Of a DNA stretch of 64,000 nucleotides, positions 1 through 64,000 are shown piece after piece; position 1 is the stretch's first letter, and each line of letters opens with the position of its first letter. Under the pieces are notes generated by a model, which was not told the DNA's origin, did no database searches, and worked only from the letters and a program-made list of their open reading frames with translations. The stretch is taken from contig JAVHQC010000010.1 in NCBI GenBank assembly GCA_036170915.1, positions 160,001 through 224,000 of the forward strand, in the 5' to 3' direction. Source of the DNA: Cyanobacteria bacterium auto_48_18 (GTDB lineage: Bacteria; Cyanobacteriota; Vampirovibrionia; Obscuribacterales; Obscuribacteraceae). Position numbers and translations under genes: made by a program.

Positions 1-138
1 TTTCGCAAACTCTTTCGCGTCAGCGGTACTACTGGAAAATGGTTGGCCCAACACCAGCCCGAGATAGGTCAAAGCGATGAGAGCAGATACCGCCCCCACA
101 GCAGTTAATATAATACTTTTGCTGAAATTCCCTTTCAC
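1..138 (-). CDS. Partial exported/membrane protein (runs off the window)
   Basis: Manual translation from GTG 138 (AGGA upstream): MKGNFSKSIILTAVGAVSALIALTYLGLVLGQPFSS..., hydrophobic N-terminus, open to base 1. Confidence 0.55.
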   Translation of the reverse strand, partial: MKGNFSKSIILTAVGAVSALIALTYLGLVLGQPFSSSTADAKEFAK

Positions 139-211
139 GAATGTCCTACAAGAAAAGTGCTTGATCGCATTGTACTTCAGCACCGGCGCCACACGCTGAA
201 CCGATACCAAA

Positions 212-949
212 CTAAAACTTCGCCCAGTCACTACCCAATTCACCCGCCGCGGCCTTCCGATCTTTGAGAGCAAGATCAGCCTTGCCAATTTTGTCATAGC
301 AGTTTGCTCGAACTTGATAAAAGCGGCTCCGTTCAGAGTGTTTTTCGAGTGCAATCGCCTTTGACAAATCATCAATTGCTAACTGATAGCGGCCGGTTTT
401 AGAATACATGCTGGCGCGACTGAAGTATGCCCAAACTTCTTTTGGATCTCGCTTAATAGCCTCCGAAAAGTCGCTGATTGCTTTTTCTGTATGACCGAGC
501 AGCACATGCCAGCTGCCACGATCTTTGTACCAAAATGAAGGTGCCTCCGCGCCTGCTAAAGACATCGCTTTATCGCAAGTAGCAATGGCTAATTCGGTTT
601 GCTCAAGCTCACTGAACAATCGCGCTTTTTCAAAATAGGCTTTTGCAAAAGAAGGATTTATTGCAATCGCTCGATCTAAATCACGACGAGCAGAGCTTGT
701 ATCTTCGCAGTTTAAATAGGCGCGGCCGCGCTCGTAAAGAGCCAACGCATCACCAGGGTCTAAATTAATCGCTTCACTAAAAACCGGAATCGCAGCACGA
801 TATTTATTGTGGTTTACCAACGTCAATCCATTCTGATAGGCGCGCGTTGACTTCGCTGATGGCCTGGCGTGAACAGCGTTAAAGCACGAGGCGAAAGTAA
901 CTACAATCGCAAAAAGCGCCAGATATTTACCAATAAAATTCTCCATCAT
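212..949 (-). CDS. TPR-repeat protein with signal peptide
   Basis: Repeated TPR-like units (ALALYERGRAY, AKAYFEKARLF, WAYFSRASMY). Confidence 0.85.
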   Translation of the reverse strand: MMENFIGKYLALFAIVVTFASCFNAVHARPSAKSTRAYQNGLTLVNHNKYRAAIPVFSEAINLDPGDALALYERGRAYLNCEDTSSARRDLDRAIAINPSFAKAYFEKARLFSELEQTELAIATCDKAMSLAGAEAPSFWYKDRGSWHVLLGHTEKAISDFSEAIKRDPKEVWAYFSRASMYSKTGRYQLAIDDLSKAIALEKHSERSRFYQVRANCYDKIGKADLALKDRKAAAGELGSDWAKF

Positions 950-1851
950 TTTATTATGCCGATAGTCGTCAGCCAGGTTTCAACTAAAGTTGGCCACGCC
1001 GAAATCGGATGTTTTGTGCGTCGCAATCCGAAGGCGTGGCCGCCCTCTGCGTATAAATGCATCTCCACCGGCACTCCCGATTTTTTTAGGGCACGGTAGT
1101 AAACTAACGCATGCTCTGGCGGATCAACCGGATCATTTTCCGCTTGTAATAAAAATGTTGGTGGCGTCTGACGAGTCACAGGTACAGCCGGATTTAGCTC
1201 AAATTTCTCCTGATTAATCCATAAGTGCCCAGGATAAATCGGCACTGCAAAATCAGGACGGCAGCTGACTTTATCAGCTTCATCAACAGGCGCGTACAAC
1301 CGGCGATCAAAATGTGTACTGATCGCCGCCGCCAGGTGCCCGCCGGCAGAAAACCCGAGCACGCCAATCTTGTGCGGGTCGATTTGCCACTCGGCAGCGC
1401 GCGAACGCACAATGCCCATGGCTCTCTGAGCGTCTTGCAAAGCCACCGGCGACTTGGGATACGACCCTTTGTTGGGCACGCGATACTTCAATAGCACGCC
1501 GGTAATGCCCCGCGAAGCAAACCATTTGCAGACTTCGGTGCCTTCTAAATCCATGGCCAAAATTTTATAGCCGCCGCCGGGAAAAACAATTACCGCAGCT
1601 CCTGTATTTTTTCCCTCAGGCGAAAAAATAGTGATTGTGGGCTGGGAAATATTGGTAGCAGACAGCACAGTCTTGCCGGCAATGAGACCTTCACCTTTAG
1701 ATGTTTTCTCAGGACCATCCATTTTTATGGCATCAGGAGCGGCTCCCGGCCAGATTGGTATTTGGGTATGACCAGCCGGTGGCTCCCAGGGCAACGCCTG
1801 AACGCCCTGACAGCACAGGGAGAAAGCGATGAGGATGAAGATTAAACGCAT
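946..1851 (-). CDS. Alpha/beta hydrolase (acetyl/xylan esterase-like)
   Basis: FPGGGY oxyanion loop, GFSAGG nucleophile motif, C-terminal GGHAFGL; signal peptide. Confidence 0.85.
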   Translation of the reverse strand: MRLIFILIAFSLCCQGVQALPWEPPAGHTQIPIWPGAAPDAIKMDGPEKTSKGEGLIAGKTVLSATNISQPTITIFSPEGKNTGAAVIVFPGGGYKILAMDLEGTEVCKWFASRGITGVLLKYRVPNKGSYPKSPVALQDAQRAMGIVRSRAAEWQIDPHKIGVLGFSAGGHLAAAISTHFDRRLYAPVDEADKVSCRPDFAVPIYPGHLWINQEKFELNPAVPVTRQTPPTFLLQAENDPVDPPEHALVYYRALKKSGVPVEMHLYAEGGHAFGLRRTKHPISAWPTLVETWLTTIGIIK

Positions 1852-1922
1852 ATTTAATGTGGCTCAGGGGAAATCTCAACCGCATAAGTATATATGCCTC
1901 TATCCCCCCCGAGGAGAATGCA

Positions 1923-2864
1923 ATGTCCTCAGCAGAGCTAAACGACGACCAGCCACCGTTTATTCCAGATACTAATACCCAGGATGCTCTCAAAAAACTG
2001 AGCGAAGAATTGAGTGTCTATTCTGATTTCAGCAGTCAGTCAAAGTCGACACAATTTAAAATCACTCCTCCTGCCGGGTGTCCTTCATCTCCTAAAGCAG
2101 CAGTCACGCTCGACAACATCGGCGACTGGTTTGTGCAGAACGCCAAAATTTATGATCGTGATGGCGACAAAGCATTGAATACGGCTGAAATGCGCTATGG
2201 TCTGAAAAACAGATGCATTCCCTTTCGAGATGCCGAGAGCTTGAAGTTTATTTTGAACAACAAAGAATTTTTTGCTGACGTTGACCAAGATTTTGGGGGT
2301 GACCAGAAGAGACTCGATGCTTTCAAGGCAAAAACTAGTGGACCGCTGGCAGAGCAACCTGTTTTTGTTAGCGATAAAGACATGTTGACTTATGCTGAGT
2401 GGAGGACCATTGCCAGAGATGACATGCAAAAGTTGAAGGCGTTAGATTTGGATGCCTATAACGGCATTACATTTTTGAAAAAGAATTTCGCAACTCTGGA
2501 TGCTGATAAAAATGGTGGCATAATGCCGAAAGAATTGCGTGGCGCAATCGACAGCGGTCGTTTCAGCGGGAAAGATTTGCAAACAGCAGAATCGATAGCC
2601 ACAAATTTCCAGCAAATCACCGAGAAAGCCAACCCGAGAGGCTGGCGCACGCAACTAGTCGACACAATTTTCGGCTGGGAACAATCAATTTATCAAGGAA
2701 CCATCGCCAGCTACGTGATGAAACGGAACGATGAATTCGACACTTTAGGCGAGAGCTTCAACAAAGCTTTTGGGATAGTAAATAGATCTAACGCGCTGGA
2801 ATACTATGACTATCCAAAATTGCCAGGAGCAACGGAAGTACCGAAGCCACAGGGTAGTTGGTAG
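1923..2864 (+). CDS. Hypothetical protein with EF-hand-like loops
   Basis: GAGGAG RBS before ATG 1923; DRDGDKALNTAE and DADKNGGIMPKE loops. Confidence 0.65.
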   Translation: MSSAELNDDQPPFIPDTNTQDALKKLSEELSVYSDFSSQSKSTQFKITPPAGCPSSPKAAVTLDNIGDWFVQNAKIYDRDGDKALNTAEMRYGLKNRCIPFRDAESLKFILNNKEFFADVDQDFGGDQKRLDAFKAKTSGPLAEQPVFVSDKDMLTYAEWRTIARDDMQKLKALDLDAYNGITFLKKNFATLDADKNGGIMPKELRGAIDSGRFSGKDLQTAESIATNFQQITEKANPRGWRTQLVDTIFGWEQSIYQGTIASYVMKRNDEFDTLGESFNKAFGIVNRSNALEYYDYPKLPGATEVPKPQGSW

Positions 2865-2873
2865 TTGGGCGAG

Positions 2874-3224
2874 CTATGTTTTCTTCCAGCTCTCTAATGC
2901 TTTACGCGTGTATTCCGTCGGATTCAAAATATAAGCACGAGAACGATCAAAACGCTCTCTATCGTAACCAATCTTTCGAAGCTCCTCGTACAAGGCTTCT
3001 GTGGGCTCGAAGGTTGGCTCCATCACAGAATACCAACCGCCATATTTCTTTAGCACTCTATTGAGCTTCCAATCTACGCCTGGAATCAGCGATGGCTCGA
3101 CCTTTAAAGTTCCCACGGTGCTTAAAGGCGGGCGCGGCTTGCCGCCATCTGTAACAAAGGCAACATCAATTGCAAGGCCATTTAGACCAATCCAAAAAAT
3201 GTCGCATGTTCGTAAAAATTTCAA
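2874..3224 (-). CDS. Hypothetical protein
   Basis: 116-aa ORF closely packed behind 3242..4141; AAGGTGAG upstream. Confidence 0.5.
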   Translation of the reverse strand: MKFLRTCDIFWIGLNGLAIDVAFVTDGGKPRPPLSTVGTLKVEPSLIPGVDWKLNRVLKKYGGWYSVMEPTFEPTEALYEELRKIGYDRERFDRSRAYILNPTEYTRKALESWKKT

Positions 3225-3241
3225 AACTCACTCACCTTAAA

Positions 3242-4141
3242 TCAATGCTGCTTTTCATAGCGCTCGTTCAAAATATTTTCGATGATGGCTAAAGTCTCCA
3301 GATCATCATCAGATTTAACGATTTCGGCAAAGCCAACAAGATCAGCGTCGCTTCGCGTTTTCAAGCTATCAGTCAATGAACAATTTTCACGTTGAAGGCC
3401 TTTTAGTGCGCGTCTAAAGCGAAATAGATCAAGATAATTGCCTTGACGAAACGGGTTTGAATGGAGAACTATTACTAGTTGCACCAGTGCTAACGGCACA
3501 ATCGATAGACCCCAACCAATTTTCAAAAAAGCAATTGGCTCAATTTTCATCGTCAGAATATGGAATGCAATTCCTACCGACTGAGTCAGTGGCAGGGCGA
3601 GAAATAAGAAGCCAGCAAAAATGCAGCAATTGAATCTGAGCTGATTTATATAATCGTTTCGACCGAGTTTTCCAGAAGCGATTTTTTGATAGAAAAAAGT
3701 TTGCAGCTTGTAAAAAGCCACCATCGAAGTTGCTGCCGTTAAAAACAAACCGATGGTAACACCAGCTCCCCGTTCCCAACCAACCGCGCTCAATAAAAGG
3801 CCTTTGCAAGGCTGTGACGACAAAATCATCGCAGCAAGCACATTAGCCCAGATGGTACATGCTAGGTAAATACCTGCCTGTGCTAACCATAAATGGGAAC
3901 GCTCACCGTAGACAATCGGTACCGTCGGTTGCTCCGAGGCTGGCAGCAACGAGAAGATGCGCAATGCCGGCGCCAGTTTGTCGGCCGGGAACATCAAGCG
4001 GCTAGTTGGCCAAAGCCCGAGACCACTGTCGATGGCCATTATAATGGCCCCGAGGCCGAAAAAGATCGACGAGAGCATCGCGGCAAAAAAATTGATTAGG
4101 GATAAAGTGTCTGTGCTATTCACGGGCCAGCCGCCAATCAT
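3242..4141 (-). CDS. Hypothetical multi-pass membrane protein
   Basis: Several hydrophobic segments. Confidence 0.6.
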   Translation of the reverse strand: MIGGWPVNSTDTLSLINFFAAMLSSIFFGLGAIIMAIDSGLGLWPTSRLMFPADKLAPALRIFSLLPASEQPTVPIVYGERSHLWLAQAGIYLACTIWANVLAAMILSSQPCKGLLLSAVGWERGAGVTIGLFLTAATSMVAFYKLQTFFYQKIASGKLGRNDYINQLRFNCCIFAGFLFLALPLTQSVGIAFHILTMKIEPIAFLKIGWGLSIVPLALVQLVIVLHSNPFRQGNYLDLFRFRRALKGLQRENCSLTDSLKTRSDADLVGFAEIVKSDDDLETLAIIENILNERYEKQH

Positions 4142-4299
4142 TCATACATGGCATTATACTGCTCTGGTCTGAAAAATTCGACTAAGCCACCGATACCGCC
4201 TACTCAAGTAATTTACGCCAACTATCAAAAGCATTTGAAATAAATCACGGCGCGGCGGCTCAGTTTTACGAATGACAGCCAGAAGTAGCTGCAATCATT

Positions 4300-5016
4300 C
4301 TAATTCGAGTCACCCTTAACTGCAGTAGTTTCTTCGGCTCCTAACCAGCGATAGAGAGCGCCACCAAATGCGGCACCAGCAAGTGGTGCTACCCAGAACA
4401 GCCACACTTGCTCTAAAGCCCAGCCACCAACAAAGATGGCAGGCCCAAGACTGCGTGCAGGGTTCACCGATGTGTTTGTCACCGGAATACTGATTAAGTG
4501 AATCAATGTGAGACCAAGGCCGATGGCGATTGGTGCAAAACCTTTTGGTGCATTTCCGTGAGTCGAACCGCAAATGATAAAAAGGAAAGCGAAACTCATA
4601 ACGAACTCTGTAACCAGCGCTGCCATCATTGAGTAATGACCGGGCGAATGCTCACCGTAGCCGTTGCAAGCAAAGCCTCCGGCCAGTGAAAACTCTGGCG
4701 CGCCGCTGGCAATCACATAAAGAATTCCCGCGCCTGCAATACCACCAAGTACTTGTGCGACGATGTATGGGCCAATGTCTCTAGCCGCGAATCTTCCGCC
4801 GGTGAAGAGCCCTATGGTAACGGCAGGATTAAGATGGCAGCCGGAGACGTGACCAATAGCGTAGGCCATGGTTAGAACTGTCAAACCGAAAGCGCAAGAT
4901 ACTCCAAGCAGTCCGATGCCCACATTAGGAAAGGCAGCAGCAATAACTGCGCTTCCGCATCCACCGAGGACGAGCCAGAGGGTACCTATAAATTCTGCAC
5001 TCATTCGCTTCAGCAT
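4300..5016 (-). CDS. aqpZ: Aquaporin Z
   Basis: [17 protein letters not shown]; two NPA motifs ([14 protein letters not shown]); [11 protein letters not shown]. Confidence 0.95.
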
Positions 5017-5074
5017 GAATAATCCTCATATGGAACGACTGAGCTTACCCTCTTTGCAATCATATGTGATACCG

Positions 5075-5314
5075 CTACACATCTCTCGCGGCGTAGACGA
5101 CAACTTCATTAGTCCAGCTAATATACTTGTAGTGAACTTGCAAGAGTCGGCCATTTGAGGTCTTGCCCGTGAGCATCTGCAATTCTTTCTCGGCATTCGC
5201 CGGCAGCGTAAAATCTTTAGGGAAACATTCGAACACTTCTGCCTCGGACACAGGCGGATCTTGGCACTCCATGAAGGCCCGCGACTGGTCATCAGCAATT
5301 ACGATTCTGAACAT
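5075..5314 (-). CDS. Small protein, possible BrnT-like fold
   Basis: VSEAEVFECF ... GKTSNGRLLQVHY ... VYAARDV resembles BrnT-type RNase toxins. Confidence 0.4.
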   Translation of the reverse strand: MFRIVIADDQSRAFMECQDPPVSEAEVFECFPKDFTLPANAEKELQMLTGKTSNGRLLQVHYKYISWTNEVVVYAARDV

Positions 5315-5354
5315 GGCAATACCACTGCACCAACAAATCGATCATACCCATTTT

Positions 5355-5684
5355 TCAATCTAGCGGGCTGGAGAGCGATTGCGGGGGAGCGACGACAACG
5401 TTTAGACTAAGAATCTGAAGAAATTTAAGGTTAAGGAAGAACCACACAACGCTGGATACTAAAGCGAACGGCACCAAAATTCTCAGGTCGGGGCCGAAAA
5501 GCACCAACATGTTCGGTAGCCACGACAACCACATATTTGCTGTAGCAAATGTTCGCCAAAATCTAGTCTTTGTCCAATCTTTTAAGCAACAGATAACAGC
5601 GGCCACAGTGGCTCCCGGCAGCACAGCTAGTGCCGCAAAAGCGAGCAGTGCCACCAGAATGAAAAACAACGACACAATATCCAT
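5355..5684 (-). CDS. Small membrane protein
   Basis: About three hydrophobic helices. Confidence 0.55.
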   Translation of the reverse strand: MDIVSLFFILVALLAFAALAVLPGATVAAVICCLKDWTKTRFWRTFATANMWLSWLPNMLVLFGPDLRILVPFALVSSVVWFFLNLKFLQILSLNVVVAPPQSLSSPLD

Positions 5685-5731
5685 TTTGGACCTTCAGGCT
5701 TTTTGGCTTACGAGTAGGCAATCTACGGGGC

Positions 5732-6004
5732 CTAAGTCGACGGCCGGTCTGCCGGTGAAAACTTCTTCAACTCTTCTTGAATCTCAATTAAGTGGTGTTT
5801 CAGTCTTGCAGTCATTTCGCTTTGCTGTGCAATTTGCAATTCTAGTTCGATGACATTGAGATTCTCGGCTCGGAATTTTTCCAACTGCACGGCAAGAATG
5901 GCCTCCATAACTTCAGACTTAGCTAACGCTGTTGCTATGTTGGCGCGGTTGCCAGTCAAGCTATGGTAGACAGATTCTAAATTTTGTTCTGGTTCGCCTA
6001 CCAT
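5732..6004 (-). CDS. Hypothetical coiled-coil protein
   Basis: ATG 6004 with GAGAG upstream; heptad-like E/L/Q-rich sequence. Confidence 0.5.
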   Translation of the reverse strand: MVGEPEQNLESVYHSLTGNRANIATALAKSEVMEAILAVQLEKFRAENLNVIELELQIAQQSEMTARLKHHLIEIQEELKKFSPADRPST

Positions 6005-6106
6005 GGTAAATCTCTCTACTGCAATGCAGTGGGCTACTGAGCGTCGACAATACTTTACCACCTCTCTGAATGTTCCCTGAGACAGGCTAAACTATTGGCG
6101 TAGACT

Positions 6107-7417
6107 TTGAAGCTAGCAAAAGTGTCAAAACAAATCAGCAAACGCGTCCTCAGTATTATGGCCATAGCCAGCTTAGCGGCCGTCACTCCGGCATACTCTA
6201 ATGACGCGGCTTCGGAAAAAGTTCTTCTGCAAGCCTTAGCAGTCGCGCAGGCAAACAAACAGCCTGCCAAGCAATATGAAGTTTACAGAAAATTAGCTGC
6301 ACAAGCGCGAAAGCAAAAATGGAACGATAAATTTCTTGCTTACGAGAAAGCAGCATTGGCTCTTTGCCGCTCTATGCCTCAAGCAAATAAGACTAAAGAA
6401 GCAGAAATTTACTGTGACCTCGGCAATTTTTACCTTGAGGAGGACAAGTATGCTCCCGCCGCAGAAAATCTAGAGCTATGCATGAATATTGTAAGACCCA
6501 TGTGTAGCGAAAATAGTGTGACCACGCTCGACCTGGAAGTTGCTTTGGCAAACTTGTACGCCGAATTGGGCGACAAATCTAGGGAAGCGCAGTGGAGAAA
6601 ACTCAGTCTTGCCCACTCAAAAAGTTTAATGGAAACAGTTCAACGTCGCATCAAATCAGTCTGGTTCCCGAAAAAATGGCCAAGCAGTATGCACGCGGTG
6701 GCATTATTCAAAGTGAACGGCAATGGTGAGTTTTTTGACATTCAGTTTAGCAATTCTTCGCAAGCACCAGATTTTCTAGATGCCTGCCGGGAGGCAGTCA
6801 AAGGCTCAAATGCCAAACCTATGCAATCGTGGCAATATTACGCTCCTCCAGCCGATGTTGAATTTAAGTTTGACTATAACGTTTATGGCGGCCAAAAAAT
6901 CCCTAATGGTGCGCGCCCCGGCTACACGCCGCCAACACCACCGTCGCCACCTGGCCCCCACGCTGAGTTAGCCATGCTAAGGGGAATGAATAAAATCAAT
7001 GGGGAGATAAACAAACAGCTGGCCGATTTTATAGCAATCGACACCGACAAGACAACGTTAACTTTGCCGGTAGCACTAAAGGCGGTGGCATTGAGCGAGC
7101 AGTACCTGAACCTGGGGCAATTTGATAAAGCAGAAGCTTTGGTGAAAGACCTGTTGCAGCGCCCTGGCGTGACTCAAACAGAAAGCGTGAGCAAAACAGT
7201 GCTTCAAGCCGAGACGGGCTGCATACTGCAAAAACAGCAGAAATTGCCGGACGCAAGCACCGTTTTTAAGGCAGTCTGTGAATCTCCGCTGTTTGAGCAA
7301 ATGCCACTTTCGGAGAGGCAGCGATTTCTAAAATCATATGGTGACGCCCTTTTCAAACAAGGAAAAGAAACTGAAGCGAACGCCATATATGTGCGACGTG
7401 CGGCACTGACAAAGTGA
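6107..7417 (+). CDS. TPR protein with a central TonB C-terminal-like domain
   Basis: Signal peptide; VQRRIKSVWFP...SSQ...DACREAV...VEFKFDYNV; Pro-rich linker; TPR-like helices. Confidence 0.7.
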   Translation: MKLAKVSKQISKRVLSIMAIASLAAVTPAYSNDAASEKVLLQALAVAQANKQPAKQYEVYRKLAAQARKQKWNDKFLAYEKAALALCRSMPQANKTKEAEIYCDLGNFYLEEDKYAPAAENLELCMNIVRPMCSENSVTTLDLEVALANLYAELGDKSREAQWRKLSLAHSKSLMETVQRRIKSVWFPKKWPSSMHAVALFKVNGNGEFFDIQFSNSSQAPDFLDACREAVKGSNAKPMQSWQYYAPPADVEFKFDYNVYGGQKIPNGARPGYTPPTPPSPPGPHAELAMLRGMNKINGEINKQLADFIAIDTDKTTLTLPVALKAVALSEQYLNLGQFDKAEALVKDLLQRPGVTQTESVSKTVLQAETGCILQKQQKLPDASTVFKAVCESPLFEQMPLSERQRFLKSYGDALFKQGKETEANAIYVRRAALTK

Positions 7418-7583
7418 CTTGATATTTCGACAACGCTCACTGCCCAAAGAAGTTAGTCTGAATGCGAAGCCTACCATCGCCGGCCAGCGGGGCCTCAGGT
7501 CAGGTTAGTTGGGACTGTCAACCAGCTCGAAACTGCTATGATTTAAAGAGCTTGCAAACTCAGGACATTGGGTTCGATAAAAG

Positions 7584-7856
7584 TTGAAAATGCTAAATGC
7601 AATAAGCGACATGGTTGTTAGAAATTACTTGCTTCTCAAGAAAAGCATTAAGGAGTTGTGGCAGTTACCACTCCCGATTAAATGCGGAATTCTAGTAACC
7701 CCGATTATAGCGAAGCTGATGCTAAACCATGTTCGCTCTATTGGATGGGACTATGCCTCCAGTAAAATGGCAGCCATAGCAGTCTTTGTCGTATGCGGCG
7801 CTATCACCATGGTGTGGTGGTACGAAAGTAAGTACTTTGAAAAGGGTTCGGACTAA
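7584..7856 (+). CDS. Small membrane protein
   Basis: Two hydrophobic segments. Confidence 0.45.
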   Translation: MKMLNAISDMVVRNYLLLKKSIKELWQLPLPIKCGILVTPIIAKLMLNHVRSIGWDYASSKMAAIAVFVVCGAITMVWWYESKYFEKGSD

Positions 7857-8051
7857 TTAGCCACACTAAACCCTCACTACCCAACGAATTATCAAGTAAT
7901 TAAATCATTGGCAGTATGCGTTCGCCCAAAACGCTTTATACTGACACAACAAAATGCAGTTCATTCAGACCCTGACTCTACAATCGGTGGTTTTCTCAAA
8001 GAACTAATCACTACGGCTTGATGTGGATATCAACCAGAACGAGAAAACCAA

Positions 8052-9065
8052 ATGAATAATCTCAACGGAACAAAAATCATCGGCGTAGGCGGGGCACTTC
8101 CTGCGACGGTCGTTACTAATGCAGACTTAGAAAATCAAGTTGATACATCAGATGAATGGATAACATCCCGCACTGGAATCAAGCAGCGGCATGTCGTCGA
8201 TACCGAGACTTGTACTAGCTTATCAACAGCGGCCGCATTAGACGCCATGAAATTCGCCGGTGTCAATGCTGAAGAGATCGACCTGATCATTGTGGCGACT
8301 TCAACTCCAGATTATTTGTATCCGTCAACGGCATGCCTTGTACAAAGAGAAATTGGTGCCATCAACGCCGCGGCCTTTGACATAGGAGCCGCTTGCACAG
8401 GCATTGTTTACGCACTGACCGTGGCAGACCAATTTATCAAAACAGGCGCTAGCAAAACCGTGCTGGTAATTGGTGCCGATGTTCACTCAAGATTTTTAGA
8501 TTGGAATGATAGAAACACTTGCATATTATTCGGCGATGGTGCCGGCGCTTTTGTACTGCAAGCCTCAACTGAAGAAAACGACATTCTTGCTACGCATATC
8601 AAAGCTGACGGCCGAAAAGCAGATTTTTTAAACATTCCGAATTTTGGCGTAAATTACCAGAAACCTGGCACTCCAGACAAAAAAGAAGATCAGCGCTTTG
8701 TTCAAATGAATGGCAAAGTTGTTTATGAATTTGCGGTGAGCATTGTCCCAGACGCAGTGAGAGAGGTCTGCAGCAAAGCCAATATGGAACTAACAGATGT
8801 TGACTTCTTCATCCTGCACCAGGCGAACCGAAGAATCATCAAAGCCGTAGCGACAAAACTTGGCCTTCCTGACGACAAGATGGTAGTCACGCTAGATAGT
8901 GTAGGCAACACGTCTGCGGCGTCCATTCCGCTAGCGCTGAAGCACGCCTTAACGACTGGTCAAATCAAGTCGCCGGCCAAGTGTGCGCTGGTAGGCTTTG
9001 GTGGTGGCTTAACCTGGGGCGCGTTGATCATCAACTGGCGAGCGATTACCAAATCCAGGGTATGA
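8052..9065 (+). CDS. fabH: 3-oxoacyl-ACP synthase III
   Basis: DTSDEWITSRTGI, AACTG (catalytic Cys), LFGDGAGA, LHQAN, GNTSAAS, FGGGLTWG. Confidence 0.95.
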   Translation: MNNLNGTKIIGVGGALPATVVTNADLENQVDTSDEWITSRTGIKQRHVVDTETCTSLSTAAALDAMKFAGVNAEEIDLIIVATSTPDYLYPSTACLVQREIGAINAAAFDIGAACTGIVYALTVADQFIKTGASKTVLVIGADVHSRFLDWNDRNTCILFGDGAGAFVLQASTEENDILATHIKADGRKADFLNIPNFGVNYQKPGTPDKKEDQRFVQMNGKVVYEFAVSIVPDAVREVCSKANMELTDVDFFILHQANRRIIKAVATKLGLPDDKMVVTLDSVGNTSAASIPLALKHALTTGQIKSPAKCALVGFGGGLTWGALIINWRAITKSRV

Positions 9066-9088
9066 TTTGCAGGAGATTGCTGTAAAAC

Positions 9089-10042
9089 TTGCGCTCCTTC
9101 TCTGCAATTTTAGTCGCCATGATATTGTTGCAAATGTACAACGGTGCAATTGCTAAAAGTGATATTGATACTAGACGCAAAATTTACTTCCCGGCAAAAT
9201 CTATCGGCAAAGTTTACACCGTAAGCACTACTAACCCAGTGTTTCTTGTGTCACTAGGTAGTATTAGAGGTCGTTTTATCGGTCCTGCTAGCGGCACCTA
9301 TACAATTCCCAAAAATGAAAAAGTCTTCCTTGAGCTTGACCCTGGCGCCGCCGAAGATTCTTCAAACTTGAAAGGCCTTGGTCCAGATACTTGCTTTGCC
9401 ATTCGCATTTTTTATGCAGAGACTAACGATAATCTTCTGCGAGAATTGAGCAAACTAAAAAGCCTTTATCGATTAGACATGCGAGAGTGTATTTTCTCTG
9501 AACAGGGCTTGCGGGCCCTTTCGCAATTAGACTATCTAGAAAGATTGGCGATGGAAGGGTGTGCGATCAAGGGTGACTGCAATGAAGCCCTGCACCAATT
9601 TAAGAAACTTCGATATCTGAATATAAGCGGTTGCCATACGGCACCAGCAACAGTGGCACAACTATTTAATCTTCCACACCTTGAATATTTTGCCATAGCT
9701 CGTTGCGGCATTAATAACGAAGCGCTCAAAGGTGCACTGGCCGCTAAACATCTGAAGTTTTTAGATTTAAGTTCAAATGCGGAGGTAACGGGCGCAGGGC
9801 TAGCCAATCTAAAATCTTGCCGTTCGCTAACCAATCTCAGAATAAAATTTACTGGCATTCGCGCCCGCGATTTGCTCATGCTAAAAGGTTTGCCTTTGCA
9901 CCTCGTAGACTTGCACGAGAGCAGCATCTCTGCCAGCCTGCTTAACGAGTTGCAAATCGCGTTTCCCGGATGCATGTTTACTCTTGCGAAGAAAGAACCT
10001 TCGGGTGATTACAAAATGCTTTTCGCGCCTACAACGCGGTAG
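9089..10042 (+). CDS. Leucine-rich repeat protein
   Basis: Repeated LxxLxxLxL motifs; signal peptide. Confidence 0.75.
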   Translation: MRSFSAILVAMILLQMYNGAIAKSDIDTRRKIYFPAKSIGKVYTVSTTNPVFLVSLGSIRGRFIGPASGTYTIPKNEKVFLELDPGAAEDSSNLKGLGPDTCFAIRIFYAETNDNLLRELSKLKSLYRLDMRECIFSEQGLRALSQLDYLERLAMEGCAIKGDCNEALHQFKKLRYLNISGCHTAPATVAQLFNLPHLEYFAIARCGINNEALKGALAAKHLKFLDLSSNAEVTGAGLANLKSCRSLTNLRIKFTGIRARDLLMLKGLPLHLVDLHESSISASLLNELQIAFPGCMFTLAKKEPSGDYKMLFAPTTR

Positions 10043-10082
10043 TTGAAGTATGCCTCGAAGTTTGCAAACATACAACAAACCC

Positions 10083-10111
10083 TTGACTACTAACCGTTGA
10101 GTTAGTACTCT
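10083..10111 (+). promoter_or_regulatory. Sigma70-type promoter with overlapping TetR-like operator for the efflux operon
   Basis: TTGACT-N17-TACTCT; inverted repeat TACTAAC-N6-GTTAGTA at 10088-10107. Confidence 0.55.
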
Positions 10112-10168
10112 GTATAATAAGGAATCTCTGGCGCGCGCCCGAGTCCTTGAAAAGCTCTTACCAAAACG

Positions 10169-10195
10169 CAGAGAAATTTGCGGGAAATTTCTCTG
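10169..10195. repeat. Perfect 11-bp inverted repeat in the efflux leader
   Basis: CAGAGAAATTT-GCGGG-AAATTTCTCTG. Confidence 0.7.
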
Positions 10196-10219
10196 TAAAA
10201 TGTCAGGCACGCAGGAGAC

Positions 10220-11512
10220 TTGATGAACCGATTGCTGGCGGCAATATTAATCTCTTGCTTTAGTCCAATTTTAATCGGCGCCTGCTCAAGCACGCAGCAA
10301 AAGTCGGCCGAACAAAGCGCACCGCCACCTCCAGTAGTGCAGGTGATCAAGTTGACACCTGAGGCGCTAGACATTTATCGCGACGTTCCAGCCCAAACTT
10401 ACGCCCGCAACAAAGTCGACGTGCGCGGCCGCGTGGACGGCTACATCGAAAAATGGCTGTTCAAACCAGGTCAGCAGGTTAAAGCCGGGCAGACTCTTTA
10501 TGTATTAGACACGAGACCCTATCGAGCCGAACTGGCCGGGGCCCAGGGCAAACTGCGCGAGGCGGAAGCCGACTTGCATTTTGCCAAACAACAAGTCTCA
10601 CTGGCCGAAGCTCAGGCCAATCTGGCCAGCGCCAATGCCACTCTTCTAAAAGCCAAACAAGACTATAGCCGCACCAAAGAATTGGTGGCAGAAGGCGCAG
10701 TATCGCGTCAAGATTTCGACACCGCGACGGCCAATTTGACATCGGCTCAGGCCACCGTTAAAGCGCGCACAGCGTCGGTGCAACAGGCAGACGTGACTAC
10801 GGCCACGCAGATTGATAGTGCCGGCGCCAAAGTTGAGCAGCAAAAAGCGGCAGTTTCTACCGCCTCACTCAATGTGCGCTATGCCACCATCATCGCCCCT
10901 ATCGCTGGTGTCATCGGTGAGTCACAAATTCCGGTGGGCGGCCTGGTGACGGCAAATTCCACCACACCGCTAACCACAATCGTGCCCCTCGATCCGCTTT
11001 TTGTGCGCTTCAAGGTCACCGAGTCGCAATACCTGATTTACAAGCGTACGCACAAAGGCAGTGCGCCTATTTTAGAAATGTACATGGCCGACGGCTCTAA
11101 ATTTCCCCACAAAGGTAAAGTCGATAACACTCTCAATGAAGTGGATCGTCGCACCGGTACACTCGAGGTGCAGGCTGAATTTCCTAACCCCGAACGTTCG
11201 GTTCTGCCTGGCCAATATGCCCGTGTGCGCTACATTCGCGAGCACCTGGCCGGTGCACTCACTGTGCCCGTTAAAGCAGTACAACAGACACAAAGTTTGA
11301 GCAGCGTGTTGGTCGTTGGCGCAGACAACAAAGCCGAGTCGCGGGTGGTCAAATTTGGGCCACGAGTAGGCGAACAGTTTGTGGTCGAAAGTGGGCTTAA
11401 AGCCGGCGAAACTATTATCGTCGAAGGTCAGATGGCAGTGCGCCCCGGCATGCTGGTCATCCCTGTGGCATCGCAGTCGCGCACGGCCGCTACCCCTCAA
11501 GAAATCAGGTAG
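10220..11512 (+). CDS. RND efflux periplasmic adaptor (MFP), lipoprotein
   Basis: Lipobox IGAC; VRGRVDGYI, IIAPIAGVIG, FPNPERSVLPG. Confidence 0.92.
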   Translation: MMNRLLAAILISCFSPILIGACSSTQQKSAEQSAPPPPVVQVIKLTPEALDIYRDVPAQTYARNKVDVRGRVDGYIEKWLFKPGQQVKAGQTLYVLDTRPYRAELAGAQGKLREAEADLHFAKQQVSLAEAQANLASANATLLKAKQDYSRTKELVAEGAVSRQDFDTATANLTSAQATVKARTASVQQADVTTATQIDSAGAKVEQQKAAVSTASLNVRYATIIAPIAGVIGESQIPVGGLVTANSTTPLTTIVPLDPLFVRFKVTESQYLIYKRTHKGSAPILEMYMADGSKFPHKGKVDNTLNEVDRRTGTLEVQAEFPNPERSVLPGQYARVRYIREHLAGALTVPVKAVQQTQSLSSVLVVGADNKAESRVVKFGPRVGEQFVVESGLKAGETIIVEGQMAVRPGMLVIPVASQSRTAATPQEIR

Positions 11513-11515
11513 AAC

Positions 11516-14500
11516 ATGGCCCGCTTTTTTATCGACCGCCCAATTTTTGCCATGGTAATCGCCATTATCATTGTCATTCTTGGGCTCGTGGCCATACCAT
11601 CACTGCCGGTGGCAAGCTATCCGCAAGTGGTGCCACCACAAATTCAAGTTACCGCCAACTACCTCGGCGGCAACGCTGCCGATTTAGAAAAAACAGTGGC
11701 GCAGCCAATCGAAGAGCAGCTGGTGGGCCTTGACGGCATGCTTTACTATCAGTCAACTTGCTCTAACAACGGCGCGCTCACTGTCACGGTCACATTTAAA
11801 TTGGGCACCGACCCTGATATCGCTGCAGTGCAAACGCAAAACCGAGTCAGCCTGGCCCTGCCCCGTTTGCCGCCCGAAGTGCAACGCCAGGGAGTCAATG
11901 TCAAAAAAGTTTCGTCTGCATTTTTGATGGCCGTCAGTTTGATTTCACCGGATGGCCGTTATGATTCGCAATTTCTCACCAACTACGCGCAAATCAATTT
12001 AGTTAATCAACTGGGAAGTTTGAACGGTGTGGGCGAGGCGCGCCTGGGCTCACAAGAATTGTACTCAATGCGAGCGTGGATCGACCCAGATAAATTGACG
12101 CAATACAACCTTACGGCCACAGATGTAAGCAATGCGGTGGCCGCTCAGAACAAGCAGAACCCGGCAGGATCGCTGGGTGAAGCACCGGCGCCGAAAGGCA
12201 CCGACATGCAATATTCGGTCTCCGCTCCGGGGCGATTGACCGATCCAAAACAGTTTGAAGATATTGTTTTGCGAGCCACTCCTGATGCTTCGCTATTAAA
12301 AGTACGCGATGTGGGCCGGGTCGAACTGGGCTCACAGACATATTCAGGCTTCAGCCGCCTGCGCGGCAAACCGTCGAGCAACGTCGTAATTTATCTGGCA
12401 CCTGGCGCCAACGCTGTCAAAACGGCCGAATCAGTACTGAAATTTGTTGAGAATGCGAAAAAGAATTTTCCGGCTGGCGTAGATTTTGTGGTGCCGTACA
12501 ACTCGACAATGTTCGTTAAGGCCGCCATCGAAGACGTAGTTAAAACTTTACTCGAAGCCATAGCCCTGGTCATTCTCGTGGTCTTCATCTTTTTGCAAAA
12601 CTGGCGCGCCACCATGATTCCGCTATTGACTGTGCCGGTTTCCATCATTGGTACATTTGCACTATTTCCACTGCTGGGCTTCTCAATAAATATCACCAGC
12701 ATGTTTGGTCTGATACTGGCCATCGGTATTGTCGTAGATGATGCCATCGTGGTAGTAGAAGCTGTGCAGAGCCACATCGATGAAGGAATGAACGCGCGCG
12801 ACGCCACTATTAAAGCCATGGAAGAAGTGTCGGGGCCGGTCATGGCCATTGCCATTATTCTCGCAGCAGTATTCGTGCCGGTGGCATTCATTGGTGGCAT
12901 CAGTGGTGAAATTTTCAAACAATTCGCCCTGACCATCGCCGTCTCTGTTCTCATATCAGCCCTTAGTGCCTTGACATTGAGCCCTGCTCTTTCGTCGATA
13001 CTCTTGAAACCATCAGGTCAAAGAAAAAATCTACTGACTCCATTTTTTGGTGCTTTCAACTTCGCCTTTGAACACACGCGAAAGAAGTACACTTCGTTTG
13101 TGGAATTTTTGATCAGAAGATCAATCATCGCGGTGACAACGCTCGGCCTGGTGATCGGTGGAACCATCTTTCTCTTCAAAGCTCTGCCCACAGGCTTCCT
13201 GCCCGAAGAAGACCAGGGAGCATTCTTTATATCAATTCGTCTGCCTGACGGTGCATCAACTGAGAGAACAGACAGAGCAACACAAAAAGTAGAAAAAATC
13301 TTGAGCCAGATACCTGATGTGGCAACATATTTTGTCATCGGCGGCATGGATATTTCAACAGGCACATCTAACTCAAATGTTTCCACAGTTATATGCGCAC
13401 TTAAACCCTGGGAAGAGCGAAAAAAGCCAGACCAGCAGCTTACAGCCATACTGGCAGAAGCGAAAAAACAATTTGGTCAAGTCAACGAAGCGCGCATTTT
13501 CGCTTTTGGTTTGCCACCAATTTTAGGCTTGAGCGTAACCGGCGGCTTCCAGTTTATGCTTGAAGACACTGCGGGTGGAAGTATTGAGGCACTATCGGCG
13601 GCGGCAGACAAAATCGTAGCAGCGGCAAAAAAACGACCGGAATTGACCAATGTAATCAGCACCTTCAGACCATCGGTACCTACATATTTAGTCAATGTCG
13701 ATAACGACAAGATGCAAACTCTCGGCATCAGCCCAATTGAGAGCTACAACACCCTGCAAACGTTCTTAGGCGGCCTCTACGTCAACGACTTCAATATCTT
13801 TGGCCGTACCTGGCAGGTGCGTGTACAGGCAGATCCCAAGTTTCGCGATGAGCCAGCAGACCTCGACCATTTTTATGTGCGCGGAGGCATGGGTGACATG
13901 GTGCCGGTCTCAACAATTGCCTCAATCAAACCGTCGGCCGGGCCAGATGTCATTTATCGCTACAACCGCTTCAGGGCTGTGCAAATCTTAGGCGGGCCCG
14001 CACCAGGTTACTCGAGCGGCCAGGCGACGCAAGCCATGCAAGAAGTAGCCAATGCCAATATTGGACCTGGTCTAAACTATGAATGGACCGGCACCACATT
14101 TCAAGAGAAGCAAGCTCAGGGCAATGAGCTTGCCATTTACGGTCTGGCAGCAATTCTAGTTTTTCTTTGCCTGGCAGCACTCTATGAAAAATGGTCGATA
14201 CCGCTGGCGGTGCTCTTTGCCGTACCACTAGGAATGCTGGGCGCGCTGCTGGGAATTTACTTACGCGGCTTCGCTTACGACATCTATACTCAAATCGGCA
14301 TCGTTACACTGATTGGGTTGTCTGCCAAAAATGCGATTTTGATTGTGGAATTCGCTAAAGAAAAACGAGACCACGGTGCCACCGCCGAAGATGCCGCCAG
14401 CGCAGCTGCTAATTTGCGCCTGCGGCCAATTTTAATGACATCGTTTGCGTTTATTCTCGGCGTCTGGCCGCTGGTGGCGGCAATGGGCGCGAGCTCAGGC

Positions 14501-14767
14501 GCCAGGCGCTCACTGGGAACAGCCGTATTTAGCGGCATGATCTCGGCGACCATTCTAGCCATCTTCATCGTGCCGGTTTTATATGTCTTGATTGAAAATG
14601 CGGTCAACAAAGAAAACAAGAGTCGTAGAAAGAAGCAGCAATCACTCAAGTCTGAAAATAGCGAGGGGGAAGATTTACCCGTTGCAGAGTCCGTACCAGA
14701 GTCCGTAGCAGAGTCCGTAGCAAGCTCGACTGATACCAATGAGACAAGAGTAAGCACGAAGGAGTAA
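11516..14767 (+). CDS. RND efflux permease, HAE1/AcrB family
   Basis: MARFFIDRPIFA, AIGIVVDDAIVVVE, GLSAKNAILIVEFA, RLRPILMTSFAFILG. Confidence 0.95.
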   Translation: MARFFIDRPIFAMVIAIIIVILGLVAIPSLPVASYPQVVPPQIQVTANYLGGNAADLEKTVAQPIEEQLVGLDGMLYYQSTCSNNGALTVTVTFKLGTDPDIAAVQTQNRVSLALPRLPPEVQRQGVNVKKVSSAFLMAVSLISPDGRYDSQFLTNYAQINLVNQLGSLNGVGEARLGSQELYSMRAWIDPDKLTQYNLTATDVSNAVAAQNKQNPAGSLGEAPAPKGTDMQYSVSAPGRLTDPKQFEDIVLRATPDASLLKVRDVGRVELGSQTYSGFSRLRGKPSSNVVIYLAPGANAVKTAESVLKFVENAKKNFPAGVDFVVPYNSTMFVKAAIEDVVKTLLEAIALVILVVFIFLQNWRATMIPLLTVPVSIIGTFALFPLLGFSINITSMFGLILAIGIVVDDAIVVVEAVQSHIDEGMNARDATIKAMEEVSGPVMAIAIILAAVFVPVAFIGGISGEIFKQFALTIAVSVLISALSALTLSPALSSILLKPSGQRKNLLTPFFGAFNFAFEHTRKKYTSFVEFLIRRSIIAVTTLGLVIGGTIFLFKALPTGFLPEEDQGAFFISIRLPDGASTERTDRATQKVEKILSQIPDVATYFVIGGMDISTGTSNSNVSTVICALKPWEERKKPDQQLTAILAEAKKQFGQVNEARIFAFGLPPILGLSVTGGFQFMLEDTAGGSIEALSAAADKIVAAAKKRPELTNVISTFRPSVPTYLVNVDNDKMQTLGISPIESYNTLQTFLGGLYVNDFNIFGRTWQVRVQADPKFRDEPADLDHFYVRGGMGDMVPVSTIASIKPSAGPDVIYRYNRFRAVQILGGPAPGYSSGQATQAMQEVANANIGPGLNYEWTGTTFQEKQAQGNELAIYGLAAILVFLCLAALYEKWSIPLAVLFAVPLGMLGALLGIYLRGFAYDIYTQIGIVTLIGLSAKNAILIVEFAKEKRDHGATAEDAASAAANLRLRPILMTSFAFILGVWPLVAAMGASSGARRSLGTAVFSGMISATILAIFIVPVLYVLIENAVNKENKSRRKKQQSLKSENSEGEDLPVAESVPESVAESVASSTDTNETRVSTKE
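14684..14722 (+). repeat. 12-bp in-frame tandem repeat (3 copies)
   Basis: (G/C)CAGAGTCCGTA x3, encoding AESV-PESV-AESV in the RND C-terminal tail. Confidence 0.85.
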
Positions 14768-14813
14768 AATTATCCTAGTAAGCTATCTCGGCCAGAAAGC
14801 ACACAAGGATAAG

Positions 14814-15521
14814 ATGGATATTACAGATTTAACTATCAAGATCTGTCGACACGCGAAATCAGAACAAAATGCCGGAGCTCTCGACGTCAGAGACATCGGT
14901 GATTATCGCATTCCACTTGCCTATGGTGGGGCTGAAGCAGCTATGCAAGTTGGCCGCGACCATGCGGAATTTTTACGCGCACCAGGCACGCTTTTCTATC
15001 GCTCTCCCTATTTACGTGTGCGGCAGACCATGGAAAATATTCTGAGGGGTGCAGACTTGCTTGGGCCAGGTGGTGAGCCTCTGGTGCGTGTCTATGAAGA
15101 TCCGCAGTTACGTGAAGTTGAACATGGCTATAAAAGTATTGATGTTCAAGCACCGCTGCGCGAATTGCACGGATGGTTTTATTATCGCTTTGAAGGTGGA
15201 GAATCGCCCGCAGACTGTTACGATCGCTGTTCGAGTTTTATCGAATCGATGATGCAGCAAATCAGACGTAGACCGGAAACACGCCAGGTGTTCATCTGCA
15301 CTCACGGGCTAACAGCAAGGCTTTTGGTAATGCGGTTTCTCTATCTGTCTGTGGAACAATTTGAAATTTTGGAAAACCCGCATAATTGTGATGTCATAAC
15401 CATCGCCTCTCTCAACAATCTGGAAAATCCGCAATTTGCCAGTCGCCGCTGGGGCGTAACCGGATTGCGAGTCAGACAAGAATCGGAGAAAAATACTCCG
15501 CAAATGTTAGATGACGTCTAG
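14814..15521 (+). CDS. Histidine phosphatase (phosphoglycerate mutase family)
   Basis: RHA(KS) catalytic motif, SPYLRVRQT, GGESPAD, THG. Confidence 0.85.
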   Translation: MDITDLTIKICRHAKSEQNAGALDVRDIGDYRIPLAYGGAEAAMQVGRDHAEFLRAPGTLFYRSPYLRVRQTMENILRGADLLGPGGEPLVRVYEDPQLREVEHGYKSIDVQAPLRELHGWFYYRFEGGESPADCYDRCSSFIESMMQQIRRRPETRQVFICTHGLTARLLVMRFLYLSVEQFEILENPHNCDVITIASLNNLENPQFASRRWGVTGLRVRQESEKNTPQMLDDV

Positions 15522-15529
15522 CAGTAGCC

Positions 15530-16567
15530 ATGACCTATGAACTTCCCGAACTTCCAGAACCGATACCACACGTAGAATCACGTCGCGACGCAGGCGAAAG
15601 ACCACCAGCAATTGAACGCTTGGTGCCGCTAGAAAAGAACTTCTACTCTAAAGTCATTCGCTATAACCAAATTCCAATCAAGTCGGCAGAAGCCGTTGAC
15701 GACCGGGCGCTACAAGAAGCCTGGAAGAGACTGCACATGATGCTGGCAAAGGTTCCAGAGATCGCGGCCAATCTCAGCGCAAATGGTGCCGAGCTTCACA
15801 TCATTGGAAAAAATCAGGTCACATCTGATCTGCCTGAGAACAGCCAATACAAAGGCAAACCTTTTGCCGGAGCTAAAGATTTTGACGAACGCACCAGAGG
15901 TGTTGGTGGACTATTTGCATCTTGCGGTGAAGAAAATCTTTTACGACTAAAAGAAGATAGATATTTTGGTAGTGACATTTGCGTTCACGAATTTGCGCAC
16001 ACCATCTATACCTACGGGCTCAATAATAACGTGCGTGAATCGATAAAGAAACAATATGAGTCGTCGCTAGACAAAGGCAAATGGAGCGGCTGCTATGCTG
16101 CCACAAATGTTGAAGAATTTTTCGCAGAGCTTTCGACATGGTTTTTCGGTTCTCATGGCGACTATGGGAAAATTTCACCAAGTCCGAAGGTTGGCCCCAC
16201 ATGGCTAAAAGAATATGATGCAGACGCATTCACAGTTCTGTCTGACCTTTACTCCGGCCGCACCAAAGTTGCACGACCCCCCTCCACTGTTCTTCAAAAA
16301 TTGCCGGTGAATATAGAGGCGAAAGTCAAATCTACGTCGTCTGCCATCCCAACTGAAATTCGTTTTGTTAATGAGTTGAGCTATCCGGTAAAGGTTTACT
16401 GGTTAGATTATCAAGGAAAGCGAGCTTACTATGCCGAAGTTGAGCCGCATGCCACTTTTACTCAGCAAACATTCTTGACTCATCCCTGGCTAGTCACAGA
16501 CGGCAACGAAAAACCGTTGGCAATATTTTTGCCGACCGAGCAGTTAGGCGTTGCGATCATAAAATAA
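15530..16567 (+). CDS. Zinc metallopeptidase (lethal-factor/PPEP-like) fused to a C-terminal VHL beta domain
   Basis: HEFAH plus EFFAE; C-terminal IRFVN...VYWLDYQG...TFLTHPW aligns without gaps to the pVHL beta domain. Confidence 0.75.
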   Translation: MTYELPELPEPIPHVESRRDAGERPPAIERLVPLEKNFYSKVIRYNQIPIKSAEAVDDRALQEAWKRLHMMLAKVPEIAANLSANGAELHIIGKNQVTSDLPENSQYKGKPFAGAKDFDERTRGVGGLFASCGEENLLRLKEDRYFGSDICVHEFAHTIYTYGLNNNVRESIKKQYESSLDKGKWSGCYAATNVEEFFAELSTWFFGSHGDYGKISPSPKVGPTWLKEYDADAFTVLSDLYSGRTKVARPPSTVLQKLPVNIEAKVKSTSSAIPTEIRFVNELSYPVKVYWLDYQGKRAYYAEVEPHATFTQQTFLTHPWLVTDGNEKPLAIFLPTEQLGVAIIK

Positions 16568-16622
16568 CTAGTCGCTCGAACCAACCAGAGGCCACGAGAG
16601 CTTCAAATCTATTCTAGCGGGA

Positions 16623-18245
16623 ATGATAAAGGCAATCGTAATATGTGATGGAGCAAAATCGGTCATGCAAACGAAAACTGATGAATTTGGCATTACGTTC
16701 GCAGTTGAGAAGGTTGAGCGCGCAAAAGATCTGCTGCCAACCCTCAAGACCGATCAAGCCTTGATGCAGTTGCTCGGTGACACAACAAAAATTGAATCTT
16801 GTTCCGGATTCAACAAAAATTGCATTAATGGAGTCGCCTTCCATCCGCTAGTTGCTGCTGCACACTTTGCTTTCAGCCAGCACCGCCCACTCTGCCTTTC
16901 GCCAGATATGATCTGGGTCACAATTGTTCAAGGTTTGGGCCGGCACATTAAGAACAACCCTGAAAGGCTTAGGCACCACTTTGTCGCCCACAGCGGAAAG
17001 CAAATTATTACAGTCGTACGCGACGATTTGCTTAAGGGCACGCCTGAAAATGCCTGGGAATCTGTGATCAACTCTATTTCGGCCGGAGTGCGCAATTCTG
17101 TTGGATCAAAATATGACCAATTAATATCAGATTTTTCAACCACGCAGTTGATCGAGCGCACCGCCTGCGAGGTCGCACTGCTAGACGCGTTCCAACCGTA
17201 TTTCGAGTATGAGGTTTATTGCATCTGCGGCATTCCAGAAATTACGCTCGAAGGTTCGCCCACCGACTGGCAGCGACTGCGCGCGAAAATTGAATATTTA
17301 TGCGACTACGAGCTTGACTGGTGGCTGCCGCACTTACGGAACATTGGTGACGAATTTGTTAAGGCCTCGCAAGGCGACATAAACCTGAATCACTGGAGTA
17401 ACATTTATAAACGCCATGACGCGTACGGATGGGACGATGTTAATGGATGGATAACTGATTTAATACCGTATTTGGAAAACAAAGCTACTGGTGATTGCAC
17501 AACTAGAAATCCGCTGCTGGCGAGAGATCCTAATGTACCTTTTGTCGATGAAGTTAAGAACCACACTGCATCTCCTTATGGCAATTGTGACTTTGCGATT
17601 TCGAGTAATAACATTCCTAGCGGTGTTTCACAGGCACCGTTCACGATTCAATTTGCAGACGAAATCGATTCTGAATCAATGGAATTTTTAGGTGGTTTTC
17701 TCGGCGTCACTCAAGATTCGAGTTCAGGCACCTTACGCCCGATGTTAGGTTGGGCGGTGCGTCAAGAGTCGGTACTTGACCAACTTTATACTCGTCTCAC
17801 ACCCTACAACTGCTCGCCGCCCCTCGATGCAGATTCCTATATAGAGTGCATGCAAAAAATTCTTGACCAGGCAAATTACTTTGGGCCATCCATACCTGGC
17901 GACCTGCTGAGATTTTACAAATTCTGCAACGGTGTCACACTGAATAGTGGAAAATACAAAATATTGCCCTTCGAGATGCTGCAGGATTGCAGCCCTAAAA
18001 TCGCTGCAGAAGATCTGGAAAGTTTGCCTGAAGAAGAAATTTTAAGAGCCTTGCGCCCAGGTAGCTGCCTGAAGATCTGCGAACTCGCTGATCAAAGTTA
18101 CGTTGACATTGAACTTTTTGCATCAACTCATGGAGATAGGGACGACTGTTCTAGAGTCTTACGTCATTTTCCGGATGGAGCCAAAAAGGTTGTTGCGTGG
18201 TCCTTCAGAGAATTCATTGAAATTTGTTTGAAGAACGAGTTATAG
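16623..18245 (+). CDS. DUF4419 protein with C-terminal SMI1/KNR4-like domain
   Basis: HRPLCLSPDMIW, FSTT, CGIPEITLEGSPTDW; tail IPGDLLRFYKFCNG...VAWSFREFI. Confidence 0.7.
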   Translation: MIKAIVICDGAKSVMQTKTDEFGITFAVEKVERAKDLLPTLKTDQALMQLLGDTTKIESCSGFNKNCINGVAFHPLVAAAHFAFSQHRPLCLSPDMIWVTIVQGLGRHIKNNPERLRHHFVAHSGKQIITVVRDDLLKGTPENAWESVINSISAGVRNSVGSKYDQLISDFSTTQLIERTACEVALLDAFQPYFEYEVYCICGIPEITLEGSPTDWQRLRAKIEYLCDYELDWWLPHLRNIGDEFVKASQGDINLNHWSNIYKRHDAYGWDDVNGWITDLIPYLENKATGDCTTRNPLLARDPNVPFVDEVKNHTASPYGNCDFAISSNNIPSGVSQAPFTIQFADEIDSESMEFLGGFLGVTQDSSSGTLRPMLGWAVRQESVLDQLYTRLTPYNCSPPLDADSYIECMQKILDQANYFGPSIPGDLLRFYKFCNGVTLNSGKYKILPFEMLQDCSPKIAAEDLESLPEEEILRALRPGSCLKICELADQSYVDIELFASTHGDRDDCSRVLRHFPDGAKKVVAWSFREFIEICLKNEL

Positions 18246-19364
18246 GCCCGGTTTGCTCAAAGCCGGAGCAGACTGTTCAGACAGCTGAGTAGCTGGGGGG
18301 TTCAAACGAATTCCCCGCTTTTGCAGGGCTTCAATAATTGTGGGCAGTGCGGCTCGCGCCGCAGACTCGCCTGCTGCCATTGCATTTGCAGCATCCTGCT
18401 TCTTCGTTGAAAGTAATCCAATTCCGTCAACATTAGGATGAATGACAATATCTGCTCTTGTCAGAGCACGATAATCTCTTCTAGCGAGCTCAAGGGTAAT
18501 CAACCTTTTTGCGACACTGCCAAGCTTGAGAAAAGATTCTGCAGATTCTTTTTTAAACCGTTCATCAACATCAACAGCAATAACAAAGTGCGCGCCTAAG
18601 GCACTGCGAGCTTCATTAACAGGGAGGTTCTGGATTACCGCACCATCAACGAATAAATCGTCGCCAATACGCACAGGACGCCTTAAAACGGGCACCGCCG
18701 AACTGGCTTGCATAGCGAGAATCAGATCACCTTTAGTCAATGCATAAACGTGGCCGTCAACAAGATTGAGCGCCACGGCACAAAAAGGAATGGACAAATC
18801 TTGAATGTTTCTACGGTCGTCAGGCAATTCTTTGGCTAAAAATTTGGTAAAAAGGCCACCTTTATATATTCCATCAAAATGTTTCTTGCCAAATACGTAA
18901 GGCACCACGTGCAGTGGCGCTGTTACAACTCTTACTGTTGGCGACGGAGCCATGAAAGCCTTCATGATTTTATTGTTGCGAAATTGCTTTTCTAATTCGG
19001 GCAGCGGAACTCCCGCTGCATACATTCCCCCGACAATCGCACCAATGCTAGTGCCGGCAATACAGTCAATGGGCACACCAGCTTCAACCAACACTTTTAA
19101 AACACCGACATGGGCGCCACCACGAGTGCCACCACCACCTAAGGCGAGGCCAACGCGCGTACCTGAAGTCTCGACAGCTGAACCACGTCTAAACTCTGGC
19201 GAGGCCGCGTCAAAGAGGTTATCGAAGCTCCCAGACCCGGTGGGAAACTGTCTGTCAGTAACTCTCGCAGCATGAGCGACCGGCGGAAAGAACAAGCTCA
19301 GGCAGGCCGTCGCTACTAGTAACCGTTTAGAGATGCACATAGAATGTGCCATAGAATTCCCCAT
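18240..19364 (-). CDS. Patatin-like phospholipase
   Basis: LALGGGGTRG, GTSIG, DGA motifs; signal peptide. Confidence 0.9.
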   Translation of the reverse strand: MGNSMAHSMCISKRLLVATACLSLFFPPVAHAARVTDRQFPTGSGSFDNLFDAASPEFRRGSAVETSGTRVGLALGGGGTRGGAHVGVLKVLVEAGVPIDCIAGTSIGAIVGGMYAAGVPLPELEKQFRNNKIMKAFMAPSPTVRVVTAPLHVVPYVFGKKHFDGIYKGGLFTKFLAKELPDDRRNIQDLSIPFCAVALNLVDGHVYALTKGDLILAMQASSAVPVLRRPVRIGDDLFVDGAVIQNLPVNEARSALGAHFVIAVDVDERFKKESAESFLKLGSVAKRLITLELARRDYRALTRADIVIHPNVDGIGLLSTKKQDAANAMAAGESAARAALPTIIEALQKRGIRLNPPATQLSEQSAPALSKPGL

Positions 19365-19746
19365 CTAATCGTTTTGAGCTTTGAGCGTTGAGCGAGGCAG
19401 TGCAAGGCTGTTGGCGCAAGTTTCAAATTTCGCTCTTCTACAAGCATAGCCTCAAAGTGAGTCACTATGCTGATAAGAGATATGTAGCCAACTTAGCCGG
19501 CCACCACGTGAAACCGCCAGCCAGGGGCCGTAGTGTCAGAAATAGGTTTAACTGAAAATGTGAAGTATCCTTCAGGTTTTGGGTTTTTGCGATTTTGGAG
19601 ACAAAGAGCCTCAACAAAAGGCGAAGCCAGCCACACTTGACATCGGTCGAAGTTGGCCCCATTGATACAAAAAGCTCGGTAATTAGATTGATGGTCATGG
19701 CGTGCTAAAGTTTGCCGAATTCCACTCTAATAAAAGAGGTCTTCTA

Positions 19747-20535
19747 ATGGAAACGCACAAGCACGCAGTTGATGCTCGCAAATCGACAGATCCAAAGTTT
19801 ATGCACTGGAAATCAAGATTTAAATTAGCAGCGGCCGTTTTCGAAGAAGGAAATGCAAGCGAAGCACGCACCCTCATATATAAAACGCTGATGGAAGCAG
19901 AAGGATTGGCTGACCGTGACTTTGCAGTGCCAGCCTCACAAATCGCTATGGCTATTGTCTGTATGGAAGAAGGCAATTTAAAGGAGTCGAAAGAATATTT
20001 TGACAAAGGCTTGAACAGCCTGCGCCTTCTCGGTGACGACGCCGGTCGCGAGCTGTATGCCGCCGCACTTAGATTTAAGGCAATGTGGCACGACCAAAAT
20101 CAAGATCTCACTAGTGCAGAAACTTGCCTGAGAGAATCTGTCGATATTTTGAAAAACCAGGCAGGCGCCAGTGCCGTGCAGCTGGCGTGTTCGCTAAATG
20201 ACCTGTCGTTCGTGCTCATACGATCAGAGCAGCTGGAAGAAGCCAGTGAATTGATTCGTGCATCAATGGGAATTCTAGCCAACACAGTCGGTGTAGAAGA
20301 CGCTTCGTATGACTGGGCAAAAATGCTGTATCAAGTTTGCCTTACACGCAATGACGAAGCGCTTTTCATAGAAACATTTGAGCTGTCCGCCACTGAACTT
20401 CAGTACAAGCGGGGTGGCAAACATCCGAATCTTGTACGTGCCCTCAATGCGTACGCGGCTGCGTTGAAAAAACGGGGAATGACCGAACAACTTGAAGAGG
20501 CGAAAGAAAAATTTGTTGCTTTATATAAAAGTTGA
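19747..20535 (+). CDS. TPR-repeat protein
   Basis: GAGG RBS before ATG 19747; kinesin-light-chain-like TPR helices (LACSLNDLS, HPNLVRALNAYA). Confidence 0.7.
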   Translation: METHKHAVDARKSTDPKFMHWKSRFKLAAAVFEEGNASEARTLIYKTLMEAEGLADRDFAVPASQIAMAIVCMEEGNLKESKEYFDKGLNSLRLLGDDAGRELYAAALRFKAMWHDQNQDLTSAETCLRESVDILKNQAGASAVQLACSLNDLSFVLIRSEQLEEASELIRASMGILANTVGVEDASYDWAKMLYQVCLTRNDEALFIETFELSATELQYKRGGKHPNLVRALNAYAAALKKRGMTEQLEEAKEKFVALYKS

Positions 20536-20564
20536 TTCAGTTGCTTTGAAAAATCGCAACTGGA

Positions 20565-21011
20565 TCACGCGCTGACAATTTTAGACTTGTTTGTCGCCTT
20601 CTCTTTAGACAAAAAAAGATCAGCACTGACGCTAAAATGCTCAGCAAGGGCCAAAATATGTGCTTTGCTAAGATCACGCTTTTCATTCCAGATCTCACTA
20701 GCACGGCCGGATGGCAGTCCCACTAATCTTCCGAAATCAGCTTGCTTCAATCCGTTCATTTCGAACAAATATTTGACGTTTTCGATAGGTGAGAACTCAA
20801 TCTTTACTGAGTGGTGCTCTTTTTCGTAAATACCTATCAATGTGCCAAGCACGTTTAAATAATCCTGTTCTTCTTGATTAAGACTGCCTAGCCGTTCATA
20901 AAGTTCAGTCGATACTTCAATCGCATCATCCAAATCAAATTCACTTTTGAGCGGCCGCAATGGCAGCCTTTTGATGAGACCCATATAGGTGGTGGTTTTC
21001 AGCTTACTCAT
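20565..21011 (-). CDS. higA: HigA-type antitoxin (Xre HTH)
   Basis: YLNVLGTLIGIYEKEH, GLKQADF...SEIWNEKRDLSKAHI; downstream of higB. Confidence 0.85.
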   Translation of the reverse strand: MSKLKTTTYMGLIKRLPLRPLKSEFDLDDAIEVSTELYERLGSLNQEEQDYLNVLGTLIGIYEKEHHSVKIEFSPIENVKYLFEMNGLKQADFGRLVGLPSGRASEIWNEKRDLSKAHILALAEHFSVSADLFLSKEKATNKSKIVSA

Positions 21012-21035
21012 CGCCGCACATTATCCTCAAATCAA

Positions 21036-21320
21036 TTAAAATTTTTCTTCGTCATACTCTGCATGAGTCATTATTTTCAAGACGAATACTGTTTGAGTCT
21101 GATACCAGACCATCGCAGCAAGCCTGTAATTCCCTCCACCAATATCGAATATCCATTTTCGATCACCTACGCAGTCGGCTGTGTTGAACGTGTTCAATAC
21201 GTCAGGCGGGTTTGTCCATTTTGCCGCTCGCACTGCGACAATCCAATGAGCTAAAGGTGAGCCTGACTTGGGATGCTCTGTGGCAAAACGCCAGACAGCT
21301 CTTTCGTTTTTGATCTGCAT
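21036..21320 (-). CDS. higB: HigB toxin (RelE family)
   Basis: WTNPPDV...ADCV...IFDIGGGNYRL...THAEYD. Confidence 0.88.
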   Translation of the reverse strand: MQIKNERAVWRFATEHPKSGSPLAHWIVAVRAAKWTNPPDVLNTFNTADCVGDRKWIFDIGGGNYRLAAMVWYQTQTVFVLKIMTHAEYDEEKF

Positions 21321-21347
21321 CTAGTGCTCGCCTCACTAAGATTATCG

Positions 21348-21406
21348 TCACATAATGTGAGCGAATGCGCAACGGAATTCGGAGAAAATTCCTCACAAAT
21401 TGTGAG
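21348..21406. promoter_or_regulatory. Two probable HigA operators
   Basis: TCACA-N3-TGTGA palindromes at 21348-21360 and 21393-21405, upstream of higB. Confidence 0.65.
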
Positions 21407-21440
21407 ATTTAACCTTATCGCGCTCATCCGCTATCTTATA

Positions 21441-21469
21441 AGACGGTTATTCGTCGATTAAAGTTCAAA
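21441..21469 (-). promoter_or_regulatory. ECF-sigma-like promoter motif, copy A
   Basis: Minus strand TTTGAACTTTAAT-N11-CGTCT; same spacing at 35010 and 36012. Confidence 0.6.
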
Positions 21470-21518
21470 TCACGAGTAAAAACGAACTCTGCAATATGCG
21501 CGCCAATGCAGGAAAACG

Positions 21519-21782
21519 CTAGACCTTAGAGGTATTCGACAACCTGAGACTAGGATACCCTGCGATAGGAATGAGCTGGCTGTACTTAACTCCAGCACTG
21601 GTTTCGGTGAAGTGTTCGACCAATTGAGCAAGCTCTCCAGCGGCAAAGTGGCTTTCAGAAGAAGCGACCTTCTGCAAATCGACACTACCTGGATTATTCT
21701 TGCCAACGTGCGCCGTCATCTCACTGGTGGCTGCAGCCGTTGCCTTAAACGCTTGCGGTCTACTAGTTCTCTGCTTTCCCAC
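21519..21782 (-). CDS. Hypothetical protein (uncertain)
   Basis: 87-aa ORF filling the gap; no motif. Confidence 0.3.
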   Translation of the reverse strand: MGKQRTSRPQAFKATAAATSEMTAHVGKNNPGSVDLQKVASSESHFAAGELAQLVEHFTETSAGVKYSQLIPIAGYPSLRLSNTSKV

Positions 21783-21884
21783 TTAGACATTACCTGGACT
21801 GGAATACCATTCGGATTTCAAGAATACCCGACAGCTGCGGCAAAAGTACAGCAATGTATTGGTAGACGCAAATATACGTTGAAC

Positions 21885-22916
21885 TTACCGAGTAGCCGAC
21901 TCCATCACCGAACGGACAAACTTTCTCGGAATTTCCATGTGCCCTTCGTTTGTTGGTTTAAATAAAACGCCCTGCTTGTCGCCTCGCTTCTCCCCCTTAT
22001 AGGCGGCCAGTTCGCGGGCTACAAACTTAGCTTGTTCCATGCTCTGTCCATGGGTGCTGCTGCCAAAGATGTTCTGAAATTTCTTTTCACCGCTGGCGAG
22101 ATCGGCGATGTTGCTTTTGATCCAGCCATTAAAACCGTGCGTGTCATACAGAGAGTCTAGAAGTGTGACGCTATTGACCTTTTTGGACAATTCAGGGTTA
22201 GCGGCTAACTGACTTTTGGTAGGAATGAAGCCAGCCGAATGAGAAATTAAGCCAATGTGACGAACGTCAGCCAAGGTTTTTCCTTTCAGCTCTGGTGTCT
22301 TATCGAAAACATCTTGCACCATTTTTGTGGCGAAATCTTTGGAAGCATATGCGCCCTGTTGATTGCCACTCGCTTTCTGCCCGCCTGGATTGACTTGCCA
22401 CTCAGGGACAATTAGCACCGTATTTGGTGGTGCAGCTTTCATCTGTTCTTGCAAGTTTGCATTGCGAAATGAACTAGAAGCGGTATCACGCCATCCGTGA
22501 TTATAGATCACCAGATTGATTGGTTTAGTAGCATCGAAATTCTTAGGCAATAGCACCACAGCGTCGGCAGATTTGCCTCCATGCACACTATGCTTTAAGT
22601 TGAGTTCGTACTTTTTGGCTTCAAAATTAGAAGTGATAGGGGCGACAGGTTCTTTTCGCTCTACTCTCGAATCGGCCGGAGTAAGCTTCTTTCCATTATC
22701 TTCAATGGTCACCCGAGGAAGATGCCGCTCGGCCGAGTTAGGCGTGAGCGCCTCGAAGCCATTAGGCTCGAACTTTTTGACTCGGTCAAACTCTTTATGA
22801 ACGCCAGATAGCGGGTTATTCCTCATCACGTTATCAAAAAGTTGCTCCTCCGCGCGAGAAACCTTTTTGGGGTCGGCAGGTTGTTCGCGCCATTCGGCGG
22901 CTCTTTGACCGGTCAT
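21885..22916 (-). CDS. Hypothetical alpha/beta-hydrolase-fold protein
   Basis: LVIYNHGW, ISHSAG, TLLDSLY. Confidence 0.6.
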   Translation of the reverse strand: MTGQRAAEWREQPADPKKVSRAEEQLFDNVMRNNPLSGVHKEFDRVKKFEPNGFEALTPNSAERHLPRVTIEDNGKKLTPADSRVERKEPVAPITSNFEAKKYELNLKHSVHGGKSADAVVLLPKNFDATKPINLVIYNHGWRDTASSSFRNANLQEQMKAAPPNTVLIVPEWQVNPGGQKASGNQQGAYASKDFATKMVQDVFDKTPELKGKTLADVRHIGLISHSAGFIPTKSQLAANPELSKKVNSVTLLDSLYDTHGFNGWIKSNIADLASGEKKFQNIFGSSTHGQSMEQAKFVARELAAYKGEKRGDKQGVLFKPTNEGHMEIPRKFVRSVMESATR

Positions 22917-23007
22917 GCTACACCTGGTGTACGGACCTGATGCCTGGTAATTTGCTACTATCTCTCAAGCAGCATACTTCGCAAGTAGTAAAGGATTTGT
23001 AAACGGA

Positions 23008-23739
23008 ATGAGCAAATTAGACAGAATCGCTCTGGTCACCGGCGGTAATAAAGGAATTGGCTTTGAGGTCGCCAAACAGTTGAGCCAGACCGGCTGTACA
23101 GTTGTTTTGACGTCTCGCAATCGCGAGCAGGGAGAAAGCGCCGTTGCCAGACTCAAAAGTGACGGCGGTGATGTTTATTACTCACAGCTTGATGTATGCG
23201 CTCCAAACACAATTGCCGCCACTTACAAATTTATCGAATTAAAATTTGGTCGCCTTGATATTCTCGTCAATAACGCCGGCATTATTGAAAGCACTGATGG
23301 GCCAGCTTCAGCTGCATCGATGGACGCAATCGAAAAAACATTGAAGACAAATTTTCTTGGCCCAATTCAAGTAACTCAAACTCTGCTTCCACTTTTGAAA
23401 AAATCGAAGCACGCTTCGATAGTCAATGTTTCAAGTGGGCTCGGCTCTTTGACACTGAATGGCGACGAAAAACATATGTGTTCGCAGGTTCCATATGTTG
23501 GCTATTGCGCGTCGAAAGCTGCGCTGAATATGTTCACGGTGAAGCTGGCTTTTGAGTTGAAAGACACACATATTAAAGTCAATTCTGCCGACCCCGGATA
23601 TACAGCAACAGACTTGAACAATAATCAAGGATATCAATCAATCGAGGAAGGCGCCGCGGAGACTGTTAGGCTGGCTTTAATAGAGGAACATGGTCCTACT
23701 GGAACTTACTCTGATAAAGAAGCAGTTTTGCCCTGGTAA
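23008..23739 (+). CDS. Short-chain dehydrogenase (carbonyl reductase-like)
   Basis: TGGNKGIG, NNAG, YCASK, PGYTATDLN. Confidence 0.92.
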   Translation: MSKLDRIALVTGGNKGIGFEVAKQLSQTGCTVVLTSRNREQGESAVARLKSDGGDVYYSQLDVCAPNTIAATYKFIELKFGRLDILVNNAGIIESTDGPASAASMDAIEKTLKTNFLGPIQVTQTLLPLLKKSKHASIVNVSSGLGSLTLNGDEKHMCSQVPYVGYCASKAALNMFTVKLAFELKDTHIKVNSADPGYTATDLNNNQGYQSIEEGAAETVRLALIEEHGPTGTYSDKEAVLPW

Positions 23740-23773
23740 ACAGCCGATTACGCGTCGTACCGGAGGAACATAT

Positions 23774-26700
23774 TTGTCATTGCCTAAATTTAAAATTGGC
23801 ACTTGCATCGTCTGCGCACTATCAATTAGTTTTTTCACGACACAAACAATATGCATTGCCCAAAATAATCCACCTGCGCAATTGCTGACTGAGCCTCCAG
23901 ACGCAATGTCGGAGCCGACTGCTTATAACCACGATCTTTCGGCTCTCTTTGAAGCAATGCATCCGTTGGACGGCAGCGAAGGGCCGTTTGCTGTGCAACG
24001 CTTTAAAGAAATGGGCAAAATTTATCTACAGCAAAACGCTGATTTACTCTCTCTGGGCGCCGACCTAGAAGCTTTAAAGCTTATGGCCGCCTGGCCGCTT
24101 GCCTCCAAATATCCTTTAAATCAGACGGCGATTGCGGCACTGTCTCACGCACTGACTGCTGGAAATATCAAAGCTGCTGATGTTTTTTGGGATAAAGTCA
24201 AAAGCAGTTTAGACTTTGAAGGAGCCAAAGCCGAAAATATCGCTGAGAATTATCCTCAAGTGATTATTCAACTCGTGCAAGCAGGGCGAAGGCCTGATGC
24301 AATTCTACTAGCAAGAAAACTGTTACCAATATTCAACGGTAAGCAAATTGATGCCAGCGACAGCTATAGATATACTGATTACCAGTATCGACATGACGTG
24401 CTCAAAGCGTGTGCCATAGCTCTCGCCGGCGAGTCAAAAGTAGAAGCCCTGGCTGTCTGCGATCAACTTTTTGACTTAGACCGCGACAATCAATGGCTTG
24501 GCGAAATGTACTTGGCCCTGGGTCAAAAAGAAAAGGCTTCAGCTTGCTATAAACGCGCTATCGCGCTCGAAGAAAAACGGAGAGCTGGTGGCGCAGAACA
24601 AAATACTGCACTGCCAAACCCGTCTCTATTTGACGCTAAAAAATTTAATTCAACAATTGACACTTCAGCTACCTACGCTTTGCTTAACCGCGCCCACCAG
24701 CTGATTGAGCAAGGCATAGTGCCAGAAAAAGAAATCACTGAACTGGTAAACCTGACTGATGATTACACTCTCAATAAGCCTGCCGCGCTGTTGAACCTGG
24801 TTCGAAATTTAAGCGATCATAAGATGATCAAGCAGTCAAACGATTTACTGGCTGGTCTTAGCGGCACGGCTAAACAACAACACTGCACGCCGATAACTGC
24901 GCTGTTTCTCGCGACCGAACAGGCAATCAATTCTGTTCGCAGTGATGGCACAGACAAACAAAAGTGGAATGAAATTGAAAATTATTTGACACCATTGGGC
25001 GAATTTTCCACCGATAGATTTCGCATTCTTGCACTTGCGTATGCGACGGCAGGCGACTTTAAGCGGGCCAAAATAATCCAGGATCACGCACTGCCACATC
25101 TGCAAACCGAACTATTCATCAAGAAAAATAGCAGAGGACGGATTTTATTTTTACTTGATCAAGCAGCTGTTTATTCAGCCCTGGGCGATGATGAAAATGG
25201 GCAAAAGCAATTTGATCAAGCAATGACACTTACAGCCGCCGAAGCCGCACGTAATGACCGAACAATCAGCGCAACCGATTGGCCCGGCATGACAGCCATG
25301 GCTAAAGAAGGTGAATTCAGATGTTCTCTTGTTACTAAAATTGTTAATTACATCATTGAAGATTCGACAGAGGATAACAAAAACGATCGCACAGAAAAAA
25401 ACTTGCGGGCGGCCCTTAATGCCACCGAAGCTTTAGCACCTGTACCGACCAATATCACCTCAGCCAATAATGGCATGAACAGCTCTATGTTAATTGCAAG
25501 GGCCCAGCCCGCAATCAGAGTAATGTTAGCCAGACACCTGATGAAAAAAGGTGACCACACTCAAGCGAATGATATTCTGTCGAAAGTTGATCAGTCGGCT
25601 TGGGACAACTCTTTTGGCGACCTTGACGTTTTAAGGGCAGAGCTTGAAGCAGCAGCCGGCAATTGGAACAGGGCAATGGAAATTTATCTTACTGTGCCTT
25701 TCAGCGGCCAGACTATTAATCCTGGCTATGAGACAGCAGGCTACACCAGGCTGTATTTAACAAAAGCCCTTGAGGCAGCAAAAAAGCTTCCCAGTCTAAA
25801 TTCGGCAAAACTTGCTTTCATTTACCACCAATTAGCTATGACGTATGACACACAGCCGTATGCACCAGAGCAAGCAATTGAATTTTACAAGCAAGCCTAC
25901 TCGCTCTATCCGGATACCGATAGCAACAAATCGGTAGTCGCGCAAAAAATCGCACAGACCGAACAGGCCATGATTTCGCAAAAATCGGATGCTGCGATTG
26001 TCTCTTGCGAAATAACTAAACCTCTTGATCACAACACCACAACAGTCATCGAAATGCTACACAACGCGGCGTTACTTGCTGAAAAAAATCAAGCTGAGAC
26101 CAGAGTTACCGAATGGCTTAATTTCGCTTCGGCGGAGGCACAAGCAGGTTTGCTTGACAGCGCCATAGAGCATGCGCAACATGCCATTTCTATTTTTCAC
26201 AAACCTACTGATCAACAGTTATATATTCGTACAATGGAATTAGAGGCGGTAGTTTCAGCGCTTAGCGAACGCGGAAAGGCAAGCGCAGCAGAACAACTAC
26301 TTATTGACGCAGCACAAAAAGTCGCCGAACTATTTGGCCAACCGAGCATGGAGTACGAAACTCAACAAGCGCAGCTCTTTCGATTTTATTACAATCAGGA
26401 GAATTACAACAAAGCGCTAGAGGTGGTTGACCAAATACTTGCTGTCGCGCCACAGACAGTAGAATTGAATCGACCATTTAATGACCACGGTCGTTTATCA
26501 GTTCTTAATTGGGTTCCTTATATTTCAACAGATAGGAAAGATCCTAAAATGGCACTAGAACTGTTGAACAAGTCCTATCAGGCCTATCAAAAATATTATG
26601 CTAAAGACGATTATCGTATGGCCCATCTTCTAAAAATGAGGGCCGATCTTGAAAGCTCTGATAATTTTGCTGCGGCATTATCAAACTATGAAAAAGCTTT

Positions 26701-27415
26701 GGCTATTGCAGCACTGAACGGCGGAAGCTCTGGCGAGTATTACCTGATAGCCGCAGCTACAGAAGACTTCCTGATAAAGAATGGTAAGGCTAAAGAGTTG
26801 GCTTTACTCCGCAAACAGCGTGACAAATTTGAATTGGTCAGGCAAGAATTTGATCTAACTTATCGCCGCATCGAACCCGTAAATATTGAAGCCAAATATT
26901 TTCATGTTTCAAACACAGCTCCATATAGCGAATATGCTGCTGTCATACTTGATACGATGCTCACCGATTTTGAAAAAAAGCATGATACTGAAGCGATCAA
27001 CAAATATGTGCCGCTCGTTTTAGATGTGCTCAACCATACAAATTATTTTAACCACTACTTCGCTTACGGTCAGCTGTCGCCGCTTTCTGCTCGCTACAAA
27101 TACTTAAAGATGATCATCGCCGCCAACAGTCGTAGCGATTTCAAAACCGCAAAGTTATGGTTACAAAAAGCACACGATTTAAAACTGCCGTTAGCGACTG
27201 TCGAAGAACTGACCTTCCTTTCTCAGGCAGAACTTCTATGTGGGAACCGGCAATCAGCGCTTGAATATTATAAACAGGCCTGCAAACTTTATCTTGTCGA
27301 TAACAACAAGGACATTCATCGAGAAGCACTGATTGTTATGAGAAAGAAACTGGGTCAACGGGAAGATTTAAAATCGCCAGGGCATCCAGGGGTGCAGAGC
27401 GGAGCAAAGAAATAA
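23774..27415 (+). CDS. Large TPR-like helical repeat protein
   Basis: GGAGG RBS before TTG 23774; signal-peptide-like start; TPR-like helices throughout. Confidence 0.7.
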   Translation: MSLPKFKIGTCIVCALSISFFTTQTICIAQNNPPAQLLTEPPDAMSEPTAYNHDLSALFEAMHPLDGSEGPFAVQRFKEMGKIYLQQNADLLSLGADLEALKLMAAWPLASKYPLNQTAIAALSHALTAGNIKAADVFWDKVKSSLDFEGAKAENIAENYPQVIIQLVQAGRRPDAILLARKLLPIFNGKQIDASDSYRYTDYQYRHDVLKACAIALAGESKVEALAVCDQLFDLDRDNQWLGEMYLALGQKEKASACYKRAIALEEKRRAGGAEQNTALPNPSLFDAKKFNSTIDTSATYALLNRAHQLIEQGIVPEKEITELVNLTDDYTLNKPAALLNLVRNLSDHKMIKQSNDLLAGLSGTAKQQHCTPITALFLATEQAINSVRSDGTDKQKWNEIENYLTPLGEFSTDRFRILALAYATAGDFKRAKIIQDHALPHLQTELFIKKNSRGRILFLLDQAAVYSALGDDENGQKQFDQAMTLTAAEAARNDRTISATDWPGMTAMAKEGEFRCSLVTKIVNYIIEDSTEDNKNDRTEKNLRAALNATEALAPVPTNITSANNGMNSSMLIARAQPAIRVMLARHLMKKGDHTQANDILSKVDQSAWDNSFGDLDVLRAELEAAAGNWNRAMEIYLTVPFSGQTINPGYETAGYTRLYLTKALEAAKKLPSLNSAKLAFIYHQLAMTYDTQPYAPEQAIEFYKQAYSLYPDTDSNKSVVAQKIAQTEQAMISQKSDAAIVSCEITKPLDHNTTTVIEMLHNAALLAEKNQAETRVTEWLNFASAEAQAGLLDSAIEHAQHAISIFHKPTDQQLYIRTMELEAVVSALSERGKASAAEQLLIDAAQKVAELFGQPSMEYETQQAQLFRFYYNQENYNKALEVVDQILAVAPQTVELNRPFNDHGRLSVLNWVPYISTDRKDPKMALELLNKSYQAYQKYYAKDDYRMAHLLKMRADLESSDNFAAALSNYEKALAIAALNGGSSGEYYLIAAATEDFLIKNGKAKELALLRKQRDKFELVRQEFDLTYRRIEPVNIEAKYFHVSNTAPYSEYAAVILDTMLTDFEKKHDTEAINKYVPLVLDVLNHTNYFNHYFAYGQLSPLSARYKYLKMIIAANSRSDFKTAKLWLQKAHDLKLPLATVEELTFLSQAELLCGNRQSALEYYKQACKLYLVDNNKDIHREALIVMRKKLGQREDLKSPGHPGVQSGAKK

Positions 27416-27465
27416 TGCATCAAGCAGCTCGCAGCACTTCCCACGTTAATAGGTAACCATTAAGA

Positions 27466-27498
27466 AAGGCACCCAGCAATGCTGAGTGCCTTTTCTTT
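27466..27498. terminator. Bidirectional intrinsic terminator
   Basis: AAGGCACCCAGC-AAT-GCTGAGTGCCTT followed by TTCTTT, between convergent genes. Confidence 0.75.
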
Positions 27499-27519
27499 CG
27501 TTTGAGGTCTGTTTAAAAA

Positions 27520-28044
27520 CTAAACAGCTTTTACAGCCTGGTCATTTACTCGTTTCACATCGGTTGCGCCATGAGTCTTGAAGATATCTTCAGCGCGCTT
27601 AAGATCATCGTTGATCTCGCTGTGAGCGGCAATAAGAATATTGCCTTCTCTCAATTTACCTTCGAACATTTTGGCTTCGTATTCTGGAATTCCCATACCG
27701 ATAAGAGCTCCGGTGATGCCACCAAGGGTAGCGCCGACGCCTATACCACTTAAAGTAGCCATGATCGGTCCTGCAGCAATAAATGGTCCTACGCCTGGAA
27801 TTGCCAATGCGCCAATACCAGCCAGAAGGCCAAGTGTGCCGCCGATCACGCCGCCGGTAGTGGCACCGGTTGCAGCACCTTCTGGAGCTTTAGTTGAATT
27901 GTCGTGTGCGAAATCTTTTGTGCCTTCCTTATCTGGGAAAAGCACCGAGAGGTCGTTGCTCAAAAATCCAGAATCTTGCAGAGCACTGACTAGATTTTCT
28001 GCGTCTACACGAGTTTTGACAAGGCCGATTACTGATTGTGACAT
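27520..28044 (-). CDS. General stress-type membrane protein
   Basis: TKAPEGAATG...GLLAGIGALAIPGVGPFIAAGP...LIGMGIPEYEAK. Confidence 0.8.
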   Translation of the reverse strand: MSQSVIGLVKTRVDAENLVSALQDSGFLSNDLSVLFPDKEGTKDFAHDNSTKAPEGAATGATTGGVIGGTLGLLAGIGALAIPGVGPFIAAGPIMATLSGIGVGATLGGITGALIGMGIPEYEAKMFEGKLREGNILIAAHSEINDDLKRAEDIFKTHGATDVKRVNDQAVKAV

Positions 28045-28095
28045 TATTGTCTCTCCTAAAATTCTGTATTAGTTGTATTTCTGATTAGTCGCTAA

Positions 28096-28485
28096 CTAGT
28101 GAGGTTTAGCGGCCACGCTTAAGGAAGTCTTGATGCCTTTAACGCCTTTGCAGGTTTTAACAAGTTCTTCGAGGCGCTCCTTTTCTTCAAAGCTATTAAC
28201 AGGTCCACGAAGAACGACAAAATTACTGTCAGACACAAGAATTTTTACGTTCTTAGCGTCCATAGACAGATTTTTCTGTTTCATGATTACTCTGCGGACA
28301 TTGCCAAGAATTTTGATCTGCTCTCGGCCATTGCCTTGTTTATCGGCAACCACAGCATTCTCTTCTAAGGCTCCACGATTCTGTTTTGTATTATCTGCCT
28401 TCACTGGTTCTGCTTGTGCTGTGTTGACGCTAATCACCAATAGTGCACAAACGCCAGCTGATGCCAACAAACTTTTCATTTGCAT
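28096..28485 (-). CDS. BON domain protein
   Basis: ADNTKQN, LSMDAKNVKI, VVLRGPVNS; signal peptide. Confidence 0.8.
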   Translation of the reverse strand: MQMKSLLASAGVCALLVISVNTAQAEPVKADNTKQNRGALEENAVVADKQGNGREQIKILGNVRRVIMKQKNLSMDAKNVKILVSDSNFVVLRGPVNSFEEKERLEELVKTCKGVKGIKTSLSVAAKPH

Positions 28486-28747
28486 TCAACCTTTGTCTTA
28501 TGTTTTTGTACGGCCTCGCACTGTTTTTATCATCACAACTCGACAATGTTGAAATAAAGCTCAACAGCAAGTTCCCGAAAACCCGCTGCGCAGAGCAGCG
28601 AGCAGTGAACGTATCTCACAGTGATGTCAGTACAATTCCGAAGAGTACGACCATCGTCGGTGCCAAAAGTTCCAAAAAAAATTTCGCAGCGAAATTATGC
28701 AAATGACATCTTCATCTGCAAATCGGGAGAACATTGGGGCGCGGCAG

Positions 28748-30109
28748 CTACCTGTTAAACGGCTTCTCATTCACCCAGTGAAAACCACGATTGAGAAGTA
28801 GGTAATTGCTGCGGTTGATGCGGTGTAAGCGAATTTCGCATTGGATACCGTCAACTTCGCCGCGTAATATCCAATGAGTGGCATCGGGCATTTCGCTTAC
28901 TAAATGCGCCTTCCAATCCTGATCTTCTTTTGCCACCAAATCTAAATCTTTGCCATTGTTGAGTTTGGTTAGTTTGTACGTCGTCCACTCTTCGCCAGCA
29001 TTGCTGGCAGCAATACTTTTTTCATGTACCCACAGTGACTCCCAGCGGCAGTCAGCCAGCAAATCAGCCGGCAATGGTTGACCAGAATATTGATATGAAT
29101 CAACTGTCCATGAACCTTTGTAATCGCCAACTCTAGGTAACTCCGCAACAGATGTTTTGAAACTTTTGTAGGAATAGAAAAAACCAAAAAATGCGTGATA
29201 GGCGAGGAAGCACCAGGCAACGCTCCACACAATTAAATTGAATTTCTTGTTTTGAAAAAGATTGAGTGAAGTAAAAGCAGAAGCGCTTCGCTGCCTACAA
29301 AAAATATTAAACAGGTTTCTAGTATCGGGCAAAAGCAAGAAAATCGAAAGCACCAACAGATGCCCTGAAAGTATTTTGACCGGCACGTCATAACACATAT
29401 TGAGCATGACAATTTCGCCTGCCACGGTCACACACAAAAGCGTGCCTAATACTCGCGTATAAGGTATAGCCAGTAGTAAACCAGCGGTGAACTCAACGAG
29501 CCCTGTGAAAATCGTATAGGGCTGAGACGCGCTCATGAATGTCCAGAGCAGGCCCATGGGAGATTTTTCGCCAACGGTCTGGGTCAAAATATGGTTCTGC
29601 AGGGGCGGAAACTGGCTGGGAAATATCTTGCAGGCACCATAATCGAGCATGTTAGACGATACAAAAAGCAGAGACCAGATGCGCAGAAGTGCAAAGAGAG
29701 AAGTGTAGTGGCGGCGTTTTCGATCCAGAACGCTCCAGATAATCGCCCCGAATCCGGCAAAGCCTGCGTAAGTTGCTATTTCTATCCAACGAATCAGTTG
29801 ATCTCCGCTGCCCGACGCTGCCGAGGACCAATCAGGCGGAGTATGAAAACAATAGGCAGCTGTTACGGCGATCAGTGCGCGAACGAAAAAGTCCCACGGT
29901 ACGGCGATTAGATTTAATAGGGGAATCGAGCTAAAAGGAAACGGAAAGAGATAGAGAAAGAGGTAAACAAACCAATAACGAAAAAGAACTAGCTGCCAGA
30001 GCGGCCACACAATTGACGGCGCTGCTGCACCAGTTGTAGTGGTATCAGATATGGTTTCTGATTTTTCGGGAGATTCTTCAGGCAAAAAGCACCATAACGA
30101 GTTAGGCAT
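28748..30109 (-). CDS. DoxX-like multi-pass membrane protein
   Basis: GSGD, YGACKIFPSQF, SPMGLLWTFM, NMCYDVPVK, LLNRGFHWVNEKPFNR. Confidence 0.7.
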   Translation of the reverse strand: MPNSLWCFLPEESPEKSETISDTTTTGAAAPSIVWPLWQLVLFRYWFVYLFLYLFPFPFSSIPLLNLIAVPWDFFVRALIAVTAAYCFHTPPDWSSAASGSGDQLIRWIEIATYAGFAGFGAIIWSVLDRKRRHYTSLFALLRIWSLLFVSSNMLDYGACKIFPSQFPPLQNHILTQTVGEKSPMGLLWTFMSASQPYTIFTGLVEFTAGLLLAIPYTRVLGTLLCVTVAGEIVMLNMCYDVPVKILSGHLLVLSIFLLLPDTRNLFNIFCRQRSASAFTSLNLFQNKKFNLIVWSVAWCFLAYHAFFGFFYSYKSFKTSVAELPRVGDYKGSWTVDSYQYSGQPLPADLLADCRWESLWVHEKSIAASNAGEEWTTYKLTKLNNGKDLDLVAKEDQDWKAHLVSEMPDATHWILRGEVDGIQCEIRLHRINRSNYLLLNRGFHWVNEKPFNR

Positions 30110-30182
30110 TCATGCCAAAAGGCTATCACAGCGAATGCAAAAAATCGAACATCCAAGTACAATATTTATGCTTTAAAAAAGT

Positions 30183-30842
30183 ATGGAAGAAATGAATAAG
30201 CAAATTTCTACAATCGTCGTCTTGGCAATTTTTGCGCTCACCAGTTGTGCCGAAATTTCACAATTTCGTTTCGAGCCACCAAAGGAAGTGCTCGAGGATA
30301 AGACACCTGAGCAGTACTACCGAATGGGCAGGAATTACAAAGATGCAGGGTGGCCTGAGCAGGCCAGGGAATGCCTGACTCGTGCCATAAAGGCTGACGA
30401 AAATGGCGAAGTTGGTAAAAAAGCAAAAATATACCTCAAAGCATATTTGCCGCGTGAGCCAATTTCGCAGACTGCAATTAGTCGAAATATCACTGCGTTT
30501 AATCAAGCGGCGAGCGGCAGCGAAGATGAAGCTATCGCCGGATATCAGGCATGCATTAAAGACTATCCAACTTTCGAATGGCCATACGGAAATCTTGCCG
30601 CACTTTACACTAAAGCTGGCAGGTATAAAGACGCTCAGGCTACAGTGCAGAAAGCACTGACTTTGAATCCAAATTATTTAAATGGGTGGCTTCATCTGGC
30701 AAGAGCCTTAGCAGCTGATAGAGACAGGGCAGGCGCGATTCGCTGCACGAAGCGAGCACTTGAAATAGACCCAGATTCCACCGCAGCTACCGAGCTCATG
30801 AAGTCGTTGATGCATCACCACACAGACAGACAACTGCAGTAG
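30183..30842 (+). CDS. TPR lipoprotein, paralog 1
   Basis: Lipobox LTSC; TPRs; paralog of 32786..33430. Confidence 0.8.
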   Translation: MEEMNKQISTIVVLAIFALTSCAEISQFRFEPPKEVLEDKTPEQYYRMGRNYKDAGWPEQARECLTRAIKADENGEVGKKAKIYLKAYLPREPISQTAISRNITAFNQAASGSEDEAIAGYQACIKDYPTFEWPYGNLAALYTKAGRYKDAQATVQKALTLNPNYLNGWLHLARALAADRDRAGAIRCTKRALEIDPDSTAATELMKSLMHHHTDRQLQ

Positions 30843-30966
30843 TGGTGGAATTAATGAATTCCAACGGTGGCAATCAGGCTTTAATCAATTAAGCAATGAC
30901 TGCGCAAATAAATCAATCAGGTGTTAATCAAACCTCTCAAAAGAACCACGAATGATTTCTTCCTGT

Positions 30967-31236
30967 CTAGACATGCCTCAGCGCCTTCAGCTCAGTGCTT
31001 AGCCGCGCCAAATAGTTGCGAAGTTCTTGCTCGCTGGCACGGCAATCGTGAATGTCTTTGACACATTGTGCCGGTGTCGCAATTTCGAAATCAATGTCTG
31101 AAATAATCGAGTCGATCATTGTGCTCTCTTGAGTCTTTAATAGTTCTTGTGCCAGTTCTGATGCCCTGGTAGACGGAACTTCGTCAAAGATAACGGCATA
31201 CAGGGCAATGGCGAGCGTATTTGGTTTCAAAGTCAA
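30967..31236 (-). CDS. Small helical hypothetical protein
   Basis: 3' part of the 135-aa ORF; the start is uncertain and a terminator lies inside the longer ORF. Confidence 0.45.
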   Translation of the reverse strand: MTLKPNTLAIALYAVIFDEVPSTRASELAQELLKTQESTMIDSIISDIDFEIATPAQCVKDIHDCRASEQELRNYLARLSTELKALRHV

Positions 31237-31336
31237 TTTGATAACGTCACTTTGGTGAAAAACAGTTATAAGCTTACCGCACTTAAAACCGCTCCTCAAA
31301 TGGAAGGTTAGCAGCGGCCGTGGCTGGGTCATGGTG

Positions 31337-31368
31337 CAAAAGCGGACCGAGTTAGCCCCGGTCCGCTT
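31337..31368 (-). terminator. Intrinsic terminator after the Cys-rich gene
   Basis: AAGCGGACCG...CGGTCCGCTT stem, T run on the minus strand. Confidence 0.7.
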
Positions 31369-31394
31369 GTTCATTCAAAACCACATCGGTTTCG

Positions 31395-31832
31395 TTATTT
31401 CATGTTCGACATCTTTTCACAACTTTCGACGCACTTGCGACACTCAGCGGCGCAGTCTTTCATTTGTTTGTCATCGCCAAAAGATTCACAGCTTTCGGCG
31501 CAGAGCTTGCATATGTCAGCGCAAAAACCGCACGATTTTGCATGGTTTGCTGAATTGCGAGAAAGAAATTCGGCGCTCATTTTACATGCAGCAATGCAGT
31601 CTCTAAGCGTATCTAGATGCTTATTTTCTGCATGTTTGCCGCCTTTCTTTCGACAATATGCCAAGGTTTTCTCGCACACTTTTTGGCACTTGCGGCACAC
31701 AGCCTCACAGGATTCCATACTGGGCATTGTTGCATTTTGAGTGTTTGTGCCTGTTTGAGCACTTATGCTGGTATTGCTCGAAAATGCAAAACATCCCAAA
31801 ATCAACATGAATAGAACAACGATTTTTTTCAC
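31395..31832 (-). CDS. Cys-rich four-helix-bundle copper-binding protein (Csp/DUF326-like), exported
   Basis: Repeated CxxxCxxC; AAGGA RBS before GTG 31832; signal peptide. Confidence 0.85.
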   Translation of the reverse strand: MKKIVVLFMLILGCFAFSSNTSISAQTGTNTQNATMPSMESCEAVCRKCQKVCEKTLAYCRKKGGKHAENKHLDTLRDCIAACKMSAEFLSRNSANHAKSCGFCADICKLCAESCESFGDDKQMKDCAAECRKCVESCEKMSNMK

Positions 31833-32004
31833 AACTATTTCCTTGATGAAGTAGGCCATAAAGAGAACTTATGCTGCCAAAAGTTCCCTTGAATTTAAAA
31901 ATAAAGATGCCTAGGTGGCGCTCGACGCGACTAGTATTGATAAGTTCCCGATTACAAAGTCTTCAGAACATGGTAAAGAAGCCAGGTGGCTCAAGCACAG
32001 TAAC

Positions 32005-32445
32005 TCACGCTTTCCTTTTTTGATTGCGAACATGCTTGGTCAAAATCTGACGCAGATAAGGTTGATAATCAAGACCCTCACCAGCAGCAAGCTCTTTCAA
32101 ATCTCTAATCAGCGTTTTTTGCAAACGCACAGAGATTACATCGCCGTCGGTCATATCAATCGACAGCTCTCTGTTCAAAGCTTGTGCAATCTTGTTCAAC
32201 ATGGTGAGCGAATGCCCCTCATAATCGGCATCCTCAAGTCGGCTTATTACTGACTGGGTAGTGCCGATCAATCCAGCAAGCTGCTTCTGAGTTAGGCCTG
32301 CATCTTCACGGTAATCAAAAATGAGACGCGCGATTTTAGCATTGACACGCTCTTTATCAAACGTATCCTCACGCTCGGACGAGCCCGCAATGAACTTTTT
32401 GTGCAGGATCTTCACGGCATTTGATTGCTTACTGATATTTCTCAT
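32005..32445 (-). CDS. Xre-HTH antitoxin fused to a CopG/RHH-type antitoxin tail
   Basis: GLTQKQLAGLIGTTQSVISRLEDADYEGHSL, then ISVRLQKTLIRDLKELAAGEGLDYQPYLRQIL. Confidence 0.75.
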   Translation of the reverse strand: MRNISKQSNAVKILHKKFIAGSSEREDTFDKERVNAKIARLIFDYREDAGLTQKQLAGLIGTTQSVISRLEDADYEGHSLTMLNKIAQALNRELSIDMTDGDVISVRLQKTLIRDLKELAAGEGLDYQPYLRQILTKHVRNQKRKA

Positions 32446-32520
32446 TTTGCATCCACTGAAGAATTGGGCGTCATTGCTGACAGACAAAACTTTCTCTGCT
32501 CTTGGTACAAAACCATCATT

Positions 32521-32553
32521 TCAGCATATCGCAAAATTGCTATCTTTACAACC
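32521..32553. promoter_or_regulatory. Duplicated TA promoter/operator block
   Basis: TCAGCATATCGCAAAATTGCTATCTT(T/C)ACAACC, also at 34911; contains a GCAA-AA-TTGC dyad. Confidence 0.65.
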
Positions 32554-32685
32554 GTTGTTGCCCAGCGCACCAGGAGTCTGCGCTATGACCAAAATTGCAT
32601 CCTCAGTACAGACAAGAACGCATTGCGAAAAGGCTATTACGATAGCTGCGAAAAGGCTATTGGGATTTCAGCAGGGCGACCAGCC

Positions 32686-32779
32686 TTATTAAAGCTACCT
32701 TTAATAACGAAACCTGTTATTAAAGCGAAACCGGTTATCCTTTAATAAGGGTTAGCTCTATTAAAGGAACCTTTAATAG
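32686..32779. repeat. Symmetric element with six TATTAAAG half-sites
   Basis: TATTAAAG at 32687, 32718, 32759; CTTTAATA at 32699, 32740, 32771; centred on ACCGGT 32730-32735. Confidence 0.9.
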
Positions 32780-32785
32780 CCGTGG

Positions 32786-33430
32786 GTGACAACAAATATC
32801 AAAATGAATAGGACTTTAGCGATTGTTGCCTTTGCAGTGATAGGACTGACAAGCTGCTCTGGTATCCGGCTATTTCGCGCAGAACCACCCAAGGTAGTGC
32901 GAGAAGGTAAGACACCAGTGCAGTACTATCAAATGGGCGTGCACTATAAATCTGTGGGCTGGCCTGAGCAAGCGCGCGAGTGTATGGAACGCACAATCAA
33001 AGGTGACGAACACGGGGAGGTAGGTAAGAGAGCAAAAGTCTATCTTGCAGCCTATCTACCGCGTGACCATGTTTCGCCAGAAGCTGTTCATCGAAATATT
33101 ATCGCTTTCAATTTGAGGTCGCGAGGTAAAGACGAAGAAGCGATTGCAGCATTTCAGGCGTGCACCATCGACTACCCTGCATTCGAATGGCCTTATGGAA
33201 ATTTAGCCGGGATCTACACTAAAGCAGGCCGCTACAAAGAAGCCCAAGCAACCCTAAATCAGATACTAAATCTAAACCCAAATTATCTAAACGGCTGGGT
33301 TCAACTCTCGAGAGTTCTAGCAGCTGCCGGAGATAAAACCGGTGCAATGCGCTGTGCAAAACGTGCACTGCAAATTGATCAATACTCTAGCGAGGCGAAA
33401 GAACAGTTGAACTCGCTAGAGCAGGAATAG
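32786..33430 (+). CDS. TPR lipoprotein, paralog 2
   Basis: Lipobox LTSC (likely start ATG 32804); GWPEQAREC and FEWPYGNLA shared with paralog 1. Confidence 0.8.
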   Translation: MTTNIKMNRTLAIVAFAVIGLTSCSGIRLFRAEPPKVVREGKTPVQYYQMGVHYKSVGWPEQARECMERTIKGDEHGEVGKRAKVYLAAYLPRDHVSPEAVHRNIIAFNLRSRGKDEEAIAAFQACTIDYPAFEWPYGNLAGIYTKAGRYKEAQATLNQILNLNPNYLNGWVQLSRVLAAAGDKTGAMRCAKRALQIDQYSSEAKEQLNSLEQE

Positions 33431-33484
33431 GGTGCGTTTGCGAACATACTCGCACCGTCCTTGATACCAGCAAAAAACGCCCGA

Positions 33485-33988
33485 TTATTTTAGCGCAGCG
33501 TTCTTCAATGCCTCGCGAACCTTTGCAGTCCAAACTTCCATAGAAGATTTCACTTCTGGATCTGATTGTAAGAGGTAAAGAATGAACTGAGCCTGAATGG
33601 CTTGATCCCGACTTTCATCACTAAGAGACTGTTCTTGAACGAGCATGCGTTTCACCGGGTCTACATGATCGTATCTAGCATATTTCGTCCCAAGATCCTT
33701 ACAATCAGACCAGGCCAATTGGGAGTTATTAAGATGACTGTTGTTTTTTTGCGCACGAACAAATTCTGCAAGAACCTCATTGATCTTTGTTTGATAGCCA
33801 GGTCCCATAGACTTAAAGAAACGTACAACCTCAGGATCAAGTCTTATCGAAACAGTTTGCTTCCCAGTCCTAGAAGAACCTACAGACACATTTTCAATCG
33901 TGCCAGCATCAAAGCCAATGTCGTCATCATCTGAAATCTCAGCACCGCTGTCCTGTTGCAATTTTAGTTTCTTCCAATTTGTAGCCAT
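33485..33988 (-). CDS. BrnA-family antitoxin with C-terminal extension
   Basis: KQTVSIRLDPEVVRFFKSMGPGYQTKINEVL. Confidence 0.85.
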   Translation of the reverse strand: MATNWKKLKLQQDSGAEISDDDDIGFDAGTIENVSVGSSRTGKQTVSIRLDPEVVRFFKSMGPGYQTKINEVLAEFVRAQKNNSHLNNSQLAWSDCKDLGTKYARYDHVDPVKRMLVQEQSLSDESRDQAIQAQFILYLLQSDPEVKSSMEVWTAKVREALKNAALK

Positions 33989-34001
33989 ATCACTCGAGTC
34001 C

Positions 34002-34229
34002 TTAACTATTCTTTTTTGCGTGCCACAGTTTACGATCTGCCAGACTTGAAACGAAGGCCGAGATTATTCTTGTAACATCACCGCCGCGTCTTACCGTAAA
34101 AATGACTGAGACATTGACACCCTCAATGCAAACAAGACGCTTTGTACGAATCTCATCGTCCACGACTTGATCAATATCTATGAAATCAAACTCGTCAAAC
34201 CAATCTATAACATCGTTAAAATCGATGTC
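34002..34229 (-). pseudogene. 5'-truncated BrnT toxin
   Basis: Manual translation DIDFNDVIDWFD...DEIRTKRLV...VSVIFTVRRGGDVTRIISAF...DRKLWHAKKNS*; no start codon, in-frame stop upstream; directly before brnA. Confidence 0.75.
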
Positions 34230-34902
34230 GGAAATGAACGGTTATCTCTAATGAACCACCTAACTTCTCGATGTAATCTCTCAAAGTGCTGATGTACATA
34301 TCAGTACGCTGCTCTATTTTTGAAATTTCGCGCTGCTGAACCTGCAACTTCTCCGCTAAAGCTCGTTGTGAACATTTCAAAGCTTTGCGCAATTCTTGCA
34401 AACCCATTTCTTCGGCCAGCATTTCAGCTGCGCGAGCATCAATCTTGCTACGCCTTTCGGGAGACAACTTTTGAAGATAATCATTGAGATTCTTTTTCAT
34501 GCAGAGCATATCAATCGATAGCTTTCTATTTAAAGCTTGTGCGATTTTGTTCAACATGGTGAGTGAATGCCCTTCGTAGTCGGCGTCTTCAAGGCGGCTT
34601 ATCACTGACTGGGTAGTGCCAATCATTTCGGCAAGCTGCTTCTGAGTTAGGCCCGCATCTTCACGGTAATCAAAAATGAGACGCGCAATTTTGACGTTAA
34701 CACGCTCTTTATCAAGCGCAGCCTCACGTTCAGACGAGCCCGCAATGAACTTTTTATGCAGGACCTTCACGGCATTTGATTGTTTGTTGTTATTACTCAT
34801 TTTGCTCAATATATGTATGCTTGGTTGGAGATTTTTCAAATAGAGGAACGGGCTCGATCCATCGCTATTAGCAAATAAGACGACCTCCGTTCTGGGCATC
34901 AT
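34216..34902 (-). CDS. Chimeric ORF: toxin N-terminal relic + Xre-HTH antitoxin + second Xre-HTH antitoxin
   Basis: AAGGAGG RBS; MPRTEVVLFANSDGSSPF; HTH1 from ATG 34800; HTH2 from ATG 34500 (CSQRALAEKLQVQQREISKIEQRTDMYISTLRDYIEKLGGSLEI). Confidence 0.75.
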   Translation of the reverse strand: MMPRTEVVLFANSDGSSPFLYLKNLQPSIHILSKMSNNNKQSNAVKVLHKKFIAGSSEREAALDKERVNVKIARLIFDYREDAGLTQKQLAEMIGTTQSVISRLEDADYEGHSLTMLNKIAQALNRKLSIDMLCMKKNLNDYLQKLSPERRSKIDARAAEMLAEEMGLQELRKALKCSQRALAEKLQVQQREISKIEQRTDMYISTLRDYIEKLGGSLEITVHFRHRF

Positions 34903-35009
34903 CCCTCCTTTCAGCATATCGCAAAATTGCTATCTTCACAACCACCGAAGGCCACTCAATTAGAAACACCCACAGGCCACAGTAACACCACCATGCATTG
35001 CTTTCTTAT

Positions 35010-35038
35010 AGACGTCGAAATATCGATTAAAGTTCAAA
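35010..35038 (-). promoter_or_regulatory. ECF-sigma-like promoter motif, copy B
   Basis: AGACG-N11-ATTAAAGTTCAAA on the + strand. Confidence 0.6.
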
Positions 35039-35147
35039 GCGACAGTTTAAACGGGCAACTTTTGCACAAAATTTGGGCTCGACCGCAAATATGGTTGATG
35101 CTGTCATACTTAACATGATTTCAATACCGGACGCTTAAACATCACTT

Positions 35148-35489
35148 ATGCCAACCAATAACAAACAAGCCCCACAACCATGGCTCAAGAAGGCGACAGA
35201 CCAACTGAAAAAACTCTGCAGAGATGCTGCTGCGGTGGTCGACGAAGGCGATGTACTCCCCAGCAAACAGGCCGTAAACACTGCGATCGAAATTTTGCAG
35301 ACATTCCAAAGGGTCAGCAGGCCGAAAATAAGATTGACTGTGGACGGCGAAATCGCATTATCGTGGAATCACACTCGCGATGAATTTCAAGCGTTCATTC
35401 AACCAAACGGGTCCGTCCATTTTTTTCATAACCGAAAGCACATCGACAAAGCTGACTTTAGCAAACTACTGATGGGGCATTCAGCTTAG
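35148..35489 (+). CDS. Hypothetical protein
   Basis: 113-aa ATG ORF; PKIRLTVDGEIALSW segment. Confidence 0.55.
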   Translation: MPTNNKQAPQPWLKKATDQLKKLCRDAAAVVDEGDVLPSKQAVNTAIEILQTFQRVSRPKIRLTVDGEIALSWNHTRDEFQAFIQPNGSVHFFHNRKHIDKADFSKLLMGHSA

Positions 35490-35534
35490 CAATTTCTTTG
35501 AACGCAAGTCGTGCCGCTCTTCGCCATCTAGGTG

Positions 35535-35879
35535 CTAGCTTTTTGTTGCCTTAGGTACAGACGAAACTTTCTTCTGTACTAAAATCTTTTCCAAGCGATC
35601 GAATCGCGAATTAATTACTGCCACTATATCTTCACCTAATTTTGTCATTTCATTACCGGAATGACTATCCTCTTCGGCGAGGCGCTCCAGCACCCACTCC
35701 CGTGCCATGGTACCGACCGGTTTCTTCACGAGACTGGCACGATCATAAAGCTTTTGAACGCTCTCTTCGTCAATTCGAAATTGCACAATTCCCGTCTTCG
35801 CAACTTCTGCTCGCGCCTGTAAAAGTGTTTGTCGCTTTCGCTTTGAAAGTTCCCCTGGTGTCATTTTCGACATCGTCAT
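35535..35879 (-). CDS. Orphan ribbon-helix-helix (CopG-like) protein, probable antitoxin
   Basis: IVQFRIDEESVQKLYDRASLVKKPVGTMAREWVLERL. Confidence 0.6.
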   Translation of the reverse strand: MTMSKMTPGELSKRKRQTLLQARAEVAKTGIVQFRIDEESVQKLYDRASLVKKPVGTMAREWVLERLAEEDSHSGNEMTKLGEDIVAVINSRFDRLEKILVQKKVSSVPKATKS

Positions 35880-35913
35880 CAACTTATCCAATCCATCTCT
35901 TCTAGGAACCCCT

Positions 35914-35944
35914 ACAATGTATTACAAATGTCACACATTGTCAA
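35914..35944 (-). promoter_or_regulatory. Sigma70 promoter with overlapping inverted repeat
   Basis: TTGACA-N17-TACATT on the minus strand; ACAATGT...ACATTGT dyad. Confidence 0.65.
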
Positions 35945-36011
35945 GATCGGCTACCGACCGCGTTCGGAGAATGCAAGTCAGCTTTGCCGCCAGATGACAG
36001 TCACTTCTCTT

Positions 36012-36040
36012 AGACGGCAAATCCACAATTAAAGTTCAAA
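36012..36040 (-). promoter_or_regulatory. ECF-sigma-like promoter motif, copy C
   Basis: AGACG-N11-ATTAAAGTTCAAA on the + strand. Confidence 0.6.
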
Positions 36041-36166
36041 AACAACTCGGCAATGCTCGTCTTACCGACGCCAAACACCGAGCAAATAAGCTTGAATATT
36101 TGATCATGGCGCTGTACTGGCCGCCCCAGTACCGCCACTGCCCATTCGCTTGTTAGTCACATCCTC

Positions 36167-36204
36167 GCCACAATTGAGAAACACAATACTTGAACAAGTC
36201 GATA
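36167..36204 (+). repeat. Conserved leader element, copy 1 of 3
   Basis: GCCACAAT(T/C)GAGAAACA..(A/G)TACTTGA(A/G)CAAGTCGATA; other copies at about 39143 and 45880. Confidence 0.8.
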
Positions 36205-36221
36205 AGTGAGGGCTGCACTAA

Positions 36222-37064
36222 ATGCCGATATCCAGAGGCGAAAAATCAATTGATGTAGATTATGCAGAATCAGATTCGAAGGAGCAACTCTCCAATAAAT
36301 TTGCGGGCCTTGATTTTGCTCAGGTTCCATTGAGTAACTCGAGCAGAGAATCTCAAGATAAGGCCTTACAAGAGAAGCAGATCTTGCCCAATGTCAACAT
36401 TGCCCAGTCTGGCAATTGGTTTATAAAAAATGTTGATAAATTTGACGACAAATTCGAAACAGGAGATTTATATCTTGAAGATATCCGGCTTGCATTAGAG
36501 TCGAAAACCAAAGCCTTGACCCTCGACGAGCGCGCACATTTAGAATTTTACAAAAAACACTTCGAATACTTTACGAGCTTGAATGCAGAATATGTTCCGG
36601 CAATAGTTCAGTCGATAACTAAAGGCGACATGCGCGCGTTCAACAAGCAGTTAACTGAATATGGGGATGAATTGTCTACGTTGAAACAGTACGAGCCCGG
36701 AAGATATGAAGCGGTTTCATCTTTAAGACAGAACTTCAAATGGCTTGACCAAAACAAAGATGGCAGTGTCTCTTACGAAGAGGTAAATGCCGGCATAAAT
36801 TTACCGAATTTGCCCGAGGTTTACAAACGCGGGTTAAAAACAGTTGCTAGCTATTATCCAATTATTACAGAGACGCCATCGAGTGTGGGCTACGATCGAC
36901 CAATTGGTCCCGAGACAATTACCAGCTTTATTCTCAAATCAAACCTCCCATACCAGAAAGTTCACTCCAGTAGGTATGGCTATAGACAGCCGGAGCTAGA
37001 CCCATATAAACGCGAAAGATTAACTAAACTAGAGACGTTATTTCAAGCACCTAATTCGCCTTAA
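36222..37064 (+). CDS. EF-hand-containing hypothetical protein, paralog 1
   Basis: DQNKDGSVSYEE loop; near-identical to 39198..40040. Confidence 0.75.
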   Translation: MPISRGEKSIDVDYAESDSKEQLSNKFAGLDFAQVPLSNSSRESQDKALQEKQILPNVNIAQSGNWFIKNVDKFDDKFETGDLYLEDIRLALESKTKALTLDERAHLEFYKKHFEYFTSLNAEYVPAIVQSITKGDMRAFNKQLTEYGDELSTLKQYEPGRYEAVSSLRQNFKWLDQNKDGSVSYEEVNAGINLPNLPEVYKRGLKTVASYYPIITETPSSVGYDRPIGPETITSFILKSNLPYQKVHSSRYGYRQPELDPYKRERLTKLETLFQAPNSP

Positions 37065-37121
37065 TTGGTTCTTCTGTTTTTGTCTTCAACTCTAGCTTCT
37101 GCCCAGCCTGTATCTTCTCTT

Positions 37122-37931
37122 TTACGCACCACCATCTAAATGATATTTGAGTACGTTGCCGGCAAAAACTTTTGTTTTAAAGTCGGGGTCGTTATCTTTC
37201 ATATTCGTCAGCGCATCGACCAATTGTTTATCCAGTCCCACTAAGCCCAATCTAGGCCGTTCACGAAGCGTTGTTAGTGCCAGGTATCTCACTTCTGACC
37301 TGGAGTCGACAAAGCAAAGTTTAACTAATCGCAGCCGCAGATCAGTAAAGTTTTCCAAACAGCGAAAGATCAAACCTAAGTCAAGCAACGGAGACTTGGA
37401 CAATAGCATTTCTTCAGCGTATTGAAATAATTTTTCCGCCTGCTGCAGATCGTTAATAGTTCTCTCGAATAACCAACCGCCGTTACGCCCTTTCTCAATC
37501 ATCCTGAAAGTTTGCTCCCATGTATCGATATCTAAATACACGGCAGCATCGCGGGCCCTCCAGAAGGTTGAATCATCTTCCTCTTTCAACACCGCTTTTA
37601 TGCGACTTGGCCAGTCTGGACGCGCTAAAATACCATCACACAATTCCGTTAGATTACTTGCCAGCTGCAACAACCGATCATCTTTTGACGTAGGTTGGCC
37701 AAGCTTAAAACTGGCAACATAATCTCTGATAGATTTGACCATCAGAAATTGTTCAATACTTATCTGCTTCGAATGAAAATGTGTCAGCAAAGTTGAAAGT
37801 GCTTCACATACTTCACTGTCCAGAGGAAAGTTGAGGTAAGCCGGAGGATCATCTGTAGGGGGCCATTTCATAAGACTGAAACGTTCAATCAGTCTTTCAA
37901 TTTCTCTGTCATCCTTTTCCACAATTAACAC
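37122..37931 (-). CDS. Hypothetical helical (HEAT-like) protein
   Basis: Leu-rich helical C-terminus; follows the kinase gene. Confidence 0.5.
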   Translation of the reverse strand: MLIVEKDDREIERLIERFSLMKWPPTDDPPAYLNFPLDSEVCEALSTLLTHFHSKQISIEQFLMVKSIRDYVASFKLGQPTSKDDRLLQLASNLTELCDGILARPDWPSRIKAVLKEEDDSTFWRARDAAVYLDIDTWEQTFRMIEKGRNGGWLFERTINDLQQAEKLFQYAEEMLLSKSPLLDLGLIFRCLENFTDLRLRLVKLCFVDSRSEVRYLALTTLRERPRLGLVGLDKQLVDALTNMKDNDPDFKTKVFAGNVLKYHLDGGA

Positions 37932-37942
37932 TCCGCGCGGTA

Positions 37943-38944
37943 CTATTCAAACTGCTTCCAAGCCTGGCCCAACTCGGCAACACTTTGGTAGCGCTTGTCT
38001 GGATCCCGCTCTAAGCAACGTTGAACCACCGCCTCCAGTTCATCAGAGAACTTAAGATCTTGAGCAACAGAACCCATTAATGGCGGCTTGTCGCGCACCT
38101 TTTTCAGCATGGTCTCCATGGCGTCTCTGCCTCTTAGTGGAGCGGCGCCCGTGAGAATTTCAAACACCATGCAGCCAAGGGAATAGACTTCGGAGCGGCA
38201 ATCGGCTTCTTGCCCATTGCACTGTTCAGGGCTCAAATAAAGAGGGCTGCCGAAAATTTCACCAGGCTGGGTCAAGGTCTGTAGCAATGCTGCTACTTCT
38301 TCGGTGGGCCTATCAGCAGCCCAGTCCATCGACTGCAATACGGCCACACTGGTTGGACAGATTTCACCGGTCGACGCACAGGCTTTGGCTATGCCGAAGT
38401 CGACAATCTTAACTTGTGGTGGGGTGGTGCCGGCAATCAACATGATATTGCTTGGCTTGATATCGCGGTGCACGACATTTGACTCGTGGGCGTAACTAAG
38501 CCCGGCGCATACCTGAGAAAATATCGGAGCGAATATTTCGATAGGCAGCCGTCCACTGGCTTCTATCATGTCGTCTAGGTTTTCGCCTTGGAGATATTCC
38601 ATAACCATGTATGGCTCAGACGCTTCGGTCAATCCAAAATCAAAGACTTTAACGATGTTAGGATGTTGTAGACTGCTGGCCAATTGGGCCTCGCGTTCAA
38701 AGCGCAGCACATTAGCAGCATCGGCTTTGAGGTGCCGGTGCATAACCTTAACTGCATAGGTTGCCTTAGTCTCGCGCTCAATCGCTCGAAATACTGTTCC
38801 CATACCGCCAACACCAAGCTCATTGAGCAGTTTGTATCGCTCAGAAACATTCTTCAGATTAGCTCCATTAGAACTGTCTACCGTGAGCTCAGAGCTCACT
38901 GCTGGACTGAGAAGTTTCTTGGTTCTCTCTGTGTTTTCAATCAT
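37943..38944 (-). CDS. Hanks-type Ser/Thr protein kinase
   Basis: LGVGGMGTV, AVK, HRDIKPSN, DFG, GSPLYLSPE. Confidence 0.95.
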   Translation of the reverse strand: MIENTERTKKLLSPAVSSELTVDSSNGANLKNVSERYKLLNELGVGGMGTVFRAIERETKATYAVKVMHRHLKADAANVLRFEREAQLASSLQHPNIVKVFDFGLTEASEPYMVMEYLQGENLDDMIEASGRLPIEIFAPIFSQVCAGLSYAHESNVVHRDIKPSNIMLIAGTTPPQVKIVDFGIAKACASTGEICPTSVAVLQSMDWAADRPTEEVAALLQTLTQPGEIFGSPLYLSPEQCNGQEADCRSEVYSLGCMVFEILTGAAPLRGRDAMETMLKKVRDKPPLMGSVAQDLKFSDELEAVVQRCLERDPDKRYQSVAELGQAWKQFE

Positions 38945-39197
38945 GGTTTATTGGCTCTTTTGAGAACTAGTTAGACAGTTCATTATTCCCGGGAATCAAT
39001 GATCTGACAAATTGAAATTACTTGGTGGCGCGCCTAGTTTGTTCATCTGCCAGATCTAGCATCGAAGCGATCGATCATAGAGTTTCGGCCTGCAATTTAA
39101 CTTGACGTTGATCAACGGTTCGCTTTCAATGGACACACCCCTGCCACAATCGAGAAACAGAGTACTTGAGCAAGTCGATAAGTGAGGGATGAACTAA

Positions 39198-40040
39198 ATG
39201 CCGATATCCAGAGGCGGAAGCTCAATTGATTTAGATTATGCAGAGTCAGATTCGGCGGAGCAACTCTACAACGAATTTGCGGGCCCTGATTTTGCTCAGG
39301 TTCCATTGAGTAGCTCGAGCAGAGAATCTGAAGATAAGGCCTTACAGCAGAAGCACATCTTGCCCAATGTTGACATTGCCCAGTCTGGCAATTGGTTTAT
39401 AAAAAATGTAGATAAATTTGACATCGCCGAAGGCGCATTCAAAACAGGAGATTTATCTCTTAAAGAAATCGAGCTTGCATTAGGATCGAAAACCGAAGCA
39501 GTGACCCTCGACGAGCGCGCACATTTGAGATTTTACAAAAAAAACTTCGAATACTTTACGAGCTTGAATGCAGAATATGTTCCGGCAAGTGTTCAGTCGA
39601 TAACTAAAGGCGACATGCACGCGTTCAACAAGCAGTTAACTGAATATGCGGATGAATTGTCTACGTTGAAACGGTACGAGCCCGGAAGGTATGAGGCGGT
39701 TTCATCTTTAAGAAAGAACTTCAGATGGCTTGACCACAACAAGGATGGCAGTGTCTCTTACGAAGAGGTAAATGCCGGCATAAATTTACCTAATTTGCCC
39801 GAGGTTGACAAACGCGGGTTGAAAGCAGTTGCTAGCTATTTTCCAATTATTACAGAGTCGCCATCTGGTGCGGGCTACGATCGACCAATTGGTGCCGAAA
39901 CAATTACCAGTTTTATTTTCAAATCAAACCTCCCATACCAGGAAGTTTACTCCGGTCGGTATAGCCCTCGTCAGCCGAAAATAGACACATATAAACGCGA
40001 AAGATTAACTAAACTAGAGGCGCTTTTGCAAGCACCTTAA
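39198..40040 (+). CDS. EF-hand-containing hypothetical protein, paralog 2
   Basis: DHNKDGSVSYEE; duplicate of 36222..37064 including the leader. Confidence 0.75.
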   Translation: MPISRGGSSIDLDYAESDSAEQLYNEFAGPDFAQVPLSSSSRESEDKALQQKHILPNVDIAQSGNWFIKNVDKFDIAEGAFKTGDLSLKEIELALGSKTEAVTLDERAHLRFYKKNFEYFTSLNAEYVPASVQSITKGDMHAFNKQLTEYADELSTLKRYEPGRYEAVSSLRKNFRWLDHNKDGSVSYEEVNAGINLPNLPEVDKRGLKAVASYFPIITESPSGAGYDRPIGAETITSFIFKSNLPYQEVYSGRYSPRQPKIDTYKRERLTKLEALLQAP

Positions 40041-40058
40041 TTCGCCTGAGAGGTGGCG

Positions 40059-43000
40059 TTATAGGTTATCCGGCCTGCCAAGGCTTGGCGGCTTAGTTAA
40101 TGGCATGATTTGATCCTCAGCACCAGCCCGCCGCATGAACTCGCGATACTGTTCTTGCATTGTGGTGGAACTATATCCGAAAGCTCCAGGGTAGTCGTGC
40201 AGGGGTTTTGCAACCTGCTTCGCCCACTCAAGAGCCTCTTCTCTTTTGCCCATTGAAAGTAAAACGTTTGCCAGGCGCAGCTTATCTTTCGTCTCCGAGA
40301 TGACTTCACCAGTGGGAGCCTTCGTAATTTGATCAGTACAAAGAGCGGCCTTCGCCAGTTTATTTTGCAATAAATATATCTCGGCAAAATTGATCATGCA
40401 CGTGAACTTTGGTACAGAGCACTTACCGTACTGTTCATTCAAAATTTCGAGTTCACGCAATTGAATTTGCTCAGCTTCGTCATAACGCCTCTGCTGCACA
40501 TAAAATTTGGTCAGCGCATCATACGCTTTAAGAGCGTCAACGCTGCCAGCGCCATGGGTTTCAATGGTTTCTGAAAGAATCTGCTTCAACGGTTCTTCAG
40601 CAGTAATTGCATAGAGTTCAGGGGAAGCCGAATGAGAAGTATAAAATCTGATGTTATAAAGTTTTTGAAGATCTGGAGGTCGCCTTGTGCCTTCAGCAGG
40701 TTTTACAGACACTCTATCTGCCTCAGCGCTCTTTCCTTCTTTTCTTAAAATTGAAGCAAGCAAAACCGAACTAATCCTTCCACTGTTTCGGGAACCGCCT
40801 ATCCAATTTTCCAAATCCAGGGCTTTTCTAGCAAAGCCTTCAGCTAAAATCAACTTGCTCTGAGCCTCTCGCAACTTTGCATAAGACTGAAAATTTTCAA
40901 TAAACAAGGCGTTGCGTGGTCCTACTTCGGTCAATTGAATTTTAGTTGCCTGCTCCAGAAGATTTTCAGCAATATCAAATTGTTTTTGCTCAGTAAATTT
41001 ATCAACAACTGAATAAAACAAAAAAGCAGACATGCTATTGCCACGAGAAAGACAGATTGACGGATATTGACTAAAGGTTGCTAATAGTGCCTCAGCCCAC
41101 TTCTTAGCCTCACTGTAATTATCCTCGTCAATAAATAACTCAGCTAGAAAAGCTTTCTCGATAAATGCGCTGGCATAAGTACCGGAAGCCCTATGCGTAA
41201 GAATACTCTGTTTAAGTATCGCTTCAGCTTCACGGTATTTCTTTGCTTTAACTAGAAGTGTAAATCCAAGGTCAGCTCTCATATTTCCAGGGTGATACAT
41301 AGAGTGGTTGAAGCTTTCGCCCGACTCCATTGAAAGAGCGCGAAGCATTGCTGCCACACCATCTGCATACTGCTGTTTTCCCAGATGAATACGCGCAACA
41401 TTAGCCCATTCAGAACTTGCGGCAGGGTTGAGTGCATTCTCTGAATTTTGAGCATGTTGCTTTGCTCCTAGCAGCGCTTGATCAACGTTGCCCGTGGCCA
41501 ACTCAACAGACTGCAACCAATTTTTTAGAGTGTCTAGGCCAGCTGAACGAAAGTCGTTCTTCTCGGCCAGATTGATTATAGTTTGAACACTTACGGCACC
41601 ATATCGAGTGGCAACAGATGTATGTTGTCTTTGAGCGGCCTCGACAAGCGCTCTTATGGTGTCGGGAGAAATCGTAGGCAAAGTGTTCGCTAGCTCTACT
41701 GCTCTTGCGAAAGCCAATGCTTGAGCAGCACTACCTCCGCTGACTCGAAGAAAGGCCAATATCGCTTTATAAGTATTTCCGGTTTTAGCCAGCACTTCTG
41801 CTCTGAGAAATCTCACATTTAGAACTTCATGACCAGGAAGGCTGACGCTATCGTCGCCATCACTGAACTGGGACAGCGACTCTTTAAATCGGCCGAGCCT
41901 ATACAAGATAAGTGCACGTCGATAGGCCAATATCTTATCAACATTCGAACTTTCCGCACTTTCGGTTCTCAGTACGCTCAGACTCAAGTCGATATGACTG
42001 GTCCGAAAAAGCGCAACGCTTAAAGCACCTAACATTCTAGAGTAGTCATTACGTGATCTGTCGGGAACCATCAAAATATCAATTTTCTTTTGCGCTTCGG
42101 TTATGTTGTTCTGCAATAGATATAAAATTGCTTCGTAGGCAATTGGTGAAACGTCTCGTTTTGTAGCTGCAGGGTATGACCGCGTGGCGTAGTTAAACAG
42201 ACGATGTGCCTTCACAGGCTCTCCCAGAAAAGCATAGATATAGGACACAGTGATCATTTGCTGAAATCGCTTTTGTTGGTCTTCGTTAGAATCTCTTTCA
42301 CGTGAGTTAAATTGGGCAACCTCAAGGTCATTGAGAAGAGTGGTTAAATTTGACCAGGCGGGCGAAGCGTCGCTATCATCTTTACCCATCAGAGCAATTT
42401 CGGCCGTCTGATACAATCGATTAGCACTAAAAGTGGTGCCCGGAGATGCCAAATAGCTATCCATGCGTCTTAGCATAGCTAAGGCTCTAGTGGTGGTTAA
42501 CTGGGTTTTCAGTAATTTGACCAGGTTTATCAATCGCGTAATATCATCTGCACTGTGTGTGCTCTTTGCGAGCTCCTGCTCAAATAGTGCATCCAATGAT
42601 GTAATAGCTTTACCTTGATTGGTGACAGCCGAGTCATAGACTAACCTCGCCAAGCGAGCATCTGCACTGCCCTCTACGACTTCAGTCTTAGGCCGATTCA
42701 TTTCAGCAATTGCAAGCAGATTGTCAAATTCCTTAAACAACTGCTCTTGATTTGAAGCATCATTTCTTACAAGTAGAGCACTTAATTTTTCTAACTGCAA
42801 AACCGCTCGGCAGTCCTTGCCTAAGGCCTCGGATATTAAATTCTTGGCGAGGTCAACCTGCATCAGTGCTTGTGGCAATTGCTTAGCCCTGGCATATGAA
42901 TTGGCCAAACGAATCTCGACATCACTTAAGCAAGGTGATCCCCAACGTTCTAACTGCATCCTCTCTTGAGCATTCAACTTATCGGTGTAAATGGATGCAG

Positions 43001-44183
43001 CCTGAAGCAGAGCAGATTGCGACTTTGTTGAGTCATCAAATTGTTCATAAATATCCGACAGTTTCAAAAGTGCCGATATTAGTTTCTGGTATTGAAAGAT
43101 TCTTACGCTGCCCTGGGCATCGAGTTGCAAGTCCACAATGTGCCTTTGCGCAGCCTCGGCAATTTCCCGATGTTTACTGTCAACGGCGTAATCAACCAAA
43201 CTTTTCAATGAAGCTAGCAAGAACTCTCGCTGCAAATTTCCAGGCTGAGCACAATAATCGGCTACTTGCTTGTAGTCTCTCTGAGCAGCATCCTCATTTG
43301 GCCCAGCCAAACTTGCTCGACCCAGCAGCACTGTTATCCTATTTTGAATCGACAAAGTCGGCAGCAATTTATATAGAGTGTTATAGATTTTTTGTGCGCT
43401 TTCGGAGCAGCCATGTTGAGCAAGCATTGCGGCACATTGAGTAAGCGCCTTAGTGCCAGCATCAGAACATTTTGCAGAATGAGCCTCAGAAAATTCCAAG
43501 GCTTGTTTGGCGGCTGCATCGAATTGCTCGAACATGCCAGTGAGTGCGTAAAAATCTAATGCCTTCGGCAACGCTTTAATTGGGTCCGAGAATAAAGCTG
43601 GAAACATAAAGTTTGGACAATTTGTAGCGGCAATAAAATATGGTACAGCCGCAAGGTTGTTGCCAGAGGCGTGGTGCCTTTCACCTAGAGCAGCGAGATC
43701 GTCTGCTGCATAGCCACTATTGGTAAAAAGGTCAGTGACATTAAGTAATGGCCCGTAGATCGACGCTGTTTTGTACATCGTTGCAGGCGAGTATCGAGTT
43801 AGAGTTTTCGTTAGGTATTGATCACCTTGAATTAGTGTCACTTCTAATTTCGAATCAATTGGTCCGAAAAGCATAGCCGATAATTCTTCTATGCTTTTGT
43901 CTTTGGCATAGACAGGTCCGAGCTTTATGACTCTGCTATCTGATGGGAAATACAAATCGTTGCTGCGTAAAGGCGAAGGGGTGCCGGAGCCAGACTCAAT
44001 GACGGTTGAACCGTCGGCCAATCTGCGCAAGACGACGCCGGGATCGCCTAATTTGTCTGATGCACTATTGCCTGACACATGTTCACTGGAAACAGAATCT
44101 GCTACTGAATCAGCCCCACGGCAGGGTGATACCAGAGTTAGACACACGGCAAGCGTTGCTGATAGAAATTTGTACAAACGCAC
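40059..44183 (-). CDS. Very large TPR-like protein with degenerate PDZ-like N-terminal domain
   Basis: Signal peptide; GVVLRR...GTPS...LFGPIDSKLEVTL; helical repeats. Confidence 0.65.
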   Translation of the reverse strand: MRLYKFLSATLAVCLTLVSPCRGADSVADSVSSEHVSGNSASDKLGDPGVVLRRLADGSTVIESGSGTPSPLRSNDLYFPSDSRVIKLGPVYAKDKSIEELSAMLFGPIDSKLEVTLIQGDQYLTKTLTRYSPATMYKTASIYGPLLNVTDLFTNSGYAADDLAALGERHHASGNNLAAVPYFIAATNCPNFMFPALFSDPIKALPKALDFYALTGMFEQFDAAAKQALEFSEAHSAKCSDAGTKALTQCAAMLAQHGCSESAQKIYNTLYKLLPTLSIQNRITVLLGRASLAGPNEDAAQRDYKQVADYCAQPGNLQREFLLASLKSLVDYAVDSKHREIAEAAQRHIVDLQLDAQGSVRIFQYQKLISALLKLSDIYEQFDDSTKSQSALLQAASIYTDKLNAQERMQLERWGSPCLSDVEIRLANSYARAKQLPQALMQVDLAKNLISEALGKDCRAVLQLEKLSALLVRNDASNQEQLFKEFDNLLAIAEMNRPKTEVVEGSADARLARLVYDSAVTNQGKAITSLDALFEQELAKSTHSADDITRLINLVKLLKTQLTTTRALAMLRRMDSYLASPGTTFSANRLYQTAEIALMGKDDSDASPAWSNLTTLLNDLEVAQFNSRERDSNEDQQKRFQQMITVSYIYAFLGEPVKAHRLFNYATRSYPAATKRDVSPIAYEAILYLLQNNITEAQKKIDILMVPDRSRNDYSRMLGALSVALFRTSHIDLSLSVLRTESAESSNVDKILAYRRALILYRLGRFKESLSQFSDGDDSVSLPGHEVLNVRFLRAEVLAKTGNTYKAILAFLRVSGGSAAQALAFARAVELANTLPTISPDTIRALVEAAQRQHTSVATRYGAVSVQTIINLAEKNDFRSAGLDTLKNWLQSVELATGNVDQALLGAKQHAQNSENALNPAASSEWANVARIHLGKQQYADGVAAMLRALSMESGESFNHSMYHPGNMRADLGFTLLVKAKKYREAEAILKQSILTHRASGTYASAFIEKAFLAELFIDEDNYSEAKKWAEALLATFSQYPSICLSRGNSMSAFLFYSVVDKFTEQKQFDIAENLLEQATKIQLTEVGPRNALFIENFQSYAKLREAQSKLILAEGFARKALDLENWIGGSRNSGRISSVLLASILRKEGKSAEADRVSVKPAEGTRRPPDLQKLYNIRFYTSHSASPELYAITAEEPLKQILSETIETHGAGSVDALKAYDALTKFYVQQRRYDEAEQIQLRELEILNEQYGKCSVPKFTCMINFAEIYLLQNKLAKAALCTDQITKAPTGEVISETKDKLRLANVLLSMGKREEALEWAKQVAKPLHDYPGAFGYSSTTMQEQYREFMRRAGAEDQIMPLTKPPSLGRPDNL

Positions 44184-44245
44184 GCTGGATGCCTCAGGTT
44201 GTCTAATTCAAAGTATTCTGGCTGCTAAGAACATCAAGCAGACCA

Positions 44246-45628
44246 CTAGTGCCGCTCGGCGACCTCGAGCAACTCCCGACTGAACCGATCGGCCGCAGCG
44301 ACATCGAAAGTTACAAGTGCAATTGTAATCAGATTGTTGAGAAGATCGATTTGCATTGCAAAATCATGAGTGCTCACTAGCTCAGTTTCCCAACGGCGAC
44401 GGAAATAAAGGGCCTCAATGGGTAGAAAAACAATCGCAAAAACAAGCGCCGGAACAACGGCAAGAGCTGGATCAACTTCACGCGCGGCGGTTTTAAGCCT
44501 TTCCTGGTGGCATCTCATTCGGTCACGAACCATCGCTTCAGAGCGTTCAGTCACCGCTTTTTCTGTCTCATACTCGCCCAATGTACCAGCCTTTCGTTCC
44601 AATGTAAAAGCTATACACCGGTCATCTGTTGAATAATTCTCAACGCTGTAGGCATCAAATGGAGCACAAAGCGATGACAAAAAAATATTTTCATTTCTCG
44701 CTACAGGTTTTACATTCATCAGATATTGAAGGCCAGCTGTCAGCCAGCGCACGGCTTCGGCCTTCACCTCAGCTGACAATATACGTCGATTAACTCTAAT
44801 GATTTTAGATTTTTCAGGATGATCAGGCCCAAATTGACATACATCCATCGTTAAACATTCAACCAGTTCGGCTGCTATTCGAGCGCATGATTGATCATCA
44901 TGCTGTTGACCATAAAATGGCAACGCCTTTTTATAATTTCCTACAGCATGGTGAGTAGCTTGCCTTGCGCCATTCAAATCATCCCTGAAATACTTCCCCA
45001 TTGCCAGTAAACGGTTTGCGTCGCCTAGCTCGACTTGTCTATAAGCCACATGAGCGCTACCTTCACCATACACCAGCCGTACTATCTTATCGTTTTCATC
45101 AAATTGTTTTCCCCAGTAGCGATCGCATGACCAAGACCACTGAGTACATAAAGCTGTTCTGCCTTTGATCCGAGACGGGTCGGGAATTGCCTTGTAAATA
45201 TACTCAGCTGCGAGCATTTGGCCAGATTCAGCGCAGCCTTTGGCTAAAGCTAATCCGCTATACCAGGGAATAGAAAAACAACATTTCAGAATCAAAACAA
45301 GTAGGGCTACCGAGGTCAAGGTTTCGTGAGTTCCGCTCAGTAAACGAACGACTTTACTGGTTCTATTCATCTTTGCTTGTAAGTCTTGCCAGTGACAGGC
45401 CAACACCCCGAATTTAGTGAGCCTGCTCACAACGAAGTAGATCGCGCCTGCGAGAAGAAATATAACTGGCTGAAGAGTGTCACCGACAGATGGACCTAAA
45501 TGCTCGTGCAATCGACATGGAAGTTGCTGTGCATGAAACTCTACGATTAGGTTATGTACAATCATCGACATGCTGGTAAGCATGCACAAAGCAACAGCTA
45601 AATTGAGAAGTGAAAAATTTCGGCGCAC
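44246..45628 (-). CDS. Membrane-anchored hypothetical protein with TPR-like region
   Basis: N- and C-terminal hydrophobic segments around a helical domain. Confidence 0.6.
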   Translation of the reverse strand: MRRNFSLLNLAVALCMLTSMSMIVHNLIVEFHAQQLPCRLHEHLGPSVGDTLQPVIFLLAGAIYFVVSRLTKFGVLACHWQDLQAKMNRTSKVVRLLSGTHETLTSVALLVLILKCCFSIPWYSGLALAKGCAESGQMLAAEYIYKAIPDPSRIKGRTALCTQWSWSCDRYWGKQFDENDKIVRLVYGEGSAHVAYRQVELGDANRLLAMGKYFRDDLNGARQATHHAVGNYKKALPFYGQQHDDQSCARIAAELVECLTMDVCQFGPDHPEKSKIIRVNRRILSAEVKAEAVRWLTAGLQYLMNVKPVARNENIFLSSLCAPFDAYSVENYSTDDRCIAFTLERKAGTLGEYETEKAVTERSEAMVRDRMRCHQERLKTAAREVDPALAVVPALVFAIVFLPIEALYFRRRWETELVSTHDFAMQIDLLNNLITIALVTFDVAAADRFSRELLEVAERH

Positions 45629-45981
45629 AACTCGTACCCGTGAAACTTACTCCACTATGACACCGCAGCGGTGGTCTGTCACTCGTGGAAACATCATCCT
45701 TGCGGGGCGACTGCCCTTAACACAGGCTCAACTCTGCGTCGTCTTACGCGTTTACGAATTCAAAGCTGATTAAAAACCCTATTCACCTTCGCTACGCAAT
45801 CAACAGCTTACGCAATGCAGGATCACGCATTTTCCAAAGCATGCTGAGTGTGCTGTTCGTTTTCAGTGGCCACATTCCCGCCACAATCGAGAAACATAAT
45901 ACTTGAACAAGTCGATACTTGATGTTTCGCCCCGCAAAATTGCAGGAACAAGAAAATGATTAATCTCAGAGAGGTGTTCGC

Positions 45982-46242
45982 TTGATATTAATTTGGAAGG
46001 GTGCAGGCCTCCTGGTTTTATTTATTGGCCTTGGAACACTCGTTGTAACTCAGTGGATTCTTGGCCCCCTATATCAAGAGGGGTGGGCAAAAATATTAGG
46101 CTTGAGCATTGCTGGTGTTATCTGCTGGTTTCTAGGCAAGCATCTAAATAGGCACGCCAGCAACCACGACCTTTTCTTCATCCCGATGGAATATTGGGGC
46201 ATTGTACTTCCTATCCTCGGAGTGTCGCTATCTTTTGTCTGA
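45982..46242 (+). CDS. Small membrane protein
   Basis: GAGG RBS; LIWKGAG...HDLFFIPMEYWG. Confidence 0.7.
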   Translation: MILIWKGAGLLVLFIGLGTLVVTQWILGPLYQEGWAKILGLSIAGVICWFLGKHLNRHASNHDLFFIPMEYWGIVLPILGVSLSFV

Positions 46243-46331
46243 CGCCGATCCCTCGACCTGCGCAAGTAATAGAAGGCATCACTGATAGTGTCATCAAAAT
46301 GAGAAAGGTAAATGCGTAATTTGCGCCGGAA

Positions 46332-46691
46332 TTATAAGTGACAGCCAAGGCTGCCCAAACCAAGAGAATACATTCCGAAAAAGTACACACACAAAGGGAC
46401 GAGGGCAAGCGCACAAATTTCGCCAACAAGTTGATTGCCTCTTACTTTCTGGCCTCTAAACCCGGCCAAAACACAAGCAAGCAGCGCTGCGTACCATGTG
46501 CTTAGTTGCACATGGTTTGTAAGCATCTCGTATCCAGCATCGGTAAACTTAATGACCTGAAGCACGTGAGGATCGCGTGGATCTAAGGGCGCTCCTACAA
46601 GACCCTGCGCATTTGCATGAGCAACGCACAAACAGCTAAGCAAAACAAAAACCAGGCAGGCGCCAAAGCGTAAGTTGATGATTGAAAACAT
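46332..46691 (-). CDS. Hypothetical membrane protein (possibly frameshifted at the 3' end)
   Basis: GAGG RBS, hydrophobic segments; further hydrophobic sequence continues in another frame. Confidence 0.45.
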   Translation of the reverse strand: MFSIINLRFGACLVFVLLSCLCVAHANAQGLVGAPLDPRDPHVLQVIKFTDAGYEMLTNHVQLSTWYAALLACVLAGFRGQKVRGNQLVGEICALALVPLCVYFFGMYSLGLGSLGCHL

Positions 46692-46921
46692 GAGTGCCTC
46701 ACTCGAAAAAGAAAGCCAGCAGCCAAGCCGGGCTGCGTTGGATTGACAACTTTAAGCGCAGTTAACATGTGCGTAAAGAGGAAAAGCACCACTGAGACCG
46801 GCGAACGAAGGAGAAGCGCCGAACTGGCTTCCGCATAAGCCCAGGCTATCCAATGCACTAATGGCTCAAGCGGCACGCGCTGTTTTTCGCTAAACTTTGA
46901 TCGCACAAAGAGGATGACAAC

Positions 46922-47167
46922 TTGCAAGAACTGAAACCAGTTTCTATCGTGGCAGAGGGCCAGACCGGGCCGAAGTCATTTTCCTATCGGGTATTCTTCG
47001 AAAGTGACGGCGCTAAATCCGATTTCACCTTCACCGTTAGCGACGACGAAATCACATCGGTCTCTTGGGATAGCGACAAATTTTGGGACATCACCCGTGA
47101 AGATCCGCGGATGCCGGCGCTCATGCAAGCTATTCTTCGTTTGCACGATGCACGTCGAAGTCTGTAA
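46922..47167 (+). CDS. Hypothetical protein
   Basis: GAGGA RBS before TTG; 81 aa. Confidence 0.55.
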   Translation: MQELKPVSIVAEGQTGPKSFSYRVFFESDGAKSDFTFTVSDDEITSVSWDSDKFWDITREDPRMPALMQAILRLHDARRSL

Positions 47168-47208
47168 ATTGCTTTCAACAACTAAGCGAAGAGTGCTATA
47201 GTCAGTTT

Positions 47209-47263
47209 TAATAAGAGCTCCCACGCTTCCCGTTTACGTAGCGCACCAGGGAGCTCATTATTA
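47209..47263. ncRNA. Candidate abiF-type structured RNA
   Basis: Stem TAATAAGAGCTCCC / GGGAGCTCATTATTA enclosing ACGCT...AGCGCACCA; extended -10 TGCTATAGT just upstream on the + strand. Confidence 0.45.
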
Positions 47264-47271
47264 ACTTGCAT

Positions 47272-47355
47272 GGCGATGTCTGCCTTATGGCGCATGATGC
47301 CCATGTATTTCTGATAGGTCGCTTTGACGAGCAGCGCCGGCGGATTAGGCACCAC
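47272..47355 (-). pseudogene. Possible internal fragment of a PIN toxin
   Basis: VVPNPPALLVKATYQKYMGIMRHKADIA directly after the AbrB gene. Confidence 0.4.
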
Positions 47356-47357
47356 CT

Positions 47358-47654
47358 TTACGCTCCAGGGTAACGTTTAGACACTTTGCCCGCGGCTCTT
47401 TTAGCAACTCGCGTCTTCAGCTCATCTGGGCTCAAACCTAATTTTTGCAAACCCTTCTGAGCCCTGAGCATCAAATCGGCCATGACTTCACTCTGCGGCA
47501 GCAAGATGATGCAGCCTGGTAGCGAAATTTCTACGACAGTTTCACCAGCATGCAACCCATGTTGCTTACGCGCCTCTTTCGATAGCGTCACTTGCCCCTG
47601 TGTACTTACTTTTAGAGTGCTTATTTGCGGTTCGTCGTGCGCTAAATGGCTCAT
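47358..47654 (-). CDS. AbrB/MazE/SpoVT-family antitoxin
   Basis: KVSTQGQVTLSKEARKQHGLHAGE...IILLP. Confidence 0.8.
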   Translation of the reverse strand: MSHLAHDEPQISTLKVSTQGQVTLSKEARKQHGLHAGETVVEISLPGCIILLPQSEVMADLMLRAQKGLQKLGLSPDELKTRVAKRAAGKVSKRYPGA

Positions 47655-47742
47655 AGTGCTTCCAAGCAGATGGGTAATCATTAGACTTTAGAACTTCAGT
47701 TAAATTTAGATTCTTTAGAAACTATAGTCGAAAAAGCTGCAA

Positions 47743-49068
47743 TTGACAAGCTCTGTATACACTAGTGTGGTCAATTGCAAGCCAGAGAGAGCTCCGACAA
47801 GATCGCCCATTAAAAACCGCACAGTAGCTCGCTACACCATGCCATATAATTATCTAAATACACTAATTGAGATAGCCGAATTGCCCATCAAAAAGAAAAA
47901 ACTTTCTTCAAAACGTAATGACAAAATTTATATAGAAGATGTGGTCGAACCGGCACGAATTCGCACACAATCATTTGCCTCGGCCTTTCCAGCATTAGCA
48001 CAATGGTGGCATTATAAAAAGAATTGTGGTTTCGGACCAGAAGATTTTTCATTCCGCTCCCATGTGCGCGCCTGGTTTAAATGTCCAAAGGGAAAAGATC
48101 ATCTATTTCAAGTACAGATTGCTGCCATGGCCAATGCTGCGCTTTCGCAATCGAAAATAAAAGGTTGCGGCTTTTGTAATGCGAAAAGAGTGTCTGTGAC
48201 GAATAATCTGGCCGACCATTATCCAGACATAGCAGCAGAACTTGTAACCAAAAAAAACAATTTTGATCCCTCTAAAATCGCAAGCGGCTCAGGCAAGAAA
48301 GCCTGGTGGAAATGCAAGAAAGGTCACCAGTGGCAGGCAGCAATCAATAACCGCACCGCAGATGGTACCGGCTGCCCGCGCTGCAATGTTGGCGAGCCAC
48401 TTGATTTGCGTAACTATCCGCGAGCGATGAAAGAGTTTGATAAAAAAAATAATCCGGGAGTAAACCCTCATGCCTTGCCTTTCACAGGCAAATTTGCCTG
48501 GATTTGCAGTAATGATGCGCGCCATAAATGGACCGCCGGCTTTTATCGCTCCAGCGAAAACCGAGTGCGATGTCCGCTTTGTCGAAGCCAAAAAGGTTCT
48601 ACTGGAAATAACCTTAAACGCTCTTACCCGGCCATAGCCAAGCAGTGGCATCCGACGAAAAATAAATCAGTCGGCCCAGCCGATGTCACGTTCGGCAGTG
48701 GCTATAAAGCCTGGTGGAAATGTTCTGCCGGACCCGATCACGAATGGCAAACTGCGGTAGCAAATAGAACTTCTAATCAGACGGGTTGCCCTTTTTGCCT
48801 ATTTAAAAAAGACTCAGTTACTAACTTAATCTCAACCGCCGCGCCCAAATTAGCCAGAGAGTGGCACCCGAGCAAAAACAAAAAATTGACTCCCGAAAAA
48901 ACTAGAATTCACTCAATGCAACCAGTATGGTGGCTCTGTAGGAAATGTTCATGTGAATGGCAAGCAGCACCAATTTATAGAGTGACACGGGGCAACGGCT
49001 GCCCCGCCTGTGCTCGCAAAAATCATAGTAAAATCATGAAAGCGATCAGGGGCAAGCAGCGACTGTAA
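47743..49068 (+). CDS. Zinc-ribbon (DUF4379/treble-clef-like) repeat protein 1
   Basis: Five units of WH..KN...WW.C...H/C.W...R...GCP.C; true start probably further downstream. Confidence 0.85.
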   Translation: MTSSVYTSVVNCKPERAPTRSPIKNRTVARYTMPYNYLNTLIEIAELPIKKKKLSSKRNDKIYIEDVVEPARIRTQSFASAFPALAQWWHYKKNCGFGPEDFSFRSHVRAWFKCPKGKDHLFQVQIAAMANAALSQSKIKGCGFCNAKRVSVTNNLADHYPDIAAELVTKKNNFDPSKIASGSGKKAWWKCKKGHQWQAAINNRTADGTGCPRCNVGEPLDLRNYPRAMKEFDKKNNPGVNPHALPFTGKFAWICSNDARHKWTAGFYRSSENRVRCPLCRSQKGSTGNNLKRSYPAIAKQWHPTKNKSVGPADVTFGSGYKAWWKCSAGPDHEWQTAVANRTSNQTGCPFCLFKKDSVTNLISTAAPKLAREWHPSKNKKLTPEKTRIHSMQPVWWLCRKCSCEWQAAPIYRVTRGNGCPACARKNHSKIMKAIRGKQRL

Positions 49069-49113
49069 ATTAATAGGCGCGAGCTACATCGATCGCTTGC
49101 TCCAGGGCGGGAT

Positions 49114-49263
49114 TCTTACATTGGCTACATCGACGTGCAGGGCCGGCTAATCATCCCTCCTAAGTTCTCACCGGCGGAACAGTTTTCAGAGAGCCTAGCA
49201 TGGGTATGCCCCGCTTCTGAAGTTAAAGGGTTCAGGAGCATTTCACGTTGTTACTGGTCATGA
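49114..49263 (+). pseudogene. WG-repeat protein fragment
   Basis: YIGYIDVQGRLIIPPKFSPAEQFSESLAWV, no start codon. Confidence 0.65.
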
Positions 49264-49292
49264 ACAAAAGCATGGAATAAAATTGCAAATAG

Positions 49293-50573
49293 ATGGAGGT
49301 ACTTACCGAACCAATGCGTCGATATGCAATCGTTGAAATTGAAGATGTGCAAGAGGCTTTTTGCGGCGTCCGTCGTAAAAACATGGTGGCCCTTTCAGAC
49401 GCAGAACCAGAGATCGCTGAAGAGTGGTGCTATAAACAAAATGCCGGCTGGGGTCCTGAACATTTCAGCCGCGGCTCTGGCGTAAGATGTTGGTGGGAAT
49501 GCCCTGCATGCAAGCGGCCATATAAGGCGCAAATAAACAACCGCACCAGCGCTATGCGCAGCGCCTGTCCATACTGCGCCAGTAAGAAGGTCTGTTGCGA
49601 CAATGCACTTTCAGACTTGTTTCCGGAAGTAAGCAAAGAATGGCATCCGACCAAAAACAAAAAGTTGAAACCGTGCGATGTTACCTATGCATCAACTACA
49701 AAAGTGTGGTGGCTGTGCGGCAGGTGCAATCACGCTTGGCAAGCTGTTATAAGTTGCCGTACAGTCAGCCATTCAGGCTGCCCTGCTTGCTATGAAACTC
49801 GAATGGAGGAAGCTAGAGCGCATCCGCAAAGGAAAGAGCAAATACAAATTGTGCTTAGCGCCTCAAGCAAAAATATCTCCAGAGCGTGGTATGAAATCGG
49901 TGAGCGCCGATTTGAGACACTCGCTAAAGGTTATCCAGCTGTCGCTAAACAGTGGCATCCAATCAAAAATGGTGAATGGACGCCCGCTGATTTTGCCGCT
50001 GGATCTGAAACTATTGCCTGGTGGAAGTGCACTAAAGGTCCCGACCATGAATGGCAAGCACCGATATACTCGCGCACAGGAAGCAGAAAAGGTGGTTGTC
50101 CCTTTTGTTCCGGAAAGCGTGTATCAGTGACTAATTCTTTAAAGCACATGTTTCGCGAAGTGGCTGCAGAATGGCATCCAACGCTTAATGGCTCGCAAAA
50201 GCCGCAAGATTATACGGCAGGCTCAGGACAAAAAGTTTGGTGGCAGTGCAAAAACAATGCGGCGCATGAATGGGAAACATTAATTCACTTGAGAGCAGGC
50301 GGCAGTAAATGCCCCAAGTGCAGCTTCGTCAAAGTTGGTAATAGTTTCCATGCCACTGGTGACAATTCGCTTGCTGCTAAATTTCCGCACATTGCCGCAC
50401 AGCTTCATCCAACAAAAAATGGGAATTTGAACCCAAACGAAGTGACATTTGCCTCGTCAAAAAGGCTATGGTGGGTCTGTCCAATAGACACAAATCATGA
50501 GTGGCAGACTAGGGTGTCAAATAGGACCAAACTTTCATCTGGTTGCCCTGATTGCTATCGAGCGAGTAGATAA
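49293..50573 (+). CDS. Zinc-ribbon (DUF4379/treble-clef-like) repeat protein 2
   Basis: Five units, e.g. EWHPTKN...VWWLC..CNHAWQA...SGCPAC. Confidence 0.88.
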   Translation: MEVLTEPMRRYAIVEIEDVQEAFCGVRRKNMVALSDAEPEIAEEWCYKQNAGWGPEHFSRGSGVRCWWECPACKRPYKAQINNRTSAMRSACPYCASKKVCCDNALSDLFPEVSKEWHPTKNKKLKPCDVTYASTTKVWWLCGRCNHAWQAVISCRTVSHSGCPACYETRMEEARAHPQRKEQIQIVLSASSKNISRAWYEIGERRFETLAKGYPAVAKQWHPIKNGEWTPADFAAGSETIAWWKCTKGPDHEWQAPIYSRTGSRKGGCPFCSGKRVSVTNSLKHMFREVAAEWHPTLNGSQKPQDYTAGSGQKVWWQCKNNAAHEWETLIHLRAGGSKCPKCSFVKVGNSFHATGDNSLAAKFPHIAAQLHPTKNGNLNPNEVTFASSKRLWWVCPIDTNHEWQTRVSNRTKLSSGCPDCYRASR

Positions 50574-50813
50574 TCGAAGCAAGTAATCGCCGACAAAGAT
50601 TTCTTCAACCCTGAATCATTTTGAGAAGGATTGGCTCCAGTTCGTGCGCGAACAGCCGAATGTCAAAAAGACAACGGTCGCACCGAAGGCGTCAACATTC
50701 CGGGAAAATGGAAATACATCGACAAGTCAGGCAAAACCGTCATCGCTCCTCAATTCGATGATGCCAACGAATTTCACCTGGGCCTGGCCGCCGTTAAACT
50801 CGCAAAAGAATAG
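50574..50813 (+). pseudogene. WG-repeat protein C-terminal fragment
   Basis: F*EGLAPV (internal TGA) ... GKWKYIDKSGKTVIAPQFDDANEFHLGLAAV. Confidence 0.75.
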
Positions 50814-50820
50814 TATTTCA

Positions 50821-51996
50821 TCAATAAACAAGGCGTAAGATACCTTCCGCATACTTCCAGTCAATGTGCTCTTGTTCTAACCGAATATTTTGTCCCCACC
50901 TGCCGTTCTTTAATGCCTGGTACATCTCATAGTCTGGCTCAGATAGAGCTTCTAGATTACCGGCACCATGTTGATCTCTTTCTACACCCCAGACATACTG
51001 ATGTGCTAGAAGCGTCCCTTGATCCATAAGAATTGAACGTAAGTGCGGCAAATAAGTTCTCGCCGAATTTAAAATTGCAAAACCATGAGTATCTATATCG
51101 CCCCAATAAAGCACATCAAGATTTTGCATCCAGGAAATTCTTGAAAGATAGTCGAGTCCATAGCCGGCGCCAAAGACGACCATGCTGCGCGGCATAGCAG
51201 GAAAAGCAAGAAAATTGATTTCATTTTCGACAATGAAAACGCGCGACAGATTCAGCTTGAGTCTAGCAAAAGTATTCGCATCCAAGGTGACATCTTCTTG
51301 AGCACCGCCAAAAATAGACAACTCTTGATCGAGAATGCGAAACCTTACTAGCAGCGGTTTCTCTCGAAATCCATATCGCTGAGAAAACTTCTTGGCGCCA
51401 GAATATGTTAAATCGAGAGCATCGACCGGCAGAGCGAGGTCAAGCAATTCCAACAAAACAGAACGATTGTTCTCTATAAATTTGCTGTGAACACCAATAA
51501 CATCAACCTGGCGCAGATAAATTCCCGGCCTGTGGTTTTGCTTCATCCAGCTCACCACTCTCAAAATTTGCGGCCATTGATCGTAAAGCGCAAGAGCTTG
51601 CAAAGGTCGACGCTTTAGCCACGGTATCAACTCAGAATGTTCAGTAGTCGTTGATTGCCAAAGTTGATAAAATTTCTCAGCGGCTTGTTTTTTTCCGATC
51701 AGCAAGAGCGCGTCGCCACACGACTCTATCCATGCTTCTCTAGGAACAGAATTTTTTCCGATTATGCGATGACTGACTTCTTGATGCTTTAACCGAATCC
51801 CTTTTATTTCGCTCACCTGAGCAATCCATAATCGCACGTCTTCGAAATGTGTACTCATCTCCGAGGAAGTCGGTGACTTAAATTTCAGCCGCCTTGGAAA
51901 AGTTGGATCCTCCTGGTACGGCTCAACTAGAAGATCTCCTTTATCCCACCACCTGCTTATCTGGGCTTTAATGTCGGCAGAATTGGTCCAGGTCAC
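50821..51996 (-). CDS. jetD: Wadjet nuclease JetD (DUF3322 + DUF2220 Toprim)
   Basis: YLRQVDVIGVHSKFIE, IVENEINF, YWGDIDTHGF, RLEQE. Confidence 0.92.
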   Translation of the reverse strand: MTWTNSADIKAQISRWWDKGDLLVEPYQEDPTFPRRLKFKSPTSSEMSTHFEDVRLWIAQVSEIKGIRLKHQEVSHRIIGKNSVPREAWIESCGDALLLIGKKQAAEKFYQLWQSTTTEHSELIPWLKRRPLQALALYDQWPQILRVVSWMKQNHRPGIYLRQVDVIGVHSKFIENNRSVLLELLDLALPVDALDLTYSGAKKFSQRYGFREKPLLVRFRILDQELSIFGGAQEDVTLDANTFARLKLNLSRVFIVENEINFLAFPAMPRSMVVFGAGYGLDYLSRISWMQNLDVLYWGDIDTHGFAILNSARTYLPHLRSILMDQGTLLAHQYVWGVERDQHGAGNLEALSEPDYEMYQALKNGRWGQNIRLEQEHIDWKYAEGILRLVY

Positions 51997-54900
51997 TTGA
52001 TAGATTCCTCAGGCAAGGTCTTCTCAATCTTGACTGAAAATTTGTCGAGAACATTCTTGCTTATAGATTGCAGCTTTGCTTTCTCTTCATGGTATTCCGC
52101 GATGGTTAAATTGCGCAGCTTGGAAGACTCGCCACTGGCATTTTGAACAAAGCCCACGTTGAATATATACGGCTCGATCACACCTATCTTTTGAAGAGGC
52201 GTAACTACCAGAAGCTGCAAATTGAGCTTCTCGAAAAGCTGCAGACCATACTGGGTAGATTCATCGGACCCGCGACCAAAAGCTTCATCGATGACGACAA
52301 AACGGAAAGAGCGAGAGCGCACGTTGCCCCACTCCAGGCCAAATTGATATGCGAGGCTGGCGGCTAGAATCGTATAGGCGAGTTTTTCTTTTTGACCGCC
52401 CGATTTGCCACCAGAATCAGAGTAATGTTCGTACTCGCTGTCGTCATTGCGCAACCGTTCCGAAGCAGCAAAAGTAAACCAGTTGCGCACGTCTGTAACT
52501 CTTTCGGTCCAGCGTTTATCAATGTCAAAGAAGCCCTCTCGACCGCGCAGACGCTCGATGATTTGCTTTACTTGCAAAAACTTTGCTTCTGAATACTGTT
52601 CGTCGGCAGAGCCAGTCAGAGAGCCATCGGTGCAAGCTCTCAATTCAGTTTGAAAGTTGCGTATGTCTTGATCTTGAGTGTGATGAGCTTCCAGAATAAT
52701 GTAATGTCCGTTCACGTAATCAATTTGAGTGAGAGATTTGTTGATAATTTTGATGCGATCTTCAATAGTAACTCTCTCACGCGCCAGTTGCGATTGAAAG
52801 TTGGCGACCTCTCGAATTGTGTTTTCGTTGAGCAATTCTTTAAAACGAGCTTGAAAGCGCGGCAATCCGTCAGATTCGAGTGCCACCAGCATATCTTCAA
52901 ACTCGCGGGCCGATTCAACTTTGGCATCCACCTCAGAACTTTCTTTGGGAAAAGCATGCATAAAGTTTTTCATCGCAGCAATAATTTTGTCGCGCAAGCG
53001 TTCAATTTTTTGACTATCGCTGTCAATTTTCGCCTGTAACCACTCTCGCATCGTCAGCTCGAGTTTATCGCATGATTCTATGCTGATTTGAAGCCCACCC
53101 ACAGCATCGTCTTGCATTAGAGACAGGGCTTCAAATTTAAAAACAAAGTCTTGCTCGTTCAGGTCGATTAGAGAAGCATTCGTCTCTGCCAATAATTTAT
53201 TTGCGACGTCACGTCTTTCTTCAATCTTAGAAAGCAAAGCTCGATGGTCTACAAGCTTTTTCTCAGCCACGCCAATGGATAACACCACTTCACTAAGTTG
53301 CGCGTTCAGCTGTTTTAAAACGTCAGACGTGCTCTCGAGTTCTCGCCGTTCTCTATCAAGCCTGGCAATTTCGCGCGAAACGGAGGGCCAATCTAGGTCT
53401 TTGAACTCTCTATATTCTTTCAGGCCGGCAAGACTATTAGATTGAGCGCCCAGGCCGCTGATTTGCTGTTGCAAAACACTGATTTCACCGGCAATGTCGG
53501 CAATTTGTTTTTCAGCGCTTTTAAGCTTGCTTTGCAGCGCGGCGATTTTTATCTCATTGGTCCAACCAAGCACGTAGCGACTTTGATCATCAATTCGATG
53601 TCTGTCATCTTTTTCATGGCGTTCGCCGCTGCCTTTGATCTGACCAGACATGGTAATGGCGCGCGTTTCTTGCCTGAATTGCTGTTGGCTCAAGCAACAT
53701 TTGATATCTCCGCGCTGTGCCAGCTCGGCTTCCAGCCATTCATAATAAGGCGAGTCGGGTTTGACGGATAACTTTTTTGCCAGCACATCTTTTTGCAGGG
53801 AAAAGATGGTTTTACGATTGTGTTTATTCAGGCTATCGAGAACTCGGAAATATACCAGGCGACCGCCCAAATGAGTATTGTTAACCCATTCGGCAACCCT
53901 GGTGTAGTGTTTGTCAGGCACAATAAGGGAGAGGCCAAAACTATGAAAATAACGTTCAATAGCGCCTTGCCAGTCGCTGTCTTCAGCACGTACTTGAAGC
54001 AGTTCACCAACAAAAGGAATGTCGGCAATATCAATTTTCAACTTGCTGCACAACTCAGCCCGCATACTGATCTGGGAAGTTGGAATGTTACTGCGCCTTG
54101 ACCTCAAACTCTCAAGTTCAAGGGCAAGAGCAGAGTGTTCTGATCGCTTCTCCTTCAAAAGAACGCTGGCTTCAGTGTGCAAATTTTGCAAATCTGCTGT
54201 CTGCTGAACAAGGCTTTCAGCCAGCAAAGTAAATTCATTTTGTTGCTCGATAAAACTATCTTGACTTTTAGCCGGTGAAATTTTAAGTGGTTTCAGGAGT
54301 TCTTCATAGCGCTCGGAGCGCTTTCGCTTATTCTCGAGATCAATATTTAGTTGAGCAATATCGGCAGTAATCTTCTCGATTCTGTCGCCGCCATTGGCTC
54401 GAATATTCTGTTTAAGCTCGTTCTCGTTGAGGCGCAGACCCTGCACATTGTCGTCAGCTGACTTGACTTTCGCTGCTTGCTTGGCTAGTTCGCTTTCAAG
54501 ACTAACTATTCGCTCTGTGAGAAGATCAAGCTTTTGCCGGGCAAAATAAAATTTCAGGGCGTCGCGATAACCGCGCAGTCGCTCTTTCTCGATACTCAAC
54601 CCTGAAAATTTATGGCAATCTAAAATCAGGGGCTTGAGCAATTCCACCTGCTGGACTGCCTTCAAAACAGATTCATGGGCTGAATTGAGATCATCAAAGT
54701 GGTGTATAAGCGCGCTCAATCTATCAACTACATTAGAAGGCTCAAGCATGTGATTTCTCACAAATTCAGTCAGGTTGCCAACCGACTTCATCGATACAGT
54801 TTGATGAAAGAGCTCAAGTGCCTGATCGCTGTCAATGCCAAAGCGTCGGCGGAACCAGGCGCCGTATGGTGGAAATGTATCGAACAGCTCAGCCCCTTTG

Positions 54901-55499
54901 TCACGCAATCTCTTCTTCAAATTATTCATTTCGATGCCGAAGCCTGAAAAATTCTCAGCAATAGACAGCTGTTGCTCAGCGCCAACGTAAAATCTGGCCG
55001 GCTGACCCTGGAGATCTTTCATCCAGTAAACCTGCGCCAGAGTTACTGTTTGATCGTAGCCGGCATTGGAGAAAACTCCTAAGATCACAGAATAAGAATT
55101 AGGCCCTCTCAAAGGAACCGGTTTAGCTGCACCACTTTCATGCCGTTCAGATTTGTGATATCCAAGCACATATGATTTTGCCGTCCGTTCTTTATTATCG
55201 GCGCCGGCAGCTTTATTGTAAGCCGCACGGTTGGCCGGCACAAGCAAGGTGGTTATGGCATCAACAAGAGTAGATTTGCCGGAGCCGATATCTCCAGTTA
55301 GTAGTGCATTCTGACCATTGAGAGTAAAAGTCCAGACTTGTTTGTCGAATGTTCCCCAATTATAGATTTCCACCTGCTTAAGTCTGTAACCAGGCAGTTT
55401 TTGATCCACTAGTGATTTAACTTCGATGTCAATTTCAGCAGGTATTACTTCGGCATCAGAAGAATTTGCATCTAGATCTTCGGCGAGATCATTGCTCAT
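51993..55499 (-). CDS. jetC: Wadjet SMC-like ATPase JetC
   Basis: NWGTF, Walker A GDIGSGKS, long coiled coils, KSGGQKEK signature, Walker B VVIDEAF; GGAGGT RBS before ATG 55499. Confidence 0.93.
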   Translation of the reverse strand: MSNDLAEDLDANSSDAEVIPAEIDIEVKSLVDQKLPGYRLKQVEIYNWGTFDKQVWTFTLNGQNALLTGDIGSGKSTLVDAITTLLVPANRAAYNKAAGADNKERTAKSYVLGYHKSERHESGAAKPVPLRGPNSYSVILGVFSNAGYDQTVTLAQVYWMKDLQGQPARFYVGAEQQLSIAENFSGFGIEMNNLKKRLRDKGAELFDTFPPYGAWFRRRFGIDSDQALELFHQTVSMKSVGNLTEFVRNHMLEPSNVVDRLSALIHHFDDLNSAHESVLKAVQQVELLKPLILDCHKFSGLSIEKERLRGYRDALKFYFARQKLDLLTERIVSLESELAKQAAKVKSADDNVQGLRLNENELKQNIRANGGDRIEKITADIAQLNIDLENKRKRSERYEELLKPLKISPAKSQDSFIEQQNEFTLLAESLVQQTADLQNLHTEASVLLKEKRSEHSALALELESLRSRRSNIPTSQISMRAELCSKLKIDIADIPFVGELLQVRAEDSDWQGAIERYFHSFGLSLIVPDKHYTRVAEWVNNTHLGGRLVYFRVLDSLNKHNRKTIFSLQKDVLAKKLSVKPDSPYYEWLEAELAQRGDIKCCLSQQQFRQETRAITMSGQIKGSGERHEKDDRHRIDDQSRYVLGWTNEIKIAALQSKLKSAEKQIADIAGEISVLQQQISGLGAQSNSLAGLKEYREFKDLDWPSVSREIARLDRERRELESTSDVLKQLNAQLSEVVLSIGVAEKKLVDHRALLSKIEERRDVANKLLAETNASLIDLNEQDFVFKFEALSLMQDDAVGGLQISIESCDKLELTMREWLQAKIDSDSQKIERLRDKIIAAMKNFMHAFPKESSEVDAKVESAREFEDMLVALESDGLPRFQARFKELLNENTIREVANFQSQLARERVTIEDRIKIINKSLTQIDYVNGHYIILEAHHTQDQDIRNFQTELRACTDGSLTGSADEQYSEAKFLQVKQIIERLRGREGFFDIDKRWTERVTDVRNWFTFAASERLRNDDSEYEHYSDSGGKSGGQKEKLAYTILAASLAYQFGLEWGNVRSRSFRFVVIDEAFGRGSDESTQYGLQLFEKLNLQLLVVTPLQKIGVIEPYIFNVGFVQNASGESSKLRNLTIAEYHEEKAKLQSISKNVLDKFSVKIEKTLPEESIK

Positions 55500-56142
55500 C
55501 GCCCACCTCCACTCCAGATTCAGAAATCTTGGCTTTATATTGCGCCAGCTGATTATCGAAATCTGAGAGCCACTGGGCATCTACAAACGCCTTTAGAATG
55601 CGTCTAACTTCGTATAAATTTTGCTTGCCGGCAGTTGTTTTGATCTGGCGGAGAAAGCCGAGCTCAATGATCTTTTTGATATTAGTATCAACTTGATCAA
55701 CAAGCTTGGCGTCATTGCTTCCTGAGGGTACAAAAATTCTGATCAATTCAACGATTTCATCCCCACTTAATATGAGCCTGGTCTCCCCACCTCTAGCATC
55801 AAATTCTGCCATTTTCTTGCGCAGCAGGGCCAATAGAAGACTGACTTGGAAAGAAAGCGGACGCCTTGCCACCAAGCGCGGCATCGCTGCACTGGCATCA
55901 ACTTCACTTTCCTCAAAGCGCGAGCGCAGAAAGGCGTAACCCTCGGCCTCATCAAATATTAGTTCTAATCCCAGGATGGCGACGTAGTCGCGCACTCTTG
56001 CTTGTAACTTAATCAGCTCGCTCCAGAGTCGCGGATCGTTTTCTTGATAAACAACGCCTTTAAGCAGCGAAACGATAATCAGAGACAAATCGTCAACTTT
56101 AACGCTGGGTGAATTTGATGTTGCCGTTTCAGTTTCAGACAT
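55489..56142 (-). CDS. jetB: Wadjet JetB (DUF4194)
   Basis: LLKGVVY, DEAEGYAFLR, PRLVARRPLSF, EVRRILKAFVDAQWL. Confidence 0.9.
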   Translation of the reverse strand: MSETETATSNSPSVKVDDLSLIIVSLLKGVVYQENDPRLWSELIKLQARVRDYVAILGLELIFDEAEGYAFLRSRFEESEVDASAAMPRLVARRPLSFQVSLLLALLRKKMAEFDARGGETRLILSGDEIVELIRIFVPSGSNDAKLVDQVDTNIKKIIELGFLRQIKTTAGKQNLYEVRRILKAFVDAQWLSDFDNQLAQYKAKISESGVEVGDEQ

Positions 56143-56148
56143 ATCTCA

Positions 56149-57591
56149 CTACCTTACAAAAATAACGCGCGGCAAGGTTGCCTGTTTGCGTTCACCATTG
56201 TCACCAATCCATTGAACAGTATCGAGCACGTCTTCATCAGTGGTAGTTTCAAACGAATCGCTAGCCAGCTGCAAATAAGTTACTAATTCAGCAAGCCCAT
56301 ATTCGAGGGGCCTGATTTCGAGTAGTTCACTCAGTGTGATTTGTGACTTCAATTGTAAGGCGCGACGAATGGAATTGGCCAGAGCCGACTTATCAACCAC
56401 CGAGTGCGAGAATAAAATATCGGTGTCTACGCTATCGCCATCGCCGTCAAGAGCGAGGCCAGCGATTCTTGGCTTGTTTGTTTTCTTGTACAAAGGCCTT
56501 TCAAAGGAAAGCTCAATTTGGGCCGACATACCATTGACGAAAAAGAACTCACCAGCAGGTGGCGAAGTCGAGACAGCCAGCGCATGCATTTCAACGTCTC
56601 GCAAAATTTCGATGATACGCCTGTTTTGCAGCCAGGCTGCATCATCAAGGAATCTGCGCAATTGCTGTGAGAGCTTGGCGACAGTCAGCTGTGTGTGCTC
56701 GCCAGCCTCTAACCAATCATAATGAATTCTGTGCACCCGGGGATCAGGGTTTAATTCATTCACCGCCGGCAGTGACAAAACTCGCGACAGTAATTGAGTA
56801 AATTCTTCCTGCCTGCGGCTCGACATAAGAAAATCCCAAAAAGCCCGAAAACTATTGCCCTGATCAGTATCGGAAATCTGGTCTCTCTCTCCCATAATCT
56901 CTTCCAGCAGGCTCCCTTTATCGCCTTTCCAGAGCGCTATTTTTTCACGCGCACTTCTATCTAGAGCGCGAAAGTTTTGCTCCACTTCGCGGAAATCAGA
57001 AAGAAGCTCTCGGGAAATTGAAGTAAATTGTTGAAAACGTTCTTTTACAGCAGTGTCAGCTAGAAGAGAAATATCGCCTGATTCAAGTTGAGCCATTTCT
57101 CTATCGATTTCGTCACGTCTTTTTTTCAGTTCGGCAATGCGCAAATCTTTGTCGGTTTCAGTACCTTCGCACATCTGCTTTAGTAGTTCAAAGACAGTAA
57201 GCAAGCGCGATTCGGTGCCAACGAAACTACGAGCGGTCAAACTTTCAAGCCAGGAAATTGCTTTCTCAGTTGAAGGCATCAAATCAAAATAAGGTTCGTC
57301 TGAACCTTTCTGGTAAAACTTGCGCAGCCAACCTTTATCGTTGGCGGCCCAATCGTTTAAGTAAGCCTGGGCGTCTTTGGGAAACTCTTTAGCCCCAAGC
57401 AAATTACGTAGCGTAAATAGCTCGTCTTCTAAAGCCTCTGCCAGGTCAGCCTGCGCCATAACCCGCACATTCGGTTGAATGAATACACGGTTAAGAAAGC
57501 TTGCCACCAGCGGAGCCTGGTCTGCGCGCAACAGTCGCCATGACGGGTGGTCAAGGCGCATTTTTTCTAAGGTTAGATAGTCGAGCGTCAC
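56149..57591 (-). CDS. jetA: Wadjet JetA (DUF3375)
   Basis: HPSWRLLRADQAPL, FVGTESRL, QGNSFRAFWDFL, GLAELVTYL. Confidence 0.92.
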   Translation of the reverse strand: MTLDYLTLEKMRLDHPSWRLLRADQAPLVASFLNRVFIQPNVRVMAQADLAEALEDELFTLRNLLGAKEFPKDAQAYLNDWAANDKGWLRKFYQKGSDEPYFDLMPSTEKAISWLESLTARSFVGTESRLLTVFELLKQMCEGTETDKDLRIAELKKRRDEIDREMAQLESGDISLLADTAVKERFQQFTSISRELLSDFREVEQNFRALDRSAREKIALWKGDKGSLLEEIMGERDQISDTDQGNSFRAFWDFLMSSRRQEEFTQLLSRVLSLPAVNELNPDPRVHRIHYDWLEAGEHTQLTVAKLSQQLRRFLDDAAWLQNRRIIEILRDVEMHALAVSTSPPAGEFFFVNGMSAQIELSFERPLYKKTNKPRIAGLALDGDGDSVDTDILFSHSVVDKSALANSIRRALQLKSQITLSELLEIRPLEYGLAELVTYLQLASDSFETTTDEDVLDTVQWIGDNGERKQATLPRVIFVR

Positions 57592-57661
57592 AGAATACCT
57601 GCCTGGTGAAGCAAATAAAGATCAGGCGCAACAGCTGAGCGATTGAACAGAATTATAAGCG

Positions 57662-57705
57662 ATGTTCGGTGTATATACTTTACATACGTATGGTCGGTGT
57701 GTCAA
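57662..57705 (-). promoter_or_regulatory. jetABCD promoter with repeats
   Basis: TTGACA-N17-TAAAGT (minus); palindrome CATACGTATG in the spacer; direct repeat ATG(T/G)TCGGTGT. Confidence 0.6.
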
Positions 57706-57947
57706 ATTATATGCAACTATCGAAAGCTGCCCCAGTCAGCGCCTATCAATATAAAAGTGCCAAAATAACCACAAACTAGAACTCTAGGGAGTGGTATTTA
57801 AGGTATTCAGTTCTAAACTGGGCCCCAGGTGGCATGCAAGGCAGCGGCTCCCTAGGGCAACTAAATGTATAATACCCTACCCCAGCCGCCTTTGACAAGA
57901 TTATTTAAAATTGGGTCGGTCGTCATTACGCTTTGTATGAAACACCC

Positions 57948-58676
57948 ATGCCAACCTTTCAATACAGCCAGCTAACTTTAGAGAAGCTTGAATCAGCCTT
58001 TTCCGTATCTCGTCTAGCGCGCTACAAGACGCTAGCTGGTGGCGATCTAAACCTAGCACTGGAATTGCACGTCTGGAACGCAGAGCTCGGCCAGGGCCTC
58101 CACCTTCCTATGCAGCACTTTGAGCTGCTTCTCCGGAACGCCTTCAACGATAGATTAACGTCATTGCACGGCGATGCTTGGTTCGATGTCCTCTTTGAGG
58201 ACTTTCAACCAGAGTTTCAGCGTCAAATATCGGCTGCAAAAGATGAACTTGCGAAACAGAAAAGGAATGTAGTGACGCCTTCTGTAATTGCTCAATTCAC
58301 ACTTGGAACTTGGGTAGCAATGCTTGCGCCTTCCTACGATGATTTGCTATGGAAATTTTGCTTATATCAATCATTTGCAAATCCACCAGTTCCATTCTCG
58401 AGAAAGACGGCAAAGAAAGCACTTGAGAAAATCCGTATGCTCCGAAATCGAATCGCTCATCACGAACCAATTTATCATCGAGCACTGGATAAAGATCTGG
58501 AGCATCTAATTAGCGTTGCCGGTTGGATTTGCCCAGACACAGCCCAGTGGATCGATGACCATTGCTTTTCATTTCGGCATGCTTGGGCAAGGCAATCTGA
58601 GCTTTATTCAATGGCAAATGAAAATTCGATAGCCGACTATAGCGCACGGTATGAATTGATAGATTGGACACGATAG
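57948..58676 (+). CDS. Abi-like (Abi_2, AbiF/AbiD-related) HEPN RNase
   Basis: FSVSRLARY, ALELHVWN, FELLLRN, TLGTW, HEPN RNRIAH(HEP). Confidence 0.88.
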   Translation: MPTFQYSQLTLEKLESAFSVSRLARYKTLAGGDLNLALELHVWNAELGQGLHLPMQHFELLLRNAFNDRLTSLHGDAWFDVLFEDFQPEFQRQISAAKDELAKQKRNVVTPSVIAQFTLGTWVAMLAPSYDDLLWKFCLYQSFANPPVPFSRKTAKKALEKIRMLRNRIAHHEPIYHRALDKDLEHLISVAGWICPDTAQWIDDHCFSFRHAWARQSELYSMANENSIADYSARYELIDWTR

Positions 58677-58883
58677 CCACCAACGGGCACCGCTGTCTAA
58701 TTTACTTCGGCTCCAAAATCAATCGCTGCCAATGATTGTCGCGCAACGACTAAAAATTAACAGGCGAAGACCTAACCGGCCCGAGATGCGGAAGGACGCC
58801 TGCACCAAGCCACAACAGGGTAAATTTATTCACAAGCGTGCGGCAGAATAAGTTGCTCTCTGAAATGATCTACAGTGACAACT

Positions 58884-59010
58884 ATGGAAAAACAACATTT
58901 AAGAATCAATCCAAGTAGGGCTACGGAGATCAACGTTTCGCGAGTTTCGCTCAACAAACGAACGACTTTACTGGCTCGATTCATTTGAACTTGTAAGTCT
59001 TGCCAAGACA
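58884..59010 (-). pseudogene. Fragment duplicated from a 44246..45628-type gene
   Basis: Aligns with 45270-45397 (WQDLQ..MNR.SKVVRLLS.T.ETL.SVALL.LILKCCFSI). Confidence 0.85.
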
Positions 59011-59029
59011 CACCACTGGGAGCAATGGC

Positions 59030-59465
59030 TTGCCTGAACTGTCCTCTACCGCCAAAGAGACGAAACCAATACCGCCACTGCCCATTCGCTTTTTGGCCTG
59101 GACCGCAGCTTTTTGGTCTCCATTTTTATGGCTGTTCGTTATTAGCATACGTCGGTATGCATGCAGTTCTCGATCTAAAACTGCCTGAAGAACAATTGCG
59201 CGCATTGATTTCAAATTGGATAGCGGGCGGCGCCTGGACCGGCCTTTTTCTGTTTGCAATTTGCTTTTGCGCGAATAGTTGGTTTAGAAGGAAATCGCCG
59301 CTGATTATATTGACGTGGCTGATTATGATCTGCACCTACGGTAGCGGCATAACAATAGGCTCATTCACAAGCGCAATTATAAAATCAAGTCGGAGTGTCG
59401 GTGATCAGTTAGATCGGCTCAAAGAACAAAAAGAAGCTTCACGACGCGAAAACGGTGGCAATTAG
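59030..59465 (+). pseudogene. Membrane protein gene with a probable frameshift near 59140
   Basis: GGAG + TTG start matches the paralog at 63883 (PELSSTA.ETKPIPPLPIRFL.W); the hydrophobic C-terminus continues in another frame. Confidence 0.6.
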
Positions 59466-59573
59466 TACAATACATGAGCCGAGCTTGTTGATTTGTGATC
59501 TGACAATCCAATAGGCCAGAGCGTCCAGACAAGATCTTCTACTTCCTCATTCTTACACGGACCAAAAAGCTAT

Positions 59574-60038
59574 ATGGAATCAAGCAGCGATAGCGTCACA
59601 ATTTCGCTCAATAATGACCCTTTTGAGTGCGGAGCATCTTTTCGCATTTATGACGGTTCTCAAAACATTGTTTTTGATATCGAAGAGATTAGCGAGAAAC
59701 TCAATCTCAAACCGACAATGGCGCATCTGAGAGGACCTAAGCCTCACAATAAGAACCATGTTTATGGAAGCAGCGCATGGCTTTTACATTCGGAAAAATC
59801 GGTCAAATCAAGTGAGCCCGGCAGGCACCTTTCGTGGATTCTAGATCAAATCGCACACGCACACAGTGCCATTAGGGAGTTCAAAATTCGTGGTTTTAAA
59901 GTAGAAATCTGGCTGACAATTAGAATAGGACATTGGAACACGCTAGCTGTTCTTTCGCCAGAAATCATTGCTGCACTTCAACACTTCGATATCCCCCTGC
60001 TCATCGACATCTATGATTACCAAGATCTTGGAGGCTAG
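59574..60038 (+). CDS. DUF4279-like protein
   Basis: ASFRIY...ISEKLNLKPT...AWLLHS...LSPEIIAAL..FDIPLLIDIY. Confidence 0.65.
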   Translation: MESSSDSVTISLNNDPFECGASFRIYDGSQNIVFDIEEISEKLNLKPTMAHLRGPKPHNKNHVYGSSAWLLHSEKSVKSSEPGRHLSWILDQIAHAHSAIREFKIRGFKVEIWLTIRIGHWNTLAVLSPEIIAALQHFDIPLLIDIYDYQDLGG

Positions 60039-60126
60039 ATGTGCGCCATAAAATCGCCTCTCGGCTTTTAAAGCATATGCGGGCTTACTCAAGCTCGCAC
60101 CGCTTCTGATACCACATACCTTTGCT

Positions 60127-62133
60127 CTACTTCGGCTCAAAAATTACTTGCCGACCCGGGTAGTCGAAGGTCACGGTCTTAAATCGGCGGAAAAAATGAT
60201 CACCTAATACAATTTCGCTTGCCATTGAAGGAGCCTGCTCGGCAGAATACACGTCAAAGTAGGGCGCATCAAAATTAGACTTGCCAAGCTTGATACTCTT
60301 CAAGCGAACATGATTGGAGTCCAATCGTCCTATCCACGGGCCCGCTATGTGACCTTTGAAAATGAACTCTGTTTGAATCGGTTTAAGTAACGAGTCAGGC
60401 GAAATATTAAAAGGACCTCCGGTATCTAAAAGTGCTGATACCACAATGCGATCATCTAAAGTGACGCTGCAATAAGGTTTGTGGTCGCGCACTCTCATAG
60501 GCAAGATAATGATCGGGTTTAAACCGCTTGGCTTTAACGAGCTAGAGAGAATGACCTTCTTGTTTAAATAATCTACCGTGACAATAAAATTCTCAAGAAT
60601 ATTTCCACCGAGGAAACCGCTCAAAGACTTGTGTCCAACCAAACCGTCATTAACAGCCATCGATACAGTCGGTAGAGTGACAGTGTCTAATTGAATGCTA
60701 CGAGCAGTAAAGGAGCCGTAGCTATATCCTGTTCCATTAGCAGTAGCGCCGCGCAACGGAACATTTTCCAATTTACCAATTTGAGGCATTGCTTGTTTCC
60801 ACAACTCTGAGTGATTGCAACCCGTATCAAGCATCAGCTCGAGAGCATGGTCGTTAACGCGCGCTGGAACACAAATATGATTTTGATCATCATAGTGAAA
60901 CGGCAAGACGACGGACTTACTTTTGAGTTGCTGATCGATATTGTATTTGGGACTATGTTTGCTGTAATGATGCAAAACCACCATGGGATTACAAAGAGAC
61001 GAGGAGCGTCGTTCACTTGGCGTCGCGAACCTATCTGCCTGATACCAGGCACTATCTGCCTGACTGATCTTCTCAAGCATCAGATAGTCTCGTCCGAGAT
61101 TGACCCAATTGAACTGACTTTCAGCGTCGATACTCGAGATTTTAGTTCGAAACGGAATGGCTTTGTCATAGAGTCCAAGATCTTCGTAAGAGGCGGCAGT
61201 GGTGCAGAGAGCGCATAGTGAATTAGCGTTCAGCCCTATCGCCTTACTGCAATCTGCCAATGCATTTTGTAGTTGCCCCAATTGATAATATGCATGGCCA
61301 CGTTGCTCGTATACTTTTGCTAGCTGCGGACTGATTTGCACTGCCAACGTCAAATCGTCAATCTGCTTTTGATATTGACCAAGGTCACGGTAAGCATCCG
61401 CGCGTAACAAATATCCTTGAGGGGATTGAGGATTAAGCTTAATGGCAGCAGTATAGTCCTCCACCGCCTTGTGAAACTCACCGAGACGAAGGTAGATGAA
61501 ACCCCGTTCGATAAAAGGCCCAGACTGCTTTGAGGTCAGGCTCAAAGCTTTGTTGCAGTCTTGTAGAGCTTCTTGATACTTCTTTAAGTGCCTCAAGGCC
61601 GTCGCTCGGAACAAATAATATCTCATGACCTTTGGTTCTAAGGCAATCGCTTTGTTGCACTCCTCGACGTCTTTGTCATAATTTTCTAGGCGCTCATACA
61701 CCAGGGCCCGCATGCCATAAGGATCGGCCAACTTTGGGTCTAAGGCGATCGCTTTATCGCTATCAGCAAGCGCATCCTGATAGCGTTTGACCAAGATATA
61801 AATTGCCGCCCTGGTGCAATATGCGAGGGCAAATTTTGGGTCAAGAGCTATTGCTGCATGACTGTCAGCAAGCGCCTCGTCATATTTTTCAAGCTTGCCA
61901 TATGCGAACGAGCGTTCTCGATAAGCTTGCGCGTATTTAGGATTTTTTTTGATCAAGGTGTTCAGAGAATCAAGCGCAGCTTGGTCTCGATTTTGACTCA
62001 GTAAACCTTGGGCGTTCTCTAGCAGCTCAGATGGCGTAGGCGGGAAAGGACCGAGTCGGTACATCCACGCAAAAATAACGATTGAGGCAATGAGCACAGC
62101 TGCGATTAGTAAGTGGATTTTAAAACGCACCAA
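60127..62133 (-). CDS. TPR protein with two retropepsin-like aspartic protease domains
   Basis: N-terminal TM, many TPRs, LMLDTG and ALLDTG, GFLGGNIL...VTVDY. Confidence 0.88.
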   Translation of the reverse strand: MVRFKIHLLIAAVLIASIVIFAWMYRLGPFPPTPSELLENAQGLLSQNRDQAALDSLNTLIKKNPKYAQAYRERSFAYGKLEKYDEALADSHAAIALDPKFALAYCTRAAIYILVKRYQDALADSDKAIALDPKLADPYGMRALVYERLENYDKDVEECNKAIALEPKVMRYYLFRATALRHLKKYQEALQDCNKALSLTSKQSGPFIERGFIYLRLGEFHKAVEDYTAAIKLNPQSPQGYLLRADAYRDLGQYQKQIDDLTLAVQISPQLAKVYEQRGHAYYQLGQLQNALADCSKAIGLNANSLCALCTTAASYEDLGLYDKAIPFRTKISSIDAESQFNWVNLGRDYLMLEKISQADSAWYQADRFATPSERRSSSLCNPMVVLHHYSKHSPKYNIDQQLKSKSVVLPFHYDDQNHICVPARVNDHALELMLDTGCNHSELWKQAMPQIGKLENVPLRGATANGTGYSYGSFTARSIQLDTVTLPTVSMAVNDGLVGHKSLSGFLGGNILENFIVTVDYLNKKVILSSSLKPSGLNPIIILPMRVRDHKPYCSVTLDDRIVVSALLDTGGPFNISPDSLLKPIQTEFIFKGHIAGPWIGRLDSNHVRLKSIKLGKSNFDAPYFDVYSAEQAPSMASEIVLGDHFFRRFKTVTFDYPGRQVIFEPK

Positions 62134-62224
62134 GACTCACCTTGTCAGTTGCCACAGTTTTGATGTCATTGGTTAGCACGAAAAATTGGCTCATTAACAC
62201 CGAAACAACGACGAGTAGCAACCG

Positions 62225-62659
62225 CTACATCTGCTGAGACTCTGCTGAAACGCCACCATCGCAGGTATAGTCGAAAGCAAACGCTACATTGATTGTTTCT
62301 GGAGCACCTGGCGGCAGGGGCCGAAATGGCGCTGCATTCTCCACCGCTTTCATCGCTGCATTATCTACAATTGCCAAACCACAAGATTGCTGTAGTTTCA
62401 AGTTACTCAGGCTTCCATCTCGTGAAACGATGAAAACAAGTCTTACTTTTTTGCTTTCAGTTCCTTTTGGAGGAAACCAAGCTCTTTTAATACGCTTGCA
62501 TAAGTCTGCCATATACAGCTTATGAACAATCTCTTTCGACAAAGTAATTGGGGGTTTGGCTGAGGGTTCAGCTGAAATTGGCAAAGAACAGCAGAGCCCG
62601 CAGAGCACTGTCAATGCAGAAACTCTTGCCGTTTGCCAAACTAGATTTTTGACCTTCAT
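62225..62659 (-). CDS. TonB C-terminal domain protein
   Basis: YMADLCKRIKRAWFPP...DNAAMKAVENAAPFRPLP. Confidence 0.85.
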   Translation of the reverse strand: MKVKNLVWQTARVSALTVLCGLCCSLPISAEPSAKPPITLSKEIVHKLYMADLCKRIKRAWFPPKGTESKKVRLVFIVSRDGSLSNLKLQQSCGLAIVDNAAMKAVENAAPFRPLPPGAPETINVAFAFDYTCDGGVSAESQQM

Positions 62660-62671
62660 CGAAATAACCTC

Positions 62672-63715
62672 TTATTCATCCGCACTATATGTGGTGCTAA
62701 ACGCTTGAAGTAATGGGAACATTGCTAGCAGACCAATTAGACTTAAAATGCCAAACATGGAGCAAAACAATGAGGCCATTTGCAGGTCAGACAGAGCTCC
62801 GACAATATCACCCATCAAAAAGCGCACATCAGCCCTATGCCTGGCAGCCCACCTGTCAGAAGGGTCGATGTTCAGCGCCTGGTCAAAGTCTGCGAGCGCG
62901 CTTTTCATATCGCCCATTTCTAAATGCAACAGGCCTCGATTGCCATAGGCCATACCAAATTGATTATCAAGCTTAAGGGCCATATTATAATCTTCTAGCG
63001 CTGCCGCTTTGTTCCTGTCGGCTAACCATGTGGCTCTTACGTTGTAACTCGACGAAGAAGTTGGACTAATCTTGATGGCTCGATTAAAATCATTCATAGC
63101 TAAATCGTAGTGTCCAGAAAACGCAAGCGCTCGACCGCGAATGATATAAGACCAGGTGTCCTTCGGGGAAAGGCGAATCGCGATATCACAATCCGACACC
63201 GCTTCTCGAAACTTTTCAAGCTCAAGATAAATCTCCGCGCGCTTGCGGAAATCGTAAAAAAGATGCTGGCTTGGGGATTTGCTTTTAATAGCAATCACGC
63301 GACTTAAATCATCAATGGCCCCGGCCTTGTCAGACAATTTCAGTTTGGTATTCGCTCGCGAGTGAAGATCGAATGTGTCCTCAGGAGTTCGTTTTAAAAC
63401 TTCGTTGTAGTCCAGTAGCGCACTTTTGTAATCGCCTAAATCGAAATAATTGTCACCTCTACAAGAGATTGCTGTGACCAAGCTCGGGTCAAGCCTGATT
63501 GCCTCAGAGTAGTCCTGTACAGCATGGCGATAATCGCGGCACCCAGTCCAAAAATCGCCCCGGCGGGCCCAGTCATATGCGGTCTTTTGCGCAAGAGGCA
63601 GTTCTGTAGACTGCGGATTGTGAGGCCCACATGAATGAGTAGCCCAGGCAGCAGCAAATGAGCTGAGCGCCACGGCCGTTATCAAAACTGCAATTCTGGT
63701 GTGAAGGGTCGGCAT
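62672..63715 (-). CDS. TPR-repeat protein
   Basis: Multiple canonical TPRs; signal peptide and C-terminal TM. Confidence 0.88.
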   Translation of the reverse strand: MPTLHTRIAVLITAVALSSFAAAWATHSCGPHNPQSTELPLAQKTAYDWARRGDFWTGCRDYRHAVQDYSEAIRLDPSLVTAISCRGDNYFDLGDYKSALLDYNEVLKRTPEDTFDLHSRANTKLKLSDKAGAIDDLSRVIAIKSKSPSQHLFYDFRKRAEIYLELEKFREAVSDCDIAIRLSPKDTWSYIIRGRALAFSGHYDLAMNDFNRAIKISPTSSSSYNVRATWLADRNKAAALEDYNMALKLDNQFGMAYGNRGLLHLEMGDMKSALADFDQALNIDPSDRWAARHRADVRFLMGDIVGALSDLQMASLFCSMFGILSLIGLLAMFPLLQAFSTTYSADE

Positions 63716-63882
63716 TCTATGATCATACCCACTGAAGACCGCAGTGGTAATGGTGATTACCTCACTGCGCGGAGGGTCAATTCGTCCCGGACGTTCTCCT
63801 GGTTATAGCCATGGTGCATTGTAATTTCGGTGAAACGGCCCAGATGCATCTAGAATAGACGCATACCAATCGGAGCCATGGC

Positions 63883-64000
63883 TTGCCTGAACTGTCCTCT
63901 ACCGCCAACGAGACGAAACCAATACCGCCACTGCCCATACGCTTTTTGGTCTGGACCGCAGTTGCTTGGTATCCAATCTTATGGTTGTTCATTCTATGTG
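63883..64000 (+). CDS. Partial membrane protein, paralog of 59030..59465
   Basis: GGAG RBS + TTG; MPELSSTANETKPIPPLPIRFLVWTAVAWYPILWLFILC..., runs off the window. Confidence 0.6.
   Translation, partial: MPELSSTANETKPIPPLPIRFLVWTAVAWYPILWLFILC

Follow-up and report, generated by a model that had tools for sequence, protein, structure and literature searches.

Orphan antitoxins left by decayed toxin-antitoxin (TA) modules of type II have been described in Klebsiella (PMC7192599), E. coli (PMC10790755) and Pseudomonas (PMC7280312), where the antitoxin is kept, the toxin is truncated or absent, and the context of the former pair survives. The roles proposed for them in these papers are remnant, regulator and anti-addiction factor. 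The locus analyzed here has the same arrangement, and the same three roles come into question. Unlike those orphans, its leftovers have been joined by deletion into in-frame fusions and one putative operon, and one of them carries a dated selection signal after toxin loss. According to the accessible text of PMC7354431, CcdA of Erwinia chrysanthemi acts against CcdB of the F plasmid, and a chromosomal antitoxin could likewise block a related foreign toxin here; in contrast to CcdA, no close mobile toxin was found for our locus and neutralization is putative. An orphan kept to block a toxin in trans, as we propose, is also described in the accessible part of PMC11825919, although there a phage enzyme counters DarTG1 while the case here is chromosomal and putative. 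Unlike standard HigBA, BrnTA and VapBC systems, none of the seven modules is a complete pair, and four antitoxins are truncated. The orphan antitoxins of this locus are of an already described kind, here in an uncommon form with fusions, and its relics are mostly ordinary TA decay.

The window, by which we mean the whole 64,000-nt stretch analyzed, comes from the metagenome assembly (86% complete) of a groundwater bacterium and reads, from its sequence, as a defense island in decay. Seven type II TA modules are spread over four loci and belong to HigBA-type (Gp49/RelE toxin first, XRE-HTH antitoxin), BrnTA and VapBC (AbrB with PIN) families. Toxins have gone by deletion in all seven, and the search of relatives suggested by a preliminary description of this DNA located intact parents for every one. 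Intact toxins in these relatives include Gp49 and BrnT in G013, Gp49 in G007, BrnT-like proteins in G010 and G005, and the PIN of G061. A gap of 11.5 kb separates locus 4 from loci 1-3, and these three lie 15-19 kb away from a Wadjet operon. The features are as follows.

32005..32445, reverse strand: copy A, 146-aa HTH1-RHH fusion (Pfam, parent alignment, selection counts)
32005-32136, reverse strand: CopG-type antitoxin reduced to its C-terminal RHH half, without the first 42 of 85 residues
32152-32445, reverse strand: HTH1 of copy A, residues 1-98 of a 221-aa double-HTH antitoxin
32452..32508, reverse strand: Gp49/RelE toxin stub of copy A, long dead (parent comparison)
32516..32553, reverse strand: predicted promoter/operator of copy A, 36 of 38 nt as in copy B
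32682..32779, no strand: triple palindrome (comparison with relatives)
33485..33988, reverse strand: BrnA antitoxin, full length (profile match 5e-15)
34002..34229, reverse strand: headless BrnT relic that keeps residues 19-91 of the 99 in the parent (Pfam 7e-4)
34216..34899, reverse strand: copy B, 227 aa, in which 19 toxin codons are fused to HTH1 and HTH2 (parent alignment)
34230-34500, reverse strand: HTH2, HigA2-like antitoxin, 90 of 114 aa kept
34507-34800, reverse strand: HTH1 of copy B, 98 of 221 residues kept
34793..34843, reverse strand: end of the Gp49/RelE toxin, 16 codons in a different frame (parent alignment)
34906..34943, reverse strand: predicted promoter/operator of copy B, shared with copy A
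35535..35873, reverse strand: orphan RHH antitoxin, full length (ESM Atlas RHH_1 0.93)
35886..35904, reverse strand: 19-nt scrap of a BrnT-like toxin, identical to G010 at 16 of 19 nt
35916..35951, reverse strand: RHH module promoter, predicted and still in place (sigma-70-like, 10 of 12; 31 of 31 nt shared with G010)
47275..47361, reverse strand: remnant of a PIN toxin, covering residues 77-105 of 162
47358..47654, reverse strand: AbrB/MazE-type antitoxin, 98 of 101 aa (TIGR01439 4e-5, below cut-off)
50821..57591, reverse strand: type I Wadjet jetABCD, complete and in order (PADLOC JetA1-JetD1, near full profile cover)

The gene layout that the preliminary description gave for these loci is upheld at all four, its account of the antitoxins as intact in part. 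At locus 1, copy A continues in frame from an XRE-HTH (Pfam HTH_3, 1e-8) into an RHH of CopG type (Pfam CopG_antitoxin, 8e-4, below cut-off), and HTH1 matches a HigA (6af3, 5e-4). The CopG N-terminal half missing from copy A is, by analogy, what we take to be the toxin-binding part. The degenerate toxin start beside it is identified by parent comparison as a Gp49/RelE stub, with an altered start codon, a 7-nt gap and 18 of 39 nt unlike the parent. In the closest relative, G006, the orthologue of copy A has died and the genome, 77% complete, gave no Gp49 match; the HTH-CopG fusion appears to be older than the split from G006. A search of metagenome contigs for the fusion gave five loci, of which the top one (L145) pairs an intact toxin with a double-HTH protein and the remaining four align to part of the HTH alone.

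At locus 2, the predicted promoter at 34906..34943 probably drives copy B, the BrnT relic and BrnA as a single operon (33485-34943). Between the copy-B stub and the final 16 toxin codons, ~265 nt of the Gp49/RelE toxin have been deleted; the stub and both HTHs share one frame, and the BrnT relic is out of frame with the preceding gene. HTH2 matches M. tuberculosis HigA2 (7ewc, 9e-6). The C-terminal extension of BrnA was considered as a further fusion and rejected, the tail being native and present in G013 and G005 too. At locus 3, the BrnT-like partner of the orphan RHH is intact in G010, G001 and G013, and 19 nt of it remain here. Two relatives (G007 and G008) share one common RHH-toxin deletion, after which the antitoxins have w=0.14 (3 nonsynonymous, 6 synonymous changes) and the dead stub is also low (w=0.28), which blurs the antitoxin value as a sign of selection after the loss. 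At locus 4, the AbrB-like antitoxin is followed by a PIN relic with 21 of 29 residues identical to G061.

Across all loci the predicted promoters and the antitoxin starts are kept, and the overlaps at the junctions, read off parents that have diverged, come to 1-3 nt only. The antitoxins, previously called intact, deserve that word for BrnA and the RHH and nearly for AbrB; the other four of seven pieces (HTH1 twice, HTH2 and CopG) are truncated yet open. An earlier count of about seven antitoxin domains from four folds falls to at most six specificities, because the two HTH1 copies are duplicates with 88% DNA identity, and to three folds, with BrnA presumably of RHH type. The statement that no complete toxin is present is correct inside 32005-47654 and fails for the contig, which carries an intact ParD/ParE ~12 kb past jetA. 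Intact TA pairs are present elsewhere in the host genome, whose own toxins include a Gp49, a BrnT-like protein and PINs; resident toxins were sought via eight Pfam families, including the CopG partner, and further ones may be missed.

Decay on the island extends beyond TA genes, to a Fic operator without Fic and to gene fragments at 58884-59005 and 49099-50833. The triple palindrome lies 5' of a Fic gene in several relatives; here Fic has been lost and a TPR gene is next. We dropped it as an integron, dif or res site, as it marks the Fic gene start in relatives. A recombination role is possible, as genes other than Fic come after it in G005 and G014. The convergent parD/parE layout occurs likewise in G005 and G014, for which reason an inversion behind it was rejected.

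That the fusions are assembly chimeras is hardly credible. This is a metagenome assembly whose 88% duplicates are able to mislead assemblers, but Logan contigs 30000-32329, 32302-34684, 34657-36426 and 39990-48500 cross every fusion and relic junction with no differing letters, at an even depth of 10-13 and with no alternative joints. These contigs were assembled separately, probably from the source run, so that the reads are not independent; the HTH-CopG order is moreover common to G006.

Toxin-first loss is background in this lineage. An intact toxin is missing from 23 of 60 modules found via their antitoxin, and from 14 of 27 within the genus, while the antitoxin itself is broken in 4 of 60; in Pseudomonas, the worst families reach 23-52% (PMC7280312). 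Seven broken out of seven is nevertheless a high share: at the genus rate, its chance is 0.52^7 = 0.01 assuming independent modules, a figure to be read knowing that some single deletions hit two modules at once and that the stretch was singled out afterwards. An open frame covers each of the seven antitoxin pieces, and the two joints between antitoxins both keep the frame (chance ~1 in 9). Both observations speak somewhat against the erosion reading given below. Intermediate stages are seen in relatives: one (G015) retains a largely intact TA array in which antitoxins directly follow other antitoxins, and toxin stubs have been joined to antitoxins independently in P0017 and P0018. Our literature searches, with subscription journals outside their scope, found nothing relevant on duplicated or fused antitoxins arising from decay or on TA systems in this lineage.

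Since the split from G006, copy A has gained 8 synonymous and 5 nonsynonymous changes (w ~0.19, p=0.003), and on its branch first and second codon positions have changed at 8 of 26 sites of the stub and at 6 of 196 sites of the HTH (p=2e-5); counts are small, and changes were assigned by parsimony with single outgroups. These substitution patterns show what reads as purifying selection on copy A after its own toxin died. In the copy-B stub, none of 26 first and second positions has changed, which suggests that the copy-B toxin was cut only recently, although this conservation could instead reflect a role of the stub as fusion leader. An orphan ParD duplicate beside the intact ParD/ParE, outside the window, has 5 synonymous and 1 nonsynonymous change (p=0.004), weakly suggesting selection there. 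The proposal that these antitoxins are selected is supported for copy A and weakly for the ParD duplicate; the remaining orphans are probably young, and the escape step alone would account for them. As for the dN/dS comparisons proposed earlier, purifying selection was recovered in copy A, while values against distant parents are saturated and give no date for selection.

We consider it probable that a TA-rich defense island has been eroded by serial short deletions, with copy A held as a guard in trans against the copy-B toxin. Loss of the antitoxin first sets the toxin free, so the surviving deletions would be those that removed the toxin while the antitoxin was still expressed. Later deletions would trim antitoxins and fuse neighbors, at times in frame as in copies A and B. 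Copy A may have been kept for a trans effect on copy B, a close duplicate 2.4 kb off whose toxin was probably intact until recently, either by neutralizing that toxin, by repressing the shared promoter, or both. Since the promoter and 88% DNA identity are shared with the recently cut copy B, guarding a resident toxin would be the simplest cause of copy A retention. The dead orthologue in G006, where no Gp49 matched, agrees with this, on one incomplete genome. Purely neutral decay, with nothing selected after the toxin-first step and open frames owed to luck and recency, is distinctly improbable for the whole. It accords with copy B, BrnA, RHH and AbrB, where little separates the toxin relics from their parents, and antitoxins do break too, as in the 4 of 60 modules. 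Toxin-first decay, the null model of the preliminary description, explains the layout and fails for the long retention of copy A, where the decayed stub beside an undecayed HTH and the nonsynonymous deficit speak against neutrality, on small counts.

An unlikely though credible alternative is that orphan and fused antitoxins are kept, independently of Wadjet, to neutralize related toxins brought in by plasmids, phages and other mobile elements, with copy B and BrnA forming a polyvalent antidote operon under one promoter. The selection on copy A and the retained promoters and starts agree with it, and the accessible text of PMC7354431 reports anti-addiction as shown for chromosomal CcdA while holding that such use of orphans has yet to be proven common. 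Plasmid relatives exist for toxin 1 (12 records, best 46-49%, on cyanobacterial plasmids), toxin 2 (1980 records) and BrnT (3 records), but all are below 60% identity except 3 of the 1980, and PIN has none, in a collection unlikely to hold plasmids of this lineage. The same fusion was left to die in the closest relative, and the copy-B fusion occurs on this contig alone among 949 matches. The CopG piece, moreover, lacks the N-terminal half to which we assign toxin binding by analogy. The broader proposal, that deletion shuffles domains and turns dead TA arrays into polyvalent antidotes, copy B (with co-transcribed BrnA) and copy A neutralizing several toxin families in trans and shielding the host from mobile-element addiction with or without Wadjet, we hold to be rather improbable.

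The preliminary description rightly placed a Wadjet nearby, which is complete, and coupled the antitoxins to it, as a library selected so that cells outlive Wadjet-driven plasmid loss; this we find very doubtful. Both share an island, and in G009 related TA modules directly abut jetB/jetC pieces and therefore point to a shared ancestral island, but the G009 Wadjet is itself cut by deletions. None of 14 congeners gave a JetD match, though congeners carry such orphans and 14 of their 27 modules are toxin-less. In JetD-positive genomes, 2 of 6 modules are broken, not above background. No antitoxin chains were seen in the flanks of seven other JetD loci (three on short contigs), which hold intact HipBA in G024, G078 and G020 and an AbiE-like pair in G048. 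The suggested enrichment of orphan antitoxins near jetABCD is absent from these flanks and module counts, and G006, a genome with no JetD match, appears to have branched off after the copy A fusion arose. Wadjet is an island neighbor, and a functional link to the antitoxins is not supported.

Whether orphan antitoxins are debris or purposeful is an open question in PMC7192599 and the accessible text of PMC7354431. Copy A offers a built-in clock, a decayed toxin stub beside a conserved antitoxin, and the Obscuribacteraceae supply the same modules by the dozen in states from intact through half-broken to dead, which together open this question to branch-wise tests and rescue assays. If the fusions neutralize two toxins, the joining of antitoxins by deletion would offer a new route to broad antidotes.

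All four antitoxin-rich loci of the preliminary description are present in the window, and intact parents for their modules were located in relatives, among them G013, G005, G020 and G007, and in one case also on contig C33 of the genome studied (G000). The seven toxins are all broken, as described. The antitoxins, which had been called intact, are whole in two cases, nearly whole in one and truncated in four, and among the seven antitoxin pieces counted two are 88% identical duplicates. The main features of the region, with the parent of the duplicated module, are as follows.

32005-32445 (-): copy A, HTH1 fused to a CopG-type RHH half, toxin stub upstream
32682-32779: triple palindrome, seen roughly once in each genome of the family
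34216-34899 (-): copy B, toxin codons fused to HTH1 and HTH2, followed by a BrnT relic and BrnA
35535-35873 (-): RHH gene
47358-47654 (-): AbrB gene with a PIN relic
50821-57591: complete type I Wadjet (jetABCD)
57933-58676: Abi_2/AbiD-like HEPN gene adjoining jetA
G013, contig C134 (extracted locus L033:950-2918): three-gene parent of copies A and B, metallopeptidase CapP-like by PADLOC (1e-14)

The parent in G013 consists of a 123-aa Gp49/RelE toxin, a 221-aa double-HTH antitoxin belonging to a large family, and a CapP-like metallopeptidase, and is possibly a protease-triggered toxin-antitoxin (TA) system. Copies A and B retain only the first 98 antitoxin residues as HTH1. In copy B, 19 and 16 toxin codons flank a deletion of ~265 nt which brings the toxin stub into frame with the antitoxin; HTH1 then runs in frame into a HigA2-like antitoxin (parent in G007) of which 90 of 114 residues remain. 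The cut end of that antitoxin meets BrnT residues 19-91 in a different frame, and a whole BrnA comes next. This 227-aa fusion occurs on this contig alone among 949 hits of 1742 candidates. Copy A bears a different deletion, with ~22 degenerate toxin codons left, and its reading frame carries on from HTH1 through the final 43 residues of a CopG-type antitoxin; the parent of that antitoxin (in G005, G020 and C33) stands after a BrnT-like toxin. At the RHH gene the promoter survives, with 19 nt of the toxin. AbrB is short of three codons and its PIN partner is reduced to residues 77-105.

The fusions are very unlikely to be assembly chimeras: in the one run holding this DNA, separately assembled contigs span every junction with 0 differences, at a depth of 10-13 and with no alternative joints, which excludes assembler error, although this run is probably the source of the assembly and thus not an independent sampling. 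The region is plastic, with two TPR paralogues and duplicated fragments, and deletions have trimmed its non-TA genes much as they have the TA genes. Two 280-aa EF-hand-like paralogues (36222-37064 and 39198-40040) are 89% identical, and a short element upstream of them recurs at 45855-45917. A DUF4379 gene (49293-50573) splits, as if inserted, pieces of a WG-repeat gene (49099-50833) that run on without a break at C10:231342-231701; G020 and G078 likewise have DUF4379 genes near jetA. The triple palindrome stands before a TPR gene in G000 and G006, a Fic gene in G010, G007, G004 and G023, and a ClpX zinc-finger protein gene in G014 and G005, neighbours that may reflect a recombination hot spot or the capture of an operator.

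Between copies A and B, dS is 0.55 and dN is 0.05. On the copy A branch, 8 of 26 first and second positions changed in the stub versus 6 of 196 in the HTH (p=2e-5), which argues that its toxin died long ago while the antitoxin was conserved; the copy B stub has 0 changes, and this toxin was probably cut recently. G006 has the same HTH-CopG order, dead through two more deletions; the simplest reading is that its junction came from the fused allele. Since the split from G006, copy A has gained 8 synonymous and 5 nonsynonymous changes (w about 0.19, p=0.003) and the G006 orthologue 6 and 9 (p=0.11); the TPR gene neighboring copy A has a w of 0.30. In the dN/dS comparison proposed for the antitoxins at large, copy A is the one gene on which constraint is supported. 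In G007 and G008, which share one deletion of the RHH toxin, the antitoxins give a w of 0.14 (3 nonsynonymous and 6 synonymous changes) and the dead stub a w of 0.28. Just past the window, 5 synonymous and 1 nonsynonymous changes separate an orphan ParD duplicate from its twin next to an intact ParE, changes that may have arisen before or after the orphan lost its toxin.

What is observed is serial deletion with a toxin-first outcome, retained promoters and selection on copy A. By established TA biology, only toxin-first deletions would have survived. Copy A may act on copy B through their shared operator (36/38 nt) or by binding its toxin; either action predicts loss of copy A where Gp49 is missing, as in G006, one incomplete genome with no Gp49 match and copy A lost.

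Toxin-first loss is frequent among relatives, whose loci were located through antitoxins and toxin state judged by eye. Among 60 modules, 37 are intact, 19 have lost the toxin with the antitoxin frame open and 4 are broken in both (13, 11 and 3 of 27 within the genus); assembly errors may account for some frameshifts, related genomes are not independent, the search is blind to lone toxins, and six loci are omitted (one at a contig edge, one of another family, two lacking a PIN partner and two whose start is unclear). Studies of other bacteria report orphan-type loss in Pseudomonas for 52% of xre-res, 27% of higBA and 23% of brnTA (PMC7280312), nine orphans as the median for Klebsiella strains (PMC7192599) and likewise many in E. 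coli (PMC10790755). The following loci were compared.

G015, contig C4 (L132:5000-11400): dense TA array with RelE, Gp49, two BrnA, BrnT, ParE and HepT
G009, contig C165 (L034, 3.7 kb): intact Gp49/HTH and MazF pairs, toxin-stub HTH2, RHH stub, HigB scrap, headless jetB, truncated jetC
G000:C10:225373-230003 (L122:6374-11004), just past the window: convergent parD and parE, and 4 kb away a second parD with promoter but no parE

The G015 array, with 83 of 131 frames scanned, is mostly intact, has antitoxins directly behind other antitoxins and resembles an earlier phase of the decay seen here; proteins P0017 and P0018 represent toxin-stub fusions of independent origin. The convergent parD/parE layout recurs in G005 and G014, and parE is lost or broken in G010 and G006. 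Within L122:6929-9779 (G000:C10:225928-228778), an HTH-IrrE gene with a PIN-like partner, a gene without a Pfam match which we liken to a nucleotidyltransferase, and a small ORF are all open. Elsewhere G000 encodes intact Gp49, PIN_3, three PIN, ParE, RelE, PemK and one BrnT-like toxin, with no match to the BrnT family proper in this 4.94-Mb, 86% complete metagenome assembly from groundwater.

Coupling of the orphan antitoxins to Wadjet, proposed as a library enriched near jetABCD, is not supported. JetD occurs in 8 of 101 genomes, including G000, and in 0 of 14 congeners. The flanks of the seven other JetD loci (7 to 49 kb each, three contigs short) showed no antitoxin chain among 148 of 155 small ORFs, pooled with the G009 and G000 regions and leaving out 7 taken as jet gene parts, although the greedy ORF filter may have concealed small genes. 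These flanks hold intact HipBA pairs in G024, G078 and G020 and an AbiE-like pair in G048, and 2 of 6 tallied modules in JetD-positive genomes are broken. Related TA modules do lie beside jetB/jetC in G009, but those jet genes are themselves cut, and the proximity is explained by shared island history. The literature searched yielded no report of such coupling, nor of deletion-built antitoxin fusions, which supplementary orphan tables could hold.

Anti-addiction, in which orphan antitoxins are kept against foreign toxins, is possible: the lost toxins' families are present on plasmids, but at low identity, and the PIN toxin has no plasmid match. PMC7354431 describes the phenomenon and states that orphans have yet to be shown to serve commonly in this way; PMC4803016 has no BrnA passage. 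Since HTH2 keeps its N-terminus in copy B, the region by which V. cholerae HigA2 neutralizes its toxin according to PMC11006873, activity of this fusion is plausible by analogy. That the fusions serve as polyvalent antidotes is improbable. Of the earlier interpretation, a selected orphan is what stands, alongside part of the observation. Judged from sequence, the locus represents ordinary toxin-first decay, common in this lineage, plus one fused orphan under demonstrable selection.
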